Assembly: GCA_964634685.1 (NCBI GenBank)
Contig: CAZWLD010000009.1
Span: 292 to 64,291, forward strand
Source: an uncultured Anaeroplasmatales bacterium
Lineage (GTDB): Bacteria > Bacillota_I > Bacilli_A > Acholeplasmatales > JAEDCM01
Reading direction: 5' to 3'
Length of the DNA stretch: 64,000 bases
Shown here: piece after piece, positions 1-64,000 of the stretch
How positions within the stretch are numbered: position 1 is the stretch's first letter
Layout: every line of letters begins with the position of its first letter
Program-made: the position numbers and the translations under genes
The notes under the pieces: generated by a model
What the model was told of the DNA's origin: nothing
Seen by the model: only the letters and a program-made list of their open reading frames with translations
Databases searched by the model: none

Positions 1-88
1 TTATGCAAAATATATGGATTTATAAAAATCTAATGACATATGCAAAATATTAATCTCTTTTTACTCTTTTTTATAAAAAAAGCCTTAC

Positions 89-457
89 TCACAAATTAAT
101 AAATGAGTGTGCGGCTTTGGTTTCATCAAACGAACTTCTAGTTGTAATAGCTATGTATGAATCAGTAGAATCATATATATACACTTTATAATCATGTACA
201 GAAGTTCCATTATTTCCAATAGACCCTTTATTTATACCCGATGTGTTTTTATACCAAATAGTACTAGAAAATGAAGATACATTTCTAGGAGCATTAACAA
301 AAGTATGTTTTCCAGATCCCCAACCAGTTGTTGGAAATGTATATGAAAAACTAATCATAGTATTGTTTACATTTGAATTTTCTGCAATAACATTCCGTGA
401 TTTAAAAAGAGTAAGACAAATAATCAAAATAAAACATAAGCAAGAAATTTTTTTCAT
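89..457 (-). CDS. Small secreted protein of unknown function
   Basis: 122-aa ORF. The N-terminus MKKISCLCFILIICLTLFKSRNVIAE looks like a Sec signal peptide. GAGGGG RBS lies about 6 nt upstream of the ATG. No domain recognised. Confidence 0.5.
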   Translation of the reverse strand: MKKISCLCFILIICLTLFKSRNVIAENSNVNNTMISFSYTFPTTGWGSGKHTFVNAPRNVSSFSSTIWYKNTSGINKGSIGNNGTSVHDYKVYIYDSTDSYIAITTRSSFDETKAAHSFINL

Positions 458-474
458 TATGACCCCTCATCTAT

Positions 475-503
475 ATTTTATCATATTTAAAGAATTAAGT
501 CAA
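475..503 (-). promoter_or_regulatory. Sigma-70-type promoter for ORF 89..457
   Basis: Minus strand reads TTGACT (498..503), a 17-nt spacer, then TAAAAT (475..480) with an extended TGn (TGATAAAAT). It sits just upstream of the GAGGGG RBS. Confidence 0.6.
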
Positions 504-789
504 CAAAAGCCCCAAAATAAGCATTTTTTTACGAATTTATTAGTGCTTTTTGTTTAATTAAGTCTATAAAAAAGCAATTATTCAATAAAATTTCTTTGCA
601 TAAAAATTATACAAAATAACCCCCAAATATGAACATTATTCGAAAAAAAACAAGGCAAATATAAAATAAGTTCTCGATATGATAACGTTATTATAAATTT
701 TTTTTGGTTTTTTCGTTTTAAAAAAATTAGTTTTGATTTATAATATAGATAAAGAAAAAACGATTCTAAAATTAATAAGGAGTATAAAA

Positions 790-2472
790 ATGATTAAATC
801 GAACACTTTAAAAGCATCTGAAATTGCAATTTTTGCTCTTGGTGGTTTAGGTGAGGTCGGAAAAAACACTTATGTTATCGAATACCAAAATCAAATTTTT
901 ATTATTGATGCTGGTATGCTTTTTCCTGATGAGCATTTGCTAGGAGTAGATTATGTTATTCCAGATTATCAATATCTAATTGACAATCAAGAAAAAATTG
1001 TTGGTCTTTTCATAACGCATGGTCATGAGGATCACATCGGGGGAATTCCTTTTCTTCTCAAAAAGGTGAAAATTCCAAAAATTTACGCAGCCGGCGTCAC
1101 TGTTGATCTAATTGAAAACAAGCTTCAGGAATATGATGGTCTAACCCCAACTATCGTCGAATACAAAAGCAACTATAGCTTCAAATTTAAAGGAGTTGAG
1201 GTAACGTTCATTAGAATGAACCATTCAATTCCCGACAGCTTTGCCATTGTTTTTAAAACATCCCTTGGCTATATTATTCATACAGGTGATTTTAAAATTG
1301 ATTTTACGCCAATTGGTCCCGCCGCTGAATATGAGAAGCTAGCTAAGCTTGGAAGCGAAGGTGTTTTATGTCTTCTTGCGGATAGTACCAATGCGATGCT
1401 TGATGGCTTTACAATTAGTGAATCGAAGGTTAGTTCTTCAATCAAGGAGGTTTTCAGCAAAATTGAAAATCGAATTTTAGTTGCAACCTTTGCCTCAAAT
1501 ATCTATCGAATCCAACAAATCGTCGAAGCATCTGTTGCGAATAATCGTAAAATTGCTGTCTTTGGTCGTTCAATGGATAAAGCCATTGAGCTAGGACAAC
1601 AAATCGGTTATATCAAAGCCCCAAAAGGAACATTTATTGATGCGCAGGCTATCAATAACTATCCCGCCAATCAAATAACCATTTTATGTACTGGTTCCCA
1701 GGGCGAGCCCCTAGCCGCTTTATCAAGAGTTGCTTTTGGAACGCATCGTCAAATCAAGCTTATCCCCGGCGATACGGTCATCTTCTCTTCTTCACCAATT
1801 CCTGGAAACTCCGGTGGCGTTAATAGAACCATTAATATGCTCTTCAAAAAGGGCGCAGATGTTATTATCAATAGTCCTTTAACCGATACCCATACTAGTG
1901 GTCATGGTGCAGCAATGGAGCTAAAGCTTCTTCAAAGTCTTGTTAAGCCAAAATATTTTATGCCAATTCATGGCGAACATCGAATGCTAAAAACGCATGC
2001 CGATTTAGCTGTATCCGTTGGCGTAAAAAGAGAGAATACCTTTGTTTTAGATAATGGTGATGTTTTAGTAATCGGTAAGGATAAAGCTCGCATTGCGGGA
2101 AAGGTTCAAGCTGGAGATGTCTATGTTGATGGTAGTGGCATCGGAGATATTGGAAATGTTGTCATCAAGGAACGCAAGCTTTTAAGTGATGATGGTTTAT
2201 TATCCTTAATAATTACAATCAATGCCAAAAAACTAGAATTAGCTATTCCGCCAACAATCGTTTCTCGTGGATTCATCTATATGAAATCAAACGAAGATTT
2301 CACAAATAATTTAATTAAGGCTAGCTCAAATCTAATCAATTCCGAATTAAAAAAGATGAAGGTATTAAATACTGTGTACTTAAAAAATCTCATTGCGGAG
2401 CTATTATCTAAATTAATATATAACTATACAGAAAGAAAGCCAATGATTATTCCAATCATTATGACAGTATAA
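790..2472 (+). CDS. rnj: Ribonuclease J (beta-CASP metallo-beta-lactamase RNase)
   Basis: HGHEDHIGG metal motif, GDFKID, and beta-CASP plus C-terminal domain layout. Start moved from track 733 to ATG 790 (MIKSNTLKASEIAIFALGGLGE), which has AAGGAG 8 nt upstream. Confidence 0.9.
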   Translation: MIKSNTLKASEIAIFALGGLGEVGKNTYVIEYQNQIFIIDAGMLFPDEHLLGVDYVIPDYQYLIDNQEKIVGLFITHGHEDHIGGIPFLLKKVKIPKIYAAGVTVDLIENKLQEYDGLTPTIVEYKSNYSFKFKGVEVTFIRMNHSIPDSFAIVFKTSLGYIIHTGDFKIDFTPIGPAAEYEKLAKLGSEGVLCLLADSTNAMLDGFTISESKVSSSIKEVFSKIENRILVATFASNIYRIQQIVEASVANNRKIAVFGRSMDKAIELGQQIGYIKAPKGTFIDAQAINNYPANQITILCTGSQGEPLAALSRVAFGTHRQIKLIPGDTVIFSSSPIPGNSGGVNRTINMLFKKGADVIINSPLTDTHTSGHGAAMELKLLQSLVKPKYFMPIHGEHRMLKTHADLAVSVGVKRENTFVLDNGDVLVIGKDKARIAGKVQAGDVYVDGSGIGDIGNVVIKERKLLSDDGLLSLIITINAKKLELAIPPTIVSRGFIYMKSNEDFTNNLIKASSNLINSELKKMKVLNTVYLKNLIAELLSKLIYNYTERKPMIIPIIMTV

Positions 2473-2477
2473 AAAAA

Positions 2478-2507
2478 GCGGATTTATTTATTTAATCCGC
2501 TTTTTTT
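2478..2507. terminator. Bidirectional Rho-independent terminator between convergent rnj and the TIR gene
   Basis: Stem GCGGATT (2478..2484) pairs with AATCCGC (2494..2500). It is flanked by an A7 run upstream and a T7 run downstream. Confidence 0.8.
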
Positions 2508-2532
2508 ATAGAGTAATATATTAAAATAAAGA

Positions 2533-4884
2533 TTAGTACTTATCATCATAAGGAGTATTCTCAACCCCTTCGTCTTGTAGCTTAGTTACCATACGGTCCA
2601 ATCTCGATTTCCACATTTTTTTAAACCATTTTTTCTTTCCGAATATTTTTACAATTGTTGGACTTATTGCATAATATAGCTTTATAAACATTCTTCCATG
2701 CCATGTCTTGTCCAATTTAAAATCGCGAAAACGCCTAAGTGTCCAAACCTCAGGGCAATCATAAGAGCCATAAACACAAGTTGCAATATAGCAACCTGCT
2801 TTCCTATCTGGTTGAGTAGCTTCATATGTTAAGCCATTATAATTATAAACAAATGGATTAACTTCATACTCAACACTACTAGTTGATATTTTATTAACAT
2901 ATGCCCAATCTTTAAATTGTTTTTGGATTTTGTCTCTTTCCCTTTTTTCGTATTCAGAAAATTCATAATAAAAATGTAGTAAAGTATAGGTAGAATCATT
3001 GATTTTATACAAAAGATCGTACCATAAAGTATATGTAAATTTCAAAGTTGAACGGCCAAGGCTAATATCAAGATGGTCATTGATGCAAATAATGTCCTTA
3101 GTATAAATTGTTCTAAAATTTAAACCTTCAATATCAAAAATCACTTTATCTTCATATAAGGTAATAACCGTCTTACGATTTAATATATACCCTCCTGAAA
3201 CAGTGATTTTAGTCAATTCTAAAAATGAAGATTCAGAAATATCATTTCTAGATAACTTAGCCCAGCTTTCTAAAAGAGGTATCGCTACTTTATATTCATT
3301 TTCGGTTACAATTTTTATCTGCATTTTAACCACATTGAAGACTTGTTCACTTATCTCAAAGATTTCCTTTTTGTTAGAAAGTGATTCACCATATAAATCA
3401 ACAAATTGAACTAGGTTTGAAGACATTTCGCAATAAGAAGTGAATTTCGATTCTTTTATATTATAAGCTTCAAATGACACTCGTTTAAAATAATCTCCAA
3501 CAAAATTAAATAAAATGATAGTGTTTTTTTCTAGTCTGTTACAAAATGCATCATATTGTTCTTTTATTGAATCATTTTTCTTTGACATTTCTCTAATAAT
3601 AGGTAATCCTAATTCAGTTACTGGATTTATTGCCTTTTTAACATCCGTTTCTGATAACCCGGCATCAGACAATTTATCAAATTGTAATCTAGACTCGATG
3701 GCATTAATAATGCAATCAGCGAATAGTTTTTGTTCATTTTCGGAGGTTACATTTCCACATATATCAAAGTGACTTCTTTGATAATCACTACTCATTATTA
3801 AAAATAGCCTTCCATAGAAATTGTTGGAATCCTCTTCAAGAATACCATCTCCAAACTTTTTTAAATTAGGGTGTTTTTCACCATAAATAACTATATTATG
3901 AGATTTTAAATACTCTAAACCTTTTTTTGTTAATGATGATATCTTATTAATAATTTGTGTTTCTTCTTCATTCTTTTTATTCTCATTAGGCTTTTTAATG
4001 ATTTTTTTAATTCCTCTTACAACATCATTAATAAACCCAATTTTGCTCATATCCTGTGCTTGTAAATGCGAGAATTCCTCTGGCAATTCGTATGCATCCA
4101 TATCCTTATAGCAAGGTATAAGCATCTTACTATGATCATTTTTCATCATCTTAAGGAATCGAGACCATTCATTTTTTACCCATACAGCATTAAAATATTC
4201 AGGCTTTGTTCCTATAGAAAGCATGACCTTAGCTGAATTTAGCGCTGCAAAAATAATTGGCTCATATGCACTCCCAAGTTTATCCTCAAGAGTAATAGCT
4301 GCATAAAAAACCTTAAATCCTTCATTTGTAAGATTATGGTAAATTTCATTTGCAATCACACTATCTTTTGTTCTATTTCCGCTTGAGTCAGTTTCCTTGT
4401 AACAAATAAATACATCATAAGGCTCTTCGTTTGCAGAAATTGCAAGAATTCCTTTCTGAATTTCATCAATTTGCATTGCTTCCTTTTCATAGATTGTACG
4501 TTGTACAACATCGGCATATTGAAGAGCCTTTTTGTAATAATCATCCGCAACAATTGATTCGTATGATGTTCTATGACATGTAGGTATTCTTTTGTATGTT
4601 TTTGGATCCTCTACATACTCAATTCCAAATTTACAAAGAATAACACCCCAATATGCTTCAGACTCTCTTTCATCGTTTTGTATTATTTTTTCATAAATAG
4701 CTTCTGCTTTGTCAAATTCATTTTTTTGACGTAGTAAATTAGCTCGATTAAAAAGCCCTTGAATATTTTCATCTGTAGTACTTGGTAATGTTTGTTGGGT
4801 ACCACAGTATTCACATTCAACAACCTTTTCTCCTTCTGAAACTGAAAGCTCACCGCCACACATTTTACATTTATAAATAGCCAT
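2533..4884 (-). CDS. Zinc-ribbon / TPR-like / TIR domain protein with Cys-motif C-terminal module (TIR-A)
   Basis: 783 aa. aa1-30 form a CxxC..CxxC ribbon (CKMCGG..CEYCGT). aa45-130 are helical and TPR-like (AYWGVILCKFGIEYVEDP..PTCHR). aa155-295 form a TIR fold (YDVFICYKETD ... AVWVKNEWSRFL; Glu239 codon at 4168..4170). The C-terminal 87 aa read GCYIATCVYGSYDCPEVWTLRRFRD... The start lies 15 nt after the upstream gene and has a GGAAGAGGG RBS. Confidence 0.75.
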   Translation of the reverse strand: MAIYKCKMCGGELSVSEGEKVVECEYCGTQQTLPSTTDENIQGLFNRANLLRQKNEFDKAEAIYEKIIQNDERESEAYWGVILCKFGIEYVEDPKTYKRIPTCHRTSYESIVADDYYKKALQYADVVQRTIYEKEAMQIDEIQKGILAISANEEPYDVFICYKETDSSGNRTKDSVIANEIYHNLTNEGFKVFYAAITLEDKLGSAYEPIIFAALNSAKVMLSIGTKPEYFNAVWVKNEWSRFLKMMKNDHSKMLIPCYKDMDAYELPEEFSHLQAQDMSKIGFINDVVRGIKKIIKKPNENKKNEEETQIINKISSLTKKGLEYLKSHNIVIYGEKHPNLKKFGDGILEEDSNNFYGRLFLIMSSDYQRSHFDICGNVTSENEQKLFADCIINAIESRLQFDKLSDAGLSETDVKKAINPVTELGLPIIREMSKKNDSIKEQYDAFCNRLEKNTIILFNFVGDYFKRVSFEAYNIKESKFTSYCEMSSNLVQFVDLYGESLSNKKEIFEISEQVFNVVKMQIKIVTENEYKVAIPLLESWAKLSRNDISESSFLELTKITVSGGYILNRKTVITLYEDKVIFDIEGLNFRTIYTKDIICINDHLDISLGRSTLKFTYTLWYDLLYKINDSTYTLLHFYYEFSEYEKRERDKIQKQFKDWAYVNKISTSSVEYEVNPFVYNYNGLTYEATQPDRKAGCYIATCVYGSYDCPEVWTLRRFRDFKLDKTWHGRMFIKLYYAISPTIVKIFGKKKWFKKMWKSRLDRMVTKLQDEGVENTPYDDKY

Positions 4885-4899
4885 ATTTTTCCCTCTTCC

Positions 4900-5742
4900 T
4901 TAATTAATTTTGTTATTTAAATACTTACTATATTTTTCTCGTAAGCTCCAATTTAATTTTTCTTTATATTTACTTTTAATCAATTTATATTTCATTCGAA
5001 TATCTTCTTGTGAAATAGGATTATCTTCACTACAATTAGGTGACAACACTACTTTTGGATCATTTTTTTCACAATCAATTGCTAAATCAATATAGCATTC
5101 ATCATCTAATAATTCTAATTGCTCCTGGCTCAAATTAGCTTTATCAATTTCTATAACTAATCGGCATTCATTTTCATAAGCCCATCCATATAGTTTTGCA
5201 TAATAATCAAGTTTCCCATTTTGTATATCAAAAGGGAAATCATTAATAGAAGCATTTTTTAATCCATATATGGATTTCTTTAGTATTAAATTCTTATTAT
5301 CATCACCAACATATATAACATCAATCATTTCAATTCGGAATTTTCCCTTAGGAATATTTAAAACAAAAGTATCATCGCGTGAAATATTAATTTCATTTGT
5401 TTTGGTAATCAAGTCTTTTATTATAGACTTAGTAAATGTAAGCATAAAGCCCTCTTCTGAAGGATCAGAATATAACATCCACATAGCGATATTTTCACTT
5501 TTTGAATAAGTAAAAGATTTAACAAATCGAATTTTACCATCATTACACAGATTATCACGATCAATTATATCGTTCCAACTAGTTCCTCTTGTTAATCTAA
5601 TACTCGATTTTTTAAGCGTTTCAACAATTGATTTTCTATCCCCATAAAATGAATACTGGTCGTGATCTATCCCTTTTTTCTTCAATTCATTATACAAATC
5701 ATCCTTCGACTTAATACCCTTAAAAAAATCTTCTCTTGGCAT
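4900..5742 (-). CDS. DUF2971-like protein
   Basis: 280 aa. The motifs NIAMWMLYS and YGWAYENECRLVI match my memory of the DUF2971 signature (MW..Y and E.E.R). The ORF is 12 nt downstream of the 4TM gene. Confidence 0.55.
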   Translation of the reverse strand: MPREDFFKGIKSKDDLYNELKKKGIDHDQYSFYGDRKSIVETLKKSSIRLTRGTSWNDIIDRDNLCNDGKIRFVKSFTYSKSENIAMWMLYSDPSEEGFMLTFTKSIIKDLITKTNEINISRDDTFVLNIPKGKFRIEMIDVIYVGDDNKNLILKKSIYGLKNASINDFPFDIQNGKLDYYAKLYGWAYENECRLVIEIDKANLSQEQLELLDDECYIDLAIDCEKNDPKVVLSPNCSEDNPISQEDIRMKYKLIKSKYKEKLNWSLREKYSKYLNNKIN

Positions 5743-5754
5743 ATACTATTACCT

Positions 5755-6474
5755 CTATTTTTGCTTAGAAGCTTTTGCTTTTTGGTTTCTTTCCTTCAAT
5801 AAAATTATTAACTCATCAATATCACTAAAAATTGAATCAATAATACCAGTTGATATATTTCTTTTTAGTAATTCACAATTTTTATAAATCTCTTCCTCTA
5901 TTTCTCCCAATGAATCATTTGATACCGGATCACTGTATTTTACTTCTTCAACTAGTAATCCTAGCTTTATACGAATAGATTCTTCTGTCACCTTATTTGC
6001 TAATGTTTCTAAATCAACTCTCAAATCCGAAATAAATTTGGTAGTATTTGGTAAAGAATTTTCAATTTTAATTATTTCCTGCTTGTAAGAATCCGTCATA
6101 ATCAAACCAATTGAAGTTAATCCAATCAAAATTGACTCAATGACAATAATAATCCAATAATCTACTAAAACAAAGGAATTAAGAGTAAATAGGGCAATGC
6201 AAAGAACCATTTGAATTAACATGTATAAATATCCTAATCGGATAATTGGCCAACCATATATTTTGCTTTTGTATGTGTTTGTCTCATTCAAACCATAATG
6301 TGCAATAAATGGTTGAGAAATGATACTCAACAAGCCACAAATCCAAAGAATCCAAAAGGAAGCCTCTGATTTATGAGCAAAAGGAATAGCAAGAGCTAAA
6401 ATATTATAAACAACTCCAATAATAATTACGATAGCAATATATTTCTTAAAATTTTTATTCATTTTCTTATCCAT
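5755..6474 (-). CDS. Four-TM membrane protein with cytoplasmic helical C-terminal domain
   Basis: 239 aa with four hydrophobic helices in aa12-130, followed by a charged helical tail (..IRIKLGLLVEEVKYSDPVSNDSLGEIEEEIYKN..). The start lies 3 nt after the SPFH gene stop; the alternative ATG at 6462 has a better RBS spacing. Confidence 0.6.
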   Translation of the reverse strand: MDKKMNKNFKKYIAIVIIIGVVYNILALAIPFAHKSEASFWILWICGLLSIISQPFIAHYGLNETNTYKSKIYGWPIIRLGYLYMLIQMVLCIALFTLNSFVLVDYWIIIVIESILIGLTSIGLIMTDSYKQEIIKIENSLPNTTKFISDLRVDLETLANKVTEESIRIKLGLLVEEVKYSDPVSNDSLGEIEEEIYKNCELLKRNISTGIIDSIFSDIDELIILLKERNQKAKASKQK

Positions 6475-6477
6475 CCT

Positions 6478-8208
6478 TTACTCAGGCTTCTTGGTACCAC
6501 AATTGGGGCAAAAATTTGTTAATATATTATTCTGTCCACAAGAGCAATTCCAACCTTTTGACTCTTCAGGCTTCTTTGAACCGCAATTTGGGCAAAAACG
6601 TGTCATTATGTTATTTTGCCCACAAGAGCAATTCCAACCTTTTGACTCTTCCGGTTTCTTCGAACCACAATTTGGACAAAAATTAGTCACTATGTTACTT
6701 TGACCACATTGGCAATTCCAGCCAAAAGAAGATGAGCCAATTTGCGATGCTGAATTAATAATAGGATTAATTGTATCTTTTGCCATTCCCATAACACTGC
6801 CAACAGCACCCATAGTAACACCTAACCCAACAACATCTCCAAGAATGCTAGAGGCAAAACCTGCAGCACCTCCTTGAGGCATATTCTCCATCGCAGAAAG
6901 TGATACTTGTCGTCTCGTTTCATCTTGATATGTATATCCCTTCATTTGCATTTCCTGGGCCTCTGCTTGTGCTTTTAATCGATAGGCTTCAGCCTTTGCT
7001 TGAGCAGCAATTATTTCCTCCTGAGCTCCTGTTTGTGCTTCAACTACTCTTCTTTGCTGCTCAGCCAAGGCTACATTTTTCTTTATTTGCTCATTACGAA
7101 CTAATAAATACTGTTCAGCATACTGTTCCTTCATTTTTCTAAAATTTGGATCATCATCTGGTGTAACAACATGTAAAATATAAAATTCTGGTATATGCAT
7201 ACCATAATCCTCAAGAGTTTTATTGATTTCTATCTTCATAGAATTAGACAATGTTTCTAAATGCTCATCTACTTCTAAAATATTGATACTATTTTCCTTA
7301 ATATGTTTAGCCAAAATGCTCTTTACTTTTGAAATAACTAAAGCCTTAAATTTGCCAGATACAACTTTGATATCATAAGGATTATTAATTATATCTGTAT
7401 TTCTCAATTCAGAAGTAGTTCCAACTAGCTTTAATAGTAGTTTTCGAGAATTTACTACCCTAATATTGAACTCTCCATAGGCACCAAGTTCAATAGATAA
7501 CCCTGATATTGGATCAAACATTCTAACTTTAGTATCTGTTCCCCATTTAATTCCCGTTTGAGTGACCATATTAATGAAGTAAACTTCTGAGTGAAATGCA
7601 ACTTCACTATCAAATGGCAATTTATATAAGTTTTGCAATAAAGGCAATTTTTCTGTTGCTAATGTATATCTTCCTGCCCCAAAACAATCAAGCGCTTGCC
7701 CATCACGGAAAAATATTGCTTCTTGGGATTCATGGACGATTAATTGAGAGCCAAGATTAAAATCTTCAATAGGATGCTTCCATACTAATACATTATTGGG
7801 TCCCTCATATTTTATAACGCTTGCAAATCCTTTTTCCTTTATAGATTCTCTTGCAATAACCTCTTGGACATCCAAATGCTCTTTACAGAGGGGACAAACA
7901 TAGCTCTTTGCAGATTTATCTACTTGTAGTTTACATGAACAAGAAGGACAATTTATGTATACATAGTTCATCCTACTTTCCGATGTAACAATTTTATTTT
8001 TACATACAGGGCAATTTGCAGAATCTCCTTTAGCTTGATCGTACATTACCGAATTACCACAATGTGGACAATCTTTTATTGCGAAGCGATCTTTCCTAAC
8101 ATCAATGACTTTTCCACATTTACATTCTAAATATTTATTTGAAAAAAAACCAATAGATGCCTCCTGATAAGATCCGCATTTAGGACATTCAATAATAAAT
8201 TTAGCCAT
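6478..8208 (-). CDS. SPFH/band-7 domain protein with three N-terminal and three C-terminal zinc ribbons (SPFH-A, YdjI/COG4260-like)
   Basis: 576 aa. There are three N-terminal CxxC..CxxC pairs (CPKCGS..CKCGK, CPHCGN..CPVCKN, CPSCSC..CPLCKE). The SPFH core spans about aa125-370 (7099..7836). An A/Q/E-rich coiled coil follows, then the Gly-rich hydrophobic segment GGAAGFASSILGDVVGLGVTMGAVGSVMGMA, then 3 x GWNCxCGQxNIxTxFCPNCGxKKPE. Confidence 0.75.
   Translation of the reverse strand: MAKFIIECPKCGSYQEASIGFFSNKYLECKCGKVIDVRKDRFAIKDCPHCGNSVMYDQAKGDSANCPVCKNKIVTSESRMNYVYINCPSCSCKLQVDKSAKSYVCPLCKEHLDVQEVIARESIKEKGFASVIKYEGPNNVLVWKHPIEDFNLGSQLIVHESQEAIFFRDGQALDCFGAGRYTLATEKLPLLQNLYKLPFDSEVAFHSEVYFINMVTQTGIKWGTDTKVRMFDPISGLSIELGAYGEFNIRVVNSRKLLLKLVGTTSELRNTDIINNPYDIKVVSGKFKALVISKVKSILAKHIKENSINILEVDEHLETLSNSMKIEINKTLEDYGMHIPEFYILHVVTPDDDPNFRKMKEQYAEQYLLVRNEQIKKNVALAEQQRRVVEAQTGAQEEIIAAQAKAEAYRLKAQAEAQEMQMKGYTYQDETRRQVSLSAMENMPQGGAAGFASSILGDVVGLGVTMGAVGSVMGMAKDTINPIINSASQIGSSSFGWNCQCGQSNIVTNFCPNCGSKKPEESKGWNCSCGQNNIMTRFCPNCGSKKPEESKGWNCSCGQNNILTNFCPNCGTKKPE
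6482..6723 (-). repeat. Three tandem 84-bp in-frame repeats encoding zinc fingers
   Basis: The units 6482..6565, 6566..6649 and 6650..6723 are nearly identical at DNA level. Each encodes GWNC(S/Q)CGQ(N/S)NI.T.FCPNCG(S/T)KKPE(ESK). Confidence 0.9.
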
Positions 8209-8282
8209 ATATGATACTTCCTTTCTTTATTAATAATTGCAGTATTTTACAAAATATAAGATAATATTATATAGTTTATTTC

Positions 8283-8309
8283 ATTATACCCCCCCCCGAC
8301 CTTTGTCAA
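8283..8309 (-). promoter_or_regulatory. Promoter of the SPFH-4TM-DUF2971-TIR operon with a homopolymeric G9 spacer
   Basis: Minus strand reads TTGACA (8304..8309) AAGGTC GGGGGGGGG TATAAT (8283..8288). Both hexamers are perfect consensus but the spacer is only 15 nt. The AGGAAG RBS and the ATG at 8208 lie about 70 nt downstream. Confidence 0.7.
8289..8297. repeat. C9/G9 homopolymeric tract
   Basis: Nine consecutive C on the plus strand, inside the promoter spacer. This is the longest G/C run I could find by eye in this AT-rich window; the others are 5 nt or shorter. Confidence 0.95.
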
Positions 8310-8454
8310 TATTTTTGGAAAATATTATCAAAAATTGTCATCTGCGCAAACATTGCAAACAAAAATCAAAAAAACAGGTTTTCTCTTTATGGCGCGAAAA
8401 TTACAAATCTAAACAACATATATTTTCAATCAAAAATCAATATTTTTTCTGTAT

Positions 8455-8485
8455 AAAAAAAATAGGCTTCACAAAATGTGAAGAC
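8455..8485 (-). terminator. Rho-independent terminator downstream of the ATPase gene
   Basis: Minus strand reads GTCTTCACA TTT TGTGAAGCC followed by TATTTTTTTT. The core stem is 7 bp. It separates ORF 8602..9612 from the downstream operon promoter. Confidence 0.65.
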
Positions 8486-8601
8486 TATTGTCTCAAAGAA
8501 AAATATCTTACTTATACTATTAGAATGTAATCATCATAAAATACTCTTTTTTCAAAAAAATTTATTCTTCTATTAATAGCTTTTGAAAGGCCACAAATTC
8601 T

Positions 8602-9612
8602 TTAAATCGAGGCAAAATAAAGGCTATTTTTCCCCGCATTTTTTATATTAATCAAACCTTGATTAAAAAGTCTTTTTTTATAAACCTGAAATTTTGAATT
8701 ATTCAATCCTGTCTCAATTAAAATATCTTTCACGTCAGCTGAATTAACCATCGCAAACATAATTTTTTGTTCAACGGATGATAATGATTCCCATATTTTT
8801 AAATAGACATTATTCTCTAAGGCTTGATCATAATCGCTTAGTATCTTTTTTGTCAATTTCTTTTCATTATTTTTAAATAAAATATTTCCAAGAAGTTGAT
8901 AGGCATAGGCATAGCCATTAGTGGCCTTGGCAAGGATTAAGGCATCTTTTTCAGAAATATTGAATATATCCTGATAGGATGAACATATCGATCTCATATT
9001 CAATGCCTCAAGCATTACTTTCTTTGTTCTCAATAAAAATGTTAATCCATTTGTATTTTCCAACTTAGAAATATTCTCATATAAGCCTGTCATAATAAAA
9101 AACACATCATATCCTTCACGTAAAAAGCTTTGAAATGAATAAACAAAGCTCTTAACAATATTGCTAGATGCAATGTCATCGACGGTGATTAAAACTCTCT
9201 TTTTCTTTTTTTTCAAATATTTGAACATTACATCCAAAAGACTATTAACGTTACTTAATGGATTATCACCACTTATTTTCAAAGATAATCCCGAAAAAGA
9301 AAAATTAAATTCTGCCTTCAGAAAAAGTTTTTTTAATCTTCCTTGATCATATATTTTCGCCGCAAGCTGTTCATGCATATCTGAAAAAGGATTTAAATCA
9401 ACAGTTATCCATTCTTCTTCATTAGAAATTTGTTTTTTTATTTTTGAAAGCATAACTGTTTTTCCAGTTTCACAAGGACCGATAATTGCTATTGCGCGTG
9501 CCTCAGGAATATCACTATTAAGTGTTGATATAATTTCGTCAAATTCGTTGCGTTCAATAAAAAGATGTGGTTCCTCACCAAAACCAATATTAAATGGATT
9601 TACCTTTGTCAT
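8602..9612 (-). CDS. AAA/P-loop ATPase (archaeal-ATPase/ORC-like) with probable C-terminal winged helix
   Basis: 336 aa. Walker A is GPCETGKT and the Walker B-like motif is VLITVDDI. The C-terminal part (SSVEQKIMFAMV..) looks wHTH-like. AAGGAG RBS lies 10 nt upstream. Confidence 0.55.
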   Translation of the reverse strand: MTKVNPFNIGFGEEPHLFIERNEFDEIISTLNSDIPEARAIAIIGPCETGKTVMLSKIKKQISNEEEWITVDLNPFSDMHEQLAAKIYDQGRLKKLFLKAEFNFSFSGLSLKISGDNPLSNVNSLLDVMFKYLKKKKKRVLITVDDIASSNIVKSFVYSFQSFLREGYDVFFIMTGLYENISKLENTNGLTFLLRTKKVMLEALNMRSICSSYQDIFNISEKDALILAKATNGYAYAYQLLGNILFKNNEKKLTKKILSDYDQALENNVYLKIWESLSSVEQKIMFAMVNSADVKDILIETGLNNSKFQVYKKRLFNQGLINIKNAGKNSLYFASI

Positions 9613-9745
9613 ATGAATTCAACTCCTTAAAATCTTACACTTTAATAGAACACACTTCCATTTGTTATTTCAATATTTTTTTGTTATGTGTTGTCATTTG
9701 TTGTTATTTGCGATTTCATTTGTTATTTAATAAAACATTACTTTT

Positions 9746-10849
9746 CTAATCGCAGTATATCGTTAAACCCTGATAAAATAATTGTTTATGAACATCTTTA
9801 GAAGAAACATCATACTTTACCTTTTCACCATCTGAATTTATATAGTACCATCCGGTTTTATTCTCAAACTCCAAAACAGGATTACAATTTCCATTTGCAG
9901 AAATCCCAAAAGGTTCAATTACTTTAATATTTTTAGGAATGATAAAAGTTTCTTCTTTATAAGCTACAGTCAAGGCACTATCCCCAATTATTTCTATTTC
10001 TTCTAAAATAACGGTATTTCGACATCCTGCAATTATCTTGTTAGTTTTTGTTTCTATGATGGCATTACAGTTTTCCCTTGAATCATAAACATCATTATCT
10101 TCATCCACCTGAATCTTTTCTAATGAGCCACATAAGTGAAATATACCAGCATCAATTTTTTTTACTGATTTAGGAATAAATATTTCAGTTAATGGCGTAC
10201 TGTCAAAGCAGCCATATCCAATAGATTCTAGATTATTAGAAAGCTTAACTGAAATTAAATTATAACACCGACCAAATGAGCCTTCGCCAAGAGATTTAAC
10301 ACTATCTGGTATTATTACATAATCTAATTTCGACCAGAAAAAAGCATAATCCTCAATTGTATGAACACTATTAGGTATATCAATTTCTGTTATTTCTGAT
10401 AAATAGAAAGCACCATATCCAATTATTTCAATATCATCAGGTATTATTGTCCCAACACATCCAGCAACCAAGGTATTAGTATCAGTTTCAACAATGGCAT
10501 TACAATTATTTCTTGAATCATATTTTTTATTATCCTTCGATACTTCCACTTTTCTTAGATTTTTATTTCTACCAAAAATACCACCATAAACACTTTCAAT
10601 ATTTTCTGAAATATAAATACTTTCCACTGTAGAAGAAATAGCATATTCGCCAATTGCCGTTACAGGCAAATCATTATACGTACTAGGAATAACTATTTTC
10701 TTTAGATTATTATCATTCAACCCAGTAAAAGTATAGCTTTCTCCATCTTCATTTAGTTCAAATTTATATTCAGCATATTCTTCCTTTTTACTACAAGAGG
10801 ATAACAATATCACAAAACAAAAAATAATAGCCACAAAAATTTTTTTCAT
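9746..10849 (-). CDS. BspA-type leucine-rich-repeat lipoprotein
   Basis: Signal peptide plus lipobox (ILLSSC). Repeated IP.SV..I...AF..C..L..I units are typical of BspA/LRR_5 repeats. It is a paralogue of the adjacent gene. Confidence 0.7.
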   Translation of the reverse strand: MKKIFVAIIFCFVILLSSCSKKEEYAEYKFELNEDGESYTFTGLNDNNLKKIVIPSTYNDLPVTAIGEYAISSTVESIYISENIESVYGGIFGRNKNLRKVEVSKDNKKYDSRNNCNAIVETDTNTLVAGCVGTIIPDDIEIIGYGAFYLSEITEIDIPNSVHTIEDYAFFWSKLDYVIIPDSVKSLGEGSFGRCYNLISVKLSNNLESIGYGCFDSTPLTEIFIPKSVKKIDAGIFHLCGSLEKIQVDEDNDVYDSRENCNAIIETKTNKIIAGCRNTVILEEIEIIGDSALTVAYKEETFIIPKNIKVIEPFGISANGNCNPVLEFENKTGWYYINSDGEKVKYDVSSKDVHKQLFYQGLTIYCD

Positions 10850-10915
10850 ACTTGCTCACTCCTATTTCTTTTAAAACATAAAAATTAAATTGCATTAAGA
10901 TTTCTTTCTTGTCAA

Positions 10916-12025
10916 TTAGTTTTCACAATATAGAGTAAAATCTTGGTGCCAAAAAGTCTTATATACTTCTTCTTCACTGACATCAAAATCCACCTTTTCA
11001 TTATTTGAATTAAAATAATACCAACCGATATTATTTTCGAATTTCACAACTGGATTAGCTGAACCACCACTTATAATGCCATATGGCTCAATTACTTTAA
11101 TATTGCTTGGAATAATAAAGGTTTCCGTGATTTGTGCGATAGAAAACGCATAGGTTCCAATAGTATCAATAAAATCAAAAATAATGCTATTGCGACATCC
11201 GGCAATGATCTTATTAGCTTTTGTTTCTATAATTGCATTACAATTATCCCGTGAATCATAAACCTCATTTTCTTCATCTACTTCAATTTTATTTAGCTTT
11301 GAACAAAAGCCAAAAGCGCCTCCACCTATCTTATTCACAGTCTTTGGAATATATATTTCCGATATAGCTGTGTCATAAAAACATTTTTCACCGATAGATT
11401 GAAGGTTGTTAGTAAGCTTAACCATAGTTAAATCACGACACTCCGCAAATGCTTTATTACCAATAGCTAAAACATTATCCGGAATAACTAAATAATCTAA
11501 ATTAGAATGATAAAAAGCATAATCTTCGATTGTATGAACGCTATTAGGAATATCTATTTCTGTTATGTTGATAAACTGAAAAGCACCTAATCCAATTTTT
11601 TCAATATCATTAGGGATTTTTGTTGTCTTACAGCCTGCAATCAAGGTATTAGTCTCGGTAAGAATAATAGCATTACAATCATCTCTTGAATCAAATTTAT
11701 TATTATCTTTAGCTACTTCAATTTTTTTTAAATCATCACACCCAGCAAAAATATTGCTTAAAAAAGTGTTAATATTATCAGAAATAAAGACGCTTTCTAC
11801 AGAATTATAGAAAAATGCATATTCACCGATTTTGGTAACTGGCTTATTTTTGTAAGTATTAGGAATAACTACATCATTAGTTACATTAGAATCAAAGCCT
11901 TCGAAGGAATAACTCATTCCGTCCTCATTTAGTTCAAATTTGAAACCAGGATATTCTTCCTTTTTACTACAAGCGGATAACATTATCATAAAGCATAAAA
12001 TACTAGCCAAAATAATTTTTTTCAT
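10916..12025 (-). CDS. BspA-type leucine-rich-repeat lipoprotein
   Basis: Signal peptide plus lipobox (IMLSAC) and the same repeat architecture as its neighbour. The start overlaps the permease stop (ATGA at 12022..12025). Confidence 0.7.
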   Translation of the reverse strand: MKKIILASILCFMIMLSACSKKEEYPGFKFELNEDGMSYSFEGFDSNVTNDVVIPNTYKNKPVTKIGEYAFFYNSVESVFISDNINTFLSNIFAGCDDLKKIEVAKDNNKFDSRDDCNAIILTETNTLIAGCKTTKIPNDIEKIGLGAFQFINITEIDIPNSVHTIEDYAFYHSNLDYLVIPDNVLAIGNKAFAECRDLTMVKLTNNLQSIGEKCFYDTAISEIYIPKTVNKIGGGAFGFCSKLNKIEVDEENEVYDSRDNCNAIIETKANKIIAGCRNSIIFDFIDTIGTYAFSIAQITETFIIPSNIKVIEPYGIISGGSANPVVKFENNIGWYYFNSNNEKVDFDVSEEEVYKTFWHQDFTLYCEN

Positions 12026-13185
12026 GCTTTCTCCCCTCTATTTCTTTTCAAAACATAAAAATTAATCAAGCCAATAACTGCCAAATATACAAGGAAAACT
12101 AAGATAATGATGATTGAATACTCAGATGTGCTTAGCTTCAATGACATTTGTTCCTCAACGAGGATATGTTTATTTAATAAATCAATCATCACGATTGATA
12201 AAATTGTTCCTAAAACAAAGGAAAAGAGATAAATATAGAGATTTTCTAGTTGAAATGTCCATTGACATTTTTTACTTGAATAGCCTAAAGACCTTAGCAT
12301 TTTAAAATACTTATATTGATCATTAAACTTAATCAAAATTGAATTAAAAAGATTAACTACACACAACAAAACAATCGCCAAAATAATAATAAAAATGATC
12401 GTATTCACAATTTCAAATTGAGCGATAATAAAATGGTTTTTTTGATATGATTCGTAGCTATTAACATGATTCTCTATGTTATGAGTATCAAAATATTCAA
12501 AATATGGCTCAAGCAACTCATATTTATTTAGATAAATATATGAAGTCATCGCATTAGATGAATCAATTCGGATAAACTCATTGTTTAAATCTTTGGAAAA
12601 AATTATGTATGAAGAATAATTACTATCTCCTAAAACAAAATTATTAAAACAATCATCTTTTACAATGCAAGCAATTTTACAATCAATAAAAGCATATTCA
12701 CTATCATCTAAGCTTAATCTTTTTCCTAGTAAATCCGTCATAGAGCATTCTTGAGTCACAGCCATTAGCTTAGCTAAACGATAATTTATAATTATTTCAT
12801 CCTTTTCTTTAGGTATTTCTCCATACATCAATCCTTCTTTTAAGCCTAAATATTCTGGTAACTTATTAAAATCATATATTAGCATCTTTGTACTTCTTGT
12901 GAAGCCTAAGTCCACATTATCTAAATAAAAGTGCTTTGAGTTATGATAATTAGAACTTCCATAACAAGTTATTAATTCAACATTTGAGGTTAATATTGGT
13001 ATTTCCTCGGTTGTTTTAGCCTTGATGTAATATTCACCTTGGTTAATACTTCCAATATCTTCATAGAGATTTTTATATCCTGTTTTAATAAAGAAAAAGG
13101 ATAAGGTCGCAAAAACAATAGCCAAAAAGATAAACATTATTTTAAAAGATCTTTTTTTATAACGGATAATATTCTTTAAAACCAT
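12022..13185 (-). CDS. ABC transporter permease, FtsX/MacB type
   Basis: 387 aa: one N-terminal TM helix, a large extracytoplasmic domain, then a C-terminal cluster of three TM helices. A TAATG overlap joins it to the upstream permease. Confidence 0.65.
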   Translation of the reverse strand: MVLKNIIRYKKRSFKIMFIFLAIVFATLSFFFIKTGYKNLYEDIGSINQGEYYIKAKTTEEIPILTSNVELITCYGSSNYHNSKHFYLDNVDLGFTRSTKMLIYDFNKLPEYLGLKEGLMYGEIPKEKDEIIINYRLAKLMAVTQECSMTDLLGKRLSLDDSEYAFIDCKIACIVKDDCFNNFVLGDSNYSSYIIFSKDLNNEFIRIDSSNAMTSYIYLNKYELLEPYFEYFDTHNIENHVNSYESYQKNHFIIAQFEIVNTIIFIIILAIVLLCVVNLFNSILIKFNDQYKYFKMLRSLGYSSKKCQWTFQLENLYIYLFSFVLGTILSIVMIDLLNKHILVEEQMSLKLSTSEYSIIIILVFLVYLAVIGLINFYVLKRNRGEKA

Positions 13186-14288
13186 TACTCATCACCTCTT
13201 AATTCTAAAACCAAATTCTTATGTGTTTTTTTCATAAGAGTATATAAAATCATCGCTAATAAAATCACAACAGTAATTAAGATAACCCACCAAAATGACA
13301 AATAAATCGGATCGATTTTGACTATTCTATTGAGTTTACTTCGAACCCATATATTTATAAGTAATGATATTAGATAGCCAATTATACTTGAAGAAATAAA
13401 TACAGCTGAGAATATCGCTATAAATAATTTTTTATCAATGCTTATTCCAAGGGAATGATTAATTAAATAAAATTTTTTGCGTTGTAAAAAATACAAATTA
13501 TTAAAATTAAACACACTAAAAGTCAAAAAGATTAAAAGAATGATTAAAACAGCCTTTAAGATTCGGTTAGCTAAAGATATGAAGAAAAAAATACCAAAAA
13601 TAACACCACCATCATCTGCAGCTAATTTTGAGGAAACATAAAAAGGAATTAAATCATCGCCTACATCAAACAAATCATAGCTTGAAGGTAAAATGAATTC
13701 AGTGTAATATTCATCTTTAGTATTCTCAAAACATTCATAAGGAACAACCACTGTACGTCCAATATCTTCTCGGAAAGTCCCCACCAAAGTTAGTTTATAA
13801 TCATTACCATATACAGATAGAATAATTTCTTCTCCTATAGAAAGACCATATTTATTCACCAGACCTTCCGTCATAAATATCGATTTTTCTTTGTCAAATC
13901 CTGAATACTTTTCTAATATATTTTTACTTGCTTTAAAGCCAAACGAGCTATAGCAATTATAATCAGTATATTCAAAATTAGAAAAACAAATAATAGTGTC
14001 TACATTTTTTCCATTAATTAAGATCGGATTATTTTCGATAATTATATCCACAATTAGCGGATATTTTGATGCAAGCTTGTCCACAAGCTTTTTATCAATA
14101 TTTTGGATTTGATATAGCATCGGGCTATTATATTTATCGATGTATTTATCGAAAATATGATAATAATTTTGAATAAAAGCGGAAATTGAAAAAATAAGGG
14201 CAAGGACAATTGATAAAGTAATAAACAATTTAATTAAGAAATACCTGCAAAGCTTAAATTCTTTAATTAATATTTTGAAGATAGTCAT
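13185..14288 (-). CDS. ABC transporter permease, FtsX/MacB type
   Basis: 367 aa with the same 1+3 TM topology. The start overlaps the ATPase gene by 26 nt. Confidence 0.65.
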   Translation of the reverse strand: MTIFKILIKEFKLCRYFLIKLFITLSIVLALIFSISAFIQNYYHIFDKYIDKYNSPMLYQIQNIDKKLVDKLASKYPLIVDIIIENNPILINGKNVDTIICFSNFEYTDYNCYSSFGFKASKNILEKYSGFDKEKSIFMTEGLVNKYGLSIGEEIILSVYGNDYKLTLVGTFREDIGRTVVVPYECFENTKDEYYTEFILPSSYDLFDVGDDLIPFYVSSKLAADDGGVIFGIFFFISLANRILKAVLIILLIFLTFSVFNFNNLYFLQRKKFYLINHSLGISIDKKLFIAIFSAVFISSSIIGYLISLLINIWVRSKLNRIVKIDPIYLSFWWVILITVVILLAMILYTLMKKTHKNLVLELRGDE

Positions 14289-14940
14289 TGATTATTTCTC
14301 CATCCGTTATTTCAATTACTCTATCCGCATATTTCAAATGCTCTTGATTATGAGTTACTAAAATAACACACTTTCCTTCATCCGCAAGCTTTCTTAATAG
14401 TTCCATTACAATTTCCCCGTTTTTCACATCTAAATTTCCACATGGCTCATCCGCAAATAAAATTGATGGATTGTTTACGATTGCCCTCGAAATCGCAACT
14501 CTTTGCGTTTCTCCACCCGAAAGAGTAGTAGCGATTTTATTTTGAAAATCTGTCATACCGACCTTCTCTAAAGCTTCATAAACGCGTTTTTTTACTTCTT
14601 CCTTCTTTAGCTTAGATAAAGCCAAGGGTAAAGCTACATTTTCATAAACGGTATATCTTGGCTCTAGGAAAAAGGATTGGAAAACAAACCCGATTTTTTG
14701 ATTCCTGATTTGATTTATTTCCTTTTCCTTCAAATCATTAATCAAAATACCATCAATATAGATTTCCCCACTTGTGGGAATATCTAAGGTCCCCATTAAA
14801 TTTAAAAGAGTTGTTTTTCCACTTCCTGAACGTCCAATAATAACATTTAAACCTTTTTCAAATTTAACATTAATGTCTTTTAAAACAACCCGTTCTTGAT
14901 ATTGCTTCGATACATTCTTAACCTCTATCATATTCATCAC
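14263..14940 (-). CDS. ABC transporter ATP-binding protein (MacB/LolD-like)
   Basis: Walker A GRSGSGKTT, Q-loop, signature LSGGETQR, Walker B ILFADEP and H-loop VTHN. Confidence 0.9.
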   Translation of the reverse strand: MMNMIEVKNVSKQYQERVVLKDINVKFEKGLNVIIGRSGSGKTTLLNLMGTLDIPTSGEIYIDGILINDLKEKEINQIRNQKIGFVFQSFFLEPRYTVYENVALPLALSKLKKEEVKKRVYEALEKVGMTDFQNKIATTLSGGETQRVAISRAIVNNPSILFADEPCGNLDVKNGEIVMELLRKLADEGKCVILVTHNQEHLKYADRVIEITDGEIINDYLQNIN

Positions 14941-15003
14941 TCCTTAAATGTCTGACTTTTTTTAATAGTGACAAAAGTATGAACTTTTGCCACTATATTT
15001 TAT

Positions 15004-16359
15004 TTAACAACTAGGCTTTGTAAAATTAAATCTAATACCTGTTCCTGTTGTATTTCTTTCAATCAAAATAGAATATTTCTCTCCCTTTATGACACTAAAC
15101 ACAAAGTTTTTCGAATTAATACCATTATATATTACATTCCCCTTAGAATCAACAATGGTAACATTAACTAGTGTATCAACTGATAAATTTATTATACCAT
15201 TAATATCAAAACGAGCCAAGTAATCAATATTATTGACATCTGACTTAAAATAAATATTTTGTCCATAGAACTCAATTAAATTAATTCCACCTTTAAATAT
15301 TTCAAATCGTTCTGTCCTACTAATCTCATTATCTAATAAAATATCATCGAAAGACTGTACAACGATATAATATTCTGAATTTTCCGATAAATTATATTCA
15401 TAATAAGATCGATTTCCAACTGTAAATTGATTCTTCAGTTCTATTAATTCTCCCTTATTTGTTATTTCAACAAAAGTATCTGCAGGTACAGAAATTGTAT
15501 ATGATCCATTACTATCAGATTTATATTTAAAACATTTGTATGTACTCATTTCCCTTTCAAAACTTACATTTCCAATAAATTGTTCTATATTGTCTGATTC
15601 TATTTTGTTTGAACAAAGTTCTGTAGATTCATTCCTTTTTAATCCAGGTACATACGTATAAACAATCCCATTTTCAAAGGTTTTGTCATAATACGCTATA
15701 TCACCGTATTTTTTTATAGTAACACTGCTAGGATCTACAAAATATCCTCTTACATCAGTTGAAACTTGAAAATACTTTACATTTTTTGAAAAAACATAAA
15801 AAGAACCATATAAAGGAACAGTAATATTATTATACGTTTTACTAGTACCATTTACTCGTTTACCTGTCACATCACACTTAATTTTTAAACTAAAGGCATT
15901 TCTATTATATTTAAATTTACCTGAAACTCCATCTAACTTAATTTCCATATCATATAGACTCACTGAATCGTAATCGACAACAATATTATCAATTGTTCCA
16001 CTGACAAATTCTGAATCAGAGAATTTTAATATTAAATTTTCATAAGATTCATTAAATACTATCTGTCCATTCAAAAAATCAAACAATCCAATTCCATCAA
16101 AAAATATAGTATTATTTGGATAAATACCAGTAATTGCAGACATTTCATCAACGTATCCTCCATACAATTTAGTAGGAAAACTACTAATATCCCTTTCTCT
16201 TCCATATACAGAAATTGAAGCACTAGGATCCACCTTTCTTCCGACAAAATCTGCAATTTTTTGTAATGGTTTTACTACTGATCCACAGCCGCAGCCAACT
16301 AATCCCATCATAAGTACTAGACTAACCATCAAAAGCACTTTTTTCAATTTTCTTTTCAT
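15004..16359 (-). CDS. Lipoprotein of unknown function (all-beta by composition)
   Basis: Start moved to ATG 16359 (MKRKLKKVLLMVSLVLMMGLVGCGC), which has GGAGGA 7 nt upstream and a lipobox LVGC. No domain recognised. Confidence 0.6.
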   Translation of the reverse strand: MKRKLKKVLLMVSLVLMMGLVGCGCGSVVKPLQKIADFVGRKVDPSASISVYGRERDISSFPTKLYGGYVDEMSAITGIYPNNTIFFDGIGLFDFLNGQIVFNESYENLILKFSDSEFVSGTIDNIVVDYDSVSLYDMEIKLDGVSGKFKYNRNAFSLKIKCDVTGKRVNGTSKTYNNITVPLYGSFYVFSKNVKYFQVSTDVRGYFVDPSSVTIKKYGDIAYYDKTFENGIVYTYVPGLKRNESTELCSNKIESDNIEQFIGNVSFEREMSTYKCFKYKSDSNGSYTISVPADTFVEITNKGELIELKNQFTVGNRSYYEYNLSENSEYYIVVQSFDDILLDNEISRTERFEIFKGGINLIEFYGQNIYFKSDVNNIDYLARFDINGIINLSVDTLVNVTIVDSKGNVIYNGINSKNFVFSVIKGEKYSILIERNTTGTGIRFNFTKPSC

Positions 16360-16440
16360 TTTTATCCTCCGTAATAAAATAAATTTTATCCATAATATTA
16401 AGAAATAAAATATCCAAAATACAGTCACATTATATTTACC

Positions 16441-17814
16441 CTATTTAATGTTTTTCAGTAACATTGAATATTTCTCTTCTTCAAAATCCTTAATTCGTTT
16501 CAATTCCACAAATTGAATATCATCATAATACTTTACTACCCTGTCAAAATCATCATCGCCTTCAAACCTTTTTCTTTTGTTTTGAAGAAAATCTAATAAG
16601 TAAATGTATAATGAATAATTATTTTTAATAATTAAGGATAACACAAGAGCTAATTCAAATAAATGTTTTTTTATTTTGCACATTTCATCGTCTATGCCAG
16701 AAACTGATCTAACAAGACATTCATGGCCACAAAATCTCCTTATCTTACATTTTAAACAAATTGGATTGCTAATAGCATTAGCAATTAACATTCTTCCTTT
16801 CACATAATCAATATTATCTATATCACCTAGACAAAGACTATCTTCGTATATTCCAGCACTACAACAATATACCTTTAAATCTGAGCTAAGTGCAAACTTA
16901 CCAATTCCAGCATCACATCTATGGTTAACTATACCATTTTCCAACACAAGTGAAATATATTTTCCAAATAAATCATCACCATTTAATATACACAATAATA
17001 ATCTAATTTTATTATTATAGATTTCTTGAATCAAAAAGTCTGTTAATCTTGTATATTGGTAATTAATAGATTCAAAGTCCAATTTATTATCCGATCTTAC
17101 AATTTTCATTGAAATTGTATTAAAATACTTACTCAAATACTTTACGGATTTTACTAAATCAATGTCCTTTCCATCAATTGTAAAGGCACAACCAACATAA
17201 TCTCTATTATCAATATTTTTGACATTATTAATGATGTACTTAAAGGTCGGTTTTCCATTTCTAAAAACTCTATTTTTATCGTGATTCCTTTTTAATCCAT
17301 CTATAGAAATCCCAAAAAGAATTCCATGATTTTGTAATACACTAGCTATTTCTTTATTCATTAGTGTCCCATTACATACAAACATAGGCAGAACTTCTTT
17401 TCTTATTTCATTTGATTTATTTCGACAATAATCAGAAACTCTTAGAATAGTTTTAAGCTCTAGTAAAGGTTCCCCGGAACCAGATAGATCAACTTGATAT
17501 TTCTTTGCATTTGGAAAATCGGAAACTATTTTATCAATAAACCTTATAATATCTTCGTATTTTACTGTCTTATTACTTTTATTCTTGTTAAAACAATATT
17601 TACAAGACAAATTACATTGCTCAGTAATATTTATTAAAATATTGATTGTACTATACGAATAAGATTCATTCATAATATCAAATGATATATCCTCATAAAA
17701 ATTACAATCAAAATTTGGTTTTTCATTATTATTAGAATAAAATAATCTACCATTTTCGGTATTTAAATAAATAAAAATACCCCCAAAATTGTACTTGTCA
17801 ATCAAAAAAATCAT
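16441..17814 (-). CDS. Radical SAM enzyme with SPASM-type C-terminal Cys cluster
   Basis: The CNLSCKYC motif (CxxxCxxC) sits at about aa69. The C-terminal Cys-rich region (HRCDAG..VYCCSAG..CLGD..CLKCKIRRFCGHEC) fits SPASM auxiliary-cluster spacing. The likely start is ATG 17814, with GGGAGA 8 nt upstream; the track start is GTG 17817. Confidence 0.75.
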   Translation of the reverse strand: MIFLIDKYNFGGIFIYLNTENGRLFYSNNNEKPNFDCNFYEDISFDIMNESYSYSTINILINITEQCNLSCKYCFNKNKSNKTVKYEDIIRFIDKIVSDFPNAKKYQVDLSGSGEPLLELKTILRVSDYCRNKSNEIRKEVLPMFVCNGTLMNKEIASVLQNHGILFGISIDGLKRNHDKNRVFRNGKPTFKYIINNVKNIDNRDYVGCAFTIDGKDIDLVKSVKYLSKYFNTISMKIVRSDNKLDFESINYQYTRLTDFLIQEIYNNKIRLLLCILNGDDLFGKYISLVLENGIVNHRCDAGIGKFALSSDLKVYCCSAGIYEDSLCLGDIDNIDYVKGRMLIANAISNPICLKCKIRRFCGHECLVRSVSGIDDEMCKIKKHLFELALVLSLIIKNNYSLYIYLLDFLQNKRKRFEGDDDFDRVVKYYDDIQFVELKRIKDFEEEKYSMLLKNIK

Positions 17815-17856
17815 CACCTTTTTCTCCCAATATCAAATAAACTCTTTTTTTTACAA

Positions 17857-17885
17857 ATTTTAACATAATTCAAATAGCAATTCAA
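17857..17885 (-). promoter_or_regulatory. Sigma-70-type promoter of the radical SAM / ABC / lipoprotein operon
   Basis: Minus strand reads TTGAAT (17880..17885), a 17-nt spacer, then TAAAAT (17857..17862) preceded by TGT (extended -10). Confidence 0.6.
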
Positions 17886-18046
17886 TTTGAAAACGGTATC
17901 ATTTTTAACTCGAAACTATTATGTATATCTAAAAAAAACACATTTTTAATCATAATAAATATAACAAAATTACCAATTCGCTAAGCAAAAAATAATATTA
18001 TCTATGATATATATAAATTTATTGCCTAAATGAGCTTTTTCCCATC

Positions 18047-18075
18047 GAAAAAAATAAAAAAAGGCTCAATGCCTT
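18047..18075 (-). terminator. Rho-independent terminator after the murI-like gene
   Basis: Minus strand reads AAGGC ATTGA GCCTT followed by TTTTTATTTTTTT. The stem is short (5 bp) but the U tract is long. Confidence 0.5.
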
Positions 18076-18131
18076 AATTTGTAATCGATATAATTATTTT
18101 TCATTCCTAAAATCCAAAAAAACACGATACC

Positions 18132-18680
18132 TCATATAATTTCATCCTGTGAAATAATTGGAAAGCTATATCTTTTCCTGAAAGCATCCTTCATAAATAT
18201 AAAATGCGTACACCCTAAAATCAAGCAATCAACATCTTTAATATCTAAAGAAAAAAAAGCATCCTCAATTCCTTTATTTTGCTCAATCGCAAGGATTAAA
18301 TCACCACCATAAAAGGTTTTAACCATTTTACCTTTAAGCATTTTTTGATAATACCCGCTCTCAATACATAATTTAGACGCAATAACACCAACTACAAAGT
18401 AAGCGGAAACGGCCTTAATAGTTGGTGTTATTATATCTAAAACTGGTTTATTAAATTGATCCTTTAAGGTTGATAAAGTATTACACGCAATAATAGTTTT
18501 CGAAAATCGATATCGATCCAATAAAAAATTAACGCGGGTTACTAATTCCTCTTTCGTTTTTTCACCATATGGAAAATAATCATTATCATAGATAAGCGCA
18601 AAGCTTTCATGCGGATATTTTTTCATCAAGCTAAATAAAATCATTAACCCACCTAATCCTGAATCAATCAAACCAATCAC
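18132..18680 (-). CDS. murI: Glutamate racemase-like protein, C-terminally short
   Basis: IGLIDSGLGGL N-terminus. Both catalytic Cys motifs are present (IIACNTLS and LILGCTHF). The protein is only 182 aa and ends at ..PIISQDEII, where canonical MurI continues for about 65-80 more aa. Confidence 0.65.
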   Translation of the reverse strand: MIGLIDSGLGGLMILFSLMKKYPHESFALIYDNDYFPYGEKTKEELVTRVNFLLDRYRFSKTIIACNTLSTLKDQFNKPVLDIITPTIKAVSAYFVVGVIASKLCIESGYYQKMLKGKMVKTFYGGDLILAIEQNKGIEDAFFSLDIKDVDCLILGCTHFIFMKDAFRKRYSFPIISQDEII

Positions 18681-18688
18681 ATAATCAC

Positions 18689-19558
18689 CTAATTTTCAAA
18701 AATAATTTCTTTATTGGTATTAATCGCCTCTCTAAAGGCAAAGAAAACGTCCTTTGTGACAATCGCATCCTCTAAAGCGTCATGCACCTGAACATAATCA
18801 TTGCCAAGATAAGCCTTATAAGCCTTAAATAAGCCTAAATCGCTTTTTAGATTATAGTAATTCTTTTGAACCTGTAAAATATTCACAAAATTACATTTAG
18901 CCTCAAGGCTAGGAACACCATTTAAATTATATGAATCCTTGAGCGATAATATATCATTTTTACCCCAAACAATAATAGTCGGATTATATTTATCAAGAAC
19001 ACCATTAAATTTATCATAAAAATTTTGATAGGAAAGTCCATTATTTAAATCATCATCGTCAATTTTTAAAAAGGTTTTTGTTCTTTTGGTTAATTTTTTA
19101 AATAATGTTGGCTTAATATAAAATGAATCCTGATGGAGATAATTACCATCCTTATCCGTAATTATATACCCAGCCTGAATAATCTCTGATTTAAAGCTTT
19201 TCGAAACATTCCAATCATGCATTGACATCTCTAAATCTAAAAACATTATATTTTCCATTCCATTGACTAAATCAACAATTCCAGAACGGATAATATCAAT
19301 ATCATAATATATTTCCTGCTTACGATATCTTTTACGGATTATTTTAATAAAATGCTTAACCTTATACATTCTTCTATGCTCAATAATTGCGGATTCATCA
19401 TAACATTCAAATTGAACAAAACGCCCTTTATGAAGATATTTTTTAAATTTCTTGATTAAATTATTTTGAAGATAAAAGAAATAGAGCTGCCCATTAATAA
19501 GCATCGAAAAATATCTATTATCTATATCTGCATCATGTATTACGCCCGTAATAACCAT
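18689..19558 (-). CDS. DEDDh 3'-5' exonuclease (KapD/ERI-1-like) with N-terminal extension
   Basis: Exo I motif MFLDLEMS and Exo III motif HDALEDA in the C-terminal 190 aa. Confidence 0.65.
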   Translation of the reverse strand: MVITGVIHDADIDNRYFSMLINGQLYFFYLQNNLIKKFKKYLHKGRFVQFECYDESAIIEHRRMYKVKHFIKIIRKRYRKQEIYYDIDIIRSGIVDLVNGMENIMFLDLEMSMHDWNVSKSFKSEIIQAGYIITDKDGNYLHQDSFYIKPTLFKKLTKRTKTFLKIDDDDLNNGLSYQNFYDKFNGVLDKYNPTIIVWGKNDILSLKDSYNLNGVPSLEAKCNFVNILQVQKNYYNLKSDLGLFKAYKAYLGNDYVQVHDALEDAIVTKDVFFAFREAINTNKEIIFEN

Positions 19559-19566
19559 ATTATCAC

Positions 19567-20826
19567 CTAATCTTCTAATAATATTTTCATGATTTCATCA
19601 TCCGTTTCCTTCATTCCTGAGGAACCAATTTGACTAACCGCATCGATCGTTTCATCGATTGTTTCACGGATTATTCCCTCTCCCTCGCTATAGGCTAAAT
19701 CATTCATTGCCAAATGATGAGACATCAATGCACTGCTTAACGCAACCGCAATCTTCGCTCCACAGGAAGCCTTGGCCCCATCACAAATAATGCCCGGAAC
19801 CGTCGCAAGATGATTACTAATCGTGTTTTTTATTTGTTCCTTCGTTCCCCCTGCTAGATAGGTAATTCCAGCTCCCGCACTACAGCAGGATGAAACAACA
19901 CCACAAAAAGCGGAAAGGGCACCAATCTTATATTTTTGCTTAACGGTCAAAAGATTTGCGAAAATCAAAGCCCGATAAACAAAATCAATCGGAATATTTT
20001 TTTCTTTTCCATAAACAATAATCGGAACCGATGTTGATAAGCCTTGATTTCCACTTCCAGAATTAATAACTACTGGCTTCACACACCCACACATACGTGC
20101 TTCCGAAGCACTTGCCGTATAAGCGATAATTTTTCCATCAAGGCTATTGTTATATTGTAAAATAGATGGGCCAATTTTAACACCATATTTTCCTTCCATT
20201 CCACAACAAGCAATATCATAATTATTCTTATACTGCACAGAAACTAAATCCCTTACATCATCTAAATTAACATTATTCGCAAAATCATAAATATTATCAA
20301 AGCTAAGCATTTCCTCATAATTAGTATCATCAACAATTTTCTCTTGATTTTCTTTATAATAAAGGACCTTATCATTTTTTGTAACTAATGTAACATTTAA
20401 ATGTGATTCCTTTATTTCGACGGAAGCATTGTCATTCTGACCCTTTAATTTAACTAAAATATGAAGCTTTTCATTACTGTGAGAATGAAAAACCGTAATC
20501 AAATTTTGTTCCATAAAGTTCTTCGCCTTAGCTTTAGCCTCACCCGATAATTCATTAATACAGCCAAAGCCCTTTTCATAATTACCGCCAAAAATTCCCA
20601 ACAAAACGGAAGCCTTAATACCATTAAATTCCTCCGAATTCGGAACATGAACGCACCTAACATTTTTGATAATATTACTGCTGCAGGTTAATTCCACAAA
20701 CACCGGCTCTTCACCTAAAACATAGCGAGCTAGACTCCCGGCGTACGCTACAGCTAAGGGCTCCGTACAGCCCATCGCGATTACCATTTCACTTTTTAAC
20801 AAATCAATATATGCTTTTTCTTCCAT
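19567..20826 (-). CDS. UPF0597 / L-cysteine desulfidase family protein (YhaM/CyuA-like)
   Basis: N-terminal ..MGCTEPLAVAYA motif, about 420 aa in length, and Cys/Gly-rich serine-dehydratase-alpha-like segments (SGSGNQG, CDGAKASCG). Confidence 0.7.
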   Translation of the reverse strand: MEEKAYIDLLKSEMVIAMGCTEPLAVAYAGSLARYVLGEEPVFVELTCSSNIIKNVRCVHVPNSEEFNGIKASVLLGIFGGNYEKGFGCINELSGEAKAKAKNFMEQNLITVFHSHSNEKLHILVKLKGQNDNASVEIKESHLNVTLVTKNDKVLYYKENQEKIVDDTNYEEMLSFDNIYDFANNVNLDDVRDLVSVQYKNNYDIACCGMEGKYGVKIGPSILQYNNSLDGKIIAYTASASEARMCGCVKPVVINSGSGNQGLSTSVPIIVYGKEKNIPIDFVYRALIFANLLTVKQKYKIGALSAFCGVVSSCCSAGAGITYLAGGTKEQIKNTISNHLATVPGIICDGAKASCGAKIAVALSSALMSHHLAMNDLAYSEGEGIIRETIDETIDAVSQIGSSGMKETDDEIMKILLED

Positions 20827-20880
20827 TTTAATACCCTCAATCTTTTTTTATTTTAACATAAATAAAAAAAAATAACTAGA

Positions 20881-20909
20881 TAAAGAAAAGAAAAAGGCCA
20901 ATCGGCCTT
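20881..20909 (-). terminator. Rho-independent terminator after the gerE-like gene
   Basis: Minus strand reads AAGGCC GATT GGCCTT followed by TTTCTTTTCTTT. The hairpin overlaps the stop codon. Confidence 0.6.
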
Positions 20910-21120
20910 ATAAATCTAGTTCATTTTGTTTTATTAATTCGATGATAGCTTGCGTTCTTCCCTTGACGTTCATCTTTTGAATTACATTGGAAATATGATT
21001 TCTTACTGTCTTTTCACTAATGCCAAGAGTCGATGCAATGTCCTGGGTGCTTTGATTTTGAATAAGTAATCGAAAAATCTGACGCTCTCTTTTAGTTAAG
21101 AAACTTTGTCTTTTCATCAT
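20908..21120 (-). CDS. gerE: Stand-alone LuxR/GerE-family HTH regulator
   Basis: 70 aa. LTKRERQIFRLLIQNQSTQDIASTLGISEKTVRNHISNVIQKMNVKGRTQAIIELI closely matches my memory of B. subtilis GerE (LTKREREVFELL..ISEKTVRNHISNAMQKLGVKGRSQAVVELL). Confidence 0.6.
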   Translation of the reverse strand: MMKRQSFLTKRERQIFRLLIQNQSTQDIASTLGISEKTVRNHISNVIQKMNVKGRTQAIIELIKQNELDL

Positions 21121-21174
21121 AAATCTAACTCCTATTACATTAATATATTATGCAATAGAAAACAAAGAGTGTAT

Positions 21175-22935
21175 TTATTTAAAAGAAGAAAGATGTTCCT
21201 TGATTTTATTCATTAATTCTTCGTTAATTCCAAGCTCCTTAAATTCCTCTTTAGTCCCATTTAAAATATTGTCAATTGAATTAAAATGCTTTAATATTTT
21301 CATCTTCCGAACCTCACCAATTCCTTCGATACCATCTAAAACCGACACCAGCATTCCTTTACTTCGGGCATCTCGATGGAAAGAAATCGCAAAGCGATGA
21401 ACCTCCTCCTGCATATTAAATAACAACCGATAGGCCAAGCTATGCTTATCAAGAGGATAAACCTCATCTTGGTAAATAATCGCATCAGTCTTATGATTGT
21501 TATCCTTTCTTAGTCCAATAACCGGAATCGATAAATTAAGGCCTTCTAATATTTCAAGGCAAGCATTGACCTGAATTGTACCACCATCCATAACAATTAA
21601 ATCTGGTCTTTCTAAATCATCCATTAGGACGCGAAAATATCTTCGGTAAACAATTTCCTTCATCGTCTCATAATCATTTGCGCCCTTAACTGTTTTAACC
21701 TTATATTTTCGATAATCCTTTTTCGATGGACGGCCCTTAACATAACAAACCATCGCTGAAACGGGATTCGTTCCATTAATATTCGAGTTATCAAAAATCT
21801 CGATTCGATCAACAGATTCAAGTCCTAACATCTCTTTAATTTGCTTTAAAGCCTCGAGCTTATTCTCCTCTTTATTTCGATAGAGCTCACGACATTTTAA
21901 TAAATCCATTTTGGCATTTTCAAAGGCTAAATCCACAAGCTTACTTTTATCGCCCTTTTGCGGAATAATAAAGCTACAATCAATAATTGATGATAATAAT
22001 GATACATCTAAATCCCTTGTCAATATTTCCTTAGGAACATAATTATTCTCATAATATTGAGCAATATAATTGATGACTGTTTCTAGATAATCAAAAACAT
22101 TATTGATGATCTCTGTTTTATGCGCAGTGATAGCCCCACCTCGCATAAAGAAAATATGAATGCAAATATCATTTTCATCACCATAAAAGCCAATGATATC
22201 CCGATCAACATAGTCCCCTAATTCAATCTTTTGTTTTTCGACAGTTTTTTTAATATGACTTATTAGATTTCGGCATTCCAAGGCCCTTTCAAACTCGAGA
22301 TTTTCGCTGTAGGAAGCCATTTTTTCAGTCAAGTCATTAACTGTTTTTTTTATATTTCCTCGCAAAAAGCTTGTAATATCATTAATATATTCCTCATAAC
22401 AGGCCTTTTCGATTTTATTGATACAAGGAGCCAAGCATTGCTTCATATGAAAATATAAGCATTCCTTTTTCGGAAGATTACTGCATTTTCTAAGAGGATA
22501 GATATTATTCAAAAGCCTGACCGTTTCTCTTGCACTAAAAACACTCGGATAAGGTCCGAATTTTTTCCCAAGCTTTTTTGATGCTTCCCTTGATACGATT
22601 AAGCGCGGATTGTCTTCATTTGTTAAAATAATATAAGGGTAGGTTTTATCATCTGTTAATTTGATATTATATTTCGGGTCATGTTCCTTGATTAAGTGAA
22701 GCTCTAAAATAAAAGCCTCGAGTTCACTTTTCGTAATAACATATTCAAAATCAACAATTTCACTGACTAAGAGCGTTGTTTTGGCGTTATGGCTTCCCGT
22801 AAAATAGCTTTTAACGCGATTTTTTAAATTTTTAGCTTTACCAACATAAATGATGATGCCATTTTTATCCTTCATCAAATAACATCCCGGATCAGTTGGT
22901 AAAAGAGCTAGCTTATCCTTTATCACAGGCTTCAC
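21175..22935 (-). CDS. uvrC: Excinuclease ABC subunit C
   Basis: GIY-YIG N-terminus (PGCYLMKDKNGIIIYVGKAKNLKNRVKSYF), UVR domain, RNase H-like domain and C-terminal HhH. The true start may be GTG 22926, which sits 8 nt after AGGAGG. Confidence 0.9.
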   Translation of the reverse strand: MKPVIKDKLALLPTDPGCYLMKDKNGIIIYVGKAKNLKNRVKSYFTGSHNAKTTLLVSEIVDFEYVITKSELEAFILELHLIKEHDPKYNIKLTDDKTYPYIILTNEDNPRLIVSREASKKLGKKFGPYPSVFSARETVRLLNNIYPLRKCSNLPKKECLYFHMKQCLAPCINKIEKACYEEYINDITSFLRGNIKKTVNDLTEKMASYSENLEFERALECRNLISHIKKTVEKQKIELGDYVDRDIIGFYGDENDICIHIFFMRGGAITAHKTEIINNVFDYLETVINYIAQYYENNYVPKEILTRDLDVSLLSSIIDCSFIIPQKGDKSKLVDLAFENAKMDLLKCRELYRNKEENKLEALKQIKEMLGLESVDRIEIFDNSNINGTNPVSAMVCYVKGRPSKKDYRKYKVKTVKGANDYETMKEIVYRRYFRVLMDDLERPDLIVMDGGTIQVNACLEILEGLNLSIPVIGLRKDNNHKTDAIIYQDEVYPLDKHSLAYRLLFNMQEEVHRFAISFHRDARSKGMLVSVLDGIEGIGEVRKMKILKHFNSIDNILNGTKEEFKELGINEELMNKIKEHLSSFK

Positions 22936-22947
22936 CTCCTAATTAAA

Positions 22948-22973
22948 ATGAGTAGAAAGGATCTTCTACTCAT
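22948..22973 (-). terminator. Perfect 10-bp hairpin spanning the rpoZ stop codon (possible partial terminator or processing site)
   Basis: Minus strand reads ATGAGTAGAA GATCCT TTCTACTCAT, then TTTAATT, then the uvrC RBS AGGAGG. The U tract is weak. Confidence 0.35.
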
Positions 22974-23190
22974 TTTTTTCGAATTCAATTTTTACCTTAT
23001 CATCTAAAATTTCTTCTAATGCTTGACCAACTGGTTTTTTGCATAAAACCTTTGTCGCAACATATCCTTTTTCTTCAATAATTTTGGCACGCTTTGCGGA
23101 AGCGTAAGCTAGCTTATACTTCGAATCGATTTTTTCTAATAAATCATCAATTGAAGGATAACGCATTCCATCATATTCCTTTTTCATCAT
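22966..23190 (-). CDS. rpoZ: DNA-directed RNA polymerase subunit omega
   Basis: 74 aa with the ..SKYKLAYASAKRAKII.. core. It lies in the conserved gmk-rpoZ position and overlaps gmk by 4 nt. Confidence 0.8.
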   Translation of the reverse strand: MMKKEYDGMRYPSIDDLLEKIDSKYKLAYASAKRAKIIEEKGYVATKVLCKKPVGQALEEILDDKVKIEFEKNE

Positions 23191-23810
23191 TTATCTCCTT
23201 CCAATAATTGTTTATATTTATAAATTGAACGTTCTGTTTTCGCATGCTCAGCTCGAATAATCGCCATTATTCGGTCGGCAGCATTATCAACATCATCATT
23301 TACGACGATATAATCATATTTATGGGCAAGCTGAAATTCACGATTAGCCTTCGCCATTCGTTCTTGGATAACCTCTTCCGGCTCTGTACCTCTCCTACGT
23401 AAACGATCATATAAGGCTTGCTTTCCCGGTGGTACGATAAAAATAGATACGGCATCCTTGACCTTACTTAAAACCTGAAGGGCACCATTAACCTCAATTT
23501 CTAAGACAACCTCTTTGCCCATTTCAATTTGCTCTTCAACCTTATCCTTCGGTGTTCCGTAGTAATTTCCGACAAACTCTGCCCATTCAAGAAATTGATT
23601 ATTATCGATTCGCTTTTGAAATTCCTCACGGGATACAAAATAATAATCGACACCATCAACCTCACCTTGACGCGGCTTTCTAGTCGTCATTGATATTGAA
23701 TAAACGAGACGATGTCCTCGTTTTTCAAAAAGCGCTTTTCGTACTGTACCCTTACCTACTCCTGAAGGTCCAGAGATAACTATTAACATTCCTTTATCAT
23801 TTAGCTTCAT
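23187..23810 (-). CDS. gmk: Guanylate kinase
   Basis: P-loop GPSGVGKGT, the TTR.PR.GE..G.DY.F motif, and 207 aa in length. Confidence 0.9.
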   Translation of the reverse strand: MKLNDKGMLIVISGPSGVGKGTVRKALFEKRGHRLVYSISMTTRKPRQGEVDGVDYYFVSREEFQKRIDNNQFLEWAEFVGNYYGTPKDKVEEQIEMGKEVVLEIEVNGALQVLSKVKDAVSIFIVPPGKQALYDRLRRRGTEPEEVIQERMAKANREFQLAHKYDYIVVNDDVDNAADRIMAIIRAEHAKTERSIYKYKQLLEGDK

Positions 23811-23878
23811 AAAAAAATGCCCTCACTTTTATATCATATATATAATAATATCACTTTTCAAATAAAAAAGTAAGGGGG

Positions 23879-23907
23879 TTTTTTAAGAATTTTTCTTATG
23901 ATATAAT
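23879..23907 (+). promoter_or_regulatory. Extended -10 promoter for rqcH
   Basis: TGATATAAT (TGn + TATAAT at 23902..23907). The -35 element is weak (TTTTTA, 23879..23884). The AAGGAAG RBS follows. Confidence 0.4.
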
Positions 23908-23931
23908 AATAGATAATAAGGAAGTGGTTAC

Positions 23932-25548
23932 ATGCCTTTCGATGGTATTTTTTTAAGTAAAATTGTCAATGATTTATCAATTCTAAAAACTGGAAAAATC
24001 AATAAAATTAACCAAATATCGGAATATGAAATCCATTTGTCAATAAGGGCCAATTATCAAAATCATTGCCTATTAATATCCTTACATCCAGAATATTCAC
24101 GTGTTCACTTAACGAAAAATGAATACGATTTTCCTAAAACGCCAACCGGCTTTACAATGTTTCTAAGAAAGCACATTGAAGGATCAATTATTTTAGATAT
24201 TACGCAAGAAAAACATGACCGAGTCATAACCTTTGATCTCCTAGGAACTAATGAAATTGGTGATAAAACTCACAAAAGAATGATTGTGGAAATTATGGGA
24301 AGGGTATCTAACCTAATAATCACTGAGGATAATAAAATATTAGAGAGCCTTAAGCATTTAAATCCCTTTGATGGTAATTATCGAACGATTATCCCAGGGG
24401 CTATCTATACATACCCTCTTCAAACGAAAAAGGCCTATTATGAATATACCAAGGATGAGATCAAAAAAATCATTGAGGAAAAATCATATTTTAAAAATAT
24501 TTCTGGTATCTCCAAACAATTCAGCTATTATTTAGAAAACATTTCGACAATAGATGAATTCTATGAGGCTCTTCATTCCTATCATCCTACCCTTATTATT
24601 GGCAAAAAATGTGATTTCTATTTCTTAGATTTACAATATCAGGAAGGAGAAAGAAAGCATTACGATTCTTTATCCTTGATGCTTGATGATTTTTATTATG
24701 AAAAGGACCGCAAAACCCGAATCAAGGAAAAATCAAATGATTTAGAAACAATGATTCACCGCCAAATTGACAAAAATAAAGCTAAGCTTGAGAAGCTTTA
24801 CCTTGACTTAGATAATGCCAAGCAAAGTGAACAATATAAAATTAAAGGCGAGCTTTTAATGGCCAACCTCTATAATCTCCAAAAAGGAACGAAGGCCATC
24901 GTTTTAAACTATTACACCAATGAAATGGAGGAAATTCCTTTAGATCCTCTTCTTTCACCCTTAGAAAATGCCAATCGCTATTATAATAAATATCAAAAGG
25001 CTCGAAAATCATTAACGCATATCAATGAACAAATTGATATCACTAATGAGGAAATAAACTATTTTTCTCTCTTAGAAACGCAAATTCAAACCGCCAATTT
25101 AGCCGATTGCCTTGAAATTAAAGCCGAGCTAGAGGATTACGGCTATCTCAAAAAAACCAAGCAGATGAAAAAAACCAAGGTTCCATTATTTGACACCTAT
25201 AAATTGCCAACCTCAACAATCTATGTCGGCAAAAATAATGTTCAAAATGCCTATTTAACCCACAAATTTGCCTCGGGAAATGATTTATGGTTTCATGTCA
25301 AGGATGCCCCGGGAAGCCATGTCATTCTCCAAGGAGAAATAACCGAGGAGGCAATCAGGTTAGCTGCCAATCTCGCTGCCTATCATTCAAAGCTTCAATT
25401 ATCAAGCAGTGTAGCGGTTGATTATACAAGCATCAAATACATAAAAAAAATACCAGGGCGACACAATTGCTTTGTAACCTACACAAACCAACATACCATC
25501 TACATTGACCCTGATATCGAAATTATTAAGCAATATAAAAAGAAATGA
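23932..25548 (+). CDS. rqcH: Ribosome quality control protein RqcH (NFACT family, FbpA-like)
   Basis: NFACT-N N-terminus (MPFDGIFL..), a long coiled-coil middle, and the NFACT-R/DUF814 motif DLWFHVKDAPGSHVIL. Confidence 0.8.
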   Translation: MPFDGIFLSKIVNDLSILKTGKINKINQISEYEIHLSIRANYQNHCLLISLHPEYSRVHLTKNEYDFPKTPTGFTMFLRKHIEGSIILDITQEKHDRVITFDLLGTNEIGDKTHKRMIVEIMGRVSNLIITEDNKILESLKHLNPFDGNYRTIIPGAIYTYPLQTKKAYYEYTKDEIKKIIEEKSYFKNISGISKQFSYYLENISTIDEFYEALHSYHPTLIIGKKCDFYFLDLQYQEGERKHYDSLSLMLDDFYYEKDRKTRIKEKSNDLETMIHRQIDKNKAKLEKLYLDLDNAKQSEQYKIKGELLMANLYNLQKGTKAIVLNYYTNEMEEIPLDPLLSPLENANRYYNKYQKARKSLTHINEQIDITNEEINYFSLLETQIQTANLADCLEIKAELEDYGYLKKTKQMKKTKVPLFDTYKLPTSTIYVGKNNVQNAYLTHKFASGNDLWFHVKDAPGSHVILQGEITEEAIRLAANLAAYHSKLQLSSSVAVDYTSIKYIKKIPGRHNCFVTYTNQHTIYIDPDIEIIKQYKKK

Positions 25549-25570
25549 GGGAATTCAGGAAGTAAAAAAA

Positions 25571-25897
25571 TTACTTCCTGAATTTTTTTATTTCGAAATA
25601 GGTTTTAGAAAAAATATCTAAGTAATCGTTGATTGGGTCAGGCTCATTGAGGCTTAGATTTTCCTCGGCTTGAAAAGAAGCCTTATAAAGCTTTACAGCC
25701 CCTAAATTCATCGATATACCCTTCAAGCTATGAATCATCCTTTGCGCTTCCTTGGTTTTCCCCTTTTTTACCCTTTTTGTCAAAGCCTTCTCATAGTTTT
25801 TGTATTCCGAAATAAATTTTTTTTGTAAATCTTTAAAGATATGCCAATATCCCCCTACGTATTCCATTGCAATTTCAAAATCAAAATAATTATCCAT
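25571..25897 (-). CDS. Stand-alone Hpt (histidine phosphotransfer) domain protein
   Basis: The HSLKGISMNLGA motif carries the phospho-accepting His. Start moved to ATG 25897 (MDNYFDFEI), which has AAGGGTG upstream. Confidence 0.55.
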   Translation of the reverse strand: MDNYFDFEIAMEYVGGYWHIFKDLQKKFISEYKNYEKALTKRVKKGKTKEAQRMIHSLKGISMNLGAVKLYKASFQAEENLSLNEPDPINDYLDIFSKTYFEIKKFRK

Positions 25898-25937
25898 CAA
25901 AAAATCACACCCTTTATATATAAAATACAACGCCAAG

Positions 25938-25969
25938 CAAAAAAAAGCAATATATAAATATGATTGCTT
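25938..25969 (-). terminator. Rho-independent terminator downstream of sdaA
   Basis: Minus strand reads AAGCAAT CATATTTATAT ATTGCTT followed by TTTTTTGC. Confidence 0.55.
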
Positions 25970-26101
25970 TCTTTTTATACTTATTAATTATATTGTCAAA
26001 AATTAGCATATTTTTCCATCTACGATAACAAAAAATATTGTTTTGAAAGCGTTTTTAACAGTTTTTTTATAATATATCCGTAAACTGTAAACGTTTCCTT
26101 T

Positions 26102-27289
26102 TTAACAGTGGTATTTTTTTGCCAATCCACCCTCGCTTGTTTCGCGATAGTTCTTGTTCAAATCCTTACCCGTTTCCTTCATTGTTTCAACCACAACATC
26201 GAAGGAAACCTTTTGCGTTTCAGCTAAATTCTTCGCTAGCTTTGCCGAATGAATGGCACGCATACTAGCAATAGCATTTCTTTCAATACAAGGGATTTGG
26301 ACATAGCCATCAACCGGATCGCAGGTAAGACCTAATTGGTGCTCCATGGCAATTTCAGCCGCATGCTCAATCTGTTCAACTGAAAAATCCATAACCTCAC
26401 CAATCATCGCCGCTGCCATCGAGGTTGCACTTCCAACCTCCGCCTGACACCCACACTCAGCGCCGCTAATAGATGCATTTTGTTTAATAATATTTCCAAT
26501 CACGGAAGCACAAGCCAAGCCATCAATTAGCTTTTCCTTTTGATAGCCTTTATCAAGCAAATATTTTAAACACGCCGGAACAATTCCACTCGCTCCACAG
26601 GTTGGCGCGGTCACAATCACACCACCACTAGCATTTTCTTCACTAACGGCATAGGCATAAGCCGACACTAGCATCTCAGGATCATGCGAATCGAATAAGG
26701 TTTTAGCTTTTCTTTTAACCATTAATTTTCCTGGGAGAGTACCATCCTTATTTAAGCCTCGGTCAATCGAATCAAGCATAACTTGATAGACCTCTTCTAA
26801 ATATTCTTTAGCTTTGGGTTCATTATGATAAACATATTCTGATAAACGTAAATCATTCTCTAAACAAAATTCCTTAACTTCCTTAAAATTTTTCTCATGA
26901 TAAACATCATCATTTTCCTTTAATTCATCACCCTTGATTTGGATAGTACCACCACCAACACTGTAAATAGTCGTTGTATTAATTAAGGTATCGTCTATAT
27001 AGCCCTTAAAATCCATCATATTAGGATGATATTCCGGTACGGTATCATAATCAAAAATAACCTTGATATTTTTCCCTAAAAAGGTATCATAGATTATCTT
27101 ATCCGTTAAATGTCCTCTTCCAGTTAAGGCTAACGAGCCATAAAGAATGACCTCATAGCGGGTACAATTTGGAAATTTTTCAAGGTAATACACGGCCGCT
27201 CTTTTCGGCCCCATCGTATGAGAGCTCGAAGGGCCATTGCCAATTTTATATAATTCCTTAAGCGATTGCATATCATTCACCACCATCAT
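26102..27289 (-). CDS. sdaA: L-serine ammonia-lyase (iron-sulfur dependent, single chain)
   Basis: YKIGNGPSSSHTMGP N-terminus, with TAPTCGASGIVPA and GAECGCQAEVG cluster motifs. Confidence 0.8.
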   Translation of the reverse strand: MMVVNDMQSLKELYKIGNGPSSSHTMGPKRAAVYYLEKFPNCTRYEVILYGSLALTGRGHLTDKIIYDTFLGKNIKVIFDYDTVPEYHPNMMDFKGYIDDTLINTTTIYSVGGGTIQIKGDELKENDDVYHEKNFKEVKEFCLENDLRLSEYVYHNEPKAKEYLEEVYQVMLDSIDRGLNKDGTLPGKLMVKRKAKTLFDSHDPEMLVSAYAYAVSEENASGGVIVTAPTCGASGIVPACLKYLLDKGYQKEKLIDGLACASVIGNIIKQNASISGAECGCQAEVGSATSMAAAMIGEVMDFSVEQIEHAAEIAMEHQLGLTCDPVDGYVQIPCIERNAIASMRAIHSAKLAKNLAETQKVSFDVVVETMKETGKDLNKNYRETSEGGLAKKYHC

Positions 27290-27348
27290 ATATTATAAGA
27301 AAAAAGTGATTATTTTACAATCACTTAATGATTCTTTTACAATCACTT

Positions 27349-28158
27349 TTAATTAATTTTCACACTACCAAAGCCACTTGTTTTGATGACATCCTGATCG
27401 ACCTTACTAATTTCAATTTTTCCGGATAAATTGGAAACATCAACGCGTTTTGAATAAATCTCCTTAATCTTAACCGAACCACTAACTGTTTCAATCGCTA
27501 ACTTATTCGCATCAATCGTATCAATATTCATTTTCCCATTAACAGCCTTAATTTTACAATCAAGAGTTCGCAATCGTTCAAATTTCAATTCACCATTAAC
27601 CGTTTTATAGGAAAACAAATCACAGTCAAAGCTTTCAAAATAAAGATTCGTATTAACATCATCAATTTTAACCTTCATTTGCTTTAATGAATCGGGAAGA
27701 AAAATTTTGAAATCTCCTCTCCGCTTATCGCGAAAAGCGAATGTTAGCTTTTTTTTGTTTTTTATTGAAAGCTTATTGTCAAGAAATTGCACATCAAAAT
27801 ATTCATCATTATCAGGGCTTGCAATAACGACAAGCTTCGGCGAATTATGATATTTGATTTCGACAAAGCCATTAATTAATCCTAAATCGATATCATAGGG
27901 CTTTTCAACCTCATAGATATATTTGGTTAGCTTTGAATAATCGACATCATCATAATCCTTTCGAAATTCGCGGGCTATCGATTTTGGTGTTCCAATTTTT
28001 CTTACAATATCATTAAATTCAATACCAGCATCTAAGCCAATATCAATCGTTTTTTCATAATCCTCAATAATGCTTTCGGCCTTTTCCTTAGAAATGCCAG
28101 CTTTCTCTAGTTCAAGTCTTAATTCATCAATAAATTCTTTTTTCATTATTTCCATCAC
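27349..28158 (-). CDS. DUF1700-like N-terminal / DUF4097-like beta-repeat protein
   Basis: N-terminal FIDELRLELEKAGISKEKAESIIEDYEK.. helix bundle. C-terminal repeated V.G...I beta strands (VNGKMNIDTI, VSGSVKIKEI, LSGKIEISKV). Confidence 0.5.
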   Translation of the reverse strand: MMEIMKKEFIDELRLELEKAGISKEKAESIIEDYEKTIDIGLDAGIEFNDIVRKIGTPKSIAREFRKDYDDVDYSKLTKYIYEVEKPYDIDLGLINGFVEIKYHNSPKLVVIASPDNDEYFDVQFLDNKLSIKNKKKLTFAFRDKRRGDFKIFLPDSLKQMKVKIDDVNTNLYFESFDCDLFSYKTVNGELKFERLRTLDCKIKAVNGKMNIDTIDANKLAIETVSGSVKIKEIYSKRVDVSNLSGKIEISKVDQDVIKTSGFGSVKIN

Positions 28159-28213
28159 CTTTACAAGGAAATTTTACCATAATAAAAAATCTAAGTTGTG
28201 AAAAAATAATGGA

Positions 28214-30748
28214 TTATTTGAAGAAATATTGTAAATATAATTCCTCATATTTATGATAAAGCTTTTGAAGCTCTTGATATTTCTTCCATTTTATAGCCTC
28301 ATCATATAAGATCTTGATCTCAAAATTAAGATTTATTATCTGACATTCTAATTGAAACAATTCTAAAAATCTTTTTTTATACAATTCATTATCGGTAAAT
28401 AGATAAGGAAGAAGATGAATCTCATAGATAAAATAATCTTGATTTTCCTTAGCTATTTTTTTGATATTTGTCTTTTTTAATGATTGCTTAAGCTCATTTA
28501 GGATTTTTTTATCCTTGCATCCATATTTGATGATTGGAAAATTTAATTTAAGACCTATAAGCTCAAGCCTATCAAAAGAAGGCTTCTTATTTTCAATCAC
28601 AACCTCGCACTTAGGAAAGATGTCATATTGATTTTGCTTACGATAATTAAAGCCCTTTAAATAATTACCACTAAAGCTAATATTGCCTCTTTTATCCTCA
28701 ATTATTACCTCTTCCTTTATTTCATAATCCATTCTATCAAGCATTCGGTAAAATTCATCCATTTCCTCTTTAGAATGACTAGACTTAGTATAATAATTTT
28801 TCTTAAATAAAAGTCGCTTTAAATCATTATTAATATCGTAATTAAAGGATTTAGGCAATGAATTCAGCTTTAGGATAGCCTCATCAAACAAGAATCGTTC
28901 CTCAAGCTCTAAGATTTCTTCATAATAATCATCAAAATCATCCGCAATTTGCGAAATCATCTCGATAGCCATATCATCATCTAAAGAAAAATAATCAAGA
29001 TTAAAAAGCTTCAAAAAATCAAATTTATCCTCATAAATAATTACATTTTCACTAGCCCTTGAGGCCGCAACATATAAAACATTAAAATAATAGCGATAAA
29101 GTGAATTCTTTTTGGTTTTGGCCTTTTTTTCAAAAATGTACTGCCATTCCTTCTTTTTACTCGAGGCTATATTATATAAAAATACATATTTAAATTCTAA
29201 ACCCTTTGCCTCATTAATGGTATAAAGATCGTGTGAAATAAAGGATAATTCTTCTTTATCTTTTTCAAGTCCTACAATCACTGCCGTATTAGGCTTATTA
29301 ATAAAGGCTTCTAATACCCTTTCTACATTCTTACCATCAAAGGATAAAATAGCATTTTTATTCGTTTCCTTCAAATTAATATCGATATAATTTTCATCAA
29401 TAGCCTTTTGCGTATTGATATATTCCTTTCTGATATCCGTAAGCCTAAGGAGAAATTGATTAATCTCTGATGATGAACGATAATTTTTCGAAAAAGGCTC
29501 AGGTACGACCAATTGCGAATCAAGCTTTTTAATTCTTGATGGTCTAAAAAGCGATGCATTAATTATTTGATTACCATCACCAATCAAGAAAATATTGTGA
29601 TTAGACATTTCAAAAAGCCTAAATATTTGAAGCTCGGTAAAATCCTGAGCCTCATCCAAAATAATCTTGTCGAAGGATTTATTCATCAAACGGAAAATAT
29701 CATTTTCATCCAATAAATTATTTCGTTCTAAATAATCTTGATAGGATGTACAAACATCATACAAATATTCTAATAGAAGGACATCAAAATCCTCAAAGTC
29801 ATTTTGCATTTCCAAAATAAAATCATTAAGGCTAAGTAAAGGTACATTCCAATCTCGATCCCAATTCGCTTTCATTCTTCCCTTGATGTCTCTTCGAATT
29901 ATTTGATAAGCTCTTAGGGAATCATAACCAAAATATTTTTGATATTTACGCATATAGGCAGTATAGCTTTCATTAGAATCCTTCCGATGCTCATTCAAAT
30001 AATCTTGATAAAATTTTAAAAAATCCTGATATGTCGCCATATTATAATCCTTAGTCAAATCATTTAAGGATTTGAAGGCACTTCTTTTAGGCTCACGATT
30101 CAATTCCATTTCAAATTCATGAAGAACCATATTTTTTAAATGATCGGTCAAGGTAATGTAAGTAATTAGGCTATCACCATTTAATTCATTGTCAAGCATT
30201 AGACGCATACTAATCAAGGTTTTTCCGGTTCCCGCATTCCCCGTAATACAGCATGGGGCCGTTAAACGTAAGCATTTTTCCTGTTTACCATCTAAAATGG
30301 CAATACATCCCCGATAGTCATATTCCTTAAAAATCTTTGTTGGATTTAAAGGCATTAAATATGAAACCTCTTTATTATAATCAAGCATATCAAGCTTGAT
30401 TTTCTTCTTGGCGGTTTGGCCTTGTTTCTTATGCTCAACCTCAATATTTAATAAACATAATAAATAATTATCATTTACATCAGAGCCATAGGAATAAATA
30501 ACTCGCGCTCCATTTGAGGCATAAAATTTATATATTTTATATTCGCGATAACAGCCTTCCATGAGCTTTGACCTTTTATCCTTAACCAAATAGGATAAAA
30601 GGCTATCATAACCTAAAGATGCTCTATCATAAAGCTCCGAAACGGTCTCATTTATTTCTTTATTTAGATTATTGTTAAGCTTCCTAAGCTTTTTTAAAAA
30701 CAATTTTGTAAATCCAATATTCTTTATGATAGTCACCTCCTTTTTCAA
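28214..30748 (-). CDS. SF1 (UvrD/Rep-like) helicase with N-terminal RelE/ParE-like domain and long C-terminal extension
   Basis: Walker A TGNAGTGKT, motif II ILDEAQDF, NYRSS, TINEAKGLEFKYVFL and LYVAASRASENVIIY. The N-terminal 105 aa (..FLKKLRKLNNNLNKEI..YKIYKFYASNGARVIYSY..LLCLLNIEVEHKKQ) follow the RelE/ParE pattern. Confidence 0.7.
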   Translation of the reverse strand: MKKEVTIIKNIGFTKLFLKKLRKLNNNLNKEINETVSELYDRASLGYDSLLSYLVKDKRSKLMEGCYREYKIYKFYASNGARVIYSYGSDVNDNYLLCLLNIEVEHKKQGQTAKKKIKLDMLDYNKEVSYLMPLNPTKIFKEYDYRGCIAILDGKQEKCLRLTAPCCITGNAGTGKTLISMRLMLDNELNGDSLITYITLTDHLKNMVLHEFEMELNREPKRSAFKSLNDLTKDYNMATYQDFLKFYQDYLNEHRKDSNESYTAYMRKYQKYFGYDSLRAYQIIRRDIKGRMKANWDRDWNVPLLSLNDFILEMQNDFEDFDVLLLEYLYDVCTSYQDYLERNNLLDENDIFRLMNKSFDKIILDEAQDFTELQIFRLFEMSNHNIFLIGDGNQIINASLFRPSRIKKLDSQLVVPEPFSKNYRSSSEINQFLLRLTDIRKEYINTQKAIDENYIDINLKETNKNAILSFDGKNVERVLEAFINKPNTAVIVGLEKDKEELSFISHDLYTINEAKGLEFKYVFLYNIASSKKKEWQYIFEKKAKTKKNSLYRYYFNVLYVAASRASENVIIYEDKFDFLKLFNLDYFSLDDDMAIEMISQIADDFDDYYEEILELEERFLFDEAILKLNSLPKSFNYDINNDLKRLLFKKNYYTKSSHSKEEMDEFYRMLDRMDYEIKEEVIIEDKRGNISFSGNYLKGFNYRKQNQYDIFPKCEVVIENKKPSFDRLELIGLKLNFPIIKYGCKDKKILNELKQSLKKTNIKKIAKENQDYFIYEIHLLPYLFTDNELYKKRFLELFQLECQIINLNFEIKILYDEAIKWKKYQELQKLYHKYEELYLQYFFK

Positions 30749-30764
30749 AAAAGACTATCCAAAA

Positions 30765-32594
30765 TTATCCCCAAACGCGATTATCCCGAAACCATTCTGA
30801 ATCCTTTAATAAAATATTATTATTACTACAATTAACAACCACATTGCCATCCTTCGTTGTAATAACAATGCTTCCGTTCATTGATTTAAAGCTTGTCCCA
30901 TCAACCAAAGAGGTCACATAAACCTTATCAGTCCATTTAGATATTCTCGTAATAAAGGCTTGCGAAGGAAAAGTATTATCATTGACACTCGTGTACTCGG
31001 TTGACCCAGCCACGCAGCAAACCGCACAAATTTTCGGCTTGATGACCTCAAGCAAAAAGCTATTAGTTGATGTTGGTGAGCCGTGATGCCCTGCCTTAAA
31101 GAAATCAACCTCTGGCAATTCATTCGAAGAAATTAACGATTCCTCGCCCTTTTCCTCTAAATCCCCCGTAAATAAATAATGGTTTTTTTCATTTTGAGTA
31201 AACAATGTACAAACAGAATAATTATTTTCATCACTTGATGATTCCTCATAAAATTTTTGATATAAAAATTCCATAATTATTCCTTCAGAAACCTCGTATT
31301 TTTTCTTGGCCCCATTTAATTCCTTAACACATTCTAAGGCCGTATAATGAGTGGTGCCCATTGTCACTAATTCCGAAACTCGAGCTTGATAATTTTGATA
31401 TATTTGTGTCGTCTTATTGGTTTTTGGAAAATCAATAATCATATCAACCTGATAGGTGTATAATAAGCCCGTTCTAGTATCACCATCTTTATTTCCATAA
31501 AAGGCCGCGATATGATCCTGATCGGCATGCGTCGCAATCACATATTCAAGCTTATTGTCCGTACAATAGTTATCAATATATTCTTTAATGATCGTTGCGG
31601 AGCCTTGACGCGAGCCAGCATCAATCAAAATATCCGTTTCTCCAGCTTTTATATAAATGGAATCTCCAGCATATTTATTTCCTAATTCCATTATGTGAAT
31701 GGATAAATCATCATTTACGGATTGTAATTCCTTAACACTGACATATCGATACAAATTAATTTCTTCATTTTCTAAATACTTGAGAGTGTATTTAATCACA
31801 TATTCGCCAATAACATTTGTATTGATATTTTCAACCTCGGAACCATTTTTATAGACTTTCCTTGTAACATAATCATTGATAATAGTTCCATTACAAACAG
31901 CCGTATAGCCGTCTTCAATATATTCAGAAAACAAATAGACATCACGATACAAAAAGCCCTTTAAAGAGAAAACGATATTGTCAGGAACATATGGCTTTTC
32001 AAGGCTAGAATTAATAACCTCAATTTCTCTTGTTAAAACATAAGATTCTTCACCATCAATAGCTAAATACTTAATATAATAAATGCCTTCCTTATCATAG
32101 GTTATTTCATCAAGAGGACGCATATATTCATCATAATAATAGGTATCAATATCTAAATCGAGGGTTGTCTCAAAACCTTCATCAATATAATCTTCATTAG
32201 GATATAAATAAACCTTGTCTCTACCCTTCAAAAAAAAGTCATGAACAAAGCCAGATGGATCTACACCCTCTCCAACCATTACCAAGCGCGTCAACGTTTG
32301 ATTAATTGGTTTATGATTCAAGGTATACGTAATTGTATAATTACCCTCCACATGACAATTGACTTCACCAGTTATTTTGACCTCATCACTGTAATCAACG
32401 CCATAGATATTGGCAAGTACGCCCTCCTCAATATATTCTTCTCCATTTTCTAAATTGACCACAGCTTCTCCCTTTAAAGAAAAGCTTACTTCCTTCGCAA
32501 AATAAACAAAGCCACCGTAAAAGCCAAAAGCAATGCCAATTAACAAAGCAATCAAAGTAAATAACAAAATCCAAAAAGCGCGACCTTTAGCCAT
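30765..32594 (-). CDS. Membrane-anchored protein with Ig-like (DUF5011-type) repeats and a ComEC-type metallo-beta-lactamase domain
   Basis: One N-terminal TM helix, G.Y.I.Y.L Ig-like repeats, and an MBL motif YVIATHADQDHI plus a late HHGS. Confidence 0.65.
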   Translation of the reverse strand: MAKGRAFWILLFTLIALLIGIAFGFYGGFVYFAKEVSFSLKGEAVVNLENGEEYIEEGVLANIYGVDYSDEVKITGEVNCHVEGNYTITYTLNHKPINQTLTRLVMVGEGVDPSGFVHDFFLKGRDKVYLYPNEDYIDEGFETTLDLDIDTYYYDEYMRPLDEITYDKEGIYYIKYLAIDGEESYVLTREIEVINSSLEKPYVPDNIVFSLKGFLYRDVYLFSEYIEDGYTAVCNGTIINDYVTRKVYKNGSEVENINTNVIGEYVIKYTLKYLENEEINLYRYVSVKELQSVNDDLSIHIMELGNKYAGDSIYIKAGETDILIDAGSRQGSATIIKEYIDNYCTDNKLEYVIATHADQDHIAAFYGNKDGDTRTGLLYTYQVDMIIDFPKTNKTTQIYQNYQARVSELVTMGTTHYTALECVKELNGAKKKYEVSEGIIMEFLYQKFYEESSSDENNYSVCTLFTQNEKNHYLFTGDLEEKGEESLISSNELPEVDFFKAGHHGSPTSTNSFLLEVIKPKICAVCCVAGSTEYTSVNDNTFPSQAFITRISKWTDKVYVTSLVDGTSFKSMNGSIVITTKDGNVVVNCSNNNILLKDSEWFRDNRVWG

Positions 32595-32596
32595 AA

Positions 32597-32950
32597 TTAC
32601 TCACCTCCGACAACGATAATGCGCCTAAGCTCAATATCATATCCGTTTTTCTTTAATACGCTCATATTCGTTGCTCGATAGGTGATGACATAGCTTCCTG
32701 TAGTATTCGTATCAACCTCGCCGGTTATGATAACCTCAATATCATCATTAAGATAATAGCCGGGGTCGGTAAAGCTACTACCCTTCTCTAAATAAATAAT
32801 ACTATCTCCCTCTAAATAAAAAATCGGATCCTTATCATCACTTGCAAAATAATAAATGCCAAAGCCAATTCCTAATCCAAGAAATAAGCCAAAAATAAAA
32901 CCTAAAACAGCTTTTCCCTTAAAATGCTTTTTGATTACTTCTTTCCCCAA
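32597..32950 (-). CDS. Small membrane-anchored Ig-like (DUF5011-type) protein
   Basis: 117 aa: a TM helix followed by one TGEVDTNTTGSYVITY-type Ig-like unit, similar to the N-terminus of the downstream gene. Confidence 0.5.
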   Translation of the reverse strand: MGKEVIKKHFKGKAVLGFIFGLFLGLGIGFGIYYFASDDKDPIFYLEGDSIIYLEKGSSFTDPGYYLNDDIEVIITGEVDTNTTGSYVITYRATNMSVLKKNGYDIELRRIIVVGGE

Positions 32951-34903
32951 TTATCTCACTCCTTTGCTTGTTTTTAACTCGATGATGATATCACGAAGCT
33001 CAGCCGCTCTTTCAAAATCTAAACGCTTAGCCGCTTCTCGCATTTCATGCTCTAAATCATCAATTGACCGTTTGAGCTCCTCCTTTGAAACCTTTTGTCC
33101 CTCCATGATTTTTTGAGAAATCTTTATTGAATCTCTAATTTCCTTAACGATTGTATGAGGAACAATACCATGAGCTTTATTATAGGCCTCTTGAATTTCT
33201 CGTCGTCGATTCGTTTCTTTAATCGCCACATCCATTGATTCACTAACACTATCGGCATACATAATAACTAAACCATTTTGATTTCGAGCCGCTCGACCGA
33301 TCGTTTGAATCAATGATCTTTCACTTCGAAGGAAGCCTTGCTTATCGGCATCAAGAATACAAACTAAGCTTACCTCAGGCAAATCTAATCCCTCTCTTAA
33401 AAGATTAATTCCCACCAAGCAATCATATTTACCCAAACGTAAATCACGCAAAATCTCAATTCGTTCTAGGGCTTTGATTTCCGAATGTAAATAGGCAACC
33501 TTAATACCTAATCCTCGAAGATAAGTTGTTAAATCCTCACTCATACGAATGGTAAGGGTTGTGATTAACACGCGCTCATTTAATGGAATTCTTTTTTGAA
33601 TTTCCGCTAAAACATCATCAATTGATCCATAGGAAGGTCTGACCTCAATTAAAGGATCTAAAAGACCAGTTGGACGAATAATTTGTTCAATGATTGGTAG
33701 ATTTTTACTTCTTTCATAATCTCCTGGGGTCGCACTACAATAAATCGCTTGATTGATTTTTTGATAGAATTCCTCAAATCGCAAAGGACGATTATCTAAG
33801 GCACTTGGAAGCCTAAAGCCATAATTAACTAAGGATTCCTTACGAGCACGGTCACCATTGTACATTCCTCGGACCTGAGGCAAGGTGACATGCGATTCAT
33901 CGACAATCAATAAAAAATCATCAGGGAAGAAATCAATCAAGGTAGCTGGTGTTTCTCCTTCTCCTCTTAAGGCAAGATGACGGGAATAATTTTCAATTCC
34001 ACTGCAGGTGCCCATTTCTTTAATCATTTCTAAATCATAATTGGTTCGCTGCTTGATGCGTTCAGCCTCAAGGAGCTTGCCCTCAGATTGAAATTTTTCA
34101 ATTTGGGAAGCTAATTCCTCCTCGATTCTTCTAATCGTTTCGTTAAGCTTATCCTTATTCGTCATAAAGTGGGTTGCTGGATAAATGGTCGCAAATTCCG
34201 TTTCCTCTAAAGCTTTTCCGGTTACACAATCAAAGATAACAATGCGGTCAATTTCATCACCAAAAAATTCAACGCGGTAGCCCTTCGCATGCTCACCCGA
34301 GGGAATGATATCCACAACATCGCCCCTAACCCTGAAGGTTCCTCTTTGAAAATCAATATCATTGCGTTCATAAACTAATTCCACAAGCTTATTAAGCAAA
34401 TTATCCCTTCCAAATTCATCGCCAACCCGTAAAAAGATAACGGAATTTTTATAATCATCAGGATCACCAATACCATAAATACAGCTAACCGAGGCAATAA
34501 CAATAACATCACGATTTGATAACAAGGAGGCTGTTGCACGATGACGCATCTCATCAATTTCATCATTAATTTGGGCATCCTTCTCAATATAGGTATCACT
34601 CGAAACAACATAAGCCTCCGGCTGATAATAATCATAATAGGAAATAAAATATTCAACACGATTCTCTGGAAAAAATTCCTTGAACTCGGAATAAAGCTGT
34701 CCCGCTAGAGTTTTATTATGGGCTAGAATCAAGGTTGGCTTTCCAACCTCCTTGATTACATTCGACATTGTGAAGGTTTTTCCGGTTCCGGTTGCGCCTA
34801 ATAAAACCTGTTCCTTGACACCTTTATTAATATTATCAACTAATTGTTTAATTGCCTCAGGTTGATCTCCTTGGGGAACAAAACTCGATTTTAGTTTAAA
34901 CAT
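32951..34903 (-). CDS. uvrB: Excinuclease ABC subunit B
   Basis: GATGTGKT Walker A, DESH box, helicase motifs and a C-terminal UVR domain (..[11 protein letters not shown]..). Confidence 0.95.
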
Positions 34904-35571
34904 GATAAAGCTCCTTTCTTAAGAGGAATGATTTTTTTGGGCTTGATAAAATAAGCCGCTCCTCCTTTGATTCCCAAAGACACATAGGAATCATCTTCAA
35001 TATATAAAGCAGAATTATTTTCTAAAGCAATTCCCCCATATTCGTTAAAGCTTTCCTTTCCATTTTCATCATAATGAGGGCAACAATTAAAATGAAAAAA
35101 GCCTAAGCCTTTAATCATTTTAAAATTATAATACTTAAAATTATCCATATAAGCATCACTATCCGTGTAACAGCCATCAAAAAAACAAATAGCCCCGGCA
35201 CTAATTCCTGAAATAAAAATATTTTTTTCCATTGCTTTAGCTAAGATTTTATCAACCCCAAAGCGATAAAAATATTCAAGCATTATTTTCGTATTTCCTC
35301 CCCCAATATAAATCAAATCGGAGGATAAAATAATCGATTCTAAATCATCATAGCTTTCCTTTGTCAAGGTAATGACTTTAACAACAGCATTATATTCAGT
35401 TTCATAAATTTTTACAAAGCCATTAATATTACTTTCTTTATCTAAGGAAGCACAAGGAATATAACAAACAGCTGGATTTTTTTTATTAACCTTACTAAAA
35501 ATAAAATCATCAAATGGCTTAATGGTGCGATTTACAAAATCTCCACCGCCAATTAACATCATTCTTGACAT
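34891..35571 (-). CDS. Peptidase S51 (dipeptidase E-like) family protein
   Basis: IGGGNT and the nucleophile motif GISAGA. The protein is 226 aa and the gene overlaps uvrB by 13 nt. Confidence 0.6.
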
Positions 35572-35647
35572 AGTATCACCACTCTTATTATATCATTTTT
35601 TCTTTTGATTTTATTATTTTTTATTATATAATAATAGTGGTGATATT

Positions 35648-36307
35648 ATGATTATTATTCAATTAATTTTTCGAGGCCTTTTATTAATAGGATATACAGT
35701 ATTAGCCTTTATATATAAAGGTAAGGTTTTATCTCTTCCCTACATTTACTACCTACCTTTATTTTTATATTTTTTAGCCATTGCCTTAAAGAATTTTCTT
35801 CCAACAAAAAGAATTATTCCTTCTCATCGTTACTATAAAAGTCACTATAAAAAGAAAAGCTATGACATTAATAACGTAACTGCTTTAAATAAAAAAAGAA
35901 ATAATGGCGCCATCATCATTTTATCAATTTGGTTATTTTGCTTATCAATCTTAGGTGTTCTCCATATATTCGGATACATCAAAGCCTATCAAGTTGTTTG
36001 GTTTGTCTTTTTATTCCATTTTCTTGATTTGATTTGCCTAAACTATTGGTGTCCATTTAGAATAATTTTAAAAAACAAATGCTGTATGGATTGCCGGATT
36101 TCTAATTGGGACAATTTTTTCCGCTTCTCACCATTATTATTTATTGGTGGCTTCTTCACGACTCCCCTTGCTATTTTAGGTGTGATTTCTCTTCTTCAAT
36201 GGGAATATATGTATATGAAGCATCGCGAGCGCTTTTATCTAACGAGCAACGCCTTTAATAATTGTGCGAATTGTCGTAATGAGCATTGCAAAATGCATAA
36301 AAATTAA
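35648..36307 (+). CDS. Polytopic membrane protein with Cys clusters, unknown function
   Basis: About 5 hydrophobic helices. Cys clusters are CPFRIILKNKCCMDCRISNW and a C-terminal CANCRNEHC. No family recognised. Confidence 0.4.
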   Translation: MIIIQLIFRGLLLIGYTVLAFIYKGKVLSLPYIYYLPLFLYFLAIALKNFLPTKRIIPSHRYYKSHYKKKSYDINNVTALNKKRNNGAIIILSIWLFCLSILGVLHIFGYIKAYQVVWFVFLFHFLDLICLNYWCPFRIILKNKCCMDCRISNWDNFFRFSPLLFIGGFFTTPLAILGVISLLQWEYMYMKHRERFYLTSNAFNNCANCRNEHCKMHKN

Positions 36308-36343
36308 TTCTTGGTAAAAAATACCTATGAGAGGTGTTTTTAA

Positions 36344-37741
36344 TTGAATATTCAAGAATTATATCCTACTTCCTATTCCTTTGACATCAAAGGAATCAAT
36401 ATCGACTCAAAAATCAAAGGGCAGGAATGCCTTTTTATTTGCATTAAAGGGGAAAATTATGATGGCCATAATTATGTCAATGAAGCCATCGAAAATGGTG
36501 CGATTTGCATCATCACAGAAAAGGATTTAGATATATCCATCCCCTATATCAAGGTTTCTGATACTAAGGATGAGCTTGCCCGCATAGCCTCAATTTTCTA
36601 TCAAAATCCAAGCTCAAAAATGAATTTAATCGGGGTAACAGGAACGGATGGAAAAACAACAGTCGCAACAATCATCAAGCAGGTCGTTTTTGATACTGGC
36701 TATATTGGCACCAATGGTATTGATTATTTATGTAATCATTACTATATCAAAAACACAACACCAAATCCGATTATCATCAATTCATTTTTAAATGATATGT
36801 TCAATTCTGGCATTAAAAACTGTGCTATGGAGGTCTCTAGTCAAGCTATTTTAGGAAAAAGAATCAATTATCTTCCCTTTCAAATAGCTATTTTCACTAA
36901 TCTAACTCACGAGCATTTAGACAGCCACCATACAATGGAGGAATATTTTCAAACCAAAGCCCAGCTCTTCTCTTCTTTGGATAAGGATAGCTTAGCTATC
37001 ATCAATATTGATTCACCTTACGGCAAGAGATTAACAAAAATGACAAAAGCCAAGGTCATAACCTATAGCACACAAGAAAAAGCCACCCTAAGAGCTTTAA
37101 ATATCCGTTTTGATAGTAAAGGCTCAGTCTTTGATTTAGAATACAAATATCGAATTTACAAAAGGATTGAAACCAATTTGATTGGCAAATATAATGTTTC
37201 GAATATTTTGGCTTGTATCGGCGTTTTTTTTGATTTAGGTATTCCCTTTAAAGAAATCAGAGAAAAGCTTTCAAACCTAAAGCCAATCGAAGGACGAATG
37301 CATATGATTGAAAATGGCAAATTTTTAACCATCGTTGATTTTGCCCATACGCCCAATGCCTTATATAATCTATTAGAGACTAGTCGCAAATTCACCAAAA
37401 ATAATTTAATTATTTTATTGGGCGCCACCGGAAAAAGGGATGCCTCAAAACGATCATTAATGGGACAAATTGCGACGGAAATGGCTGATTTTGTGATTTT
37501 CACGGAGGAGGATAGCTATGATGAAGCCTTAGAAAAAATTATTGCGGATTTAACAGCCGATGTCAAAAGAGATAACTATATCATCATCCCCTCAAGAAAA
37601 GAGGCCATTAGGCACCTTAGTAAAATCGCATCCTATAATGATACGATATTAATAACTGGTAAGGGCAATGAAAAAACGATGTCCACGAGGAACACCGTTA
37701 TTGAATACAATGATATTGAGGAAATATCAAAATATCTTTAA
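36344..37741 (+). CDS. murE: UDP-N-acetylmuramoyl-L-alanyl-D-glutamate ligase (lysine- or DAP-adding)
   Basis: Mur ligase P-loop GVTGTDGKTT, DFAHTP and a C-terminal GKG motif. TTG start has GAGAGGTG upstream. Confidence 0.85.
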   Translation: MNIQELYPTSYSFDIKGINIDSKIKGQECLFICIKGENYDGHNYVNEAIENGAICIITEKDLDISIPYIKVSDTKDELARIASIFYQNPSSKMNLIGVTGTDGKTTVATIIKQVVFDTGYIGTNGIDYLCNHYYIKNTTPNPIIINSFLNDMFNSGIKNCAMEVSSQAILGKRINYLPFQIAIFTNLTHEHLDSHHTMEEYFQTKAQLFSSLDKDSLAIINIDSPYGKRLTKMTKAKVITYSTQEKATLRALNIRFDSKGSVFDLEYKYRIYKRIETNLIGKYNVSNILACIGVFFDLGIPFKEIREKLSNLKPIEGRMHMIENGKFLTIVDFAHTPNALYNLLETSRKFTKNNLIILLGATGKRDASKRSLMGQIATEMADFVIFTEEDSYDEALEKIIADLTADVKRDNYIIIPSRKEAIRHLSKIASYNDTILITGKGNEKTMSTRNTVIEYNDIEEISKYL

Positions 37742-38328
37742 TTTTTCGAGAAAATATATTTAGCAGCCTCAACTACGCCAAGCTTTGACCAACCGCTTCC
37801 ATCATAAAATTCACAAACCACGTCACCATTAGGGGCCGTTTCGATGCGAGCACAGGACGTAAACTTGATGGTTTTTCCATTAATTAATAAAAGCTGCGGA
37901 GTGGTTTCTCGATCAATTCCGTAATTTGCGGCAAAGGTTTTACCATCATCACTTCCCGCATCAATTAAATATATTTTTTTAATTCCGGCTTTTTTGGCAT
38001 ATTTATTAATAGGAGTTATACTTTCTTGACAGCTTTTGCATGTTGGCTTGCTGAAGAAAACATAAAAATCCTCAGAGGAAGCCGCAAGCTTTTTGATATC
38101 ACTATAGGTCGCTTCCTCATAAACATTACCGATAGGTAAAAATGATGATGAATATTTTCTTGAAACACTATCACCCCAGAAATAGAGAGCAAAGGTTCCA
38201 ACAGCTAGTAAGCCCACTAAAATTAAACTAATATTCACAATTGTTCTTCTCTTAAGAAAAATTCTTGGAGAAGATTTTTTTCCTGAAGAATTTTCTTTAT
38301 TTTCCACGATAATCCTCCCTTGAAACAT
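37738..38328 (-). CDS. Membrane-anchored thioredoxin-like protein
   Basis: One TM helix (aa31-52) and the CxxC motif FFSKPTCKSCQE in a thioredoxin-sized domain. Its stop codon overlaps the convergent murE stop. Confidence 0.5.
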   Translation of the reverse strand: MFQGRIIVENKENSSGKKSSPRIFLKRRTIVNISLILVGLLAVGTFALYFWGDSVSRKYSSSFLPIGNVYEEATYSDIKKLAASSEDFYVFFSKPTCKSCQESITPINKYAKKAGIKKIYLIDAGSDDGKTFAANYGIDRETTPQLLLINGKTIKFTSCARIETAPNGDVVCEFYDGSGWSKLGVVEAAKYIFSKN

Positions 38329-39730
38329 TATAAACTATACTACACTTATATCCTAAGCCATCCTCACGATTAAAGGCTTCATCAAAGCTTGATGCCTCAA
38401 AATAAAGGGTAGTCTTTGATTGATTGGTTGAACAGCCATAGAAGGCTTTTTCACCAATTGTTGTGACAGTACTAGGAATATAGGCTTTTTCCAATAAAAT
38501 ACATAGCATAAAGGCCCCATTACCAATTTCTTCAACCGATGCTAAATCTACTTCCGTCAAAGAAGTCGTTAAAAAAGCTTTTTCTCCGATTTTTTTAACG
38601 GAATCAGGTATTTCAACCCGACTAAGTGAACGAGCCGCAAAGAAAGCATAATCGCTTATTTCAGTAATTCCCTCAGGAATTACATATTGATGTCCACTAC
38701 CAACATATTTTAACAAGGTATTATCTTTAATAATCACATCATCCTTGACATCTGATTTCTTAAATAGATAGCTTGTATATTTAGAAAACAAACTGTTTGT
38801 GGAATAATTATCATAATAATCATCCCCAACTAAAATCGCACCACACGAAAAGCCAGATAATTTTCCTTTCATTTTCGGCACATCGCCCAAAAACTCAACC
38901 CATTGAAGGAATGACATTGTTAAGCTGTATTGGCCAATTGTAGTAACAGACGCAGGAATCGTTAGATTCGATAAATTGGTATTATAAGCAAAATAGTCTC
39001 CGATTTCCTCTAAAGAATTAGATAATTGTAAATTCGTTAAATAAACACAATCCTTAAAGGCTGAATCGCCAATTGTAATAACGGAATTAGGTAAAACTAC
39101 ACTATAAACCTTTGAGCCGGCAAAAGCATAGGGTTCAATATTTAATAAAGTATTAGGAAGGCCAAATTCACCATCATATGAAGAAGGATATTGATAAAGA
39201 ACGGTTTGATTCTTATTATACAATAGGCCATCCATTTCTGAATAGTATTTGTTGTTTTTGTCAACAACAAAGGCTTTATTGAAGGTTAGATTTCTAAAGG
39301 CATCAGTACCAATACTTTCAACATTTTTTCCAATAATGACCTTTTCTAAAAGACTACATCCATAGAAGGCACGATCGCCAATTGTGACTACTCCACTATT
39401 TTTTACATAGGAAACCTCACGTAAAGCTCTTGATTCTTCAAAGGCTGATTCACCAATCGTCTTCACAGAGTCAGGAATAATAACCTTAACTAATTTGGAG
39501 TTTTGAAAGGCACTAGCGCCAATTTCTTCAACATAGTATCCATCAAGCTTTTCGGGAATACGAATATCATTAATATTTGTGTCCTTTAATCCTGTAACAA
39601 TGGCCACACCGTTTTTAATTGAATAATTAAAATATTCCTTGCTTGTTTCGGCCATTAGCTTTTCGCCACAAGCACATAAGGTAAGCGAAAAGAACAAAAG
39701 AAATAATAATATTTTTTTCAAATAAAACAC
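38297..39730 (-). CDS. BspA-type leucine-rich-repeat lipoprotein
   Basis: Signal peptide with a Cys lipobox (SLTLCAC), followed by many IP.SV..IG..AF repeats. Confidence 0.7.
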   Translation of the reverse strand: MFYLKKILLFLLFFSLTLCACGEKLMAETSKEYFNYSIKNGVAIVTGLKDTNINDIRIPEKLDGYYVEEIGASAFQNSKLVKVIIPDSVKTIGESAFEESRALREVSYVKNSGVVTIGDRAFYGCSLLEKVIIGKNVESIGTDAFRNLTFNKAFVVDKNNKYYSEMDGLLYNKNQTVLYQYPSSYDGEFGLPNTLLNIEPYAFAGSKVYSVVLPNSVITIGDSAFKDCVYLTNLQLSNSLEEIGDYFAYNTNLSNLTIPASVTTIGQYSLTMSFLQWVEFLGDVPKMKGKLSGFSCGAILVGDDYYDNYSTNSLFSKYTSYLFKKSDVKDDVIIKDNTLLKYVGSGHQYVIPEGITEISDYAFFAARSLSRVEIPDSVKKIGEKAFLTTSLTEVDLASVEEIGNGAFMLCILLEKAYIPSTVTTIGEKAFYGCSTNQSKTTLYFEASSFDEAFNREDGLGYKCSIVYNVSREDYRGK

Positions 39731-39754
39731 CTCTTATTCTATTTTACCATAACT

Positions 39755-39784
39755 AAAAAAAAATACCTAGAAAAAATCTAGGTA
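39755..39784 (-). terminator. Rho-independent terminator (duplicate copy of the pyk terminator)
   Basis: Minus strand reads TACCTAGA TTTTT TCTAGGTA followed by T9. It is identical to the hairpin at 50587..50607. Confidence 0.8.
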
Positions 39785-39829
39785 TTGATTGGAAATATTA
39801 AAGAGTAACGACTTTCATTTCGTTTTCAG
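39756..39829. repeat. 74-bp perfect direct repeat, left copy (pyk 3' end fragment plus terminator)
   Basis: Identical base for base to 50579..50652. It contains the last 10 codons plus the stop of pyk (39798..39829), detached from any pyk body. Confidence 0.95.
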
Positions 39830-39852
39830 GATATAACAAATTTGTTTAACCC

Positions 39853-42800
39853 TTATTCAGACTTATTTTTATCATCTTTAAAAAATGCTTGGATCAATCC
39901 AATTATCATAATTACTACTGACAACGGTATGAACCAAATAATTGCAATTTTTTCTTCTATACCATCGACAACTTTATCAAAAATTTTATACTCTATATAC
40001 GCAAAAACAGGAGATAATAATAATAAAAGTACGTATATCCATTCTGCTAATTCACCATCTATATTACTATTTTGAACGAAAATTAATGCTCCTATTAAGA
40101 AAATTAAACTGTATAAATATAATATTGACCTAAGAAAAGCCGAGATTTTTACAAAGATTTCCATATAATCGTGATCATAATGCCCGTCTTTGATAAAAAC
40201 CACTATGTTCATCAAAACAATCAAAAGATAACTTGAAGCTAGAATAATTATGTCAGGTATACTAAATGATAAAACAAAGGAATCTGATGGTTTCCATGCT
40301 AAACATGTTTTAAAACATAAGTGTAATAATCCAGCTATTGGGAAAAATGAAAAAACAAACAATAATATGAAGAGAATTGAAGAAAAAATAGTTTTAATAA
40401 AATTCGAAATTGCATCATTTCTTTTTTCAACCCTAATTTTATTTTGAGTAATAATTTTTTCAGAATCAATCTCTACTCTAATCTTTTCCATTGATAGTAA
40501 ATAAGAGTTTTTATTCTTACCGCCATATATTTCAATTCTCTTTTTTAAACTCTCATATAATAAATTTAATTTGTTGATACCTTCTACATCATATGGTTTA
40601 TATCTGTAGCATTTTAAATCATATTCAAGACAATGAAACTTTTTATTACACTCTTTACAAAAGTTATCCCAAATCGCTTCATCGTCATTTTCTTTAAATA
40701 TTGAAAATAAAGAATTGGCTCTTTTCAATGATTGTAAACAATCATATTCTTCATCAATTTTTTTCTTATACCTATTATTCAATTCCTCTTTTATCTCCAC
40801 ATATGTTGAGGAAGCAATAATCTTTTCACATTCTTCAATTATGGTTTCGATTTCATCAATATTATCAACATTTCTTTCCGGTAATGACGCCAATAATTTT
40901 TGTACCTCAAAAATAGATGAAGTGTATTTCTTTTGAAAATCAACAATCTCGATTAAATCATCTATTAAGCCGCCTGCGAGGGTATTTCCTTGTCTTTGAA
41001 GTTTAACCAAACCACTCTTTATTGAGGAAATATTCATTGCCTTATCAGCTACTTTTACTTCATCCTTTGTTAAACATCTATTATCTGCTAATTCAATATA
41101 GTATTTTGCACAAATACAATCAAATGAATTTTCATTAGATTGCTGAACTATATATTGACTATACATTTTCTTAGCTGCCGAAAAGGCCTTAAACTTATGA
41201 AGATTGACCGCAAAGGTTGCTAATAAAGAATCAATTGTTGTTGGTGAATCCTTATACATATAAAAATCACTACAAGGATCTAGGCTAACAGTTTTTGGTG
41301 AATTAACCTTTAATGGCGTTTCATCTAATGAATAAACTATATATTTATTGAATAAATCAAATCCATTTAATTGTTCATCCTTATCGCCCTTTGAAGGCAC
41401 TAATAAGCCGTCTTCAGTTTTTTGATAAGCATCTTCATCTGTGATTATCGAAATTAAGAAGGTTTCAAGATACTTAGGTTTCGTAGCGGGTGGTGCATAT
41501 CTAAATAGATTAGTAAATTTTTCAATAATCTCCTTGTTATGAACAATATGAAGGTTTTCCTTATTTGAAACATCCTTTTTATCACTTAATGTATTTCCCA
41601 ACAAATTCTTCCGCAAAGCGATATACTCGTTTGGAGTATATATATTCTTTGTAACGTTAATGGAAATATAATACCATAAGGCTTCATAATCACCCTTATT
41701 TACATCGATTATTTCCTTAAGCTTTGCTTGAACAAATTCCCTTGATTTTGGCCTTAAATCTGCATTTAAAAACAAATCAAGAGCCTTTTTACGAGATTCA
41801 ATATATTTGTTAGGATCATTATTAGTAACATATTGTTTGATTAATAAATAATCACTAATTATGTCAATTATTGAATCCTTTTTTTCAACATTTTTAACTG
41901 TTTGATAGATATTAGATGCAATCTTATTAAGAATCCCTTTATCTATATATTCTATATAGGGAATAATACATATTTTCAAGACAGGCTTTTGAACTAAATG
42001 ATTATAATTGTCATTTGCCAATAGTTGAGCGATTTTTGTAATAACCTTTTTTGAATCCTCCTCAGTCGCTACTTTAAAGAATTCTTCCGCTACTTTTGGT
42101 TCTTTCGATATATTTTCTAAATTATTAAAATACGCATCAATTCCTAAAAATTCTGTATCTTTCAATAACAAATATTTTTTAGCTAAATAAGCATCCTGAT
42201 GCTCAGAAACGATTCTTTCAAGCTCAACAAAGGCATTTTTTCGATTTCTTTTGATTAATTCAAGATTATTTTCGCTTCCTTTAGGACTTCTTTCAATATC
42301 GTAAATCAAGTTATCAATCTCATCCTGAAGAGTTGAATCTGTTTTTTGATAGGTTGTAAATTTTCTGGTTGATTGAACCATACTTGTTATCTTTACATCA
42401 CTTATCTCAGCAACTTCGCTTTTGAATTCCTTTGATGTAATCTTCTTAATAGAATTATCAAAAACGTTATCCTTAATGAATTCTAGTAAATTAGTTTCAG
42501 CTCCCGGTTTTCCTAAATAGATATGTTGTAGATTTTTAAATTCGTATGGGACATCATTAGGATTCATAGTCTTTGTAACAAATACAAATGATCTCTTTTG
42601 ATTTTTATTACGATTTTGAATCTCAGGATCCATTAAATATAGATAACGCATCCATTCATTTCTTACCCACTGCCATTGAATGTTAGTCTCATTTTCGCCA
42701 ACTAAGATAAATACCTTAGCGGATTGTAATGCCGAAAAGATGATATGTTCATATTTCTTTCCCGTGAATAATCCCTGACAACGCTCAGATAAAAACACCT

Positions 42801-43428
42801 TTACTCCGGGAATTTGATCTTTAATAAAATCATACAATCCAGATGCCAACTCATAATCTTGTGTCCTAACAATTGAGCCATCTTCATTTTTGATTGGCTC
42901 GTTTGTCCTTGGGTCGATTTTAGAGACCTTTGTGGAGATAAAAATATCAAATTTATACTCACCATTCTTATAAACTTCTTCGATTTCTTTTCGAACCTTT
43001 TCAATATATTCAAATGTCTCTAAAAAGGATTCTTTTTGATAAGGCTTTGATAACTCCAAACTTTTTTTAACAAATTCACTTTCCAAAATGTTTTCAAAAT
43101 TAATATTATTTAAAGTGGGAATATTGTCATATTTCCAATTCAATTTATTATCATTTGGAGTATAACAAATACAGTTTCTTGCCAAAGCACTTAAAAACCA
43201 TACTTCTGCATCCTTCGGATTTGATTCCCTTAATTCACGTAAGTCTGATTCTGCTTCCTTGAAGCGCAAATCTTTAAGATAACGATAAATCTTTTTATAT
43301 TCATCCATCTTTTCAGCATCCATATTATGAACACCACCACAAGCCGGGCACTTATATAATTCATCAATTTTTTTCCATGTTGATGCATCAAATTCCCTCC
43401 AGCAACGTGGGCATTTTTTCTCTCCCAT
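39853..43428 (-). CDS. Zinc-ribbon / TPR-like / TIR domain protein with long helical region and C-terminal polytopic membrane domain (TIR-B)
   Basis: 1191 aa. aa5-32 form a ribbon (CPRCW..CPACGG). A TPR-like segment follows. The TIR fold spans aa157-320 (42469..42960; YKFDIFISTK ... QWQWVRNEWMRYL; Glu258 codon at 42655..42657). The last about 200 aa (39874..40476) contain about six hydrophobic helices. Confidence 0.75.
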   Translation of the reverse strand: MGEKKCPRCWREFDASTWKKIDELYKCPACGGVHNMDAEKMDEYKKIYRYLKDLRFKEAESDLRELRESNPKDAEVWFLSALARNCICYTPNDNKLNWKYDNIPTLNNINFENILESEFVKKSLELSKPYQKESFLETFEYIEKVRKEIEEVYKNGEYKFDIFISTKVSKIDPRTNEPIKNEDGSIVRTQDYELASGLYDFIKDQIPGVKVFLSERCQGLFTGKKYEHIIFSALQSAKVFILVGENETNIQWQWVRNEWMRYLYLMDPEIQNRNKNQKRSFVFVTKTMNPNDVPYEFKNLQHIYLGKPGAETNLLEFIKDNVFDNSIKKITSKEFKSEVAEISDVKITSMVQSTRKFTTYQKTDSTLQDEIDNLIYDIERSPKGSENNLELIKRNRKNAFVELERIVSEHQDAYLAKKYLLLKDTEFLGIDAYFNNLENISKEPKVAEEFFKVATEEDSKKVITKIAQLLANDNYNHLVQKPVLKICIIPYIEYIDKGILNKIASNIYQTVKNVEKKDSIIDIISDYLLIKQYVTNNDPNKYIESRKKALDLFLNADLRPKSREFVQAKLKEIIDVNKGDYEALWYYISINVTKNIYTPNEYIALRKNLLGNTLSDKKDVSNKENLHIVHNKEIIEKFTNLFRYAPPATKPKYLETFLISIITDEDAYQKTEDGLLVPSKGDKDEQLNGFDLFNKYIVYSLDETPLKVNSPKTVSLDPCSDFYMYKDSPTTIDSLLATFAVNLHKFKAFSAAKKMYSQYIVQQSNENSFDCICAKYYIELADNRCLTKDEVKVADKAMNISSIKSGLVKLQRQGNTLAGGLIDDLIEIVDFQKKYTSSIFEVQKLLASLPERNVDNIDEIETIIEECEKIIASSTYVEIKEELNNRYKKKIDEEYDCLQSLKRANSLFSIFKENDDEAIWDNFCKECNKKFHCLEYDLKCYRYKPYDVEGINKLNLLYESLKKRIEIYGGKNKNSYLLSMEKIRVEIDSEKIITQNKIRVEKRNDAISNFIKTIFSSILFILLFVFSFFPIAGLLHLCFKTCLAWKPSDSFVLSFSIPDIIILASSYLLIVLMNIVVFIKDGHYDHDYMEIFVKISAFLRSILYLYSLIFLIGALIFVQNSNIDGELAEWIYVLLLLLSPVFAYIEYKIFDKVVDGIEEKIAIIWFIPLSVVIMIIGLIQAFFKDDKNKSE

Positions 43429-43523
43429 ACCTTACAACTCCTTGCAAATAAAATGATTTAGAATTTTATTCATTAGATTCTAATTTCAATATCATTATTT
43501 TAATTAACATACAATATGAATAA

Positions 43524-45719
43524 CTAAAACATTATTTCTTCTCCTGTATTTGTAATATACCCCTTTAACTGTCCATTGGTATACAAAACAACTTCCTTTA
43601 CATTTGTATAATATCCAACTATTTCATCGTAGTTATACAAACCTCCATACCAATATGATCCTAACGATATTTTACCCATATCAAATGATTGAAATAAAAC
43701 TATTGCTTTTCCATCATCTTCAAATGCTTCCTTTCCAATTTTAGTCAAAGTTGCTGGAAGATGAACATATTTTAATGATGTATCAAGTGCAAATGCAAAG
43801 TCTCCAACTATTTCTACCTTTGATGACTCGTTATAGTCAACATATTTTAACTTCTCGCATTTGTAAAATGCATAATCACCAATATATCTTAATTGTTTTC
43901 CTAAAGTGACATCAGTTATTTCAGCAAAAGCAAATGCTTGATTACATACATACATAATATCTCTTCCATCAACTTCACTTAATTCAATACTCAATAAAGA
44001 AGATCCATTCATATACTTCATAATACCAACATAATCATCATCAGTAATAAAATATCTATAATTGCCATTTTCCTTTACTTCCTTTACATTTGTATAATAT
44101 CCAACTATTTCATCGTAGTTATACAAACCTCCATACCAATATGATCCTAAAGATATTTTACTTGTATCATATGATTGAAATAAAACTATTGCTTTTCCAT
44201 CATCTTCAAATGCTTCCTCTCCAATTTTAGTCAATGTTGCTGGTAAATGCACATATTTTAATGATGTATCACGTGCAAAGGCAAAGTCTCCAACTATTTC
44301 TACCTTTGATGACTCGCTATAGTCAACATAATTTAAATTCTTACATGAATAAAATGCATAATCACCTATATACATTAGTTCTTTACCTAAAATAACATCT
44401 GTTATATTTGAATTTTTGAATGCTTGACTACATACATACCTTACTTCTATTCCTTCAACAGTATTTAAATCAATACTCAATAATGAAGATTCATTCATAT
44501 ACTTCATAATACCAACATAATTGTCATTAGTAATAAAATATCTATAATTGTCATTTTCCTTTACTTCCTTTACATTTGTATAATATCCAACTATTTCATC
44601 GTAGTTATACAAACCTCCATACCAATATGATCCTAATGATATTTTATATGTATCATATGATTGAAATAAAACTATTGCCTTTCCATCATCTTCAAATGCT
44701 TCCTCTCCAATTTTAGTCAATGTTTCTGGAAAATGAACATATTCTAATGATGTATCAAGTGCAAATGCATAATCTCCAACAGTTTCTAGACAAGTATTTC
44801 CTAAATCCAAAGAGGTTAAGGATGATTTATAAAATGCATATGAACCAATACTAGATAAAACAGTATATCTATCTAACACCAATTTATTTATTTTTGAACC
44901 ATAAAATGCTCTTTTGCCAATCGATCTTATTGTTGCAGGTAATTTAACACTAGTGATTGCTCGGGATTCAAAAGCTTGATTTGCTATCTCATCTACCATT
45001 TTATCATTATGATATGTTGGAATAACAATGTCCGGATAAAAGCCTTCATATCCAACTACTTTATAAGTATTTGTATCTTCTTTAAATTCATATATTATTC
45101 CTTCTGTTCCTTCATCTATATAGGAGAATATTGCAGTAAAATTAGTATCTTTTTTACATAGAACATCAGTTGTGTAAATCTCACCATAGTCATCTGCCCA
45201 TCCAACAAGTATATAACCACTTTCATCATTAACTATTGGGAAATCTATTACTTGTCCATAATCATAATAATTTGTAGTAATTAGCGTCCCATCATAGTTA
45301 TAAAAATTAATTGGTATGTCCACTGGTGGAGCAAAATTAAAAGTTAGGGGACCTGTAGATCCAACTTCTTCTTTACCTAAAACTTCATTGAAGTTTTTAT
45401 ATGATATATCTACAACAAATTTGCCCGGATTAGGAGAAGATATACCAATTTCATACTCTCTATCTGATACTTTAACCCACTCTATTTTTGCGCCACAATT
45501 ATTTTCAATAATGTCAAAAGAAAAATCTTTAGTATTTGTAGTAGTATGATTTTCTTTTCCATTTATTAATAACTTAGTATATAAAAAATACACCTCATCT
45601 ATTTCGTATGAATCTTGCAAATTAGTAATACATAATTCATAATCATTTCCAAAAAGAAATCCGCATGATGCTAAAGTCAACATAGTAAAAACACAAAGCA
45701 AAAAAAATATTTTTTTCAT
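43524..45719 (-). CDS. BspA-type LRR lipoprotein with 162-aa tandem repeats
   Basis: Start moved to ATG 45719 (MKKIFFLLCVFTMLTLASC, lipobox LASC). There are LRR units and 2.5 near-identical 162-aa repeats (..DTSLKYVHLPATLTKIGEEAFEDDGKAIVLFQSYDT..YYTNVKEV..). Confidence 0.7.
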   Translation of the reverse strand: MKKIFFLLCVFTMLTLASCGFLFGNDYELCITNLQDSYEIDEVYFLYTKLLINGKENHTTTNTKDFSFDIIENNCGAKIEWVKVSDREYEIGISSPNPGKFVVDISYKNFNEVLGKEEVGSTGPLTFNFAPPVDIPINFYNYDGTLITTNYYDYGQVIDFPIVNDESGYILVGWADDYGEIYTTDVLCKKDTNFTAIFSYIDEGTEGIIYEFKEDTNTYKVVGYEGFYPDIVIPTYHNDKMVDEIANQAFESRAITSVKLPATIRSIGKRAFYGSKINKLVLDRYTVLSSIGSYAFYKSSLTSLDLGNTCLETVGDYAFALDTSLEYVHFPETLTKIGEEAFEDDGKAIVLFQSYDTYKISLGSYWYGGLYNYDEIVGYYTNVKEVKENDNYRYFITNDNYVGIMKYMNESSLLSIDLNTVEGIEVRYVCSQAFKNSNITDVILGKELMYIGDYAFYSCKNLNYVDYSESSKVEIVGDFAFARDTSLKYVHLPATLTKIGEEAFEDDGKAIVLFQSYDTSKISLGSYWYGGLYNYDEIVGYYTNVKEVKENGNYRYFITDDDYVGIMKYMNGSSLLSIELSEVDGRDIMYVCNQAFAFAEITDVTLGKQLRYIGDYAFYKCEKLKYVDYNESSKVEIVGDFAFALDTSLKYVHLPATLTKIGKEAFEDDGKAIVLFQSFDMGKISLGSYWYGGLYNYDEIVGYYTNVKEVVLYTNGQLKGYITNTGEEIMF
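43575..44800 (-). repeat. Tandem 486-bp in-frame repeats (about 2.5 copies)
   Basis: The marker string CCTTTACATTTGTATAATATCCAAC recurs at 43595, 44081 and 44567, a period of exactly 486 bp. The flanking sequence is nearly identical between copies. Confidence 0.9.
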
Positions 45720-45723
45720 AATC

Positions 45724-46315
45724 TTACAACTCCTCATTTTTCTTTTTTCTTTGAAAAAATGACTTAATGTCTTTAATTTCTAAATCTATTTTTCCATCAT
45801 CTTTTTTTATTCTTTGAACGATTAAAAATACTGTGGCAGAAATCACCAATATAGTTGAAATAACCTGAGAGGGTGATAAAAACGGCAATATTTTTCCACG
45901 ATTATCACCTCGCATAAGCTCAGCAAAGCAGCGATAAATGCCATAAACATAACTATAGACAATCCATCTTCTCTCCTTGATAAACAAAACTAATATCCAA
46001 AAAAAGATGAACATAATCCAGCCTCAATTAATTGAGACGGAATAAGCTTTGTTCAAAATCCATAAGTCATTGTTGAAATTGATTCTTCTGGATAAACCAA
46101 ACCAAAAACGGAATTGATTGGTTTTCCAAAACAACAACCCTCATAAAAACAACCAAAGCGGCCAAAGGACTAACCAATAACAAATAAAGGGATATTATTA
46201 TTTGATGTTTTTTCATAAAGCAATAAAAATATATTATACCAACAGTTATTCCTAATATGATTGTTAAGGGATATATAGCAATTTCAATATTTCCAATATT
46301 ATATTTTGGATACAT
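45724..46315 (-). pseudogene. lgt: Disrupted prolipoprotein diacylglyceryl transferase gene
   Basis: The N-terminal fragment (46067..46315) ends at a TGA. The motif IPSQLIEAGL (the Lgt HPSQLYE region) lies in a second frame at about 46015..46045. The C-terminal fragment (45724..46014, ..VYGIYRCFAELMRGDN..LSPSQVIS..) lies in a third frame. The total span of about 197 codons compares with about 270 aa for intact Lgt. Confidence 0.6.
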
Positions 46316-46362
46316 AACAAATCCATCCTTTAATAATAAATATGCATAAATAAAATCAACTA

Positions 46363-48462
46363 CTAATTTTGATAAAACCTTTTTGCATTTACTAATAATT
46401 CATTACCGCTATCAATTCTCATATTATTCCATTGTTCAGCGCTTCCTAGATAATATATTTTATTAAGATTATTACACTCAGTAAATGCTTTTTCTTCTAT
46501 TTCAATAATATTAGATGACATCGTAACAGTAGATAACTTGTCACAATTATAAAATGCATATTTTCCTATAGATGATACTTTAGAGGGAATAGTTATACTA
46601 TCCAATTGACTACAATTACAAAATGCATAATCTCCAATGCGAGCTAAATTATTTGATAGTATAACCTTTCTTAATTTGTCACAATCCTTAAATGCATCTG
46701 TATTTAACTCTTTAGCATCAGCAGGAATAATTATTGATTCAATGCCATGATACGTTGTGCTCCAAGCACCATTTTCATCAATTTCTCCGATTCCTATCGC
46801 GGTTTCCCTAATATGATAAGAGGCAAATCTATCTTCCCAATTCGCTTCGGCATATTTGCCATTAATCAAAGAATTTACCCTTGGAAATAAAGTTCGATAA
46901 AATGATCCATCAGAATAATATGCACTATAATACAACTGAAAATCACAATTAAAATTCATTAAATAATTTAATTTTATACCAGCAGAATTGACTACATAAT
47001 ATCCTAAAAATTCGGTATCATTCGATAATTTAATATCTTTAACCATTTTATTTTCTTCTTCAGAATTATCACTTTTTGTTTTTTCAAAATATATACTTGA
47101 TACTGTATATTCCTCATCATCTTTAGCAAATGTTATTTCAATATAGCTATACGATACTTTTGCCAATTCTTCCATAAGTTTCTCTTCTTCACCTGCTAGT
47201 TTAAGATAAGCATCATCATTTCCATTAACTAAAGCCTTTTCTTGATCTAAATTATTCTTCTTAATCTTTTTCAAGATTGATGAATACGAATTGCTATAAT
47301 ATTTCCACACTGTTTCTGAAGAAAAATCCTCATATGGTGATCCTAATATTTTCTTTACTTCAGAAGATGTATATCCAGGCTCAATTTTTTCCACAACGGA
47401 AATCTTAAATTTATTATTAAAATAAGAAATGGCAAAGCATCCAGCTGTTATAATAAAGATAGCTAAAATCGTAATCAACATACAAAAAGTTTTATGTAAA
47501 GCTATCCAAATCACAAAAGAAGGAGTCTTTTTTTCTGTAGCCTTATCATACTGACGTTTTTCATATTTATATATTATGAGCTGCTTTTTATTATCTTTTT
47601 CACTTTTTACACTTGTAGGCATAATTGGTTCTTGATGTGTTTCATAAAATTTATCTCTTCGGGCTTTCTCATTTTCTCTATATAGAATAATTTTATTAGC
47701 CTCATTTTTAACTAATTCCGGATATTTTTTCGCTAAGAAATGTCTAACAATGAAACTTGAAATTGATAATAAAGCAAACAATAAAGAGAAGACTATCAAT
47801 AAAATCGGACAACTACCTGCTTTAAATATGCCCATTCCTTCATCTATAGATGATATTTCACAAATAATTATTATTCCAAAAGCTAAGAAAATGGCATAAA
47901 AAATAAATGACATATATTCTAGAAAAATAAATATAGGCTGAACATTTTTACCAAATCTTATTTCTTTATTTCTAATCTTAGTGGAAAACACCGTTATACT
48001 AGAAATCAGAGCGAAAATAATTGTTACAATTGCTACTATAACTAGTGTTATCATAGCCCATTCAATTTCAGGAATTTCGCTTAACAACCCTGAATACATT
48101 TGATAGACATTACCAAGACTAATATTAGGCAAACCTTCACCCATTATTACCTCTGCTACAGGGGCTGCATAAAATGCAAATATTAATAAGCTAAAAATGC
48201 CAGATAAAATAACAGGTACATATCGTAAAATTGAATATATTAATCCAATATTAAGATTTGATGTTTTATTCTCAAGATTATTTTTACTTTTCTGTGGCTT
48301 AACCTGATTATCACCTAAAAAACAACCACATTCATTACAATACTTAACCAAATCATTTAACTTTGTTCCACAATTAGGACATATTTTTTCTTCCCATTTA
48401 GTTCCGCATTCAGGGCAAAATTTTCCTTCAAACTCTTTACCACAATTAAAACATTTTTTCAT
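46363..48462 (-). CDS. Double-zinc-ribbon / polytopic membrane / LRR protein
   Basis: The likely start is ATG 48462 (MKKCFNCGKEFEGKFCPECG..CPNCG..CNECG) after GGGAGAG. It has about 7 TM helices, an extracytoplasmic region with an SmpA/OmlA-like GYTSSEVKKILGSPYED motif, and C-terminal BspA-type LRRs. Confidence 0.65.
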   Translation of the reverse strand: MKKCFNCGKEFEGKFCPECGTKWEEKICPNCGTKLNDLVKYCNECGCFLGDNQVKPQKSKNNLENKTSNLNIGLIYSILRYVPVILSGIFSLLIFAFYAAPVAEVIMGEGLPNISLGNVYQMYSGLLSEIPEIEWAMITLVIVAIVTIIFALISSITVFSTKIRNKEIRFGKNVQPIFIFLEYMSFIFYAIFLAFGIIIICEISSIDEGMGIFKAGSCPILLIVFSLLFALLSISSFIVRHFLAKKYPELVKNEANKIILYRENEKARRDKFYETHQEPIMPTSVKSEKDNKKQLIIYKYEKRQYDKATEKKTPSFVIWIALHKTFCMLITILAIFIITAGCFAISYFNNKFKISVVEKIEPGYTSSEVKKILGSPYEDFSSETVWKYYSNSYSSILKKIKKNNLDQEKALVNGNDDAYLKLAGEEEKLMEELAKVSYSYIEITFAKDDEEYTVSSIYFEKTKSDNSEEENKMVKDIKLSNDTEFLGYYVVNSAGIKLNYLMNFNCDFQLYYSAYYSDGSFYRTLFPRVNSLINGKYAEANWEDRFASYHIRETAIGIGEIDENGAWSTTYHGIESIIIPADAKELNTDAFKDCDKLRKVILSNNLARIGDYAFCNCSQLDSITIPSKVSSIGKYAFYNCDKLSTVTMSSNIIEIEEKAFTECNNLNKIYYLGSAEQWNNMRIDSGNELLVNAKRFYQN

Positions 48463-48568
48463 ACTATCTCTCCCAATATTCAACAAAATAATTCATATAA
48501 AAACAGCACATCTTTAAAGTACTATTCTAAAATTATGCAAAATCAAAAACAATATTTATTTTCTTTGA

Positions 48569-48970
48569 TTAACCAACATATTCCGTTTTACGGTGAGCAT
48601 ATAAAACTTCAATATCCTTGATTTTACCCAAAATAATCTCAACAGTTGTCTTTTCTTGTTTGGATAATAGCATTTTTAATTCGGCTATTGCCCCCGCTAT
48701 CTTTTGATCTACCTTCAAAACACCACTTTTTGGCGATACACTTACAAAATCTGCGGTATGCTTCAATTGCTTTAATTTTTCCTTAATTGCTTCGTCCGAC
48801 TCTTCAGCTAAAGCAATTAACATACCAATTTCATTAGCATTCTTTTTAATTACATCATCGTCATCATTATTTATTTCTACTGTTGTTTTGTCATCCTTAA
48901 AATTTTTAGAGATAATAATCAAAACCACTACTAAAACAATAACAACGGGAATTAACCAATAATACCACAT
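48569..48970 (-). CDS. Single-pass membrane protein with helical cytoplasmic domain
   Basis: 133 aa: an N-terminal TM helix (WYYWLIPVVIVLVVVLIII), then a charged helical tail resembling the tail of ORF 5755..6474. It lies 12 nt downstream of the SPFH gene. Confidence 0.55.
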   Translation of the reverse strand: MWYYWLIPVVIVLVVVLIIISKNFKDDKTTVEINNDDDDVIKKNANEIGMLIALAEESDEAIKEKLKQLKHTADFVSVSPKSGVLKVDQKIAGAIAELKMLLSKQEKTTVEIILGKIKDIEVLYAHRKTEYVG

Positions 48971-48982
48971 ATAATCAACCTC

Positions 48983-50086
48983 CTAGAGCTTCTTGCCACA
49001 TTCAGGACAGAATTTAGCATCAAATTCTAATTCCTTTCCACATGAACAACGAATTTTATTACCAGGTAATCTTTCCCCACAGCCTACGCAAAATTTTGAA
49101 CCAATTTCGTATGATCTTCCGCAATGAGGACAAAATCTTCCTTCTTTAGCCGGCACAGTATTTTGATTTTTTTCAGAAATAATCTTTAATACTTCATAAT
49201 ATTTCTCTTTATCAGCTAATTCTAATTGCTTTAATAAAAGCTCTCTTTGCCATTTTCTCTCATCCTCATCTTGTTCACGAGCATAGGCCTTATCTGATAA
49301 TCTTTCAAGCTCATTCGCAATTTCTTGGGCTTCCTTTTTTTCCTTGATTTCAATTCGTCTTCTAAATAACTCATCCTCAATCGCTTCAGCTTCATCCTCT
49401 TGAATTCCTAAGCGTTCAACTGTAAATGAACATAATTTTAGACCAACATCATTAATCATTAGCTCATTCAAATACGGAAGAATACTATCGCCAATTGGTT
49501 TCATATACATTTGGATATCCAAATATGAATAAACCTTTTCACGAATTACTCTTTGTAATGCATCCGCAAAATAAGACATCAACCTTACGTCGATTCTTTC
49601 CTTCAATGAATCAATAGAATAGATTTTATCTGAACCAATGATTTCAAGATAAAACTGCTTTGGATTATCAACCTTGACCTCAAACTCTCCTCCGCCTCGA
49701 ACATGAACAACATTTTCTGTTAAAGGATCACGATAAATAACAGGGTTTTTTGTGCCCCATTCAACTTTGAATTTGACGGTCTTATTAACAAAAATTATGT
49801 CAACGTCAACTGCATCAAGCTTTGGTCTACGGAATAATCCTCCTTTTTCAACAGTCTCGAAAATTCTATATCTTCCACCATCAAGGATATCCTGCAATTT
49901 ACCATCCTTGATATATATACAAGAATGAGTTGGTGGAACAACAATCGTACATTCAGGATTTAAAATATTTCCTGAAGTCCTCCAAAAAAAGAGATCATTA
50001 TCTCCTTCAAAATGAATAATTGAAGTATTTTCATCTAAAACTGATGCATCTCCTATATCCATATTAGTTACTATTTTCTTTGCCAT
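48983..50086 (-). CDS. SPFH/band-7 domain protein with C-terminal zinc ribbons (SPFH-B, YdjI/COG4260-like)
   Basis: 367 aa: SPFH core, coiled coil, and C-terminal CPHCG..CVGCG and CSCG..CPECG ribbons. AGGAGG RBS lies 7 nt upstream. Confidence 0.75.
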   Translation of the reverse strand: MAKKIVTNMDIGDASVLDENTSIIHFEGDNDLFFWRTSGNILNPECTIVVPPTHSCIYIKDGKLQDILDGGRYRIFETVEKGGLFRRPKLDAVDVDIIFVNKTVKFKVEWGTKNPVIYRDPLTENVVHVRGGGEFEVKVDNPKQFYLEIIGSDKIYSIDSLKERIDVRLMSYFADALQRVIREKVYSYLDIQMYMKPIGDSILPYLNELMINDVGLKLCSFTVERLGIQEDEAEAIEDELFRRRIEIKEKKEAQEIANELERLSDKAYAREQDEDERKWQRELLLKQLELADKEKYYEVLKIISEKNQNTVPAKEGRFCPHCGRSYEIGSKFCVGCGERLPGNKIRCSCGKELEFDAKFCPECGKKL

Positions 50087-50110
50087 AATATTCCTCCTCT
50101 TTCCAACTTT

Positions 50111-50139
50111 AGTATACTTCTTTTGTCATTTTTTGTCAA
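50111..50139 (-). promoter_or_regulatory. Near-consensus promoter of the SPFH-B gene
   Basis: Minus strand reads TTGACA (50134..50139), a 17-nt spacer, then TATACT (50111..50116), followed by the AGGAGG RBS. Confidence 0.65.
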
Positions 50140-50207
50140 TTATTACTTATCATTGCTGATAATTATAATTCTTCATTAATATAGTAAAATAACAATAGGT
50201 GAAAAAT

Positions 50208-50504
50208 ATGGTTATTGAAATTAGTGAAAGAATAAAGGAATTAAGAGAAGCGAAAAGCATGTCTCAAACAGCATTAGCTAAGGAATTGAATATATCTCGA
50301 ACTGCAGTTAATGCCTGGGAAATGGGAATTTCACTGCCATCAATGGAAAAATTAATTGAATTATCGAAAATATTTAATGTGAGTGCTGATTATTTATTAG
50401 GCATTGAAAATAAAGTTACAATAAAGCTAGATAGCCTTTCAGATGAACAAATAAATGTTATATTAGATTTAGTAAACATATTATCAAAATCAAATAATCA
50501 ATAA
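50208..50504 (+). CDS. XRE-family HTH transcriptional regulator
   Basis: The typical Cro/C1 HTH is SQTALAKELNISRTAVNAWEMG. ATG 50208 is preferred over track GTG 50199 because AGGTGA lies 6 nt upstream. The gene is divergent from SPFH-B. Confidence 0.8.
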   Translation: MVIEISERIKELREAKSMSQTALAKELNISRTAVNAWEMGISLPSMEKLIELSKIFNVSADYLLGIENKVTIKLDSLSDEQINVILDLVNILSKSNNQ

Positions 50505-50531
50505 AATTATCTATTATATTTCCTAAAAAAA

Positions 50532-50558
50532 AGAAACACTCGAAATGTTTCTTTTTTT
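50532..50558 (+). terminator. Rho-independent terminator after the XRE gene
   Basis: AGAAACA CTCGAAA TGTTTCT followed by T7. Confidence 0.7.
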
Positions 50559-50578
50559 CTTTAATAATATTTATTAAT

Positions 50579-50607
50579 AAAAAAAATACCTAGAAAAAAT
50601 CTAGGTA
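50579..50607 (-). terminator. Rho-independent terminator of pyk
   Basis: Minus strand reads TACCTAGA TTTTT TCTAGGTA followed by T8, starting 13 nt after the pyk stop. Confidence 0.85.
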
Positions 50608-50652
50608 TTGATTGGAAATATTAAAGAGTAACGACTTTCATTTCGTTTTCAG
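50579..50652. repeat. 74-bp perfect direct repeat, right copy (authentic pyk 3' end plus terminator)
   Basis: Identical to 39756..39829. Sequences immediately outside both copies are unrelated. Confidence 0.95.
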
Positions 50653-52003
50653 TAACAACTAAAACGAAATCTCCTTCAGATACTTCAATATTTGCTTTTA
50701 CATAATCGATTGCAGCATTTAAATCAAAATCAAATGCATATACACCGAAGTTTAATGCAAGTCCACGAGCCTCACGACGGTTAGGAACGCAAGCTACGAT
50801 TGGGCAGCAAGGACGGAATCTTGAACATGCAGATGCTAATTTAGCTTCACCAACAGTGATGATAGCAGATGCTCCAAATTCTAATGCTGATTTAGCAGCA
50901 CTCATACCTAACATAGTAGGGAAATCTAATTCATAAACACCATCTAAAGCACGATCGAACATTAAATCAAAATCAATTTCATCGCCCATACGGTCATCAA
51001 TCTTAGCCATATAGCGAACTGATTGAATTGGATAATCTCCACCAGCAGATTCTCCTGATAACATTGTTGAATCAGCTCCATCTAATACAGCATTAGCAAC
51101 GTCGTTAACCTCGGCACGAGTAGGACGTGGATTTGATTGCATAGATTCAAGCATTTGTGTTGCAACAACAACGATCTTTCCTTGAGATTGACATTTAGAA
51201 ACTAATTCCTTTTGAACAACTGGTACTTCCCAAGCAGGAATTTCAACACCCATATCTCCACGAGCAACCATAATACCATCAGCGATTTCAATGATTTCAT
51301 CAAGATTATCAACACCCTCTTGGTTTTCGATTTTAGCGATAATCTTAATATGATCATTTCCTTTAGCAGCTAAGATATCACGAATCTCTTGAACATCGCT
51401 AGCACGACGAACAAATGAAGCACTGATGAAATCTAAGTCTTGATCACAAGCAAATTCCATATCAGCCTTATCCTTAGCTGAAATAAATGGCATATTTAAT
51501 TTAACGTTTGGAACATTGATTCCACGTTTATCTTTAATTTTATGAGTATTTTCAGCAACACAAACTAATTCACGATTAGCTTCATCCTTTTCAACGATAG
51601 TTAATTCAAGATATCCATCATCTACTAAGATTGTTCCGCCTACTTCAACATCATCATATAATCCTGGGTATGTTACAGAGAATTTTTCTGCAGTTCCTAA
51701 AACTTCCTTCATTGCAATACGAACAGTTGAACCCTTCTCGACAGTAACCTTCTTTTCTCCCTCTTTGTATTGGAATAAATGAGTACGAATTTCAGGTCCC
51801 TTAGTGTCTAAGCATAATGCTACGTTAGTTCCTAATTCTTCATTTAATTCACGGCAGTTTTTGATACGGAATCCGTGTTCCTCATAATCTCCATGAGAGA
51901 AGTTCATACGTACAACGTTCATACCAGTTTTGATAAGCTCACGCATAACGTCTTTTTGTTCAGATGCTGGTCCGATTGTACAAATCATCTTTGTCTTTTT
52001 CAT
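50621..52003 (-). CDS. pyk: Pyruvate kinase
   Basis: MKKTKMICTIGPASE N-terminus and the motifs NFSHG, MVARGDMGVEIP and TQMLESM. At 460 aa it has no PEP-utiliser extension. Confidence 0.95.
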   Translation of the reverse strand: MKKTKMICTIGPASEQKDVMRELIKTGMNVVRMNFSHGDYEEHGFRIKNCRELNEELGTNVALCLDTKGPEIRTHLFQYKEGEKKVTVEKGSTVRIAMKEVLGTAEKFSVTYPGLYDDVEVGGTILVDDGYLELTIVEKDEANRELVCVAENTHKIKDKRGINVPNVKLNMPFISAKDKADMEFACDQDLDFISASFVRRASDVQEIRDILAAKGNDHIKIIAKIENQEGVDNLDEIIEIADGIMVARGDMGVEIPAWEVPVVQKELVSKCQSQGKIVVVATQMLESMQSNPRPTRAEVNDVANAVLDGADSTMLSGESAGGDYPIQSVRYMAKIDDRMGDEIDFDLMFDRALDGVYELDFPTMLGMSAAKSALEFGASAIITVGEAKLASACSRFRPCCPIVACVPNRREARGLALNFGVYAFDFDLNAAIDYVKANIEVSEGDFVLVVTENEMKVVTL

Positions 52004-52023
52004 TACATTTTTCTCCTTGTATA

Positions 52024-52974
52024 TTATTTAGATATTTTTGCAAACACATCGAATAATTCACTCTTTGGACGCTTCATTTCTAAAGCTTCATTGATATCGA
52101 TGTGATTTGCCTTGTTATTTTTAAGGCCAACGCATTGACCTTTATAACCTTCAACTAAGCATGTGACCGCATAGCTTCCTAATAAGCTTGCAAGAACACG
52201 GTCCTTTGCCGATGGACTGCCTCCTCTTTGCACATGTCCTAAGATTGTCGCACGAGAATTATATCCAGTATTAGCTTCAATTGTGCGGGCTAATTCATGA
52301 ACATCTGTTATTTTCTCCGTTACTAAAACAATGGCATGACGCTTACCACGGTTATAGCATTCACGAAGATCACTGATAAGCTCTTCTTCATTATACTCCT
52401 CGGGACTTGTAATAACAATCTCGGCACCGCCACAAATTCCGGCAAATATAGCTAAATCACCACAATGACGTCCCATAACCTCAAGGATACTACAGCGGCG
52501 ATGAGAGCCAGCGGTATCTCTTAATTTATCAACGGCATCATTGATGGTATTTAAAGCGGTATCGAAACCGATTGTATATTCGGTTGACGCAATATCATTG
52601 TCGATTGTTCCCGGTAAACAAATGACATTGTATCCCATATTCCATAAATCACGAGCTCCACGATAGGAACCATCACCACCAATAACCACTAAAGCATCAA
52701 TTCCTCTTTTGCGTAGATTATCGATAGCCTTTTGGCGAACACTTTCCTCTTTAAATTCCGGAAGACGAGCCGTACCTAAAAGGGTACCTCCACGATTGAT
52801 GGTATCACTAAAGCGATCTAGTCGTTCCATTCGGTCCTCAACTAATCCTTTATAACCATCATAAATTCCATACGTTTCAATTCCATAATACAACGCTGTA
52901 CGAACAACTGCTCGAATACAGGCGTTCATTCCTGGGGCGTCGCCACCAGAAGTCAAAATACCAATTCTTTTCAT
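52024..52974 (-). CDS. pfkA: ATP-dependent 6-phosphofructokinase
   Basis: [30 protein letters not shown] and LGHVQRGG. Confidence 0.95.
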
Positions 52975-55973
52975 TAGTTACACTCCTTTTGCTCGAGCCT
53001 GAGCAATTCTAATTGAATTATATTATTACGTAATACAACCTTAGTATTCATAATATAGACTTGGTTTAATTTAATTTCACGCATTTTTGCATAATTGCTC
53101 GGGAAGATAAAACCCTCTATATCTATTATACCATTACTTGCCAAGAAAAAAGCCATCTTTTCATTATTTTTTGTTTTAATTTCCTTTATTTTCGATATAA
53201 AACCGATAACATTTTTTGTTGTCCCAACCATATCCTCATTTATTTCGGATATTTGGGTTAATTTTTGTTCTCTTATAATTTTATTATAAGGCATAAGCGG
53301 ACTCATTGTCAAATTAAAACCTAAAGCTTCCCTTTCCATTTTAATCAATTCATCAAGTGAATATTCACTGTTTATATCCTTCATTTCGTCTAAAATAAAG
53401 GTGTTAAAGGATGAATTTTCACTCATTTGCTCAAGCAATGCCTTTTTCGTTATATGGAAGCTATCAAAGGCACCCGCTTTAATCAAGGCCTCTAAGGATC
53501 GTAAAGGGATTTTATTCTTAATCTCTTTATAGCTTAAATAATGCTCGCGCCTTGCCTCAATAATTGCTTTACAAACCTCAGTTCCAACATTTTTGATACC
53601 TAACAAAGCATATCTAATACTATTATCCTCAATTTGAAAGGTCATATTACTTTTATTAATATCAGGTCCTAGTACTTTTATTCCAAAGCCCCTAGCCTCA
53701 TTGAGATACTGTCTTGTCTTCTTTTCATCACCGATGATGCTGTTTAATAATTCAGTTAGAAAAAACAATGGATAATTGGCCTTTAAATAAGCCGTTTGAT
53801 ATGCTACTATTCCGTAGGCAACACTATGACTCTTATTAAATCCATAATTTGCAAACTTGACAATAATATCATAAATCATATTACTTTCCTCTTTAGTATG
53901 CCCCATCATAACTGATTTTTCCACAAAGCGCTTGCGTTCACTTTCTAAAACATCAAGCTTCTTTTTACTTACAGCTCGTCTTAAAATATCCGCCTCACCC
54001 AAAGAATAGCCCGCAAAAACATTGGCGATTTTCATTATTTGTTCTTGATAGACAATAATACCATAGGTATCCTTAAGGATAGGCTCTAAGGATTCATGAT
54101 AATATTGAAATTTTTTCCCATTCTTTCTTTCAATATATTCATCTATATTTTCCATTGGTCCGGGACGATACAAAGCCAAAACGTCGACAATATCGTTGAT
54201 ATTACTTGGCTTTAGCTTGCGTAAAACATTACGCATTCCTTCGGATTCTAATTGGAATAAGCCAGTTGTTTGGCCCTTTTCAAGATATTGATATGTTTTC
54301 TTATCATCTAATGGTATTTTCCTAATATCAAGGCAGGTATTTAAATGCTTTTTGATATTTAAAACAACATCATCAATCATAGTCAGATTTTTCAAGCCTA
54401 AAAAATCGATTTTTAAAAGACCGAGCTTTTCTAAATCACTTGCCTCATACTGCGATTGAATACCACCCTCACCATCCTTTAAAACGGGGATAATATCCGT
54501 TAAGGGAAGGCTACTCAAAATAATACCAGCCGCATGAGTTCCGGTGTGACGCGGTAATCCTGATAAAGCATTAGCAATTGTGATAAGCTCATCGACCTCC
54601 GGGTTTTGCGTCATTTTCAAAAGGTCATCATTATAATCATCTAAATCCTCACGATACCCGACATATTTTAAAACATTTTCAAGGCGATTATTATCCATTC
54701 CCATCGCCTTCGCAACATCACGAATCGCTCCTCTCGCCCGGTAACAATCAAAGGTTACGATATGAGAAACATGGTCACTTCCATACTTGTTAATGACATA
54801 ATCAATAACCTCCTTTCGGCGGTTATTCGGAAAATCCATATCGATATCGGGCATACTGATGCGCTCAGGATTCAAGAAACGCTCAAACAATAAATCATAT
54901 TCTAAAGGATCAATGTCCGTTATGCCTAAAGAATAGGCCACAAGCGAGGAGGCAGCACTACCTCTTCCCGGTCCAACATAGATTTGATTTTTTTTCGCAT
55001 ATTTAACAAAATCCCAAACGATTAAAAAATAATCGTCATATCCCATTTTGCCAATTATATTTAATTCATATTCGATACGATCCAAATAAGGTTTTTTAGA
55101 TTTTGAATAATTCTTCAACCTTTTTCCTAATCCCATCATACACAATTCATGAAGATATTCATGACTAGATAAATCGCAATTTGAAGGAAAAACCGGCAAG
55201 GTCACTTGCGCCTTTTCAATTGTCACATCAATATTTGCGATTAGATTTTCTAAATTGATAAAAGCTAGGCCATAATTAGAAAATTCAATCATCAATTCCT
55301 CTTGATTTTTAAAGTGATAGGTTCCAGATAAAGTAGGAACATCCTTGACTAATATTCCTGATTCGACAGCTCGTAAATAATAATAGTAAATCGAATCCGT
55401 TTCATCTAAATATAAGGTTTGCGATAGAGGCAAATCGAAAATTGAAGCCTTATTGGCCAATTCAATTAATTCACTACCTATTTCATCAAAATTGATAATT
55501 TGGGGCTCAAGTCCAACATAAAAATCTTCAAACAATTCTTTATACAAAAGTATTTGATTATAGGCATCAATACGATTGCCTCTTTGAATGAGCATATTAA
55601 TATCATTAAAGCTTCCGGACACGGCAAATATTCCTTCACGGTATTTTTTTAAATCATCTAAGCTTATTGATTCATTAAGCTCAATAATCGAACTAATTTT
55701 TAAAAGATTACGATATCCAATGTTATTTTTACAATATAATAGAATCTTTGTCACAACCGAAAATTTTGATTCAATTACGGCCTCAAGGCCAATAATCGGT
55801 TTAATATTATTTTCCTTGCAAAGCTCATAAAATTTATAAACTCCATGCATATTAGGATCGGTTATACTCAAAGCTTGATAGCCATATTCCTTGGCCTTTT
55901 TAATTAAATCTGGAAGCTTAATGGTGTTATTAAGCATCGAATATTCAGTTTTTGTATATAATGCTTGAATCAT
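52974..55973 (-). CDS. dnaE: DNA polymerase III alpha subunit
   Basis: 999 aa with an N-terminal PHP domain, the PDIDMDF catalytic motif, fingers/HhH regions and a C-terminal OB fold. The dnaE-pfkA-pyk order is seen in many Bacillota. Confidence 0.9.
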
Positions 55974-56020
55974 CTAATCAGCCTCCAAATCTATTATACT
56001 ATATTAGCATTTAATTGACG

Positions 56021-56059
56021 CAAAAAAATGAAAAACTGCCGGCAATTTATACCAGCAGT
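56021..56059 (-). terminator. Rho-independent terminator after the fused ABC gene
   Basis: Minus strand reads ACTGCTGG TATAAATTG CCGGCAGT (one G-U pair) followed by TTTTTCATTTTTTT. Confidence 0.65.
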
Positions 56060-56069
56060 GTACTTATAA

Positions 56070-58184
56070 TCAATCTCTATCATATAGAATATCCATTGGC
56101 TTTTTGGTTAGTAATCGTCTTATTGGTAAAAATAAGCTTATTATTAACACTAATAACACACAAGTAAAAAGCAATCCAAATAAAAGAAAATTTGCTTGAA
56201 GGAAACCGTAACTAATTGACCAACTATCCTTTAGCATCGAATTAAGTGTCAAAATCATCGGAAGATATATTATCATTGATATGATAATTGCAAGTAAGCA
56301 AATAAAAACATTTTCAAACAAATATATTTTAACAAATGATTTTTGTTTCATTTTAAAGCTTATGAATACACCAATCATCTTTTTGTTTTGATTGATACTT
56401 GAAGTAGTACTATTAAAAATAGTAAAAATGGCAATAATAATAAAAACCAATGCTAGTCCCCACAAAAATGGTGTTAGCTGCACTAGGTTATAATAAATAT
56501 CATACACTAAGCTACCTTCTTCATCAACAGGTAATAAGTGTAAATCAATGCATTTTCTTAACACTGTTTTATTATAATCAAAATAACCAATACTAGCTAA
56601 GGATGATGTAATTTTTGAAGTTCCAAATTTTGTGATAAAATTATCAAAATCATTTTGATAAATGGAAATCATATTTCGGCTAATCCCAACAACCTCATAT
56701 TCAATAGATTCATAATTTTTTAATTTATCGTGTGAACCAGTCGTAAAAAAATTCAATGAAATATTTTTTCCAATTATTTCAGATTCATTATAATTTAATA
56801 AAGAAACTAGCTCCCTTGAAATAACAATTTCTCTACTATTAGTTGGAACATCACCCGACAATAATTCTAATTCATTATCTAAATAAGGGTTAAACAAACG
56901 TATTTTTTTATCATTTTGATCTAATAATAGTGAAACATAGTTATTGTTGTGGACATTTCCATTGAAAACCTTAAAAGTATTTTCATTTATAATCAGGGTT
57001 CTTTCATATTTATTAGTGTCAATAACATCAATAATTATGTATTCCTCATTATTATATTTTAGATAAGTATTAATCACTTCTTCCTTTGTTTTCCCAAAGA
57101 AATCCAAAAAGTTACTACTTATAATTACTTGATTATCACCCAAGTTATATTGTAAAGACTTACCTTCATTAACCACCCAAATATAGTTAAAATAGCAGTT
57201 ATCATCATCGTATTTGGCAACAAAATTAGCATATTCATAAATTACAACATCACAACAAGTCTCATCAATTAATTTATCAGATACACTATAATTTGAGGGA
57301 TATTGTTCTTCTTCATCTACTTCTCGATAAACTATTAATTCAGCATTTTTATTGTTATAAGCAGTATATAATACCGAAGAAAGATCAGTCCATAAAATTG
57401 AAAAGATAATACTCAAAATTGATAATGATAAAAACAAGAAAACAAAGGTCATCAAGGCTTTGAATTTATTTCGCTTGATATTATTTAGTGCTATGGATAA
57501 GGAATACTTCGATGAGAGCTTATTAGGCTCTAATTTTTTATAATCTGATTTCAAATCTGTGTTTTCCATATTTGAATTGGATTTTATTTGTCCATTTTCT
57601 ATTTCAATTAATTGTGAAGAATACTTGTTCAATAATTGAACATTATGGGAAACAATTACTATTAATTTATCCGAACTTAATTCCTTTAATAATTCGAGAA
57701 TAATTGTCCCTGTTTCATCATCAACATTAGCGATTGGCTCATCACATAAAATGATTGATGAGTTTTGGATAATTGCTCGAACAATCTCTACTCGTTGTCT
57801 TTGCCCTCCACTTATAGAATTTACCTTATTATCCTTCAAATCATAAATAGCAAATCTTTTAAGATATTCGTTGATTTTCTCAATATCAAAATTTTGATTT
57901 GAAAGCAGTAAATTATCCATAACCGATAAATCTTCAATTAATTTATATTCTTGAAATATATATGAAGAATATTCAAATAAGCTCTTAACTAAAACATTAT
58001 CTAAATATATTTCTCCACTTGTAAATTCATCTAATCCCCCTAAACAATTTATCAATGTTGATTTTCCAGAACCACTCTTGCCATAGATACCAACTAATCC
58101 TTTTGATGGTAAAGATAAATTTATTTTTTCTAATCCAACATTACCATTTTTATATATCTTTTGACAATCCTTAATGACCACCAT
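56070..58184 (-). CDS. MacB-like ABC transporter, fused ATPase and FtsX-type permease
   Basis: N-terminal Walker A GKSGSGKST, signature ISGGQRQR and Walker B ILCDEP. A TM helix, large extracytoplasmic domain and C-terminal three-TM cluster follow. Confidence 0.8.
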   Translation of the reverse strand: MVVIKDCQKIYKNGNVGLEKINLSLPSKGLVGIYGKSGSGKSTLINCLGGLDEFTSGEIYLDNVLVKSLFEYSSYIFQEYKLIEDLSVMDNLLLSNQNFDIEKINEYLKRFAIYDLKDNKVNSISGGQRQRVEIVRAIIQNSSIILCDEPIANVDDETGTIILELLKELSSDKLIVIVSHNVQLLNKYSSQLIEIENGQIKSNSNMENTDLKSDYKKLEPNKLSSKYSLSIALNNIKRNKFKALMTFVFLFLSLSILSIIFSILWTDLSSVLYTAYNNKNAELIVYREVDEEEQYPSNYSVSDKLIDETCCDVVIYEYANFVAKYDDDNCYFNYIWVVNEGKSLQYNLGDNQVIISSNFLDFFGKTKEEVINTYLKYNNEEYIIIDVIDTNKYERTLIINENTFKVFNGNVHNNNYVSLLLDQNDKKIRLFNPYLDNELELLSGDVPTNSREIVISRELVSLLNYNESEIIGKNISLNFFTTGSHDKLKNYESIEYEVVGISRNMISIYQNDFDNFITKFGTSKITSSLASIGYFDYNKTVLRKCIDLHLLPVDEEGSLVYDIYYNLVQLTPFLWGLALVFIIIAIFTIFNSTTSSINQNKKMIGVFISFKMKQKSFVKIYLFENVFICLLAIIISMIIYLPMILTLNSMLKDSWSISYGFLQANFLLFGLLFTCVLLVLIISLFLPIRRLLTKKPMDILYDRD

Positions 58185-58228
58185 ATATACACCTCACCCT
58201 TAAAATAATTTTTCAACTAACAAAAATA

Positions 58229-58257
58229 ATTATATTTGATGTATCTAATAATGTCAA
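58229..58257 (-). promoter_or_regulatory. Consensus promoter of the fused ABC gene
   Basis: Minus strand reads TTGACA (58252..58257), a 17-nt spacer, then TATAAT (58229..58234). Confidence 0.7.
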
Positions 58258-58360
58258 GAATACTATTTATGACCAGTAATGAATCATATAGAATTATTTA
58301 TTATTATATTCGTAAGAAATAGTAGATGAGGAGTCTACAGTATGCCTTAAAAATGAAATA

Positions 58361-58421
58361 AAAATCAAAAACCTGTTAACAAATGAACCAAAGGTCTTCT
58401 TTCATTCGTTAACGGTTTTTT
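58361..58421 (-). terminator. Long-stem Rho-independent terminator (usable in both directions)
   Basis: The arms 58372..58387 and 58401..58415 pair over 14 bp with one bulge and one mismatch. They are flanked by A-rich sequence on the left and T6 on the right. Confidence 0.7.
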
Positions 58422-58435
58422 AATCATATATAGTC

Positions 58436-59275
58436 TTACTTAAATCTTTTAATCATTTGCTTTATTTTTTTGGGATTATCGATTAAGCTAACTCCCACAT
58501 AGGACCCCTCCATCCCGATATCCTCACCAAAATAAACCTTGATATTTTTATTTTCCATCACAAAGCGATTAATGTTCATAACCAAAAAGGAAGCCTTGGA
58601 ATTCTTCATATAAATAAGATGATTCTTCTCACAAAAATCAGCCAACAGACAATAATTAATATTCTTGATCTCTTCGCGTTTTTTTAATAACCTCTTCGAT
58701 TGATAAAAGCGAATAAGGCTTTTGGTCGCAGTAAAATGATTTTTCTTATAAACGCCCTTTGGACAATAAACCATCGCTAAATCGTTATTTTTATAAGAAA
58801 GACGATTAAAAATAATTAAGCGATTATATAACAAATCCTTATAGAAGGTAAAGCTAATGAATTTCTTATAAAATATACTTTCCGTTTCATCGACAATTAA
58901 ATAAAGATTGTTTTTCTTAACAATTTCCATTAAGCTAATCATTGCCACATCCTTATAAACTCGTCCGGTCAAAGGATTAGGATTAGCTAAAAAAATAGCC
59001 TTTGTTTTGGTACTTGGGGCAATCTCACTAATATCTGTCACACAAGAAATCGAACAAATGGATTTTAATTCCTGATAAACAGAAGGAAGATATGGTGTCA
59101 GCATAATAACCTCATCGGTCTTTTTTAAAATGCTTTTTAAAAGGGAAAAGGGATTATTGGCATAGCCAGTTATTTCCTTGTATTTTTTAAAAGGCCGAAT
59201 TTTACAAATGTTTCCTGGTAATAGAAAATGCTTTTTCATTTCAACATGAAATCTTAAATCTAATTGTTTGTCCAA
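58436..59275 (-). CDS. Class I/II aminotransferase-like protein, short and possibly degenerate
   Basis: FLANPNPLTGRVY and IVDETESIFY resemble the NPNNPTG and DEAY motifs of HisC/CobD-type enzymes. The protein is only 279 aa and the SxSK Lys region reads RLSYKNN. Confidence 0.4.
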   Translation of the reverse strand: MDKQLDLRFHVEMKKHFLLPGNICKIRPFKKYKEITGYANNPFSLLKSILKKTDEVIMLTPYLPSVYQELKSICSISCVTDISEIAPSTKTKAIFLANPNPLTGRVYKDVAMISLMEIVKKNNLYLIVDETESIFYKKFISFTFYKDLLYNRLIIFNRLSYKNNDLAMVYCPKGVYKKNHFTATKSLIRFYQSKRLLKKREEIKNINYCLLADFCEKNHLIYMKNSKASFLVMNINRFVMENKNIKVYFGEDIGMEGSYVGVSLIDNPKKIKQMIKRFK

Positions 59276-59297
59276 ATTTTATTCACCCATTAATAAT

Positions 59298-60755
59298 CTA
59301 TGTTCTTTTTCTTCCTTTTATGAATAAAAAAAGAAAGATACCAATTAATATTATGCCCCCACCAACATAATACCATACTTGATTCATCGAATTATGATGT
59401 TCTACCTCAGGGATTTTTTCCTCTTCGTAAGGAATATCCATCATTGTTGTTTGGTTTTCTGTTGTTGTATTATGATATTCATGCTTGGTTGTCACATTAA
59501 AATACAAATCCTTTGTCGCATAATTTCCACCTTGATCATATACAGAGTAGGTCACCTTATACAAACCCTCTTTATGAACATCAACATTGTTAAATTCAAT
59601 AATGATTCGATTAGTAATATCTCCATCAATATCATCTCGAGCTTTGACATAGGTCAACGGGTCAAAGCTTTCCCCTAGCATAATATTGCGGCTTACCCCT
59701 TCGATGGTAGGCGGATTCAAATCACTAACCTTTATTTTCAGTATCGCCTCTCCATAATTCCAAGATGAATCATAAACATAATAAATTATCTCATAATTTC
59801 CAATCTCCTTCTTGAAATTAGATATATATTTAACATCACTTTCATCTAAATTATCAATGTCATCAAAAACATCCAAAATATTATTAAAAATATAGACATC
59901 AGATAAAGAAAAGGAAATATCGACTGTTCGCTCATATTCCTTAAGAGATATCGTTGGACAAACCATATCTAAAATATGGATTTCTCGGTAGAAAATGGCT
60001 TCATTTCCACTTTTATCAATAGCTGTATACTTTACCATATAAACTCCACACGAATCAAAATCAACACCTGAATTATCCACCACAACAATAGGTTTTTCAT
60101 CATAATTATCGTATATAGAAACACCATCAAAATAATCAACATTGTAGCTTCCTACCCTTGAAATTAAATTGGAGGAAAATTCAATTTTTGGCAATTGATC
60201 ATCATAGATAACGACATTCCGATAAAACCTTGATTGATTTCCACACGGATCAACCAAGGTATAGCTAATTTGATAGGTTCCGATATGCAATAGATCAACA
60301 TTAGAATCATCAATTGTAACAGTTAGCTCATAATCAAAATAATAATTGTCCCGATATAAAAACCCAACATTGTAATCCGGCTTAGCCGAATAAACTGGCA
60401 AGACGATATCCTCTAAAGGAAAAATCAAAGAAGGGGCAATATCATCATAAACAAAAAAATTAACCTTCTTTTTGGAAATAATCCCTTGATAATTAGCTTG
60501 ATAAACAACCTGATAATGACCAATACATTCGGTATTGACAATCGATTTGCTAGTTCCATCGACGCCAATTGTATAGCTAACACTAATTCCTTTATAGGTT
60601 ACCGTGGGCAAATAAAAATAATCCTCAGCCGAAGAAAAAACGGGAATTTGAATATCACAATTACTCCAAACAAAATCATCCGCTGCTTTAGAATCATAAA
60701 CAAAAAAGCTAAAAAATAAAGCCAACAAAAAAAGAAATCTTTTCAAATACATCAC
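59298..60755 (-). CDS. Surface protein with repeated Ig-like (DUF5011-type) domains and a C-terminal TM anchor
   Basis: Signal peptide, five G.Y.V.Y...D..GN repeats, and a C-terminal hydrophobic helix followed by KGRKRT. Confidence 0.6.
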   Translation of the reverse strand: MMYLKRFLFLLALFFSFFVYDSKAADDFVWSNCDIQIPVFSSAEDYFYLPTVTYKGISVSYTIGVDGTSKSIVNTECIGHYQVVYQANYQGIISKKKVNFFVYDDIAPSLIFPLEDIVLPVYSAKPDYNVGFLYRDNYYFDYELTVTIDDSNVDLLHIGTYQISYTLVDPCGNQSRFYRNVVIYDDQLPKIEFSSNLISRVGSYNVDYFDGVSIYDNYDEKPIVVVDNSGVDFDSCGVYMVKYTAIDKSGNEAIFYREIHILDMVCPTISLKEYERTVDISFSLSDVYIFNNILDVFDDIDNLDESDVKYISNFKKEIGNYEIIYYVYDSSWNYGEAILKIKVSDLNPPTIEGVSRNIMLGESFDPLTYVKARDDIDGDITNRIIIEFNNVDVHKEGLYKVTYSVYDQGGNYATKDLYFNVTTKHEYHNTTTENQTTMMDIPYEEEKIPEVEHHNSMNQVWYYVGGGIILIGIFLFLFIKGRKRT

Positions 60756-60787
60756 CTCAATGATATATTAGAAAGATTTCTTCAAAA

Positions 60788-61981
60788 TTACTTAATATTT
60801 CCTAAACGAATGGTATCGCGGGCAATCATTACCTCTTCATTAGTAGGAACAATCCATACCGCAATCTTTGAATCAAGAGTGCTAATTCTTCTTTCATCAG
60901 AGAAGGTATCATTTAATTGTTCGTCTAATTTAACACCAAGGCAAGCTAAACGATCAATAATATTCTTTCTTAGATGAGCGACATTTTCACCAACACCAGC
61001 GGTAAAGGCTATCGCATCACATCCACCCATATACACATAGTAAGAAGCAATAAAGTCAACAATTCTCTTGGCTTGAACATCAAAAGCATCCTTGCATCTT
61101 TCGTTTCCTTCGCGCATACCCTTAGTTAAGTCGCGGGCATCACTTCCAACACCACTCATTCCAAGATATCCAGATTTCTTATTTAGCATTTGAATTTCTT
61201 CGGTAATTGATAAGCCTTCCTTTTTATACATGAATTCCAAAACAGCTGGGTCTAAATCACCAGAACGAGTTCCCATTGGAATTCCTCCAAGTGGGGTTAA
61301 TCCCATTGATGTATCAACACATTTTCCATTTTTGACAGCGGAAATTGAAGCTCCATTTCCAATATGTAAAACAATGATTTTTGAATTATTATAATCTAAT
61401 CCACATAGATTTGCGATTCTTTCTGAAACATAACGATGGCTTGTGCCGTGAGCTCCATATTTACGAACACCATATTTTTCATACCATTCATATGGAGTTG
61501 CATATAAATAAGCTTCCTTTGCCATTGTTTGATGGAAGGTTGTATCAAAAACGGCAACCGCTGGAACATCAGGTAAGGCTTTTTGGAAAGCTCTAATTCC
61601 TACAACATGTGCCGGATTATGTAGAGGCGCTAAATCGGCTAATTCCGCAATCTTTTGAATTTCCTTTTCTCCTAATAATGCTGAATCTTTGAAGTATTCG
61701 CCACCTTGGACAACACGATGACCAACGCCCTTGATTTCATCTAATGAATTTAAAATTTTCAATTCAATTAAATCATGTAATAAAATATCTACTGCTTCGG
61801 CATGATCCTTTACAACCGGATTAGTTTCCCTTTTGGTACCGTTGTATTTGATTGTGTAAATTGATTCCTTTTGTCCAATTTTTTCAATTACTCCGCTTGT
61901 AATTACATTTTCTTCAGGCATCTCTAATAATTGGAATTTTAAAGATGAGCTACCTGCATTTACTGCCATAATCTTAATCAT
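60788..61981 (-). CDS. ackA: Acetate kinase
   Basis: AVNAGSSSLKF, GHRVVQGG and the IPTNEE C-terminus. Start moved to ATG 61981 (MIKIMAVNAG), with GAGGAG 9 nt upstream. Confidence 0.9.
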   Translation of the reverse strand: MIKIMAVNAGSSSLKFQLLEMPEENVITSGVIEKIGQKESIYTIKYNGTKRETNPVVKDHAEAVDILLHDLIELKILNSLDEIKGVGHRVVQGGEYFKDSALLGEKEIQKIAELADLAPLHNPAHVVGIRAFQKALPDVPAVAVFDTTFHQTMAKEAYLYATPYEWYEKYGVRKYGAHGTSHRYVSERIANLCGLDYNNSKIIVLHIGNGASISAVKNGKCVDTSMGLTPLGGIPMGTRSGDLDPAVLEFMYKKEGLSITEEIQMLNKKSGYLGMSGVGSDARDLTKGMREGNERCKDAFDVQAKRIVDFIASYYVYMGGCDAIAFTAGVGENVAHLRKNIIDRLACLGVKLDEQLNDTFSDERRISTLDSKIAVWIVPTNEEVMIARDTIRLGNIK

Positions 61982-62900
61982 AATAATTTTCTCCTCTAAA
62001 CCATTCTTCAATTTTTCTTATTGTATTATTCATCAACTCTTGATTATTAAAATCAGGAATTTTGACCATTAAAACATTCTTCTTTTTTACCTTCGATTTT
62101 TGAATCAGGATAATACATTTTTTTTCTTCCTTAAAAATATTATCAGGTAATTCAAGAAGACCAAACATTTGCATATCAGCGTCAAAGGCTTTTTTAAAAA
62201 AGCCAGTGTCATGACTGAAAAAATCATTCGGAACAATTAAAAACATATAGCCATCATCCTTTAGGGAATCCTTGTGATAAAGGATAGCCTCATAAGGAAA
62301 ATACATTGTTTTCTCCTTGTCAATGAAATAGCCAGGGATATCGCCAACAATTAAATCCATATTCCTTAGATGTGACTCTAAGGTATCTCCTAAAAAGATA
62401 TTCATATCATAATCCTGCATCGAAGCATTCATCCGCGCGATATCGGCCATCTTCGGATCAATTTCTAATCCATACAAAATCGGATCATTCATTTGATTGG
62501 CAATGGTTGTGATTAAATTACCAGTTCCTAAACACATATCCATAATTGCGATTTTTTGATCCTTAAAAATCTTATTGGCCAAATAAGCTAATAAAAAGCC
62601 TAGGGTATCCGGGGTTACTTGATTAATCATTCTAATTTCCTTGAAAGCTCGAACAAGCAAATACTGCATAGCCTTCCTAACCTCTTCTTGATTAAAGGAA
62701 ACATCCTCAAGCTTATCATAGATTTCCTGAAGCGGTTTAATATCCTCTTCCTTAAGCTCGGTTTTAATTTCAGCCTCTAAAATATTTCTTGTGTTTTCTA
62801 AAAGACCTGTCAAATAATCCATTTTATATTTATCAAACAAAAAACAACAAGCTTCATTGATAATATCAAAAAGCTTTTCGACATTTTCTTGATTAACCAT
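61974..62900 (-). CDS. Class I SAM-dependent methyltransferase (YtxK-like, N6-adenine MTase fold)
   Basis: Motif I is DMCLGTGNL and the motif IV-like sequence is VGDIPGYF. Its position immediately upstream of ackA matches ytxK in B. subtilis (from memory). Start moved to ATG 62900 after GGTGG. Confidence 0.6.
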   Translation of the reverse strand: MVNQENVEKLFDIINEACCFLFDKYKMDYLTGLLENTRNILEAEIKTELKEEDIKPLQEIYDKLEDVSFNQEEVRKAMQYLLVRAFKEIRMINQVTPDTLGFLLAYLANKIFKDQKIAIMDMCLGTGNLITTIANQMNDPILYGLEIDPKMADIARMNASMQDYDMNIFLGDTLESHLRNMDLIVGDIPGYFIDKEKTMYFPYEAILYHKDSLKDDGYMFLIVPNDFFSHDTGFFKKAFDADMQMFGLLELPDNIFKEEKKCIILIQKSKVKKKNVLMVKIPDFNNQELMNNTIRKIEEWFRGENYYD

Positions 62901-62993
62901 TAATACCACCAACTATTATTTTATAATAAAATCCAAATAAAGTAAAGGCAATAAGTTAGAAAAAGCCCGTTGGCAAAACCAACAGGCTTAAAA

Positions 62994-64000
62994 CTAATTT
63001 TGAATTTCTTTGATTTTTTCTTCATTATAATAGAAATATAAAATTTCTTTATTTAAGGTAATTCCCTCTTCATTTGTTTCTTGCCAATACTCAAAAACTA
63101 TTTTGAATAGACAAGTACTACAAGATAATGTCTTTACACTATGACCTTTTTCATCAGTTGTATTTGTTTCGTTAAAATCACAACTACAATAATCTAATAC
63201 ATAGCGCAAGCTATTACAAACAACACATTTATCCACAAGAATAGAACCACCACAGCAGCCATCATAGGCATATAAATCGATATCATCTACTCTAGTATAG
63301 TCATGACCAATCTCATCATAGGAACACGTATCACCACAGACACTACATACTCCGATAGCAGTATAGCCGTCATCACAGGTTTCACCATGCATTTCATAAG
63401 AATAAACGTAAGAATGATTATCTAAATTCCATTCTAGATAATTAGAATAGATAACCTTGCCTCCAACAGTATAGCTTTGTTCACGATGACACAATAATAA
63501 ACAATCCTTAATTTTTACTTCATATTCATCAGACGCAAAAATTAATCCGCAGTTTTGACATGTATATGACTCTACAGAATGAGTATTACCATCATCATCT
63601 AAATAATCATCAGCTGCTTTATCCATCACGCAAGAGAAATCATGAGATATAGTATCTATTTTCTCACAAACATCACATTTCCAGCCATAAATAGATCCTT
63701 CGCAACAGCCATATTCAGCTAAAGAAATCGCAAACTGTTCATTTCGATGACCATAATCCTCCCAAGAATTTGCATAATCACATTTTGTACAGGTTTGATA
63801 AATTGTATATCCATCATCACAGGTTTCACCATGTTTTTCATATGAATATACATAGTCATGATTTGATTCAGCATATTCTCTTACATAGGATATAATGACT
63901 TGTTCTCCCTTCGTATAGCTAATTGTTTCTTTAAGCGTAGTTATACATCCATCAACAGAACCAACATATGAGTCCTCGATTATCTTTAATTCACAGGTTT
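62994..64000 (-). CDS. Cys-rich modular protein, 5'-truncated by the window edge
   Basis: My hand translation shows the frame stays open from 63629 to 64000, with no in-frame stop or start codon. The track ORF start (GTG 63629) is therefore an artefact. A module of about 148 aa (..YVYSYE(K/M)HGETCDDGYT..C..C..GCC(E/G)GS..C.VC..) occurs at least twice. Confidence 0.6.
   Translation of the reverse strand, partial: TCELKIIEDSYVGSVDGCITTLKETISYTKGEQVIISYVREYAESNHDYVYSYEKHGETCDDGYTIYQTCTKCDYANSWEDYGHRNEQFAISLAEYGCCEGSIYGWKCDVCEKIDTISHDFSCVMDKAADDYLDDDGNTHSVESYTCQNCGLIFASDEYEVKIKDCLLLCHREQSYTVGGKVIYSNYLEWNLDNHSYVYSYEMHGETCDDGYTAIGVCSVCGDTCSYDEIGHDYTRVDDIDLYAYDGCCGGSILVDKCVVCNSLRYVLDYCSCDFNETNTTDEKGHSVKTLSCSTCLFKIVFEYWQETNEEGITLNKEILYFYYNEEKIKEIQN

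Follow-up and report, generated by a model that had tools for sequence, protein, structure and literature searches.

An apparently undescribed gene system joining SPFH, 4TM and TIR proteins in gut and rumen Bacillota

A four-gene operon in a 64,000-nucleotide stretch of DNA from an uncultured Anaeroplasmatales bacterium (the whole stretch analysed is called the window below) carries the SPFH, four-transmembrane (4TM) and TIR genes of a system that is widespread rather than rare in gut and rumen Bacillota and is apparently undescribed. The system is most likely a membrane-based defence or danger-sensing device. We tentatively favour the view that the operon is one instance of an unnamed membrane-associated TIR system, scaffolded by SPFH, that would cleave NAD when triggered by phage or by envelope damage.

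Each of the four genes lies on the minus strand. They are separated by 3, 12 and 15 nt (g1/g2, g2/g3 and g3/g4, respectively), and the unit comprises the following features.

6478-8208, minus strand: g1, SPFH protein, 576 aa (from the ORF list)
5755-6474, minus strand: g2, 4TM protein, 239 aa (from the ORF list)
4900-5742, minus strand: g3, DUF2971 protein, 280 aa (from the ORF list)
2533-4884, minus strand: g4, Zn ribbon/TPR/TIR protein, 783 aa (from the ORF list)
8283..8309, minus strand: operon promoter, read from the sequence, with -35 TTGACA at 8309-8304 and -10 TATAAT at 8288-8283
8455..8485, minus strand: upstream intrinsic terminator, a scan hit at 8483-8467 plus T-run
2478..2507, no strand assigned: bidirectional intrinsic terminator, AAAAAAAGCGGATT-loop-AATCCGCTTTTTTT, read from the sequence, position approximate

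The initial annotation had described a tight four-gene operon with its own promoter, set between terminators, and the coordinates, spacing and sequence bear this out. The scan recovered the upstream terminator, at which a P-loop ATPase gene (8602-9612) ends and by which the operon is insulated; the downstream one, common to the operon and a convergent RNase J gene (733-2472, plus strand), was found by reading the sequence, the scan having missed this hairpin because its loop exceeds the allowed 8 nt. The neighbours at this locus are housekeeping genes.

The protein assignments made beforehand also stand: g1 as an SPFH protein with six Zn ribbons and a glycine-zipper-like segment (Pfam match, Cys pairs and a GxxxG stretch), g2 as a 4TM protein with a helical tail (in agreement with its AF2 model), g3 as a DUF2971 protein (Pfam match and ExE motif), and g4 as a TIR fold with Glu239 at the catalytic position (Pfam, fold match, and alignment to BtTir and a TLR TIR). 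The SPFH domain of g1 is Band_7_1 (PF13421; aa 149-352, 128 bits against a cutoff of 24, E 5e-37), and is followed by a coiled-coil-type helix rich in Ala, Glu and Gln (aa ~365-430) and a hydrophobic GxxxG-rich segment (aa ~446-480). Twelve CxxC/CxC pairs, at positions 8, 29, 47, 66, 87, 105, 499, 511, 527, 539, 555 and 567, make up the six ribbons, three of them N-terminal (aa 1-110) and three C-terminal, of the form W-x-C-x-C...C-P-x-C (aa 497-576). When g1 was aligned over its full length with 20 homologues (57-87% identity), 11 of the 12 pairs were invariant, and C501, in the pair at 499, was retained in at least 90%.

The AF2 model of g2 (pLDDT 82) has four TM helices and a cytoplasmic four-helix tail, with the N-terminus placed inside because it is K-rich; SDPxS and RN motifs in the tail are invariant, and a fold search of the model against the PDB returned no match. 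The g2 family, which amounts to 3763 clusters at 50% identity, is an obligate partner of the SPFH gene, the distance from SPFH stop to 4TM start being mostly -4 to +3 nt. Published abstracts describe SPFH cages that enclose membrane clients (HflK/C-FtsH, stomatin, flotillin). In g1, likewise, an SPFH domain precedes a long coiled-coil-type helix and a membrane protein is tightly linked, whereas its numerous Zn ribbons and its association with TIR proteins are without counterpart in those cages. The PspA-YdjGHI (SamGHI) membrane-stress module of B. subtilis also co-encodes a Band_7_1 SPFH protein with Zn ribbons and a membrane protein of its own; its Band_7_1 member YdjI/SamI is recruited by two membrane proteins, one of which has a Zn ribbon. 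Here, in contrast, the ribbons are fused to g1, g2 appears to represent a separate 4TM family and TIR proteins belong to the unit. None of the four operon genes is PspA-like, and PspA is missing from the commonest families in a set of 150 flanking genes.

The N-terminal module of g4 (aa 1-150) consists of a Zn ribbon, TPR and beta-hairpin, and is followed by the TIR domain (aa ~155-295; TIR_2, 41 bits against a cutoff of 28, E 3e-10), a unique middle region (aa ~320-690) and a C-terminal CFI-box domain (aa 698-766, nt 2587-2793; Pfam/NCBIfam). A Foldseek search of the g4 model against the PDB placed the TIR domains of BtTir, L6, RPS4 and AbTir at the top, and the best PDB match by sequence was a TLR TIR. 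The motif DVFICY lies at aa 157 and WVKNEW at aa 235, and W235 and E239 (codon 4168-4170) align with the W...E of BtTir (NWTEYE), whose Glu we take to be the catalytic residue, and of a TLR TIR (CWCQYE); the SARM1 counterpart is presumably WVHKE. The fold and the W-x-x-x-E motif are shared by g4 and the TIR NADase effectors (SARM1, AbTir/BtTir, TIR-APAZ, TIR-STING), and g4 and its family are predicted to cleave NAD. For a family member from E. eligens, EUBELI_RS07950, the TIR domain on its own is listed with the in vitro product 'None' (PMC9092222, supplementary file 3). In g4 there is no TM segment (maximum Kyte-Doolittle hydropathy 1.15) and no recognisable sensor domain. Both the inactive E. 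eligens domain and these absences in g4 were counted against the explanation we favour.

Relatives of the long SPFH family were searched for in one-genome-per-species contigs, which yielded at least 575 relatives; the SPFH clusters number at least 7936. The 4TM gene lies directly 3' of the SPFH gene at 73 of 81 sampled loci (by family HMM), and 71 of the 81 have same-strand Zn-ribbon/TPR/TIR genes, one to five per locus; the core is therefore SPFH, 4TM and TIR. This triad is found in Clostridia, Bacilli, Acholeplasmatales and Chloroflexi MAGs, and a second SPFH subfamily carries it as well. The initial annotation had looked for all four of its families to co-occur beyond this genome, and the families are indeed found together in many other species, DUF2971 being present at few loci.

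The linked TIR proteins have a near-invariant N-terminal module and swapped C-termini. The N-terminal 321 aa of g4, for example, are 92% identical to the TIR protein of locus L087 and the two are unrelated beyond, and the motifs FICYKE, YEP and WVKNEW persist in 95% or more of the 107 linked copies. The N-terminal module also occurs on accessory proteins that lack a TIR domain. Most of the linked TIR proteins are membrane-anchored, with strong TM segments in 74 of the 107, and K/R residues are commoner before than after the TM in 51 of 52 single-pass ones; many are N-in/C-out and have RCC1-propeller, DUF6273 or LRR (LRR_5)/Flg_new ectodomains. A layout of ectodomain, single TM and cytosolic TIR was found in 42 of the 107, and g4 is not among them.

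The cassette moves among genomic contexts and its genes travel together: L087 has the same cassette in another chromosomal context. Recombinases occur in the flanks, as do PADLOC-listed defence genes; the latter make up roughly 15 of 150 neighbours, a qualitative estimate from per-family counts made without a genome-wide control. A type I R-M system adjoins one locus, and many related loci are flanked by housekeeping genes. Accessory NAD-using enzymes at the loci are SIR2_2 and DUF2971. A search of phages and plasmids found the system absent from both. Across orders, SPFH and the TIR N-terminal module are 55-90% identical, which is unusually high for arms-race genes. This conservation, the housekeeping neighbours and the qualitative nature of the enrichment in the flanks were also counted against our favoured explanation.

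DUF2971 is an occasional accessory of the clade, outside the core. Orthologues of g3 are confined to L002/L009, L006, L087/L088, L016 and L067, with a divergent DUF2971 in L007. The g3 protein matches PF11185 with 33.8 bits against a cutoff of 22, and has the ExE motif as defined for DUF2971 (PMC12522546) at aa 190-192, within YENECR at aa 190; from these features and the described properties of the family (PMC12522546, PMC11381338) it is predicted to be a DarT/AbiGi-like ADP-ribosyltransferase. One DUF2971 protein, Aristaios, is a validated abortive-infection protein that defends alone (PMC11381338). Although g3 is related to it and likewise has the ExE motif, Aristaios is a standalone protein of lactococcal plasmids, whereas g3 sits inside a four-gene operon and has no detectable similarity to plasmid-borne genes. 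The L007 gene matches the PADLOC candidate PDC-S31 (E 1e-22), but g3 matches neither this nor any other PADLOC model at E <= 0.1.

That no named system has this gene set had also been claimed, and the claim survives: a PADLOC run gave no model that matches g1-g4, and our literature search found no paper describing the gene set or joining SPFH to TIR or Thoeris. SPFH, Band 7 and DUF2971 appear in neither the text nor the supplements of a catalogue published in 2025 that covers 29 types of Thoeris.

In the mechanism that we tentatively propose, g1 would oligomerise at the membrane and enclose g2 in an SPFH ring or cage, much as the clients of HflK/C, stomatin and flotillin are enclosed, and the invariant Zn-ribbon/TPR module of the TIR proteins would attach them to this platform. 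A trigger perceived by the variable domains of the TIR proteins, perhaps a phage making contact or entering, or damage to the envelope, would bring the TIR domains together. The assembled domains would then cleave NAD+, either depleting it or generating a signal, and lead to growth arrest or abortive infection. Here g2 might be a membrane effector, and g3 might serve as an extra NAD-consuming effector.

TIR-based immunity is common to animals, plants and bacteria and, to our knowledge, the characterised bacterial TIR systems all sense infection inside the cell. The system occurs in hundreds of species from gut and rumen and, if it works as proposed, would be a new organisation of TIR signalling, in which an SPFH scaffold is combined with membrane-anchored and partly surface-exposed TIR proteins; a large and enigmatic class of bacterial SPFH proteins would acquire a definite function. 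The system would also bear on the origin of TIR receptor architectures and on the role of the abundant TIR genes of the gut microbiome, which one study classed as 'inactive' (PMC9092222).

A more specific version, which we consider possible if rather doubtful, is that in gut Bacillota a large family of single-pass TM TIR receptors, with cytosolic Zn-ribbon/TPR/TIR and extracellular RCC1-propeller, DUF6273 or LRR parts, are organised by a dedicated SPFH cage and the 4TM protein, sense a threat such as phage contact either at the cell surface or outside it, and answer by NAD+ cleavage. In their logic such proteins would be prokaryotic equivalents of Toll-like receptors, and theirs would be the first immune role of a bacterial SPFH scaffold. 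The related loci do share with animal Toll-like receptors the layout of ectodomain, single TM and cytosolic TIR, but the order is inverted, with the TIR N-terminal, the ectodomains are mostly RCC1 propellers or DUF6273 with LRR in the minority, the NADase-type Glu is retained, and g4 is without a TM; we found no evidence for common descent of the two architectures.

Among other explanations, one modelled on Thoeris would have diversified TIR sensors make an NAD-derived messenger and the invariant SPFH-4TM pair act as a signal-activated membrane effector, the helical tail of g2 (SDPxS, RN) or the Zn ribbons of g1 binding the signal so that the membrane is breached. Thoeris has one ThsA with several ThsB genes, and here too several divergent TIR paralogues stand beside one conserved partner at a locus. 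Other likenesses to Thoeris, newly proposed types V-XI included, are a TIR with Glu at the catalytic position, membrane proteins common among the predicted effectors, and occasionally linked SIR2 genes, and the invariance of the cytoplasmic motif of g2 would also fit. The partner here, however, is an SPFH scaffold with a 4TM protein, and the TIR proteins have an invariant Zn-ribbon/TPR module and long variable C-termini that are often extracellular. No known signal-binding domain (SLOG, Macro, STING, SAVED etc.) was detected in g1 or g2, no Thoeris-type effector or signal-binding domain (SIR2-SLOG, Macro-TM) was found by Pfam in g1-g3, and no PADLOC ThsA or ThsB model matched g1-g4, ThcB4 reaching 20 bits against a cutoff of 220 (NCBIfam). 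Moreover, the N-terminal Zn-ribbon/TPR module of the TIR proteins is extremely conserved and is carried by TIR-less accessories as well, which fits protein docking better than a diffusible signal. We regard this Thoeris-like explanation as unlikely.

Another explanation is that the system does not serve immunity. It could instead be an envelope or surface signalling or homeostasis module of the Psp/SamGHI kind, in which the TIR domains are assembly or regulatory modules and the ectodomains pick up cues from the environment, the host or other cells nearby. The conservation across orders, the housekeeping flanks at many loci including that in the window, the inactive TIR domain, the LRR_5, Flg_new and RCC1 ectodomains typical of surface proteins, and the absence from phages and plasmids are all consistent with such a role. 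However, the Glu at the catalytic position persists in at least 95% of copies, NAD-consuming accessories known from defence are present, no PspA accompanies the system, and the cassette is mobile and patchily distributed, has recombinase and R-M neighbours, and has undergone paralogue expansion and domain swapping; we accordingly assign a low probability to a role outside immunity.

The initial annotation had itself proposed that the operon could couple the sensing of membrane perturbation to TIR activity. In such a model SPFH-4TM would sense the perturbation (phage DNA injection, holin or envelope damage) and the TIR protein would be purely an NAD-depleting effector, as TIR domains are in other systems, but this leaves unexplained the swapped, often extracellular, sensor-like C-termini and the multiple TIR paralogues per locus, and we think it quite improbable. 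Finally, DUF2971 can defend alone and standalone TIR proteins exist, but that an SPFH-4TM housekeeping pair merely neighbours an independent Aristaios-like gene and a standalone TIR gene is scarcely credible, and is already contradicted by the synteny, in which one specific TIR family recurs on the same strand at 71 of 81 loci in many species, a second SPFH subfamily also has TIR genes, and four genes 3-15 nt apart move together.

The promoter, about 75 nt downstream of which lies the g1 ATG, was not picked up by a consensus scan because its spacer of 15 nt falls outside the scanned range of 16-18 nt. A candidate phase-variable switch here would suggest a costly system that is on or off at the level of the population, relevant to gut phage-host dynamics, with slippage of the promoter repeat toggling expression. 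The spacer contains a G9 run (8297-8289), which suggests such a switch; the orthologous promoter of L087/L088 has G10 in its spacer and that of L002 has a TA repeat of about 10-12 units at the same site, and simple repeats in the promoter spacer across the clade suggest phase variation.

The four genes of the operon, g1 to g4, lie on the minus strand of the window with intergenic gaps of 3, 12 and 15 nt, and have a promoter and flanking terminators of their own, an arrangement already proposed in the initial annotation and recovered here as follows.

6478-8208, minus strand: g1, SPFH gene, ORF of 576 aa
5755-6474, minus strand: g2, 4TM gene, ORF of 239 aa
4900-5742, minus strand: g3, DUF2971 gene, ORF of 280 aa
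2533-4884, minus strand: g4, Zn-ribbon/TPR/TIR gene, ORF of 783 aa
8283-8309, minus strand: operon promoter, TTGACA at 8309-8304 and TATAAT at 8288-8283, both hexamers perfect
8483-8467 (stem, followed by a T-run): intrinsic terminator upstream of the operon, from a terminator scan
about 2478-2507: bidirectional hairpin downstream of the operon, common to it and a convergent RNase J gene

We scanned one-genome-per-species contigs with the g1 alignment, which returned at least 575 SPFH relatives, and assembled a synteny set of 80 loci kept plus the earlier ones, 81 of them with a full SPFH gene. A g2 homologue lies directly downstream of the SPFH gene in 73 of the 81, the 4TM start mostly falling -4 to +3 nt from the SPFH stop, and in 71 the SPFH-4TM pair is immediately preceded or followed by one to five same-strand Zn-ribbon/TPR/TIR genes; several of the ten loci without such a gene are contig ends. 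Thus the gene families recur well beyond this genome, and the exact four-gene set is found again in two further pairs of loci, L002/L009 (GCA_045598145.1) and L087/L088. In L087 the cassette has other chromosomal neighbours, running from IleRS to a short-chain dehydrogenase on its upstream side and comprising DUF3137 and Fic on its downstream side, and therefore it moves as a unit. Our firmest conclusion is that SPFH, 4TM and Zn-ribbon/TPR/TIR genes form a conserved, mobile and unnamed functional unit, of which the window holds a four-gene version with a DUF2971 accessory gene and a candidate repeat-controlled promoter.

The matches listed come mainly from Oscillospiraceae, Ruminococcus, Lachnospiraceae and Acutalibacteraceae; others are from Bacilli (Coprobacillus, 81% identity), from Acholeplasmatales and from two Chloroflexi MAGs. 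Copies assigned to a 'Bacteroidales' MAG and to Chloroflexi MAGs (Flexilinea; L008, L049 and L075) were either transferred horizontally from Bacillota or binned wrongly. Searches of phage, plasmid and IMG/VR collections with g1 found distant SPFH proteins only, and a phage- or plasmid-borne origin was rejected on that ground; the system is essentially absent from these collections.

The g1 protein, described beforehand as an SPFH protein with six zinc ribbons and a glycine-zipper-like segment, indeed matches Band_7_1 (Pfam, E 5e-37), has twelve Cys pairs making six Zn ribbons, and contains a hydrophobic stretch rich in GxxxG. Its C-terminal ribbons (aa 497-576, window 6481-6720) are tandem W-x-C-x-C-G-x3-N-x5-C-P-x-C-G-x-K-K-P repeats, a pattern resembling the RanBP2-type zinc-finger consensus, and their copy number in homologues ranges from three to about seven. 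The family comprises at least 7936 clusters, and its conservation (54-87% identity) spans the whole protein. A second SPFH subfamily, from metagenome contigs (L090-L093) carrying P0025, is shorter (392 aa) and has no N-terminal Zn ribbons; its gene order, RHH - SPFH - TIR(CFI-box) - 4TM, is the same triad, followed by three proteins whose N-termini carry similar Zn ribbons, one of 192 aa with a TM segment, one of 461 aa with TPR and one of 789 aa with a beta-propeller. The neighbours of this locus are a resolvase gene and a type I R-M system.

For g2, the expected 4TM protein with a helical tail is borne out by a model with four TM and four cytoplasmic helices (pLDDT 82), with which a fold search matched nothing meaningful. 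A word-index homologue search gave 13 clusters, as if the family were rare, but this was overturned by a profile search of 1.84 billion representatives, which gave 3763 clusters, nearly all of 225-240 aa. The DUF2971-type motifs reported for g3 hold as well, with a match above the Pfam cutoff and an ExE motif; no plasmid relatives were found at E <= 1e-3. Outside the four-gene loci DUF2971 genes occur in few loci only (L006, L007, L016 and L067), and because of this rarity DUF2971 is an accessory gene of the system. DUF2971 has been predicted to be a DarT/AbiGi-like ADP-ribosyltransferase (PMC12522546), and a standalone DUF2971 protein, Aristaios, confers phage resistance of the abortive-infection type (PMC11381338). 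Other accessory genes recur as well: 13 loci have a small RHH regulator upstream and about 5 have SIR2_2 proteins, and there are two small families without assigned function and Zn-ribbon/TPR/RCC1 proteins with no TIR domain. In L028, L032 and L058 one of these TIR-less proteins, of 520-560 aa, is inserted between the SPFH and 4TM genes, and its N-terminal tag is the one that the TIR proteins carry.

The g4 protein comprises a Zn ribbon, TPR and a TIR_2 domain (E 3e-10); beyond what had been called, it has a C-terminal CFI-box domain (NCBIfam, E 2e-20), for which we found no literature. A model of residues 1-330 (pLDDT 77) has TIR domains as its best PDB matches (BtTir 7uxr, flax L6, RPS4 and AbTir). 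Glu239 lies near the start of the helix after the third strand. A phmmer alignment pairs W235 and E239 with the W...E of BtTir (NWTEYE) and with that of a TLR TIR (CWCQYE), the Glu position being that of the catalytic residue in NADase TIRs; the corresponding SARM1 motif is WVHKE. The TIR fold and the catalytic-position glutamate claimed for g4 are thus upheld, and FICYKE, YEP and WVKNEW are each kept in at least 95% of 107 SPFH-linked TIR proteins. A profile of the whole g4 alignment run against PDB sequences gave only TPR/WD40 repeat matches, which we judged spurious.

With regard to activity, we used only supplementary file 3 of a gut-microbiome TIR survey (PMC9092222), the rows of which are internally consistent. 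The isolated TIR domain of E. eligens EUBELI_RS07950, a clear family member, gave no NADase product in that survey, the supplement of which labels metagenomic relatives 'inactive' through their proximity to it. Supplementary file 2 seems to link this TIR family to E. faecalis TcpF (NADase, product ADPR), but we rejected the link since, in the version used, the TIR-domain sequences do not line up with the entries in the protein and 'best hit' columns.

A g4 search returned at least 8000 homologues, in which similarity to g4 (56-92% identity) is confined to the first ~300 residues and is followed by a great variety of C-termini, with LRR_5, TPR, ankyrin, MORN, RCC1, DUF6273, EF-Tu domain 2 and L7/L12 C domains; the L087 TIR protein is 92% identical to g4 through residue 321 and unrelated beyond. 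Strongly hydrophobic TM segments occur in 74 of the 107 SPFH-linked TIR proteins, two to four in 22 and a single one in 52. Ten of these single-pass proteins are tail-anchored, and in the other 42 the segment is followed by 188-1333 residues. The 15 residues preceding the segment contain more K/R than the 15 following it in 51 of the 52 (means 6.0 and 1.8), and therefore, by the positive-inside rule, the Zn-ribbon/TPR/TIR part is predicted to be cytoplasmic and the C-terminus outside. The 42 ectodomains include RCC1-like propellers (24), DUF6273 (10), LRR_5 (4) and Flg_new (4). The predicted topology of most members is, unexpectedly, receptor-like. The g4 protein is atypical: it lacks a TM segment, its middle region is unique, and it has a CFI-box. 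This box is common among its closest global homologues, occurring in 45 of 120, and the CFI-box homologues pair with the short SPFH subfamily.

The most likely function, predicted from these sequence features, is that of a membrane-based conflict system. An SPFH oligomer and its 4TM partner would form a platform on which the TIR proteins would dock via their invariant N-terminal module, and recognition by the variable domain would lead to TIR assembly and NAD+ cleavage. Direct docking is favoured over purely diffusible signalling because the N-terminal module of the TIR proteins is invariant, because the N-terminal Zn-ribbon tag is also present on the TIR-less accessory proteins, and because the SPFH protein itself bears many Zn ribbons. 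Published work describes SPFH proteins as forming cages that enclose membrane clients.

We consider it unlikely that SPFH-4TM is instead a signal-activated effector in a Thoeris-like arrangement. The best NCBIfam TIR match of g4, Thoeris ThcB4, falls far below its cutoff. SPFH, Band 7 and DUF2971 all go unmentioned in a 2025 catalogue of 29 Thoeris configurations, both in the main text and in the supplements. We found no papers linking SPFH proteins with TIR or Thoeris, and no named system for g1 to g4 in PADLOC, NCBIfam or PHROGs, so that the system appears undescribed, as had been suggested.

A non-immune role in envelope signalling is likewise improbable. The 150 flanking genes are a mixture of housekeeping genes, recombinases (four resolvases and three integrases) and PADLOC-listed defence genes (three AriA, MADS proteins, PDC-S01, two AbiLi, LeoA, JetB and a reverse transcriptase); the defence-type genes, as raw counts without a control set, are suggestive.

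That SPFH-4TM is a sensor of membrane perturbation, as the initial annotation had it, is quite unlikely. In a published example, two membrane proteins, one of them with a Zn ribbon, recruit YdjI/SamI, a Band_7_1 protein, into a membrane stress complex. The initial interpretation is supported in part, for instance in the wide co-occurrence of the families and the lack of a matching named system. The system is far more widespread than was assumed, and the predicted topology of most members is receptor-like. Finally, that the genes are chance neighbours is very improbable, being contradicted by the synteny data.

Control of the operon may be switchable. The promoter spacer is only 15 nt and holds a G9 run (8297-8289), in place of which the orthologous promoters of L087 (~9909-9937) and L088 have G10. 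The corresponding spacer of the L002 SPFH promoter (~545-580) contains about 10-12 units of a TA dinucleotide repeat, and in L052 about 15 units of a GACA tetranucleotide repeat lie some 200 nt ahead of the SPFH gene. Repeats that share a promoter position but differ in kind, and in length from one relative to another, are a classic signature of slipped-strand phase variation, and for this reason the promoters of the window, L087/L088 and L002 operons are probably phase-variable. Simple repeats were found in none of 215 other upstream regions of the loci, and we rejected them as a general trait; they are limited to the window's clade, L002 and L052.

Directly upstream of the operon, beyond the terminator, lies a 336-aa P-loop ATPase (8602-9612, minus strand) with KAP_NTPase and ATPase_2 matches and a weak match to PADLOC mad8 (E 4e-5), which two flanking genes of related loci match strongly. 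Next, the 9746-14940 region holds two paralogous LRR_5 (BspA-type) lipoproteins (9746-10849 and 10916-12025) and then two multi-TM permease-like proteins and an ABC-type ATPase; LRR_5 is also an ectodomain type of TIR proteins in related loci. The window further contains a second, divergent SPFH/TIR neighbourhood (38297-50086, minus strand).

48983-50086, minus strand: Band_7_1 protein of 367 aa, bearing a double Zn ribbon at its C-terminus
48569-48970, minus strand: 133-aa single-TM protein
46363-48486, minus strand: double-Zn-ribbon and LRR_5 protein
43524-45737, minus strand: LRR_5 lipoprotein
39853-43428, minus strand: 1191-aa protein, a match to the Zn-ribbon/TPR/TIR profile (E 7e-32) with motifs DIFIS and WVRNEW; its C-terminal region is multi-TM
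38297-39730, minus strand: second LRR_5 lipoprotein of this neighbourhood

Follow-up and report, generated by a model that had tools for sequence, protein, structure and literature searches.

Promoter switches that depend on homopolymeric repeats are textbook material for the surface antigens of a few pathogens; to our knowledge, reports of them are scarce for commensal gut Firmicutes and lacking for operons encoding TIR domains. In Mycoplasma hyorhinis, a low-GC organism related to the Erysipelotrichales, poly-A tracts occupy the promoter spacers of the vlp multigene family of surface lipoproteins, and in Haemophilus influenzae a dinucleotide repeat sets the −35/−10 spacing of the divergent hif fimbrial promoter pair. 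Defence functions can also be turned ON and OFF by simple repeats, as in the phasevarions of Type III restriction-modification mod genes and the G tract of pglX in the Pgl/BREX system of Streptomyces. The original 1995 work on porA of Neisseria meningitidis is said to have equated tracts of G9, G10 and G11 with spacers of 15, 16 and 17 nt. A poly-G tract of about 9–11 residues lies between the −35 and −10 hexamers of the porA promoter, where transcription is lost below 17-nt spacing, and the Treponema pallidum tp0126 promoter has a poly-G tract in the same place, with an optimum at 17 nt of total spacing; T. pallidum tracts of 7–11 G coexist within isolates (PMC7864442). For the (TA)n spacer of hifA/hifB, a reference is listed in PMC5084427.

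In the stretch of 64,000 nt analysed here (the window), a G9 homopolymer takes up most of the spacer of a minus-strand promoter that precedes an operon encoding an SPFH protein, a membrane protein, a DUF2971 protein and a TIR protein. We put at roughly 75% the probability that this tract acts as a spacer-length switch of the porA/tp0126 type, which would make the SPFH/TIR operon promoter phase-variable. The homopolymeric G spacer and its geometry are essentially identical to those of porA, and the poly-G spacer with a 17-nt optimum is shared with tp0126. However, porA encodes a surface antigen of a proteobacterial pathogen, and tp0126 and the tpr genes encode outer-membrane proteins of a spirochaete, several tpr tracts lying outside the spacer, whereas the window holds a cytoplasmic/membrane TIR-SPFH operon of a gut Firmicute known from sequence. 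The vlp promoters resemble it in having a homopolymer in the spacer in a low-GC organism, but theirs is a poly-A tract serving a family of surface lipoproteins. With phasevarions and pglX the locus would share the use of simple repeats to switch a costly defence function stochastically, although those repeats lie mostly inside coding sequences and the module in the window is not a recognised defence system. What is unusual here is the cargo, a TIR-SPFH module, together with the number of different switch types found on one module.

Read on the minus strand (7900-8700), the promoter has the order CCAAAAATA-TTGACA-AAGGTC-GGGGGGGGG-TATAAT-GAAATAAAC, with a total −35/−10 spacer of 15 nt (Table 1). 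The first-pass annotation had described exact consensus hexamers separated by a 15-nt spacer of which 9 nt are a single G run, and re-reading the minus strand confirmed this with exact coordinates. In low-GC Firmicutes, the promoter consensus is TTGACA/TATAAT with a spacer optimum of 17 nt. The 22-nt A/T-rich block next to the −35 hexamer matches the UP-element consensus at 13 of 15 specified positions, and its score falls in the top 0.06% of all 22-mers of this AT-rich window. With a perfect −35, a perfect −10 and the UP-like block together, the promoter looks made for maximal strength, and its spacing alone is wrong. We also weighed a second TATAAT, at about 8270-8265, as a possible −10 but rejected it, as it is without a −35 and not conserved in the closest related locus (L001). 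No Rfam family matched in 8100-8700, which covers the intergenic region and the predicted 5′ UTR.

Table 1. Features of the promoter and operon in the window, and of switches and comparable elements at other loci (positions refer to the window unless a locus is named)
Feature	Position	Strand	Remark
KAP/ATPase_2-like NTPase gene, upstream neighbour	8602-9612		ends in hairpin + U8
Intrinsic terminator of upstream ATPase gene, 7-bp stem + U8	8457..8483	-	terminator scan
Upstream limit of L001 homology	8343		34 nt upstream of −35; beyond, sequences unrelated
A/T-rich UP-element-like block TTGATAATATTTTCCAAAAATA, abuts −35	8310..8331	-	conserved in L001; function predicted
−35 hexamer TTGACA, exact consensus	8304..8309	-	identical in L001, L103, L095
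Spacer, non-repeat part AAGGTC	8298..8303	-	identical in L001, L095; L103 has AAAATGGTC
G9 homopolymer GGGGGGGGG, proposed slippage-prone element	8289..8297	-	G10 in L001, L103
−10 hexamer TATAAT, exact consensus	8283..8288	-	sequence
Predicted 5′ UTR, about 68 nt	8209..8277	-	start predicted from sequence at about 8277-8275
Ribosome-binding site AAGGAAG	8223-8217	-	precedes ATG at 8208
Gene 1: 576-aa SPFH (Band_7_1), N- and C-terminal zinc ribbons	6478..8208	-	Pfam E=5e-37
Gene 2: 239-aa multi-pass membrane protein	5755..6474	-	adjoins SPFH gene in 97/99 loci
Gene 3: 280-aa DUF2971 protein, variable accessory	4900..5742	-	Pfam; 5/99 loci
Gene 4: 783-aa zinc-ribbon/TPR/TIR_2, CFI-box C-terminal domain	2533..4884	-	TIR_2 E=3e-10
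Poly-G upstream of SPFH gene	window, L001, L103, L102
(TA)12 promoter spacer	L004 563-595 = L014 (JAZLLM010000084.1, Bacilli MAG)		TTGATA-(TA)n, 21 nt-TATAAT
(AAGC)7 leader repeat	L003 1310-1483		upstream of SPFH gene
(AAGC)3 leader repeat, second cassette copy	L003 165-290		upstream of WHH/colicin-DNase toxin gene
(CAGA)19 leader repeat	L080 1-200		upstream of SPFH gene
(GACA)15 leader repeat	L084 260-420		upstream of SPFH gene
Ribbon-helix-helix-like gene	L011 1703-1888; L103 2801-3001; L108 2788-2979; L102 150-467		L102: 105 aa as called
Candidate inverton, tyrosine recombinase	L105 2781-2917		promoter faces away from operon
Candidate inverton, tyrosine recombinase	L020 1179-1466		promoter faces operon
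Candidate inverton, repeat related to L020	L023 56-335		contig ends before any recombinase gene; promoter faces operon
Two candidate invertons, same arm sequence, tyrosine recombinase	L058 2456-2616 and 11235-11411		promoter faces away
Candidate inverton, serine recombinase	L069 2704-2863
Candidate inverton, serine recombinase	L050 5830-5966		promoter faces away from operon
Poly-G-spacer promoter, IMG/VR contig	L109 2319-2344		ATA-G11, 14-nt spacer
Poly-G-spacer promoter, IMG/VR contig	L110 2469-2497		AATA-G13, 17-nt spacer
Poly-G-spacer promoter, IMG/VR contig	L111 10237-10265		AATATAAT-G9, 17-nt spacer

The tract had also been singled out as the sole long G/C homopolymer in a window of about 30% GC, and this holds: at a GC content of 31.3%, the next longest G or C runs in the 64 kb are 5 nt long (n=12), with none of 6–8 nt, and no other notable simple repeat was found across the whole window. 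A run of at least nine G arose in 3 of 100 dinucleotide-preserving shuffles. Perfect TTGACA-N13-21-TATAAT pairs occur three times in the window against 0.51 expected, the other two having 17- and 18-nt spacers. That a G9 tract exactly fills the gap between perfect hexamers, with a good ribosome-binding site and an ATG 75 nt from the promoter, is far beyond chance.

Tract length in related strains and MAGs, a comparison proposed by the first-pass annotation, varied as it had predicted, with conserved hexamers at spacings of 15, 16 and 19 nt. The closest homologue of the SPFH protein (P0001, 87% amino-acid identity; L001 and L002) is preceded by TTGACA-AAGGTC-G10-TATAAT, a 16-nt spacer. By blastn, L001 is 81% identical to the window over 4.4 kb (window 8343..3924), and since homology starts shortly upstream of the −35 and the sequences are unrelated beyond that point, the promoter is part of a mobile operon cassette. 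Over a 45-nt block that starts in the UP-like region and ends shortly after the −10, the two loci differ by one mismatch and one G of tract length; for 19% divergence we estimate the chance of at most one mismatch in 45 positions at about 9e-4, assuming uniform divergence. A third lineage (P0009, 73% identity; L103) carries TTGACA-AAAATGGTC-G10-TATACT, where a 3-nt insertion yields a 19-nt spacer, and this promoter precedes a small ribbon-helix-helix-like gene followed by the SPFH gene. Homologous promoters free of the repeat, TTGACA-17-TAAAAT in L003 and TTGACA-17-TATAAT in L011 and L102, are all spaced at 17 nt. Spacers of 15, 16 and 19 nt with the tract versus 17 nt in all three promoters without it form the pattern expected of a spacer-length switch. 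These 17-nt homologues also bear out the earlier proposal that a gain of one or two G would restore optimal spacing, as does the arithmetic (G10, 16 nt; G11, 17 nt). The window contig also occurs unchanged in SRR6824197, and ERR3393565 represents the L001/L002 lineage. Within each pair of assemblies (window/L101, L001/L002 and L103/L104), the overlapping sequence is 100% identical and tract length does not differ, so the length evidence amounts to three lineages rather than five samples, with no variation seen within a lineage, and the predicted fully ON spacing of 17 nt occurs in no tract-bearing assembly.

Two other explanations bear directly on this comparison. Poly-G artefacts are known, for example from two-colour sequencing chemistry, and in the second assembly of the third lineage (L104) the contig ends exactly at the tract, as a sequencing or assembly artefact might have it. 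Yet the tract is internal and short, and three diverged lineages, sequenced in different projects and put together by different assemblers, all have it between the same hexamers, which leaves an artefact with a negligible probability. Alternatively, the promoter could be fixed and deliberately weak, holding a potentially harmful operon at a constant low level, with the G9/G10 differences being neutral indels. Such a design would agree with the sub-optimal spacing in all three lineages and with the constancy of tract length within each, but perfect hexamers and an UP-like block combined with a wrong spacing would be an odd way to build weakness, the repeat-free relatives stand at 17 nt, and the same module has repeatedly gained other switches, invertons included. 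Moreover, runs of 9–10 G are intrinsically hypermutable, so constancy would require selection against the conserved design itself. We regard a fixed weak promoter as unlikely.

If the tract works as the spacer-length switch of a sigma-A/sigma-70 promoter, G9 would give a 15-nt spacer that RNA polymerase uses very poorly, leaving the promoter OFF or near-OFF, and slipped-strand mispairing during replication would add or remove G residues and so interconvert the states: G10 (16 nt) would support low to intermediate transcription, G11 (17 nt) maximal transcription and the full ON state, and G12 (18 nt) an intermediate level. The SPFH/membrane-protein/DUF2971/TIR operon would then be silent in most cells and expressed by a small, constantly renewed subpopulation, a way of hedging bets with a conflict or defence module that is costly and probably consumes NAD. 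How fast the tract slips, how transcription follows its length, where transcripts start, and what the operon costs and does are inferred.

Upstream, the operon is predicted to be insulated by the terminator of the ATPase gene, which should shield it from read-through; this hairpin lies in an 81-nt stretch (8440-8520) with a predicted folding energy of −16 kcal/mol (z = −2.9). When the 393 nt of the intergenic region (8209-8601) were scanned with relaxed criteria, no other site combined a spacing of 16–18 nt with nine or more matches to the 12 hexamer positions, and by this reading the G-tract promoter is the only credible sigma-70-type promoter between the upstream terminator and the SPFH gene. 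A 15-nt spacer would be nearly inactive, and bulk expression might for that reason originate elsewhere, from another promoter or by read-through, with the G-tract motif not functioning as a promoter at all. Against this stand the empty scan, the terminator and the conservation in L001, which shares the promoter block from 34 nt before the −35 onwards although its sequence further upstream is unrelated, and we consider transcription from another source very unlikely. On the far side of the ATPase gene, the window has two paralogous lipoprotein genes in tandem, both with BspA-type leucine-rich repeats (LRR_5; 9746-10849 and 10916-12025), which adjoin FtsX-type permease genes and are identical in L101.

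Similar G-tract promoters were found beyond the SPFH loci. A metagenome pattern scan gave nine matches, eight of which were unrelated promoters without a G run and were rejected. The ninth, on the minus strand of L095 (433-460; JAEEGL010068021.1, 29% GC), reads identically TTGACAAAGGTC-G10-TATAAT and precedes an unrelated gene for a 109-aa small membrane protein, with flanks unrelated to the window; the gene upstream encodes a 425-aa multi-pass membrane protein, which we take to be a CPBP-type protease. The TTGACAAAGGTC-G10-TATAAT module may represent a reusable or mobile promoter cassette. Contigs from IMG/VR with 54–63% GC contain other perfect TTGACA/TATAAT promoters with mostly poly-G spacers, so the switch class is not unique to the window locus. 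Two of them, on L109 and L110, are apparent homologues with tracts of unequal length. Scans of viral contigs for copies of the GGTC-Gn-TATA module or relatives of the SPFH protein returned neither, and the operon is therefore not evidently phage-borne.

A G run near the operon is not always a spacer. In the P0007 lineage (L102 470-560), whose promoter is free of the repeat, the interval between the small ribbon-helix-helix-like gene and the SPFH gene contains a G10 run as part of a strong transcribed hairpin, in which it pairs with a C/U-rich arm; a second hairpin, a terminator, comes next (−42.6 kcal/mol, z = −5.9). The G10 hairpin, together with the GGTC that is kept ahead of the tract in three contexts (window/L001, L095 and L103) and could mark a binding site, would fit a tract that serves as a protein-binding site or unusual DNA structure, its length not being the regulatory variable. 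But a single run of nine G is not enough for an intramolecular quadruplex, the tract in the window lies upstream of the predicted start and would thus be absent from the RNA, and tract length and spacing vary between lineages while the hexamers stay perfect. A role of this kind seems to us scarcely probable. A further G9 run, 3.7 kb upstream of the SPFH gene in L063 (2287-2295), falls inside a gene that by eye seems to encode an RCC1-like repeat protein; G8 is predicted to restore the reading frame of the repeat, and the run would be either a phase switch within the coding sequence or a fault of the assembly.

The operon proposed to be switched by the G tract consists of four genes on the minus strand, separated by gaps of 3, 12 and 15 nt. 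A tblastn search of 99 loci found the membrane-protein gene (about 235 aa) in 97 and the TIR gene in 82, on either side of the pair, and SPFH, membrane protein and TIR form a conserved, unnamed three-gene module to which the window operon belongs. The glutamate of the W-x-x-E motif of the TIR domain (WVKNE) aligns with the conserved glutamate of solved TIR domains, which is consistent with NADase competence. PADLOC matched no system to the operon, Thoeris included, and the NCBIfam model for Thoeris ThcB4 scored 20 bits against a cut-off of 220 bits, giving no system assignment; membership in Thoeris was rejected, as no SIR2 or Macro gene is present in the operon and no curated model matched. 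The full-length TIR protein had no sequence match in the PDB, exact-protein look-ups of the window SPFH and membrane proteins found nothing, that of the ATPase returned only a contig identical to the window, and the literature searched yielded nothing relevant on SPFH-TIR defence systems or on phase-variable control of TIR or SPFH. The best genome match of the SPFH protein is an uncultured Coprobacillus MAG (L012, 81% identity), in which no repeats were found, followed by Bacilli and Clostridia gut MAGs; the host is a low-GC gut Firmicute related to Coprobacillus.

Long simple repeats concentrate at the start of this module. Across 89 non-redundant loci (969 kb), eight of nine such repeats are found in the 700 nt preceding the SPFH start, a zone that makes up 5.9% of the sequence (binomial p = 1.3e-9); the p-value is optimistic because the cases have about four independent origins, are not phylogenetically independent, and set a partly intergenic zone against a mostly coding background, but the direction is clear. 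Besides poly-G, the repeats include a (TA)12 spacer in L004/L014, in a promoter about 60 nt upstream of the ATG of an orthologous SPFH/membrane-protein/DUF2971/TIR operon (76% identity), where loss of two TA units would by arithmetic bring the spacer to 17 nt. The closest analogue of this promoter is hifA/hifB, which differs in being a divergent fimbrial pair rather than a single operon promoter.

At other loci, tetranucleotide repeats lie inside short leader ORFs that have a good ribosome-binding site at their start and an intrinsic terminator behind them. With seven repeats, the leader ORF of L003 passes the terminator and ends just before the SPFH ribosome-binding site, whereas that of the second cassette copy, with three repeats, ends right after the repeat. 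These leaders (L003, L080 and L084) may constitute repeat-controlled translational attenuators, and we know of no description of a switch of this type. Reading of the sequence also revealed a gene for a small ribbon-helix-helix-like protein of 61–66 aa immediately upstream of the SPFH gene at some loci. The product may be a dedicated transcriptional regulator that acts instead of or alongside a stochastic switch; in L011 and L108, the gene is accompanied by an ordinary promoter instead.

An inverted-repeat scan further identified promoter-bearing segments of 67–232 nt, bounded by inverted repeats of 21–34 nt and sitting just in front of the module's first gene, which encodes TIR or SPFH. A recombinase gene lies immediately upstream of the segment in at least five loci (L105, L020, L058, L069 and L050), at which inversion can be proposed from the architecture. 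The L105 inverton is represented in L105-L107, from SRR27608061, SRR27608100 and SRR27608101. These segments with their recombinases resemble invertons such as E. coli fimS; the window differs in that no recombinase was found among the ORFs or Pfam matches of 1-14000, and the arrangement is seen in relatives only. Inverted repeats in L072 and L043 were rejected as self-palindromic and terminator-like, and those in L088, L037, L078 and L029 for want of an adjacent recombinase or a promoter. The inverton surveys that we checked make no mention of TIR or SPFH cargo. That the same module has repeatedly come under unrelated stochastic switches gives strong circumstantial support to the window tract as a switch. 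The phase-variable ON/OFF reading offered by the first-pass annotation is accordingly supported from several sides: the lineage comparison, the lack of a rival promoter, the upstream terminator and the other switches on the module.

A broader reading, to which we give somewhat less than an even chance, is that gut Firmicutes widely carry the TIR-SPFH-membrane protein module as a contingency (bet-hedged) system of immunity or suicide, which has independently come under at least five different stochastic switches: the poly-G spacer, the (TA)n spacer, tyrosine-recombinase invertons, serine-recombinase invertons and the tetranucleotide leader ORF. The G9 promoter of the window would be one instance of this rule. 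If the switch is real, a conserved TIR-SPFH module is costly enough to be stochastically silenced in many lineages, which would be a strong hint of an abortive-infection-like or self-harming function, and inventories of defence genes from metagenomes would overstate what is actually expressed. In that case, the many switch types on one module would also provide a handle for finding contingency loci in uncultured bacteria, and the function of the module could be tested through selected ON variants, for example under phage pressure.

Two further observations concern the encoded proteins. At its C-terminus (6478-6725), the SPFH protein has a tandem array of three zinc-ribbon units, each about 29 aa long (GWNCxCGQxNIxTxFCPNCGSKKPEESK), with a DNA self-similarity of 74–82%, and the lengths of SPFH homologues (554–660 aa) would be consistent with a variable number of such units. 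Between window 2533-8208 and L001 6001-11331, identity is 98% in the TIR domain, 86% in SPFH, 70% in the membrane protein and 62% in DUF2971; across Clostridia, the TIR domain is likewise more conserved (60–84%) than SPFH (about 55%). This mosaic divergence suggests either recombination or an unusually strong constraint on the TIR domain.

Follow-up and report, generated by a model that had tools for sequence, protein, structure and literature searches.

The nearest characterised relatives of the enzyme described here, CteB, PapB and anSME, all act on Cys. CteB, the SCIFF thioether maturase (TIGR03974; PDB 5WGG and 5WHY), combines a radical SAM core with a seven-Cys SPASM region; its N terminus is a winged-helix RRE, its substrate is a peptide of ~45 aa with six Cys, and one of its auxiliary clusters presumably leaves a site open for the substrate Cys to bind. 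PapB (NF047865), a ranthipeptide maturase, targets CX3[D/E] in small peptides. The third, anSME (TIGR03942; PDB 4K36-39), is a cytoplasmic SPASM enzyme with eight auxiliary-cluster cysteines; using neither a leader peptide nor an RRE, it modifies full-length proteins bound for export, all of them sulfatases, on a Cys or Ser within an internal C/S-x-P-x-R motif. A further SPASM enzyme, QhpD (TIGR03906), introduces Cys thioethers into a protein subunit; QhpC is its one dedicated substrate, in diderm hosts, and the qhp operon includes genes for a subtilisin-like protease and an ABC-type exporter. As an analogy only, we also consider the sortase/LPXTG, exosortase/PEP-CTERM and rhombosortase/GlyGly-CTERM systems, in which one short C-terminal tag occurs on many unrelated exported families and the gene of a dedicated processing enzyme lies close by, frequently with several paralogous pairs per genome. 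A tag of this kind comprises a motif, a transmembrane helix and a basic tail, and membrane transpeptidases cut it outside the cytoplasm.

In the window, which is the 64,000-nucleotide stretch of DNA from an uncultured Anaeroplasmatales bacterium analysed here, a re-reading of the sequence recovers all seven minus-strand ORFs of the initial annotation at the coordinates it gave, in the order radical SAM/SPASM enzyme (16441..17817, 457-458 aa), lipoprotein (15004..16359), ABC ATPase (14263..14940), permease A (13185..14288), permease B (12022..13185), LRR lipoprotein 1 (10916..12025) and LRR lipoprotein 2 (9746..10849). The junction overlaps that it had described are likewise present (1-nt TAATG at 13185, 4-nt ATGA at 12022..12025 and 26-nt at 14263..14288). 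From the comparisons below we suggest, with reasonable but not high confidence, that the enzyme is a protein maturase acting on the C-terminal tail of the adjoining lipoprotein (...FNFTKPSC-COOH).

Similar to CteB, the window enzyme has a radical SAM core and seven SPASM cysteines, as many as CteB. Both the CNLSCKYC motif and the SPASM-type Cys cluster reported initially are there, and in an alignment of 34 family members the CX3CX2C residues C67, C71 and C74 are nearly invariant and the seven cysteines of the SPASM motif for two auxiliary 4Fe-4S clusters (in the window enzyme C300, C318, C353-x2-C356-x5-C362-x3-C366 and C379) are invariant, with no eighth conserved Cys found in the same alignment. 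The radical SAM assignment comes from the motif, the Radical_SAM score (PF04055, 53.2 bits vs a cut-off of 29.5) and a structure model that matches radical SAM structures, and the SPASM assignment from the Cys motif and a structural alignment through the CteB SPASM region rather than from the Pfam model PF13186, which gave no match to the enzyme at E <= 0.01. CteB is the closest solved structure (profile E 3.5e-49; Foldseek E 7e-21, TM 0.69), followed by anSME. Unlike CteB, the model (pLDDT 93) contains only three N-terminal strands and no full RRE, and has an additional C-terminal helical bundle of ~80 residues; the absence of a full RRE from the model agrees with a substrate other than a leader-peptide RiPP. 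When the enzyme was classified against NCBIfam, as had been proposed, the best matches were peptide and protein maturases (PapB, nif11-type, CcpM and SCIFF among them) and no curated cut-off was reached. The top match, PapB, scored 139.4 bits vs a cut-off of 340 (E 1.6e-40), and although the alignment runs over almost all of the model (positions 6-317 of 330), no small CX3D/E precursor lies nearby and the motif is absent from the partner tails described below. Assignment as a SCIFF maturase fails on score (80 bits vs 425), on the missing six-Cys peptide and on the three N-terminal strands; assignment as anSME fails on score (70.6 bits vs 349), with no sulfatase among the neighbours; and QhpD reaches only 86 bits vs 453. 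The window enzyme is the founder of a so far unnamed family of SPASM enzymes of the peptide/protein-maturase type.

This family is sharply bounded (~53 clusters at E <= 1e-43, with nothing further until 1e-20) and was found mainly in Mollicutes-like Bacilli, namely MAGs of Izemoplasmatales, Acholeplasmataceae, Anaeroplasma, RF39 and Haloplasmataceae, with several paralogues per genome. These host groups are monoderm or wall-less. We clustered the genes around 88 family genes and found a neighbour with a terminal Cys within three genes of 66 of them, a count that overstates independence, closely related MAGs having contributed many of the loci; the ~18 partner families are the safer number. At ranks 1-2, 20-21% of genes end in Cys, vs 2.9% at rank >= 7 (Fisher p = 2.6e-13), and 36% of secreted-predicted neighbours at ranks 1-3 are Cys-ended compared with 1-2% of non-secreted distant genes. 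The ~18 families are unrelated by BLAST and HMM; what they have in common is limited to a signal peptide or lipobox at the N terminus and a Cys-ended tail, in which a hydrophobic strand is followed by [P/S/G]-x-Cys-COOH. Stop codons after this Cys are ordinary, and it is therefore the true C-terminus; a Cys that is near-terminal without being last showed no enrichment near the enzyme. The association covers the whole enzyme tree, with enzyme clades tracking particular partner families. In the DNA available, no Cys-terminal protein was found for one clade (L022, L027, L073 and L080, arranged [c15][ABC][FtsX][c16]-rSAM) or for L038, L048 and L093, and in L054 the partner protein ends ...WPSF. 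The conserved core across loci is the enzyme together with a Cys-terminal exported protein, FtsX-type ABC genes often being accessory. As to the partners themselves, family c3 scores above the NCBIfam cut-off for 'Mplas_Cys_pep, putative cysteine peptidase' (65 bits vs 45), and another is a Peptidase_C92; an S8 subtilase lies downstream of the enzyme in one clade, and both S8 subtilase and ABC genes recur beside the family, similar to the qhp operon. Small lipoprotein genes often come after the Cys-terminal gene, in tandem arrays of two or three in L023, L055 and L075.

Since the family nearly always lies beside Cys-ended exported proteins, the likely target in the window is the tail of the neighbouring lipoprotein. 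This protein, encoded directly downstream of the enzyme, is a lineage-specific, all-beta orphan of 451 aa (its structure model, at pLDDT 42, is unusable) and has the features of the other partners: an export signal, a hydrophobic strand followed by [P/S/G]-x, Cys as the last residue and an adjoining enzyme gene. It ends ...IRFNFTKPSC with Cys451, and the codons for N-F-T-K-P-S-C (15007..15027, minus strand, followed by TAA) are the proposed site of recognition and modification. The lipoprotein evolves much faster than its neighbours, an orthologue being 56% identical where the neighbours are 89-100% identical and the adjacent enzyme 98%, yet in that orthologue the NFTKPSC tail is unaltered despite synonymous changes in its codons. 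In the lineage of the window, enzyme and lipoprotein stay paired at both 98% and 60% enzyme identity (L089 and L091). All three lipoproteins of the unit read as bacterial lipoproteins, having a basic n-region, a hydrophobic h-region and an L-x-x-C lipobox, with lipoboxes LVG|C (MKRKLKK...MGLVG|C, the orphan), LSA|C (...MLSA|C) and LSS|C (...LLSS|C). The initial annotation had suggested that the radical SAM enzyme might modify one of these exported lipoproteins; comparative genomics points to the orphan, at Cys451, and away from the two BspA-type LRR proteins (LRR_5, PF13306, 134.3 and 113.7 bits vs a cut-off of 27.7). In the latter the Cys is not the last residue (...LYCEN in LRR lipoprotein 1 and ...IYCD in its tandem paralogue, LRR lipoprotein 2), and no LRR family recurs beside the enzyme in the 88 loci. 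We conclude that the two LRR lipoproteins, rather than being conserved components, are co-transcribed passengers that have no family-wide link to the enzyme.

The case for the substrate is throughout one of genomic association, and the following sequence of events is offered accordingly as a model. Enzyme and lipoprotein would be made together, and in the cytoplasm the enzyme would bind the tail, that is the short hydrophobic strand with [P/S/G]-x-Cys-COOH, and carry out radical chemistry on or with the terminal Cys, the C-terminus being the last part of a Sec substrate that would leave the cytoplasm. The lipoprotein would then be exported by Sec and lipidated at Cys23, placing a modified C-terminus on the surface of what is probably a wall-less bacterium. 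By analogy with CteB and PapB the chemistry is most likely a thioether formed through the terminal Cys sulfur, for which the partner tails contain no fixed acceptor residue. Alternatives, again by analogy, would be an anSME-type oxidation to formylglycine or an MftC-type reaction involving the free carboxylate, and the last would give a reason why Cys has to come last. The ATPase and the two permeases may position the modified protein, release it or give immunity against it. The terminal Cys could instead act extracellularly, for example in a disulfide bond with the small lipoproteins often encoded next, the enzyme doing something else. More broadly, we see about an even chance that the Mollicutes-like, mostly wall-less Bacilli possess an unrecognised system in which a dedicated radical SAM/SPASM family recognises a minimal Cys-COOH tag at the C-terminus of Sec-exported surface proteins and lipoproteins of many unrelated families, and modifies this Cys before export. 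Similar to anSME, such an enzyme would act in the cytoplasm on full-length proteins; unlike the sorting systems, the tag is the bare ...[P/S/G]-x-Cys-COOH and its partner a cytoplasmic Fe-S radical enzyme. If true, the sortase and exosortase C-terminal tag systems of walled bacteria would have a cytoplasmic counterpart based on radical chemistry. It would be an undescribed way to finish surface proteins, by which the protein C-terminus may be stapled, capped or tethered at the cell surface.

The transporter genes bear on two other explanations of the locus. The ATPase belongs to the MacB/FtsE/LolD clade (ABC_tran 116.5 bits), and together with permease B, which has a clear FtsX domain (55.9 bits vs a cut-off of 25.5) and four transmembrane segments (15-33, 259-277, 316-334 and 358-376) with a large extracytoplasmic loop, it makes up an FtsX/MacB-type (type VII) ABC transporter. 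Permease A has no BLASTP similarity to permease B and matches FtsX below threshold at residues 247-349 (E 0.018, 15.6 bits vs 25.5); hence of the one ATPase and two distinct FtsX-type permeases claimed initially, permease B stands, and permease A is FtsX-like in topology and barely recognisable as FtsX by score. One could suppose from this stoichiometry, and from the three lipoprotein genes surrounding it, that a LolCDE-like extraction or export machine moving the three lipoproteins is the core of the unit and the enzyme an add-on, the second alternative of the initial annotation. We consider this very improbable: the ATPase falls well short of LolD (TIGR02211, 211.8 bits vs 307.75), with FtsE and lactococcin-972-type ABC models scoring equally well, permease B reaches 24.5 bits against the LolC/LolE cut-off of 362.45 (TIGR02212) and permease A gives no match, and the hosts of the family are mainly bacteria without an outer membrane. 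In addition, although FtsX-type ABC genes are enriched near the family enzyme (p = 4e-6), they are present at only about a third of its members; in L089 permease A is frameshifted and in L090 both permeases appear eroded, with enzyme and lipoprotein intact in each. The FtsX-type ABC genes are a recurrent but dispensable accessory of the enzyme. The same enrichment, and the clade with ABC/FtsX-type neighbours only, could also be read as a conventional RiPP or bacteriocin system with a small precursor overlooked or encoded elsewhere, the ABC/FtsX proteins serving export or immunity and the lipoproteins being bystanders, as in darobactin (DarE with DarBCD) or the lactococcin-972-type ABC systems. 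The best model for the ATPase is in fact 'putative bacteriocin export ABC transporter' (219 bits vs a cut-off of 254.85), DarD also matches, and the top matches of the enzyme are RiPP maturases. These scores all lie far under the family cut-offs, however, and neither a full RRE in the enzyme nor a conserved small ORF was found, the latter in the window, its syntenic relatives and the ABC-only clade. The initial statement that the window holds no Cys-rich small ORF held in our search and extends to the relatives, where a micro-ORF check of syntenic loci and the ABC-only clade recovered no conventional precursor; a 23-aa ORF (17882..17953), rejected as a precursor, is frameshifted by a 2-bp indel in three syntenic relatives, which over this region are otherwise 96% identical. 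As such a system would also leave the Cys endings of ~18 unrelated exported families unexplained, we regard it as unlikely.

A somewhat better, though still doubtful, explanation agrees with the tail-maturation model on the substrate and differs on its biological role. Here the Cys-terminal exported proteins would be effectors or toxins that the enzyme caps for activity or stability, and small lipoproteins or the ABC/FtsX proteins would protect the producer. The variability of partner families bearing one common tag, the cysteine peptidase-like c3, the Peptidase_C92 and S8 subtilase, the small lipoprotein genes following Cys-terminal genes and the fast evolution of the window lipoprotein are all consistent with such a module, but no toxin domain was identified, the window lipoprotein is anchored to the membrane by its lipobox rather than released, and a small immunity-like gene is absent from the window. 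That the enzyme is instead of a housekeeping or cofactor type, with coincidental neighbours, as weak matches with NirJ/AhbC-type heme enzymes (E 1e-12 to 1e-17) might hint, is scarcely credible given the much better matches to peptide and protein maturases, the several paralogues per genome and the strongly non-random neighbourhood.

With regard to the layout of the unit, a terminator-like hairpin (18061..18075, minus strand; AAGGCATTGAGCCTT then a T-run), which is invariant across four syntenic loci, ends the upstream murI-like gene and marks the 5' boundary of the seven-gene unit. Downstream of it, a promoter-like site (17857..17885, minus strand; TTGAAT-17-TAAAAT with an extended -10 TG) lies at a plausible position. 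It had been described as the one promoter of the unit; the match is present, and its uniqueness is unproven because matches occur at chance density in the window (80 found vs 76.7 expected) and promoter-like sites also lie inside the unit. The seven-gene order is kept only in the very close relatives L089 and L090, where LRR lipoprotein 2 and its paralogue are represented by a single copy. Between the lipoprotein and ATPase genes there is a 14-bp stem-loop without a T-run (14965..14996, minus strand; -17.2 kcal/mol, z -4.8), a possible attenuator or mRNA-stability element, conserved in its arms and variable in its loop.

Taken together, the database scores, the neighbouring genes and the modelled structure indicate that the window's radical SAM/SPASM enzyme (rSAM; 16441..17817, minus strand; Radical_SAM, 53 bits) belongs to none of the named families with which it was compared. 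It lies under every NCBIfam cut-off, scoring 139 bits with the model of the ranthipeptide maturase PapB (cut-off 340), 80 bits with SCIFF maturase (425), 86 bits with QhpD (453) and 71 bits with the anaerobic sulfatase-maturating enzyme anSME (349). Its homologues form an unnamed family with a sharp edge, comprising ~53 clusters at E <= 1e-43 followed by a gap until 1e-20. An exact-sequence look-up of the enzyme returned no record, NCBIfam release 20 holds no curated model for the system, and we found no description of it in the searchable literature (open-access papers only). The enzyme is akin to Cys-modifying SPASM enzymes: its CX3CX2C motif and seven SPASM cysteines vary little or not at all within the family, and its closest solved structure is the SCIFF thioether maturase CteB (profile E 3.5e-49, Foldseek E 7e-21, TM 0.69), with anSME second. 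In the AlphaFold model (pLDDT 93) three short N-terminal strands replace the full RRE, the N-terminal element of CteB, and precede the core and the SPASM region, after which ~80 C-terminal residues form a helical bundle. Among GTDB species representatives the hosts are mainly Mollicutes-like Bacilli, with some records under other bin labels; the family is present in Izemoplasmatales, Acholeplasmataceae, Anaeroplasma, RF39/Enteromonas and Haloplasmataceae, and a genome often has two or three paralogues.

This family is linked to exported proteins that end in cysteine. Calling and clustering the genes of 85 fetched loci plus the window (n=88 enzyme genes), we found that the genes adjoining the family enzyme fall into many families, unrelated by BLAST and HMM, and that almost all of their products carry a signal peptide or lipobox at the N-terminus and have Cys as the last residue (for example ...WPSC, ...LPSC, ...LPNC, ...LSRC, ...LMEC, ...PPYC and ...FGGC). 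A Cys-terminal neighbour lies <=3 genes away for 66 of the 88 enzyme genes. When genes are ranked by their distance from the enzyme gene, terminal Cys is found in 20-21% at ranks 1-2 compared with 2.9% at rank >= 7 (p = 2.6e-13), and in 36% of the predicted secreted proteins at ranks 1-3, set against 1-2% of non-secreted distant genes. The tail occurs in ~18 independent partner families, its consensus being a hydrophobic strand and then [P/S/G]-x-C, and the association covers the whole enzyme tree, with enzyme clades tracking partner families. Closer relatives of the window enzyme adjoin two secreted proteins with tails ...NNRC and ...KSSC (locus L086), one protein ending ...CGHC (L087) and a Peptidase_C92 protein ending ...HPHC (L002). 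The apparent exceptions L006, L012, L025, L030 and L032 involve a truncated contig or a pseudogene, and in L001 (...FPKC), L067 (...DPTC), L070 (...QPSC) and L023 the Cys-terminal protein is somewhat farther off. Genuine exceptions are L038, L048, L093, L054 (partner tail ...WPSF) and most of a clade in which the enzyme gene follows an ABC ATPase and an FtsX gene flanked by the neighbour families c15 and c16. For another neighbour family, c3 (Mplas_Cys_pep), a word-indexed search for homologues that stand apart from an rSAM and might lack the tail returned just three near-identical proteins.

Several other accounts of this pattern were considered. TGA read-through, selenocysteine or genetic code 4 would extend the Cys-terminal proteins past their apparent ends, and was rejected on normal stop-codon usage, the stops behind the terminal Cys being ordinary (TAA 44, TAG 14, TGA 9). 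Homology between the partners was also rejected: HMMs of 13 neighbour families matched neither one another nor the window lipoprotein, so the common tail is not a homologous domain. A leader-peptide substrate is absent, and here the initial annotation was right that there is no precursor peptide, since the small-ORF listings contain no Cys-rich candidate; nor did we find a conserved small ORF or precursor gene in the window's syntenic loci or in the clade of ABC-only relatives. The 23-aa ORF at 17882..17953 is ruled out as a gene by a 2-bp indel within it in the three syntenic relatives L088, L089 and L090, where the upstream region is 96% identical.

The initial annotation had also treated the two LRR lipoproteins (10916..12025 and 9746..10849, minus strand; LRR_5, 134 or 114 bits for the pair) and a LolCDE-like ABC system as possible parts of the enzyme's module, and neither proposal was supported. 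No LRR family turns up again beside the enzyme at other loci, the conserved Cys of the LRR proteins is not last (...IYCD, ...LYCEN), and modification through such a residue was rejected because a Cys close to the end but not last shows no enrichment around the enzyme. Two more large BspA/HupY-like LRR proteins are encoded in the window (43524..45737, 46363..48486), so this genome is rich in LRR surface proteins regardless of rSAM. The transporter genes (all minus strand) encode an ABC ATPase (14263..14940; ABC_tran, 116 bits), permease A (13185..14288) and permease B (12022..13185; FtsX, 56 bits). Permease A has a compatible topology, and its FtsX match runs the full length but stays below threshold (E 0.018); it has no significant Pfam match at E 0.01 and no BLASTP similarity to permease B. 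ABC genes, fused MacB-like ones included, make up 8.6% of genes at ranks 1-3 vs 1.4% at rank >= 7 (p = 4e-6). The transporter is nevertheless a recurrent accessory and not core, because ABC genes stand beside only ~1/3 of family members, the LolD and LolC/E scores fall far below their cut-offs, and the permeases appear broken in two relatives: a frameshift splits permease A of L089 (12132..13234) into 138 + 229 aa, and both permeases of L090 (4233..6160) look eroded or truncated. Enzyme and lipoprotein are intact in both loci, and the damage reflects either decay of the transporter or an error of assembly.

The window's lipoprotein (15004..16359, minus strand; lipobox in the translation) ends ...IRFNFTKPSC, then TAA. 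It is a lineage-specific orphan, an exhaustive HMMER search of 1.84 billion representatives having returned only itself and fragments; its AlphaFold model, from three sequences, reached pLDDT 42 and was left out of the fold search. Between L089 and the window, identity is 93-96% for the flanking housekeeping genes, 98% for the enzyme, 100% for the ABC ATPase, 89% for the permeases, 68-79% for the LRR protein and 56% for the lipoprotein (L089 10001..11416). The two lipoproteins have the same signal peptide and the same tail, NFTKPSC; the tail codons differ synonymously, and the tail is thus under purifying selection. The enzyme of L091 (60% identical) is likewise followed by a lipoprotein (44% identical) and is preceded by a homologue of the 286-aa protein upstream in L001; enzyme and lipoprotein were therefore paired before the present gene order arose. 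Along the lipoprotein, the centre has diverged most and the signal peptide and last ~90 residues are conserved, a distribution that suggests diversifying selection or recombination acting on a surface-exposed protein. Right after its stop and before the ATPase gene is a 14-bp stem-loop (14965..14996, minus strand; -17.2 kcal/mol, z -4.8, no T-run) with arms identical in L089 and L090 and a variable loop and flanks, which could be an attenuator or mRNA-stability element setting the lipoprotein:transporter ratio.

We consider it reasonably probable that rSAM has the lipoprotein tail as its substrate. The enzyme would bind the tail in the cytoplasm and act on the terminal Cys before Sec threads the C-terminus out, and the tail's hydrophobic strand may pair with the enzyme's N-terminal sheet. 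Any specific chemistry is doubtful at best. By analogy, similarity to CteB and PapB and the seven-Cys count would favour a thioether, the alternatives being formylglycine, as in anSME, or a carboxylate-dependent reaction like that of MftC; the last route would account for the need for Cys at the final position. In working, rSAM as proposed is most similar to anSME and QhpD, SPASM enzymes that act on exported proteins, and its genomic logic is similar to that of the C-terminal tag systems of sortase and exosortase. As proposed, it would be a SPASM maturase whose substrate class and tag are both new; we found nothing relevant in the open-access literature on radical SAM/SPASM enzymes with a C-terminal cysteine, or in Mollicutes or Acholeplasma. 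To our knowledge, nearly all radical SAM/SPASM maturases described so far act on small peptides (RiPPs), with sulfatases and QhpC as the protein exceptions. If true, the proposal would extend the substrate scope of SPASM chemistry to ordinary surface proteins of ~18 unrelated exported families, and the bare terminal cysteine would be a new, easily searchable C-terminal tag. Wall-less bacteria are without the usual wall-anchoring routes, and the proposal would bear on how those of gut and sediment (RF39, Izemoplasmatales, Acholeplasmatales) finish or stabilise fast-evolving surface proteins, peptidases and adhesin-like lipoproteins. It would also account for 'orphan' SPASM enzymes annotated without a precursor and give a rule to predict their substrates, and it is directly testable in one co-expression and mass-spectrometry experiment.

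Other layouts recur around the family. In one enzyme clade (L006, L008, L014, L021, L085) an S8 subtilisin-like peptidase gene (Pfam, 96 bits) directly follows rSAM and precedes a gene for a ~550-aa protein with tail ...PSC, an arrangement that recalls the QhpD/QhpE pairing. Downstream of the Cys-terminal protein gene there are regularly genes for small lipoproteins or membrane proteins (~150-250 aa) of several unrelated families (L023 8506..9906, L055, L075 and other loci), some of them present as two or three copies in tandem, and their layout resembles an immunity-gene or partner-subunit arrangement. A six-gene operon (lipoprotein c46, c15, ABC ATPase, FtsX, c16, rSAM), lying at about 5.7-11.4 kb within each locus, is conserved in L022, L027, L067, L073 and L080, which form their own enzyme clade; the Cys-terminal partner is missing from the available DNA in 4/5 of these loci. 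The c15 proteins have the C-terminal motif ...G-x-x-L-Y in common, and a reading of c15/c16 as membrane-fusion adaptors of a darobactin-like tripartite pump was rejected for lack of Pfam support even at E <= 1. In L027, copies of a ~600-bp repeat, seen as identical small-ORF translations, lie on both sides of the operon (about 4665..5290 and about 11325..11950), so that it is possibly a mobile or recombining cassette. On the short contig of L092 (71..4357; rSAM 50% identical to the window's) the enzyme gene is followed by an acyl carrier protein gene and a gene for a 796-aa double ketosynthase.

As first described, the window's operon comprises seven co-directional minus-strand ORFs, whose coordinates give the overlaps at 13185 (1 nt), 12022..12025 (4 nt) and 14263..14288 (26 nt). 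Pfam and NCBIfam back four assignments (Radical_SAM, ABC_tran, FtsX for permease B, and LRR_5), and three lipoboxes (LVG-C, LSA-C and LSS-C) are readable in the translations. The promoter-like site at 17885..17857 exists; that it is the single promoter is plausible but unproven, because this AT-rich DNA contains about as many such matches as chance predicts (80 vs 76.7 expected). A terminator-like hairpin (18075..18061, minus strand) closes the upstream murI-like gene, and an Rfam scan of the window gave zero matches. The product of that 'glutamate racemase' gene (18132..18680, minus strand) has 182 aa vs ~251-267 aa in the model and scores 105.6 bits, under the NCBIfam cut-off of 146.65; the same length is kept in L088 and L089, so the racemase may be diverged or repurposed. 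After the operon lies a KAP/AAA-type P-loop gene (8602..9612), with no terminator detectable between them, and at its position L089 has a different gene (AAA_14/DUF4143). A 783-aa protein (2533..4884, minus strand) combines a CxxC...CxxC zinc ribbon at the N-terminus with an NCBIfam CFI-box-CTERM match at the C-terminus (72.5 bits vs cut-off 40) carrying ...GCYIATCVYGSYDC...; it is unrelated to the terminal-Cys tag, and the term CFI-box had no mention in the open-access literature. A 576-aa protein (6478..8208, minus strand), with no NCBIfam match at E <= 1e-10, carries several CxxC pairs of zinc-ribbon type towards its N-terminus, and towards its C-terminus the sequence GWNCxCGQxNIxTxFCPNCGxKKPE is repeated three times in near-identical form.

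What the first reader, a model, noticed from the sequence alone, without database searches (positions are those of the whole stretch)
39756..50652. 10.8-kb accessory island precisely bounded by perfect 74-bp direct repeats derived from the pyk 3' end and terminator
Seen in sequence: 39756..39829 and 50579..50652 are identical over 74 bp (A8 + TACCTAGAAAAAATCTAGGTA hairpin + spacer + the last 10 codons and stop of pyk). Sequences just outside the repeats are unrelated. The right copy is the authentic pyk end. The left copy is an orphan pyk tail that now terminates the TIR-B gene and abuts an LRR lipoprotein gene. This is the classic attL/attR signature of site-specific integration into the 3' end of a housekeeping gene. 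Everything between the repeats is accessory: TIR-B, a repeat-rich LRR lipoprotein, an lgt pseudogene, a zinc-ribbon/TM/LRR protein, a small membrane protein, SPFH-B and XRE. No integrase, transposase or phage structural gene is visible, so the element is decayed, mobilised in trans, or moved by homologous recombination.
Basis: partly seen in the sequence, partly recalled or inferred. Interest (0 to 1): 0.8.

Follow-up and report, generated by a model that had tools for sequence, protein, structure and literature searches.

The report
Integrase-less island in pyk terminator
A 10.7-kb block of accessory genes sits between two identical 74-bp copies of the pyruvate kinase gene's tail and terminator in some strains of an uncultured gut Mollicutes relative and is cleanly absent from others, which makes it a real but fairly ordinary kind of decayed mobile island, carrying an uncharacterised membrane SPFH/TIR/LRR gene set.

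Summary
Bases 39756-39829 and 50579-50652 are identical over 74 bp, similarity stops sharply at both ends, and this is the only long dispersed perfect repeat in the window. The repeat (R) is the last ~10 codons and stop of pyk, a spacer, and a 10-bp-stem terminator with its T-run.

The predicted empty site exists. Six metagenome contigs from conspecific strains (~99% identical) read pyk, one R, then the 477-aa LRR lipoprotein gene, base-perfect to both outer flanks. Island-bearing contigs come from two further samples, and a variant from a third.

I found no recombinase gene or remnant in the island or among the ORFs I scanned elsewhere in the window. The island holds one XRE regulator and one operon: SPFH/zinc-ribbon, a small membrane protein, a zinc-ribbon/TM/LRR protein, an lgt remnant, an LRR lipoprotein and a 1191-aa zinc-ribbon/TPR/TIR/TM protein. 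The distal R copy supplies the operon's terminator.

Best reading: a CIME-like element inserted by a single crossover inside R. Whether a site-specific recombinase or RecA made that crossover is unresolved.

The XRE/SPFH/TM/TIR module recurs widely in metagenomes and matches no PADLOC model. Interest is moderate: a new member of a known kind.

The parts
39756..39829 (-). Distal copy of the 74-bp repeat R (attL/attR-like). It is an orphan pyk tail plus terminator. It now follows the TIR-B gene and precedes the LRR477 gene.
   Evidence: 74/74 identical to 50579-50652; terminator-like hairpin at 39786-39762; the downstream flank is identical to the flank that follows the single R in empty-site strains.
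50579..50652 (-). Proximal copy of R: the authentic 3' end of pyk (last ~10 codons and stop), a spacer and the intrinsic terminator.
   Evidence: the upstream flank is identical to pyk in empty-site strains.
39830..50578 (.). Unique island DNA (10,749 bp), absent from empty-site strains.
   Evidence: alignments of L001, L002, L003, L005 and L006 to the window stop exactly at 39829 and 50579, sharing the 74 bp. One search adds L105, which has the same empty-site gene order.
39853..43428 (-). TIR-B, 1191 aa: N-terminal zinc ribbon, TPR-like helices, a TIR-fold domain (about residues 160-320, with invariant DxFIS..K and W..WVxNEW motifs), a long helical region and a C-terminal multi-TM region. 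It is the last gene of the operon.
   Evidence: homologues carry PF13676; AlphaFold2 pLDDT 78.7; top PDB fold hits are TIR domains, TM-score normalised to the target, TMt, up to 0.75. There is no direct Pfam TIR hit.
43524..45737 (-). BspA-type LRR lipoprotein, 737 aa (lipobox LASC), with three 486-bp internal repeats.
45724..46014 (-). lgt remnant: only the C-terminal ~65 residues of prolipoprotein diacylglyceryl transferase.
   Evidence: PF01790 positions 171-239 of 240, below cut-off; TIGR00544 positions 196-272 of 280, far below cut-off.
46067..46315 (-). 82-aa small hydrophobic protein with no family assignment.
46363..48486 (-). Double zinc ribbon / multi-TM / C-terminal BspA-type LRR protein (707 aa from the TTG start; 699 aa as called in Logan). 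It is absent from the island variant L179.
48569..48970 (-). 133-aa protein with an N-terminal TM segment and a coiled coil. It is a conserved partner of the SPFH gene.
   Evidence: (42% identical to the gene after SPFH in L091).
48983..50086 (-). SPFH-B, 367 aa: Band_7_1 SPFH domain plus C-terminal double zinc ribbons. It is the first gene of the operon.
   Evidence: and (64% identical to the L091 SPFH).
50111..50139 (-). Promoter-like site TTGACA-17-TATACT (11 of 12 matches) upstream of SPFH-B, in the divergent XRE/SPFH intergenic region.
   Evidence: This is a consensus match only.
50208..50504 (+). XRE-family HTH regulator (98 aa from the ATG at 50208), transcribed divergently from the operon.
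50525..50558 (.). XRE terminator hairpin (A-run, GAAACA...TGTTTC, T-run). An unrelated mobile element is inserted at 50545/50546 in variant L179.
50621..52003 (-). pyk (460 aa), the target gene, left intact by the insertion.
38297..39730 (-). LRR477, a chromosomal BspA-type LRR lipoprotein gene. It directly follows pyk and R in empty-site strains. It is outside the island.

Best explanation
The region is a 10.75-kb strain-variable genomic island with no recombination or transfer genes of its own. In the vocabulary of Firmicutes integrative elements it is a CIME-like element.

How it got there: a circular DNA carrying one copy of R recombined once with the chromosomal R at the 3' end of pyk (Campbell-type). 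This gave pyk-R-island-R-LRR477. Because R runs from inside the pyk coding sequence to the end of the terminator T-run, the insertion is functionally scarless. pyk keeps its last codons and its terminator. The island operon gains a terminator. LRR477 keeps its upstream context.

Who made the crossover: I think most likely a site-specific recombinase of an ICE, IME or prophage ancestor, since lost by deletion or supplied in trans. This is by analogy with Firmicutes elements that target the 3' ends of fda, rpsI and rpmG. The two perfect 74-bp repeats can now also mediate RecA-dependent loss.

Cargo: an XRE regulator and a divergent seven-gene operon (SPFH/zinc-ribbon, small TM protein, zinc-ribbon/TM/LRR, 82-aa protein, lgt remnant, LRR lipoprotein, zinc-ribbon/TPR/TIR/TM). 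This is a divergent version of a widespread XRE/SPFH/TM/TIR module. It probably forms a membrane-associated complex acting in conflict or defence, or in envelope surveillance.

Shown: the repeats, the empty site, the absence of recombinase genes in the ORFs scanned, the operon layout, the TIR fold, and the recurrence of the module.
Inferred: the single-crossover origin, recombinase involvement, the direction (gain), and the cargo function.
For: Repeat and boundaries.

Empty site: it is base-perfect in L001, L002, L003, L005 and L006, and L105 has the same empty-site gene order. These come from at least 5 samples, 0.7-1.0% diverged from the window.

Island-bearing contigs: SRR6824180 and SRR6824197 are 100% identical to the window, with all four arms entering R. 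The identical TIR-B protein is on record on an NCBI contig of 64,592 bp, which is probably the window's source. A 99.5% variant occurs in a third sample set.

Direction: the empty-site strains are as far from each other as from the window, so a single gain is the most parsimonious.

No recombinase: the Pfam scans found none. No intergenic gap in the island exceeds 112 bp.

Terminator function of R.

Known precedent: CIMEs are 1.2-13 kb, att-flanked, integrase-less and very common. ICESt3-type integrases target the 3' ends of fda, rpsI and rpmG (PMC5704250; PMC7563491).

Independent parallel: in L164 an XRE/SPFH/SIR2/TIR island with no integrase is flanked by 107-nt repeats. These repeats end in the 3'-terminal 12 nt of the adjacent tRNA-Arg, and a 170-nt microCIME-like unit sits in tandem.

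Cargo module: SPFH co-occurs with the TIR protein in 30 of 67 metagenome loci and a tetraspanin-like TM protein in 25 of 67. The closest relative operon is in L091.
Against: No recombinase that recognises R was found anywhere.

No other element occupies the pyk 3' end in about 12 conspecific contigs. None of 68 related species carries a second copy of the pyk end within 10 kb downstream.

The R 30-mer is absent from IMG/VR and from the JGI metagenomes.

The island ends show no arm-type repeats or inverted repeats beyond chance.

There are no remnants of ICE, IME or phage genes. The lgt fragment is not a mobility gene.

GC content (0.289 versus 0.318) and tetranucleotide distance (0.16, within the window's range of 0.09-0.18) do not mark the island as foreign.

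74 bp of perfect identity is also enough for RecA-dependent recombination.

The only recombinase found beside a near-identical copy of the module (L179) belongs to an unrelated promiscuous element.
Confidence: 0.55

Rival explanations
1. No dedicated recombinase was ever involved. The island moves by general (RecA) homologous recombination. One route is Campbell-type integration of a circle carrying R, formed by R-R excision or illegitimate circularisation in a donor strain. The other is allelic replacement through the flanking pyk and LRR477 homology after DNA uptake. R is simply the homologous segment that the circle carried.
For: The repeats are perfect and 74 bp long, which is long enough for RecA-dependent exchange (established knowledge). 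No recombinase, att-arm architecture or second element at this site was found. Composition resembles the host. Flanks are ~99% identical between strains, which would permit allelic exchange.
Against: It does not explain how the first R-island-R arrangement arose. One junction falls inside a pyk codon and the other exactly at the end of the terminator T-run. That pattern is typical of elements carrying a replacement 3' end for their target gene.

Another strain indel in the same window (58196-58369) has no flanking repeats, so repeats are not a general by-product of indels here.

SNP density shows no imported tract next to the island.

The L164 parallel abuts a tRNA 3' end, the classic integrase target.
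Confidence: 0.25
2. The island is ancestral to the sampled population, and the empty sites are repeated deletions between the two R copies. The polymorphism would then reflect loss, not recent gain. This concerns direction only and still needs an older integration event.
For: Deletion between 74-bp perfect direct repeats is easy and would leave exactly one R, as observed. The island has diversified: variant L179 lacks the 2.2-kb ZnLRR gene and has an 89.6%-identical p82 region. That suggests some age in the population.
Against: At least four distinct empty-site lineages (0.8-1.1% apart from each other) would each need an independent loss, against one gain. Both R copies are still 100% identical. 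No relative has anything similar downstream of pyk.
Confidence: 0.2
3. The integrated arrangement is an assembly artefact. The island would be an extrachromosomal circle, or lie elsewhere, with one R copy, and the assembler threaded it into the chromosome through the shared 74 bp.
For: The window probably comes from a metagenome-assembled contig, because the identical TIR-B protein is on record on an NCBI contig of 64,592 bp. In k=31 unitigs all four arms break inside R, so those graphs cannot distinguish integrated from circle-plus-empty.
Against: A 74-bp repeat is shorter than ordinary reads and than the largest k of common metagenome assemblers, so it is normally spanned directly (inference). 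The island has no replication or partition gene. GC skew and gene orientation run continuously with the flanks.
Confidence: 0.05
4. A transposon or casposon-like element that produced a very long target-site duplication.
For: Direct repeats of target sequence flank the insert.
Against: There is no transposase and there are no terminal inverted repeats. 74 bp is far longer than any target duplication I know of for these elements (own knowledge).
Confidence: 0.02

Closest known systems
CIMEs (cis-mobilizable elements) of streptococci and other Firmicutes: decayed ICE/IME derivatives that keep attL and attR but have lost integration and transfer genes (PMC5704250; PMC7563491)
   Same: Direct repeats identical to the empty-site sequence flank the island. 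It has no integrase, relaxase or conjugation genes. Its size (10.7 kb) lies in the reported 1.2-13 kb range. It carries cargo genes only. It sits at the 3' end of a housekeeping protein gene, as ICESt3-type elements do at fda, rpsI and rpmG.
   Different: No related ICE or IME targeting pyk is known or was found, so derivation from one and mobilisation in cis are not shown. The element stands alone, not in tandem. The repeat is longer than the few tens of bp I recall for ICESt3-type att sites (own knowledge) and includes a whole terminator. The host is an uncultured Anaeroplasmataceae-like lineage.
ccr-less pseudo-SCC elements at the 3' end of rlmH (orfX) in staphylococci (own knowledge, not checked here)
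   Same: Cargo islands bounded by direct repeats at the 3' end of a housekeeping gene. They lack their own recombinase and depend on one supplied in trans.
   Different: The SCC repeats are about 15-18 bp and the Ccr serine recombinases are known. Here the repeat is 74 bp and no recombinase is known.
tRNA/tmRNA-associated genomic islands with a duplicated 3' gene segment
   Same: The identity block runs from inside the target gene to its 3' end, so the gene is restored after insertion. The parallel locus L164 actually sits at a tRNA-Arg.
   Different: The target here is a protein-coding gene plus its terminator. There is no adjacent integrase.
IMEX elements (Xer-dependent integrative elements flanked by dif-like sites; own knowledge)
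   Same: They are integrase-less and flanked by direct repeats.
   Different: R derives from the pyk tail and terminator, not from a dif site. The window shows no GC-skew switch, so it is not at the terminus. The hairpin arms are spaced 5 nt apart, not the 6-nt dif centre.
Cargo: the B. subtilis YdjI/SamI SPFH protein with the zinc-ribbon membrane partner YdjG (PMC8581546; 10.1101/2021.02.15.431232), and bacterial TIR/SIR2 NADase defence proteins
   Same: An SPFH domain (Pfam Band_7_1 here; YdjI is described as a Band 7/flotillin-family protein) is combined with zinc ribbons and small membrane proteins. The TIR fold has a conserved acidic motif. A SIR2 gene sits in the L164 version.
   Different: There is no PspA partner. 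SPFH and the zinc ribbons are fused. No PADLOC model matches. No ThsA-like or other known effector is present. BspA-type LRR membrane proteins are part of the operon.

Membership tests
CIME / decayed integrative element | Flanked by direct repeats (attL, attR), each identical to the single site (attB) in strains lacking the element | tested here: met
   74/74 identical repeats; a single copy in six empty-site contigs, with identical outer flanks at base level in five.
CIME / decayed integrative element | No functional integrase, excisionase, relaxase, coupling protein or conjugation genes | tested here: met
   Pfam, NCBIfam and PADLOC scans of every island ORF of 80 aa or more found none. The largest intergenic gap is 112 bp.
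CIME / decayed integrative element | Derived from an ICE or IME by deletion (remnants or close relatives that still carry the modules) | tested here: not met
   There are no remnants in the island. The nearest relatives of the cargo (L091, L179) give no cognate integrase. The resolvase beside L179 belongs to an unrelated promiscuous element.
CIME / decayed integrative element | att sites are substrates of an integrase supplied by another element (accretion and cis-mobilisation) | not testable with these tools
   This needs the rest of the genome or pangenome, or an experiment. No element with R was found in IMG/VR or JGI contigs.
Genomic island (classical criteria) | Presence/absence polymorphism between close strains | tested here: met
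Genomic island (classical criteria) | Base composition or oligonucleotide usage different from the core genome | tested here: not met
   GC 0.289 versus 0.318. Tetranucleotide distance is 0.16, inside the range of other 10.7-kb windows (0.09-0.18).
Genomic island (classical criteria) | Insertion at a tRNA gene or at the 3' end of a conserved gene, with a duplicated target segment | tested here: met
   the 3' end of pyk plus its terminator.
Prophage or phage satellite | Capsid, terminase, tail, replication or packaging-hijack genes | tested here: not met
   The TIR-B family is not found in IMG/VR.
DDE or serine transposon | Transposase plus terminal inverted repeats and a short target duplication | tested here: not met
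IMEX (Xer-dependent element) | Integration at the chromosomal dif site in the replication terminus | tested here: not met
   cumulative GC skew is monotonic across the window. R is the pyk tail and terminator.
TIR-domain protein (cargo gene 39853-43428) | TIR fold | tested here: met
   AlphaFold2 model with pLDDT 78.7. The top Foldseek PDB hits are TIR domains: TIR-1/SARM1, IL-1RAcPb and MyD88, with TM-score normalised to the target (TMt) 0.60-0.75, although E-values are only 3e-3 to 0.1. Homologues at 27-33% identity carry PF13676. The in-window paralogue TIR-A hits TIR_2 at 3e-10. The protein itself has no Pfam TIR hit.
Known anti-phage defence systems (Thoeris and others in PADLOC-DB v2) | Match to the system's protein models and gene composition | tested here: not met
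   no PADLOC hit for TIR-A, TIR-B or the LRR proteins. SPFH-A/B and p133 gave only marginal, non-diagnostic hits (best E about 1e-3, to HEC-08, LmuB, SspE and ZorB). Only the XRE matches generic regulator models.

The most novel reading that the evidence does not exclude
The island's cargo, and the widespread XRE/SPFH/TM/TIR module it belongs to, is an undescribed membrane-anchored conflict (anti-phage or anti-MGE) system. An SPFH scaffold and membrane partners would sense envelope perturbation and switch on a TIR (in some versions also SIR2) NAD-consuming effector. In the B-type version these partners include proteins with surface-exposed BspA-type LRR domains, giving a split arrangement loosely like an LRR receptor plus a TIR protein. 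The system would travel between strains on small integrase-less cassettes bounded by long repeats of a gene's 3' end (pyk here, tRNA-Arg in L164).
Probability: 0.25. Interest if true: 0.65.

Novelty: new member of a known kind. Interest (0 to 1): 0.4.

Why it matters
This is a clean, base-resolved example of an integrase-less island at a protein-coding target, with its empty site. The target, the pyk terminator, is one I have not seen described. The host is an uncultured gut Anaeroplasmataceae-like lineage where mobile elements are hardly charted. Single CIME-type elements are thought to be common but are missed by signature-gene searches (PMC7563491), so examples defined by an empty site are useful.

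The larger potential value lies in the cargo. The zinc-ribbon/TPR/TIR N-terminal module has 2,646 cluster representatives at E <= 1e-10. It is regularly linked to an SPFH/zinc-ribbon protein and a four-TM protein. It matches no PADLOC model. I found no description of it in the searchable literature. Its strain-variable, cassette-like occurrence makes it a reasonable candidate for testing as a defence or envelope-surveillance system.

Tried and rejected
1. Extended, degenerate homology beyond R. The MAFFT alignment suggested TTGTTA[TATC]CTGAAAAC, but local alignment scores match shuffles. Rejected.
2. Compositional foreignness. Not an outlier.
3. Exact R 30-mer in IMG/VR and in the JGI metagenomes. 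No hits.
4. The pyk 3' end as a recurrent hotspot. Of 68 related-species loci with at least 2 kb downstream, none has a second copy of the pyk end. None has SPFH or TIR genes near pyk.
5. A recombination tract next to the island. SNP density is uniform.
6. Arm-type or terminal inverted repeats at the island ends. None beyond chance.
7. The resolvase lead. A 99.5% variant of the module (L179) abuts a 206-aa serine recombinase, and the L091 and L181 modules also have one nearby. I followed this.
   - The L179 recombinase is 100% identical on 56 or more contigs in unrelated contexts.
   - It marks the end of an IME-like element: DUF6809, resolvase, RrnaAD-family methyltransferase, S24 repressor, MobC/relaxase and a large serine recombinase.
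   - That element's end coincides with the L179 junction. It is therefore a neighbouring insertion, not the island's recombinase.
8. Xer/dif (IMEX) idea. There is no skew switch, and the hairpin spacing does not fit a dif centre. The dif comparison was from memory only.
9. Other searches on the cargo. PADLOC gave no system. A PDB sequence search with the TIR-B family profile hit only the zinc ribbon. A viral-contig search with the TIR-B family found none.
10. Other indels in the species as a control. The 58196-58369 replacement has no flanking repeats.
11. SPAdes contigs L106 and L108 also end inside R, but at inconsistent depths and low coverage, so they are uninformative.

Full report
**Observation**

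The two stretches 39756-39829 and 50579-50652 are identical over 74 bp and lie 10,823 bp apart. In a scan of the whole window this is the only long, perfect, dispersed direct repeat. The 21-nt palindromic core TACCTAGAAAAAATCTAGGTA occurs exactly twice even with three mismatches allowed, against zero expected. Local alignments of the 30-100 nt adjoining each end score no better than shuffled sequence, so the boundaries are sharp.

Read on the - strand, which is the sense strand of pyk, the repeat (R) has four parts. First come the last 29 coding bases and the TAA of pyk. Then follow a 13-nt spacer, a hairpin with a 10-bp stem and 5-nt loop, and a run of T. Both copies are called as intrinsic-terminator-like sites, and they are the only - strand ones between 38 and 52.5 kb that sit at a gene end. 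The RNA folds at -17.6 kcal/mol, z = -4.3.

**Gene map**

The genes are as follows.

| Coordinates | Strand | Gene |
|---|---|---|
| 52974-55973 | - | dnaE |
| 52024-52974 | - | pfkA |
| 50621-52003 | - | pyk |
| 50579-50652 | - | R, proximal copy |
| 50208-50504 | + | XRE regulator |
| 48983-50086 | - | SPFH (Band_7_1) with double zinc ribbon |
| 48569-48970 | - | 133-aa TM/coiled-coil protein |
| 46363-48486 | - | double zinc ribbon / multi-TM / BspA-type LRR protein |
| 46067-46315 | - | 82-aa hydrophobic protein |
| 45724-46014 | - | C-terminal remnant of lgt |
| 43524-45737 | - | 737-aa LRR lipoprotein with three 486-bp repeats |
| 39853-43428 | - | 1191-aa TIR-B protein |
| 39756-39829 | - | R, distal copy |
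| 38297-39730 | - | LRR477, a 477-aa LRR lipoprotein |

After LRR477 come a 196-aa protein, a Mur ligase and uvrB.

The island is therefore one regulator plus one operon. A strong promoter-like site (TTGACA-17-TATACT, 50139-50111) lies ahead of SPFH. The distal R supplies the operon's terminator.

**Empty site**

A look-up of the exact pyk and pfkA proteins returned contigs from other samples. In L001, L002, L003, L005, L006 and L105, pyk is followed after 67 nt by the 477-aa LRR gene. For the first five, base-level comparison shows pyk, one copy of R, and then the flank that follows the distal copy in the window. Their BLAST alignments to the window stop exactly at 39829 and 50579 and share the 74 bp. 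L105 shows the same empty-site gene order.

These strains are 0.7-1.0% diverged from the window and, apart from one near-identical pair, 0.8-1.1% from each other.

**Where the island occurs**

Contigs 100% identical to the window come from Logan samples SRR6824180 and SRR6824197. Each of the four arms runs 30 nt into R and stops, as expected for k=31 unitigs at a two-copy repeat. The identical 1191-aa protein is on record on an NCBI contig of 64,592 bp, which is probably the window's source.

A third sample set holds a variant, L179. It is 99.5% identical over SPFH to XRE, lacks the 2.2-kb ZnLRR gene, and has an 89.6%-identical p82 region. The island family therefore has some diversity in nature.

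**Organism**

The best pyk match among GTDB species representatives is only 74% identical at the protein level, to an Anaeroplasmataceae MAG. The next matches are Anaeroplasmataceae, Acholeplasma and Haloplasma. The species itself is not represented. Synteny of pyk, the Mur ligase and uvrB is kept in the closest relative.

**Mechanism**

The simplest route from the empty to the filled state is one reciprocal crossover between the chromosomal R and an R carried on a circular DNA. What made the crossover is not shown.

In favour of a site-specific recombinase:
- The identity block starts inside a pyk codon and ends exactly at the end of the terminator. That is the pattern of elements that carry a replacement 3' end for their target.
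- Tyrosine-integrase ICEs and IMEs of Firmicutes target the 3' ends of fda, rpsI and rpmG.
- Their integrase-less derivatives (CIMEs, 1.2-13 kb) are described as very common (PMC5704250; PMC7563491).
- A second, unrelated locus (L164) carries an XRE/SPFH/SIR2/TIR island without an integrase. It lies between 107-nt repeats that end in the 3'-terminal 12 nt of the adjacent tRNA-Arg. A 170-nt gene-less unit in tandem looks like a microCIME.

Against, or at least not in favour:
- No recombinase gene or remnant is in the island or in the other window ORFs I scanned.
- No other element sits at this site in about a dozen conspecific contigs.
- None of 68 related species has a second copy of the pyk end downstream.
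- The R 30-mer is absent from IMG/VR and JGI contigs.
- There are no arm-type or inverted repeats at the island ends.
- Composition is not an outlier.
- 74 perfect bases would also serve RecA.

I put the recombinase-made, now decayed or trans-dependent element at about 0.55. A purely RecA-driven history gets about 0.25, an assembly or episome artefact about 0.05, and a transposon with a giant target duplication about 0.02.

Gain in the window's lineage is favoured by the star-like relationship of the strains. Repeated loss through R-R deletion cannot be excluded.

**A lead that dissolved**

In L179 the module diverges from the window at 50545/50546, inside the XRE terminator and 33 nt before R. 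It runs into an 82-aa gene, a DUF6809 gene and a 206-aa resolvase-type recombinase. That is where a lost integrase would be expected. A 51%-identical resolvase also lies beside the closest relative operon in L091, and another beside an A-type module in IMG/VR contig L181.

However, the L179 protein is 100% identical on 56 or more contigs, next to unrelated genes such as rplS, Hachiman plus a restriction-modification system, and parB. There it forms the left end of an IME-like element. That element carries an RrnaAD-family methyltransferase, an S24 repressor, MobC and a relaxase, and a 554-aa large serine recombinase. The shared sequence starts exactly at the L179 junction.

This is therefore a promiscuous element that landed beside the island, not the island's own recombinase. 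Why small serine recombinases turn up three times next to these modules remains unexplained.

**Cargo**

TIR-B has no direct Pfam TIR hit, but several lines support a TIR domain:
- Homologues at 27-33% identity carry PF13676.
- The in-window paralogue TIR-A (2533-4884) hits TIR_2 at 3e-10.
- The family has invariant DxFIS..K and W..WVxNEW motifs.
- An AlphaFold2 model of residues 1-400 (pLDDT 78.7) finds TIR domains as its best PDB matches. The TM-score normalised to the target (TMt) reaches 0.75, although E-values are weak.

The closest relative operon is in L091. Its SPFH is 64% identical, the small protein after it 42%, and the TIR protein 40%. It also contains an AAA ATPase and a giant zinc-ribbon/LRR_5 protein.

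A metagenome scan with the family profile gave 67 loci. SPFH/zinc-ribbon genes are present in 30 of them, a tetraspanin-like four-TM protein in 25, LRR proteins in 5-13, and a divergent XRE in 4. Many of the loci are short contigs.

The window itself holds a second, A-type copy: TIR-A, a DUF2971 protein, the four-TM protein and SPFH-A at 2533-8208.

The zinc-ribbon/TPR/TIR N-terminal module has 2,646 50%-cluster representatives at E <= 1e-10, but only 20 at E <= 1e-30. The TIR-B clade is therefore small.

No PADLOC model matches any component except the generic XRE; the SPFH proteins and p133 gave only marginal, non-diagnostic hits. I found no paper describing an SPFH/TIR module in the searchable library.

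The nearest characterised SPFH relative is B. subtilis YdjI/SamI. With the zinc-ribbon membrane protein YdjG it tethers PspA to the membrane (PMC8581546; 10.1101/2021.02.15.431232).

My inference is a membrane-associated sensing and scaffold complex coupled to a TIR effector, probably acting in conflict or defence. This is not shown.

**Comparison and verdict**

The structure works like a CIME or a ccr-less pseudo-SCC element. It meets their structural criteria: att-like repeats equal to the empty site, no recombination or transfer genes, and cargo only. Derivation from an ICE or IME was tested and not met. Mobilisation in trans could not be tested. It is not a prophage, a transposon or an IMEX.

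I rate it a new member of a known kind, with interest 0.4. The boundary phenomenon is ordinary but unusually well documented, with the pyk terminator as target. The cargo is the more promising part.

Noticed in passing
window 2533-12025: A second, A-type copy of the module. It comprises TIR-A (2533-4884, Pfam TIR_2 at 3e-10), a DUF2971 protein (4900-5742), a tetraspanin-like four-TM protein (5755-6474) and SPFH-A with zinc ribbons (6478-8208). These are followed by a KAP-NTPase-like ATPase (8602-9612) and two BspA-type LRR genes (9746-10849 and 10916-12025). The same SPFH/four-TM/TIR order recurs in many metagenome loci.
   Followed up: partly
L164 1-6500 (metagenome contig JAEEGL016577273.1): An independent parallel. 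tRNA-Arg (54-129) and a 170-nt gene-less unit are followed by a 6.1-kb integrase-less island carrying XRE, SPFH/DZR, a 296-aa protein, SIR2_2 and TIR_2/SH3. It lies between 107-nt repeats (99% identical) that end in the same 12 nt as the tRNA 3' end. It looks like a microCIME plus a CIME at a tRNA gene.
   Followed up: partly
L179 (ENA ERZ28633829 scaffold_14842), equivalent to window 46194-50545: An island variant, 99.5% identical over SPFH to XRE, that lacks the 2.2-kb ZnLRR gene. A widespread IME-like element is inserted at window position 50545/50546, inside the XRE terminator. That element carries DUF6809, a resolvase, an RrnaAD-family methyltransferase, MobC/relaxase and a large serine recombinase.
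   Followed up: yes
L091 4518-5132; L181 7941-8615: Small resolvase-type serine recombinase genes lie next to SPFH/TIR modules in two further unrelated loci. The L091 gene is 51% identical to the L179 one. I could not tell whether this is chance, neighbouring mobile elements or a functional link.
   Followed up: partly
window 58196-58369: A second strain difference. The strain of L001/L101 has about 2.8 kb here (PadR, DUF6120, a 172-aa and a 258-aa gene) in place of 173 bp in the window. The change starts right after a terminator hairpin and has no flanking direct repeats.
   Followed up: partly
window 43447-44862: Three 486-bp tandem repeats (76-93% identical) inside the island's 737-aa LRR lipoprotein gene encode repeated LRR blocks. 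This is a likely site of copy-number variation and the cause of contig breaks in short-read assemblies.
   Followed up: no
window 6482-6733: Three 84-nt tandem repeats (71-87% identical) at the 3' end of SPFH-A encode repeated zinc-ribbon units.
   Followed up: no
window 36344-37741 and 45724-46014: A complete Mur-ligase gene with all three Mur ligase domains is present. So are lipoprotein genes with lipoboxes and an lgt remnant. The closest pyk relatives of this genome are Anaeroplasmataceae and Acholeplasma MAGs, which are nominally wall-less Mollicutes. This hints that the lineage keeps peptidoglycan-related genes.
   Followed up: no
protein family of window 42229-43428 (TIR-B residues 1-400): The zinc-ribbon/TPR/TIR N-terminal module is a large family with very variable C-terminal regions (about 350-1900 aa). 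It has 4,134 50%-identity cluster representatives at E <= 1e-3 and 2,646 at E <= 1e-10. Several loci carry two or three paralogues in tandem, for example L129, L136 and L142.
   Followed up: partly
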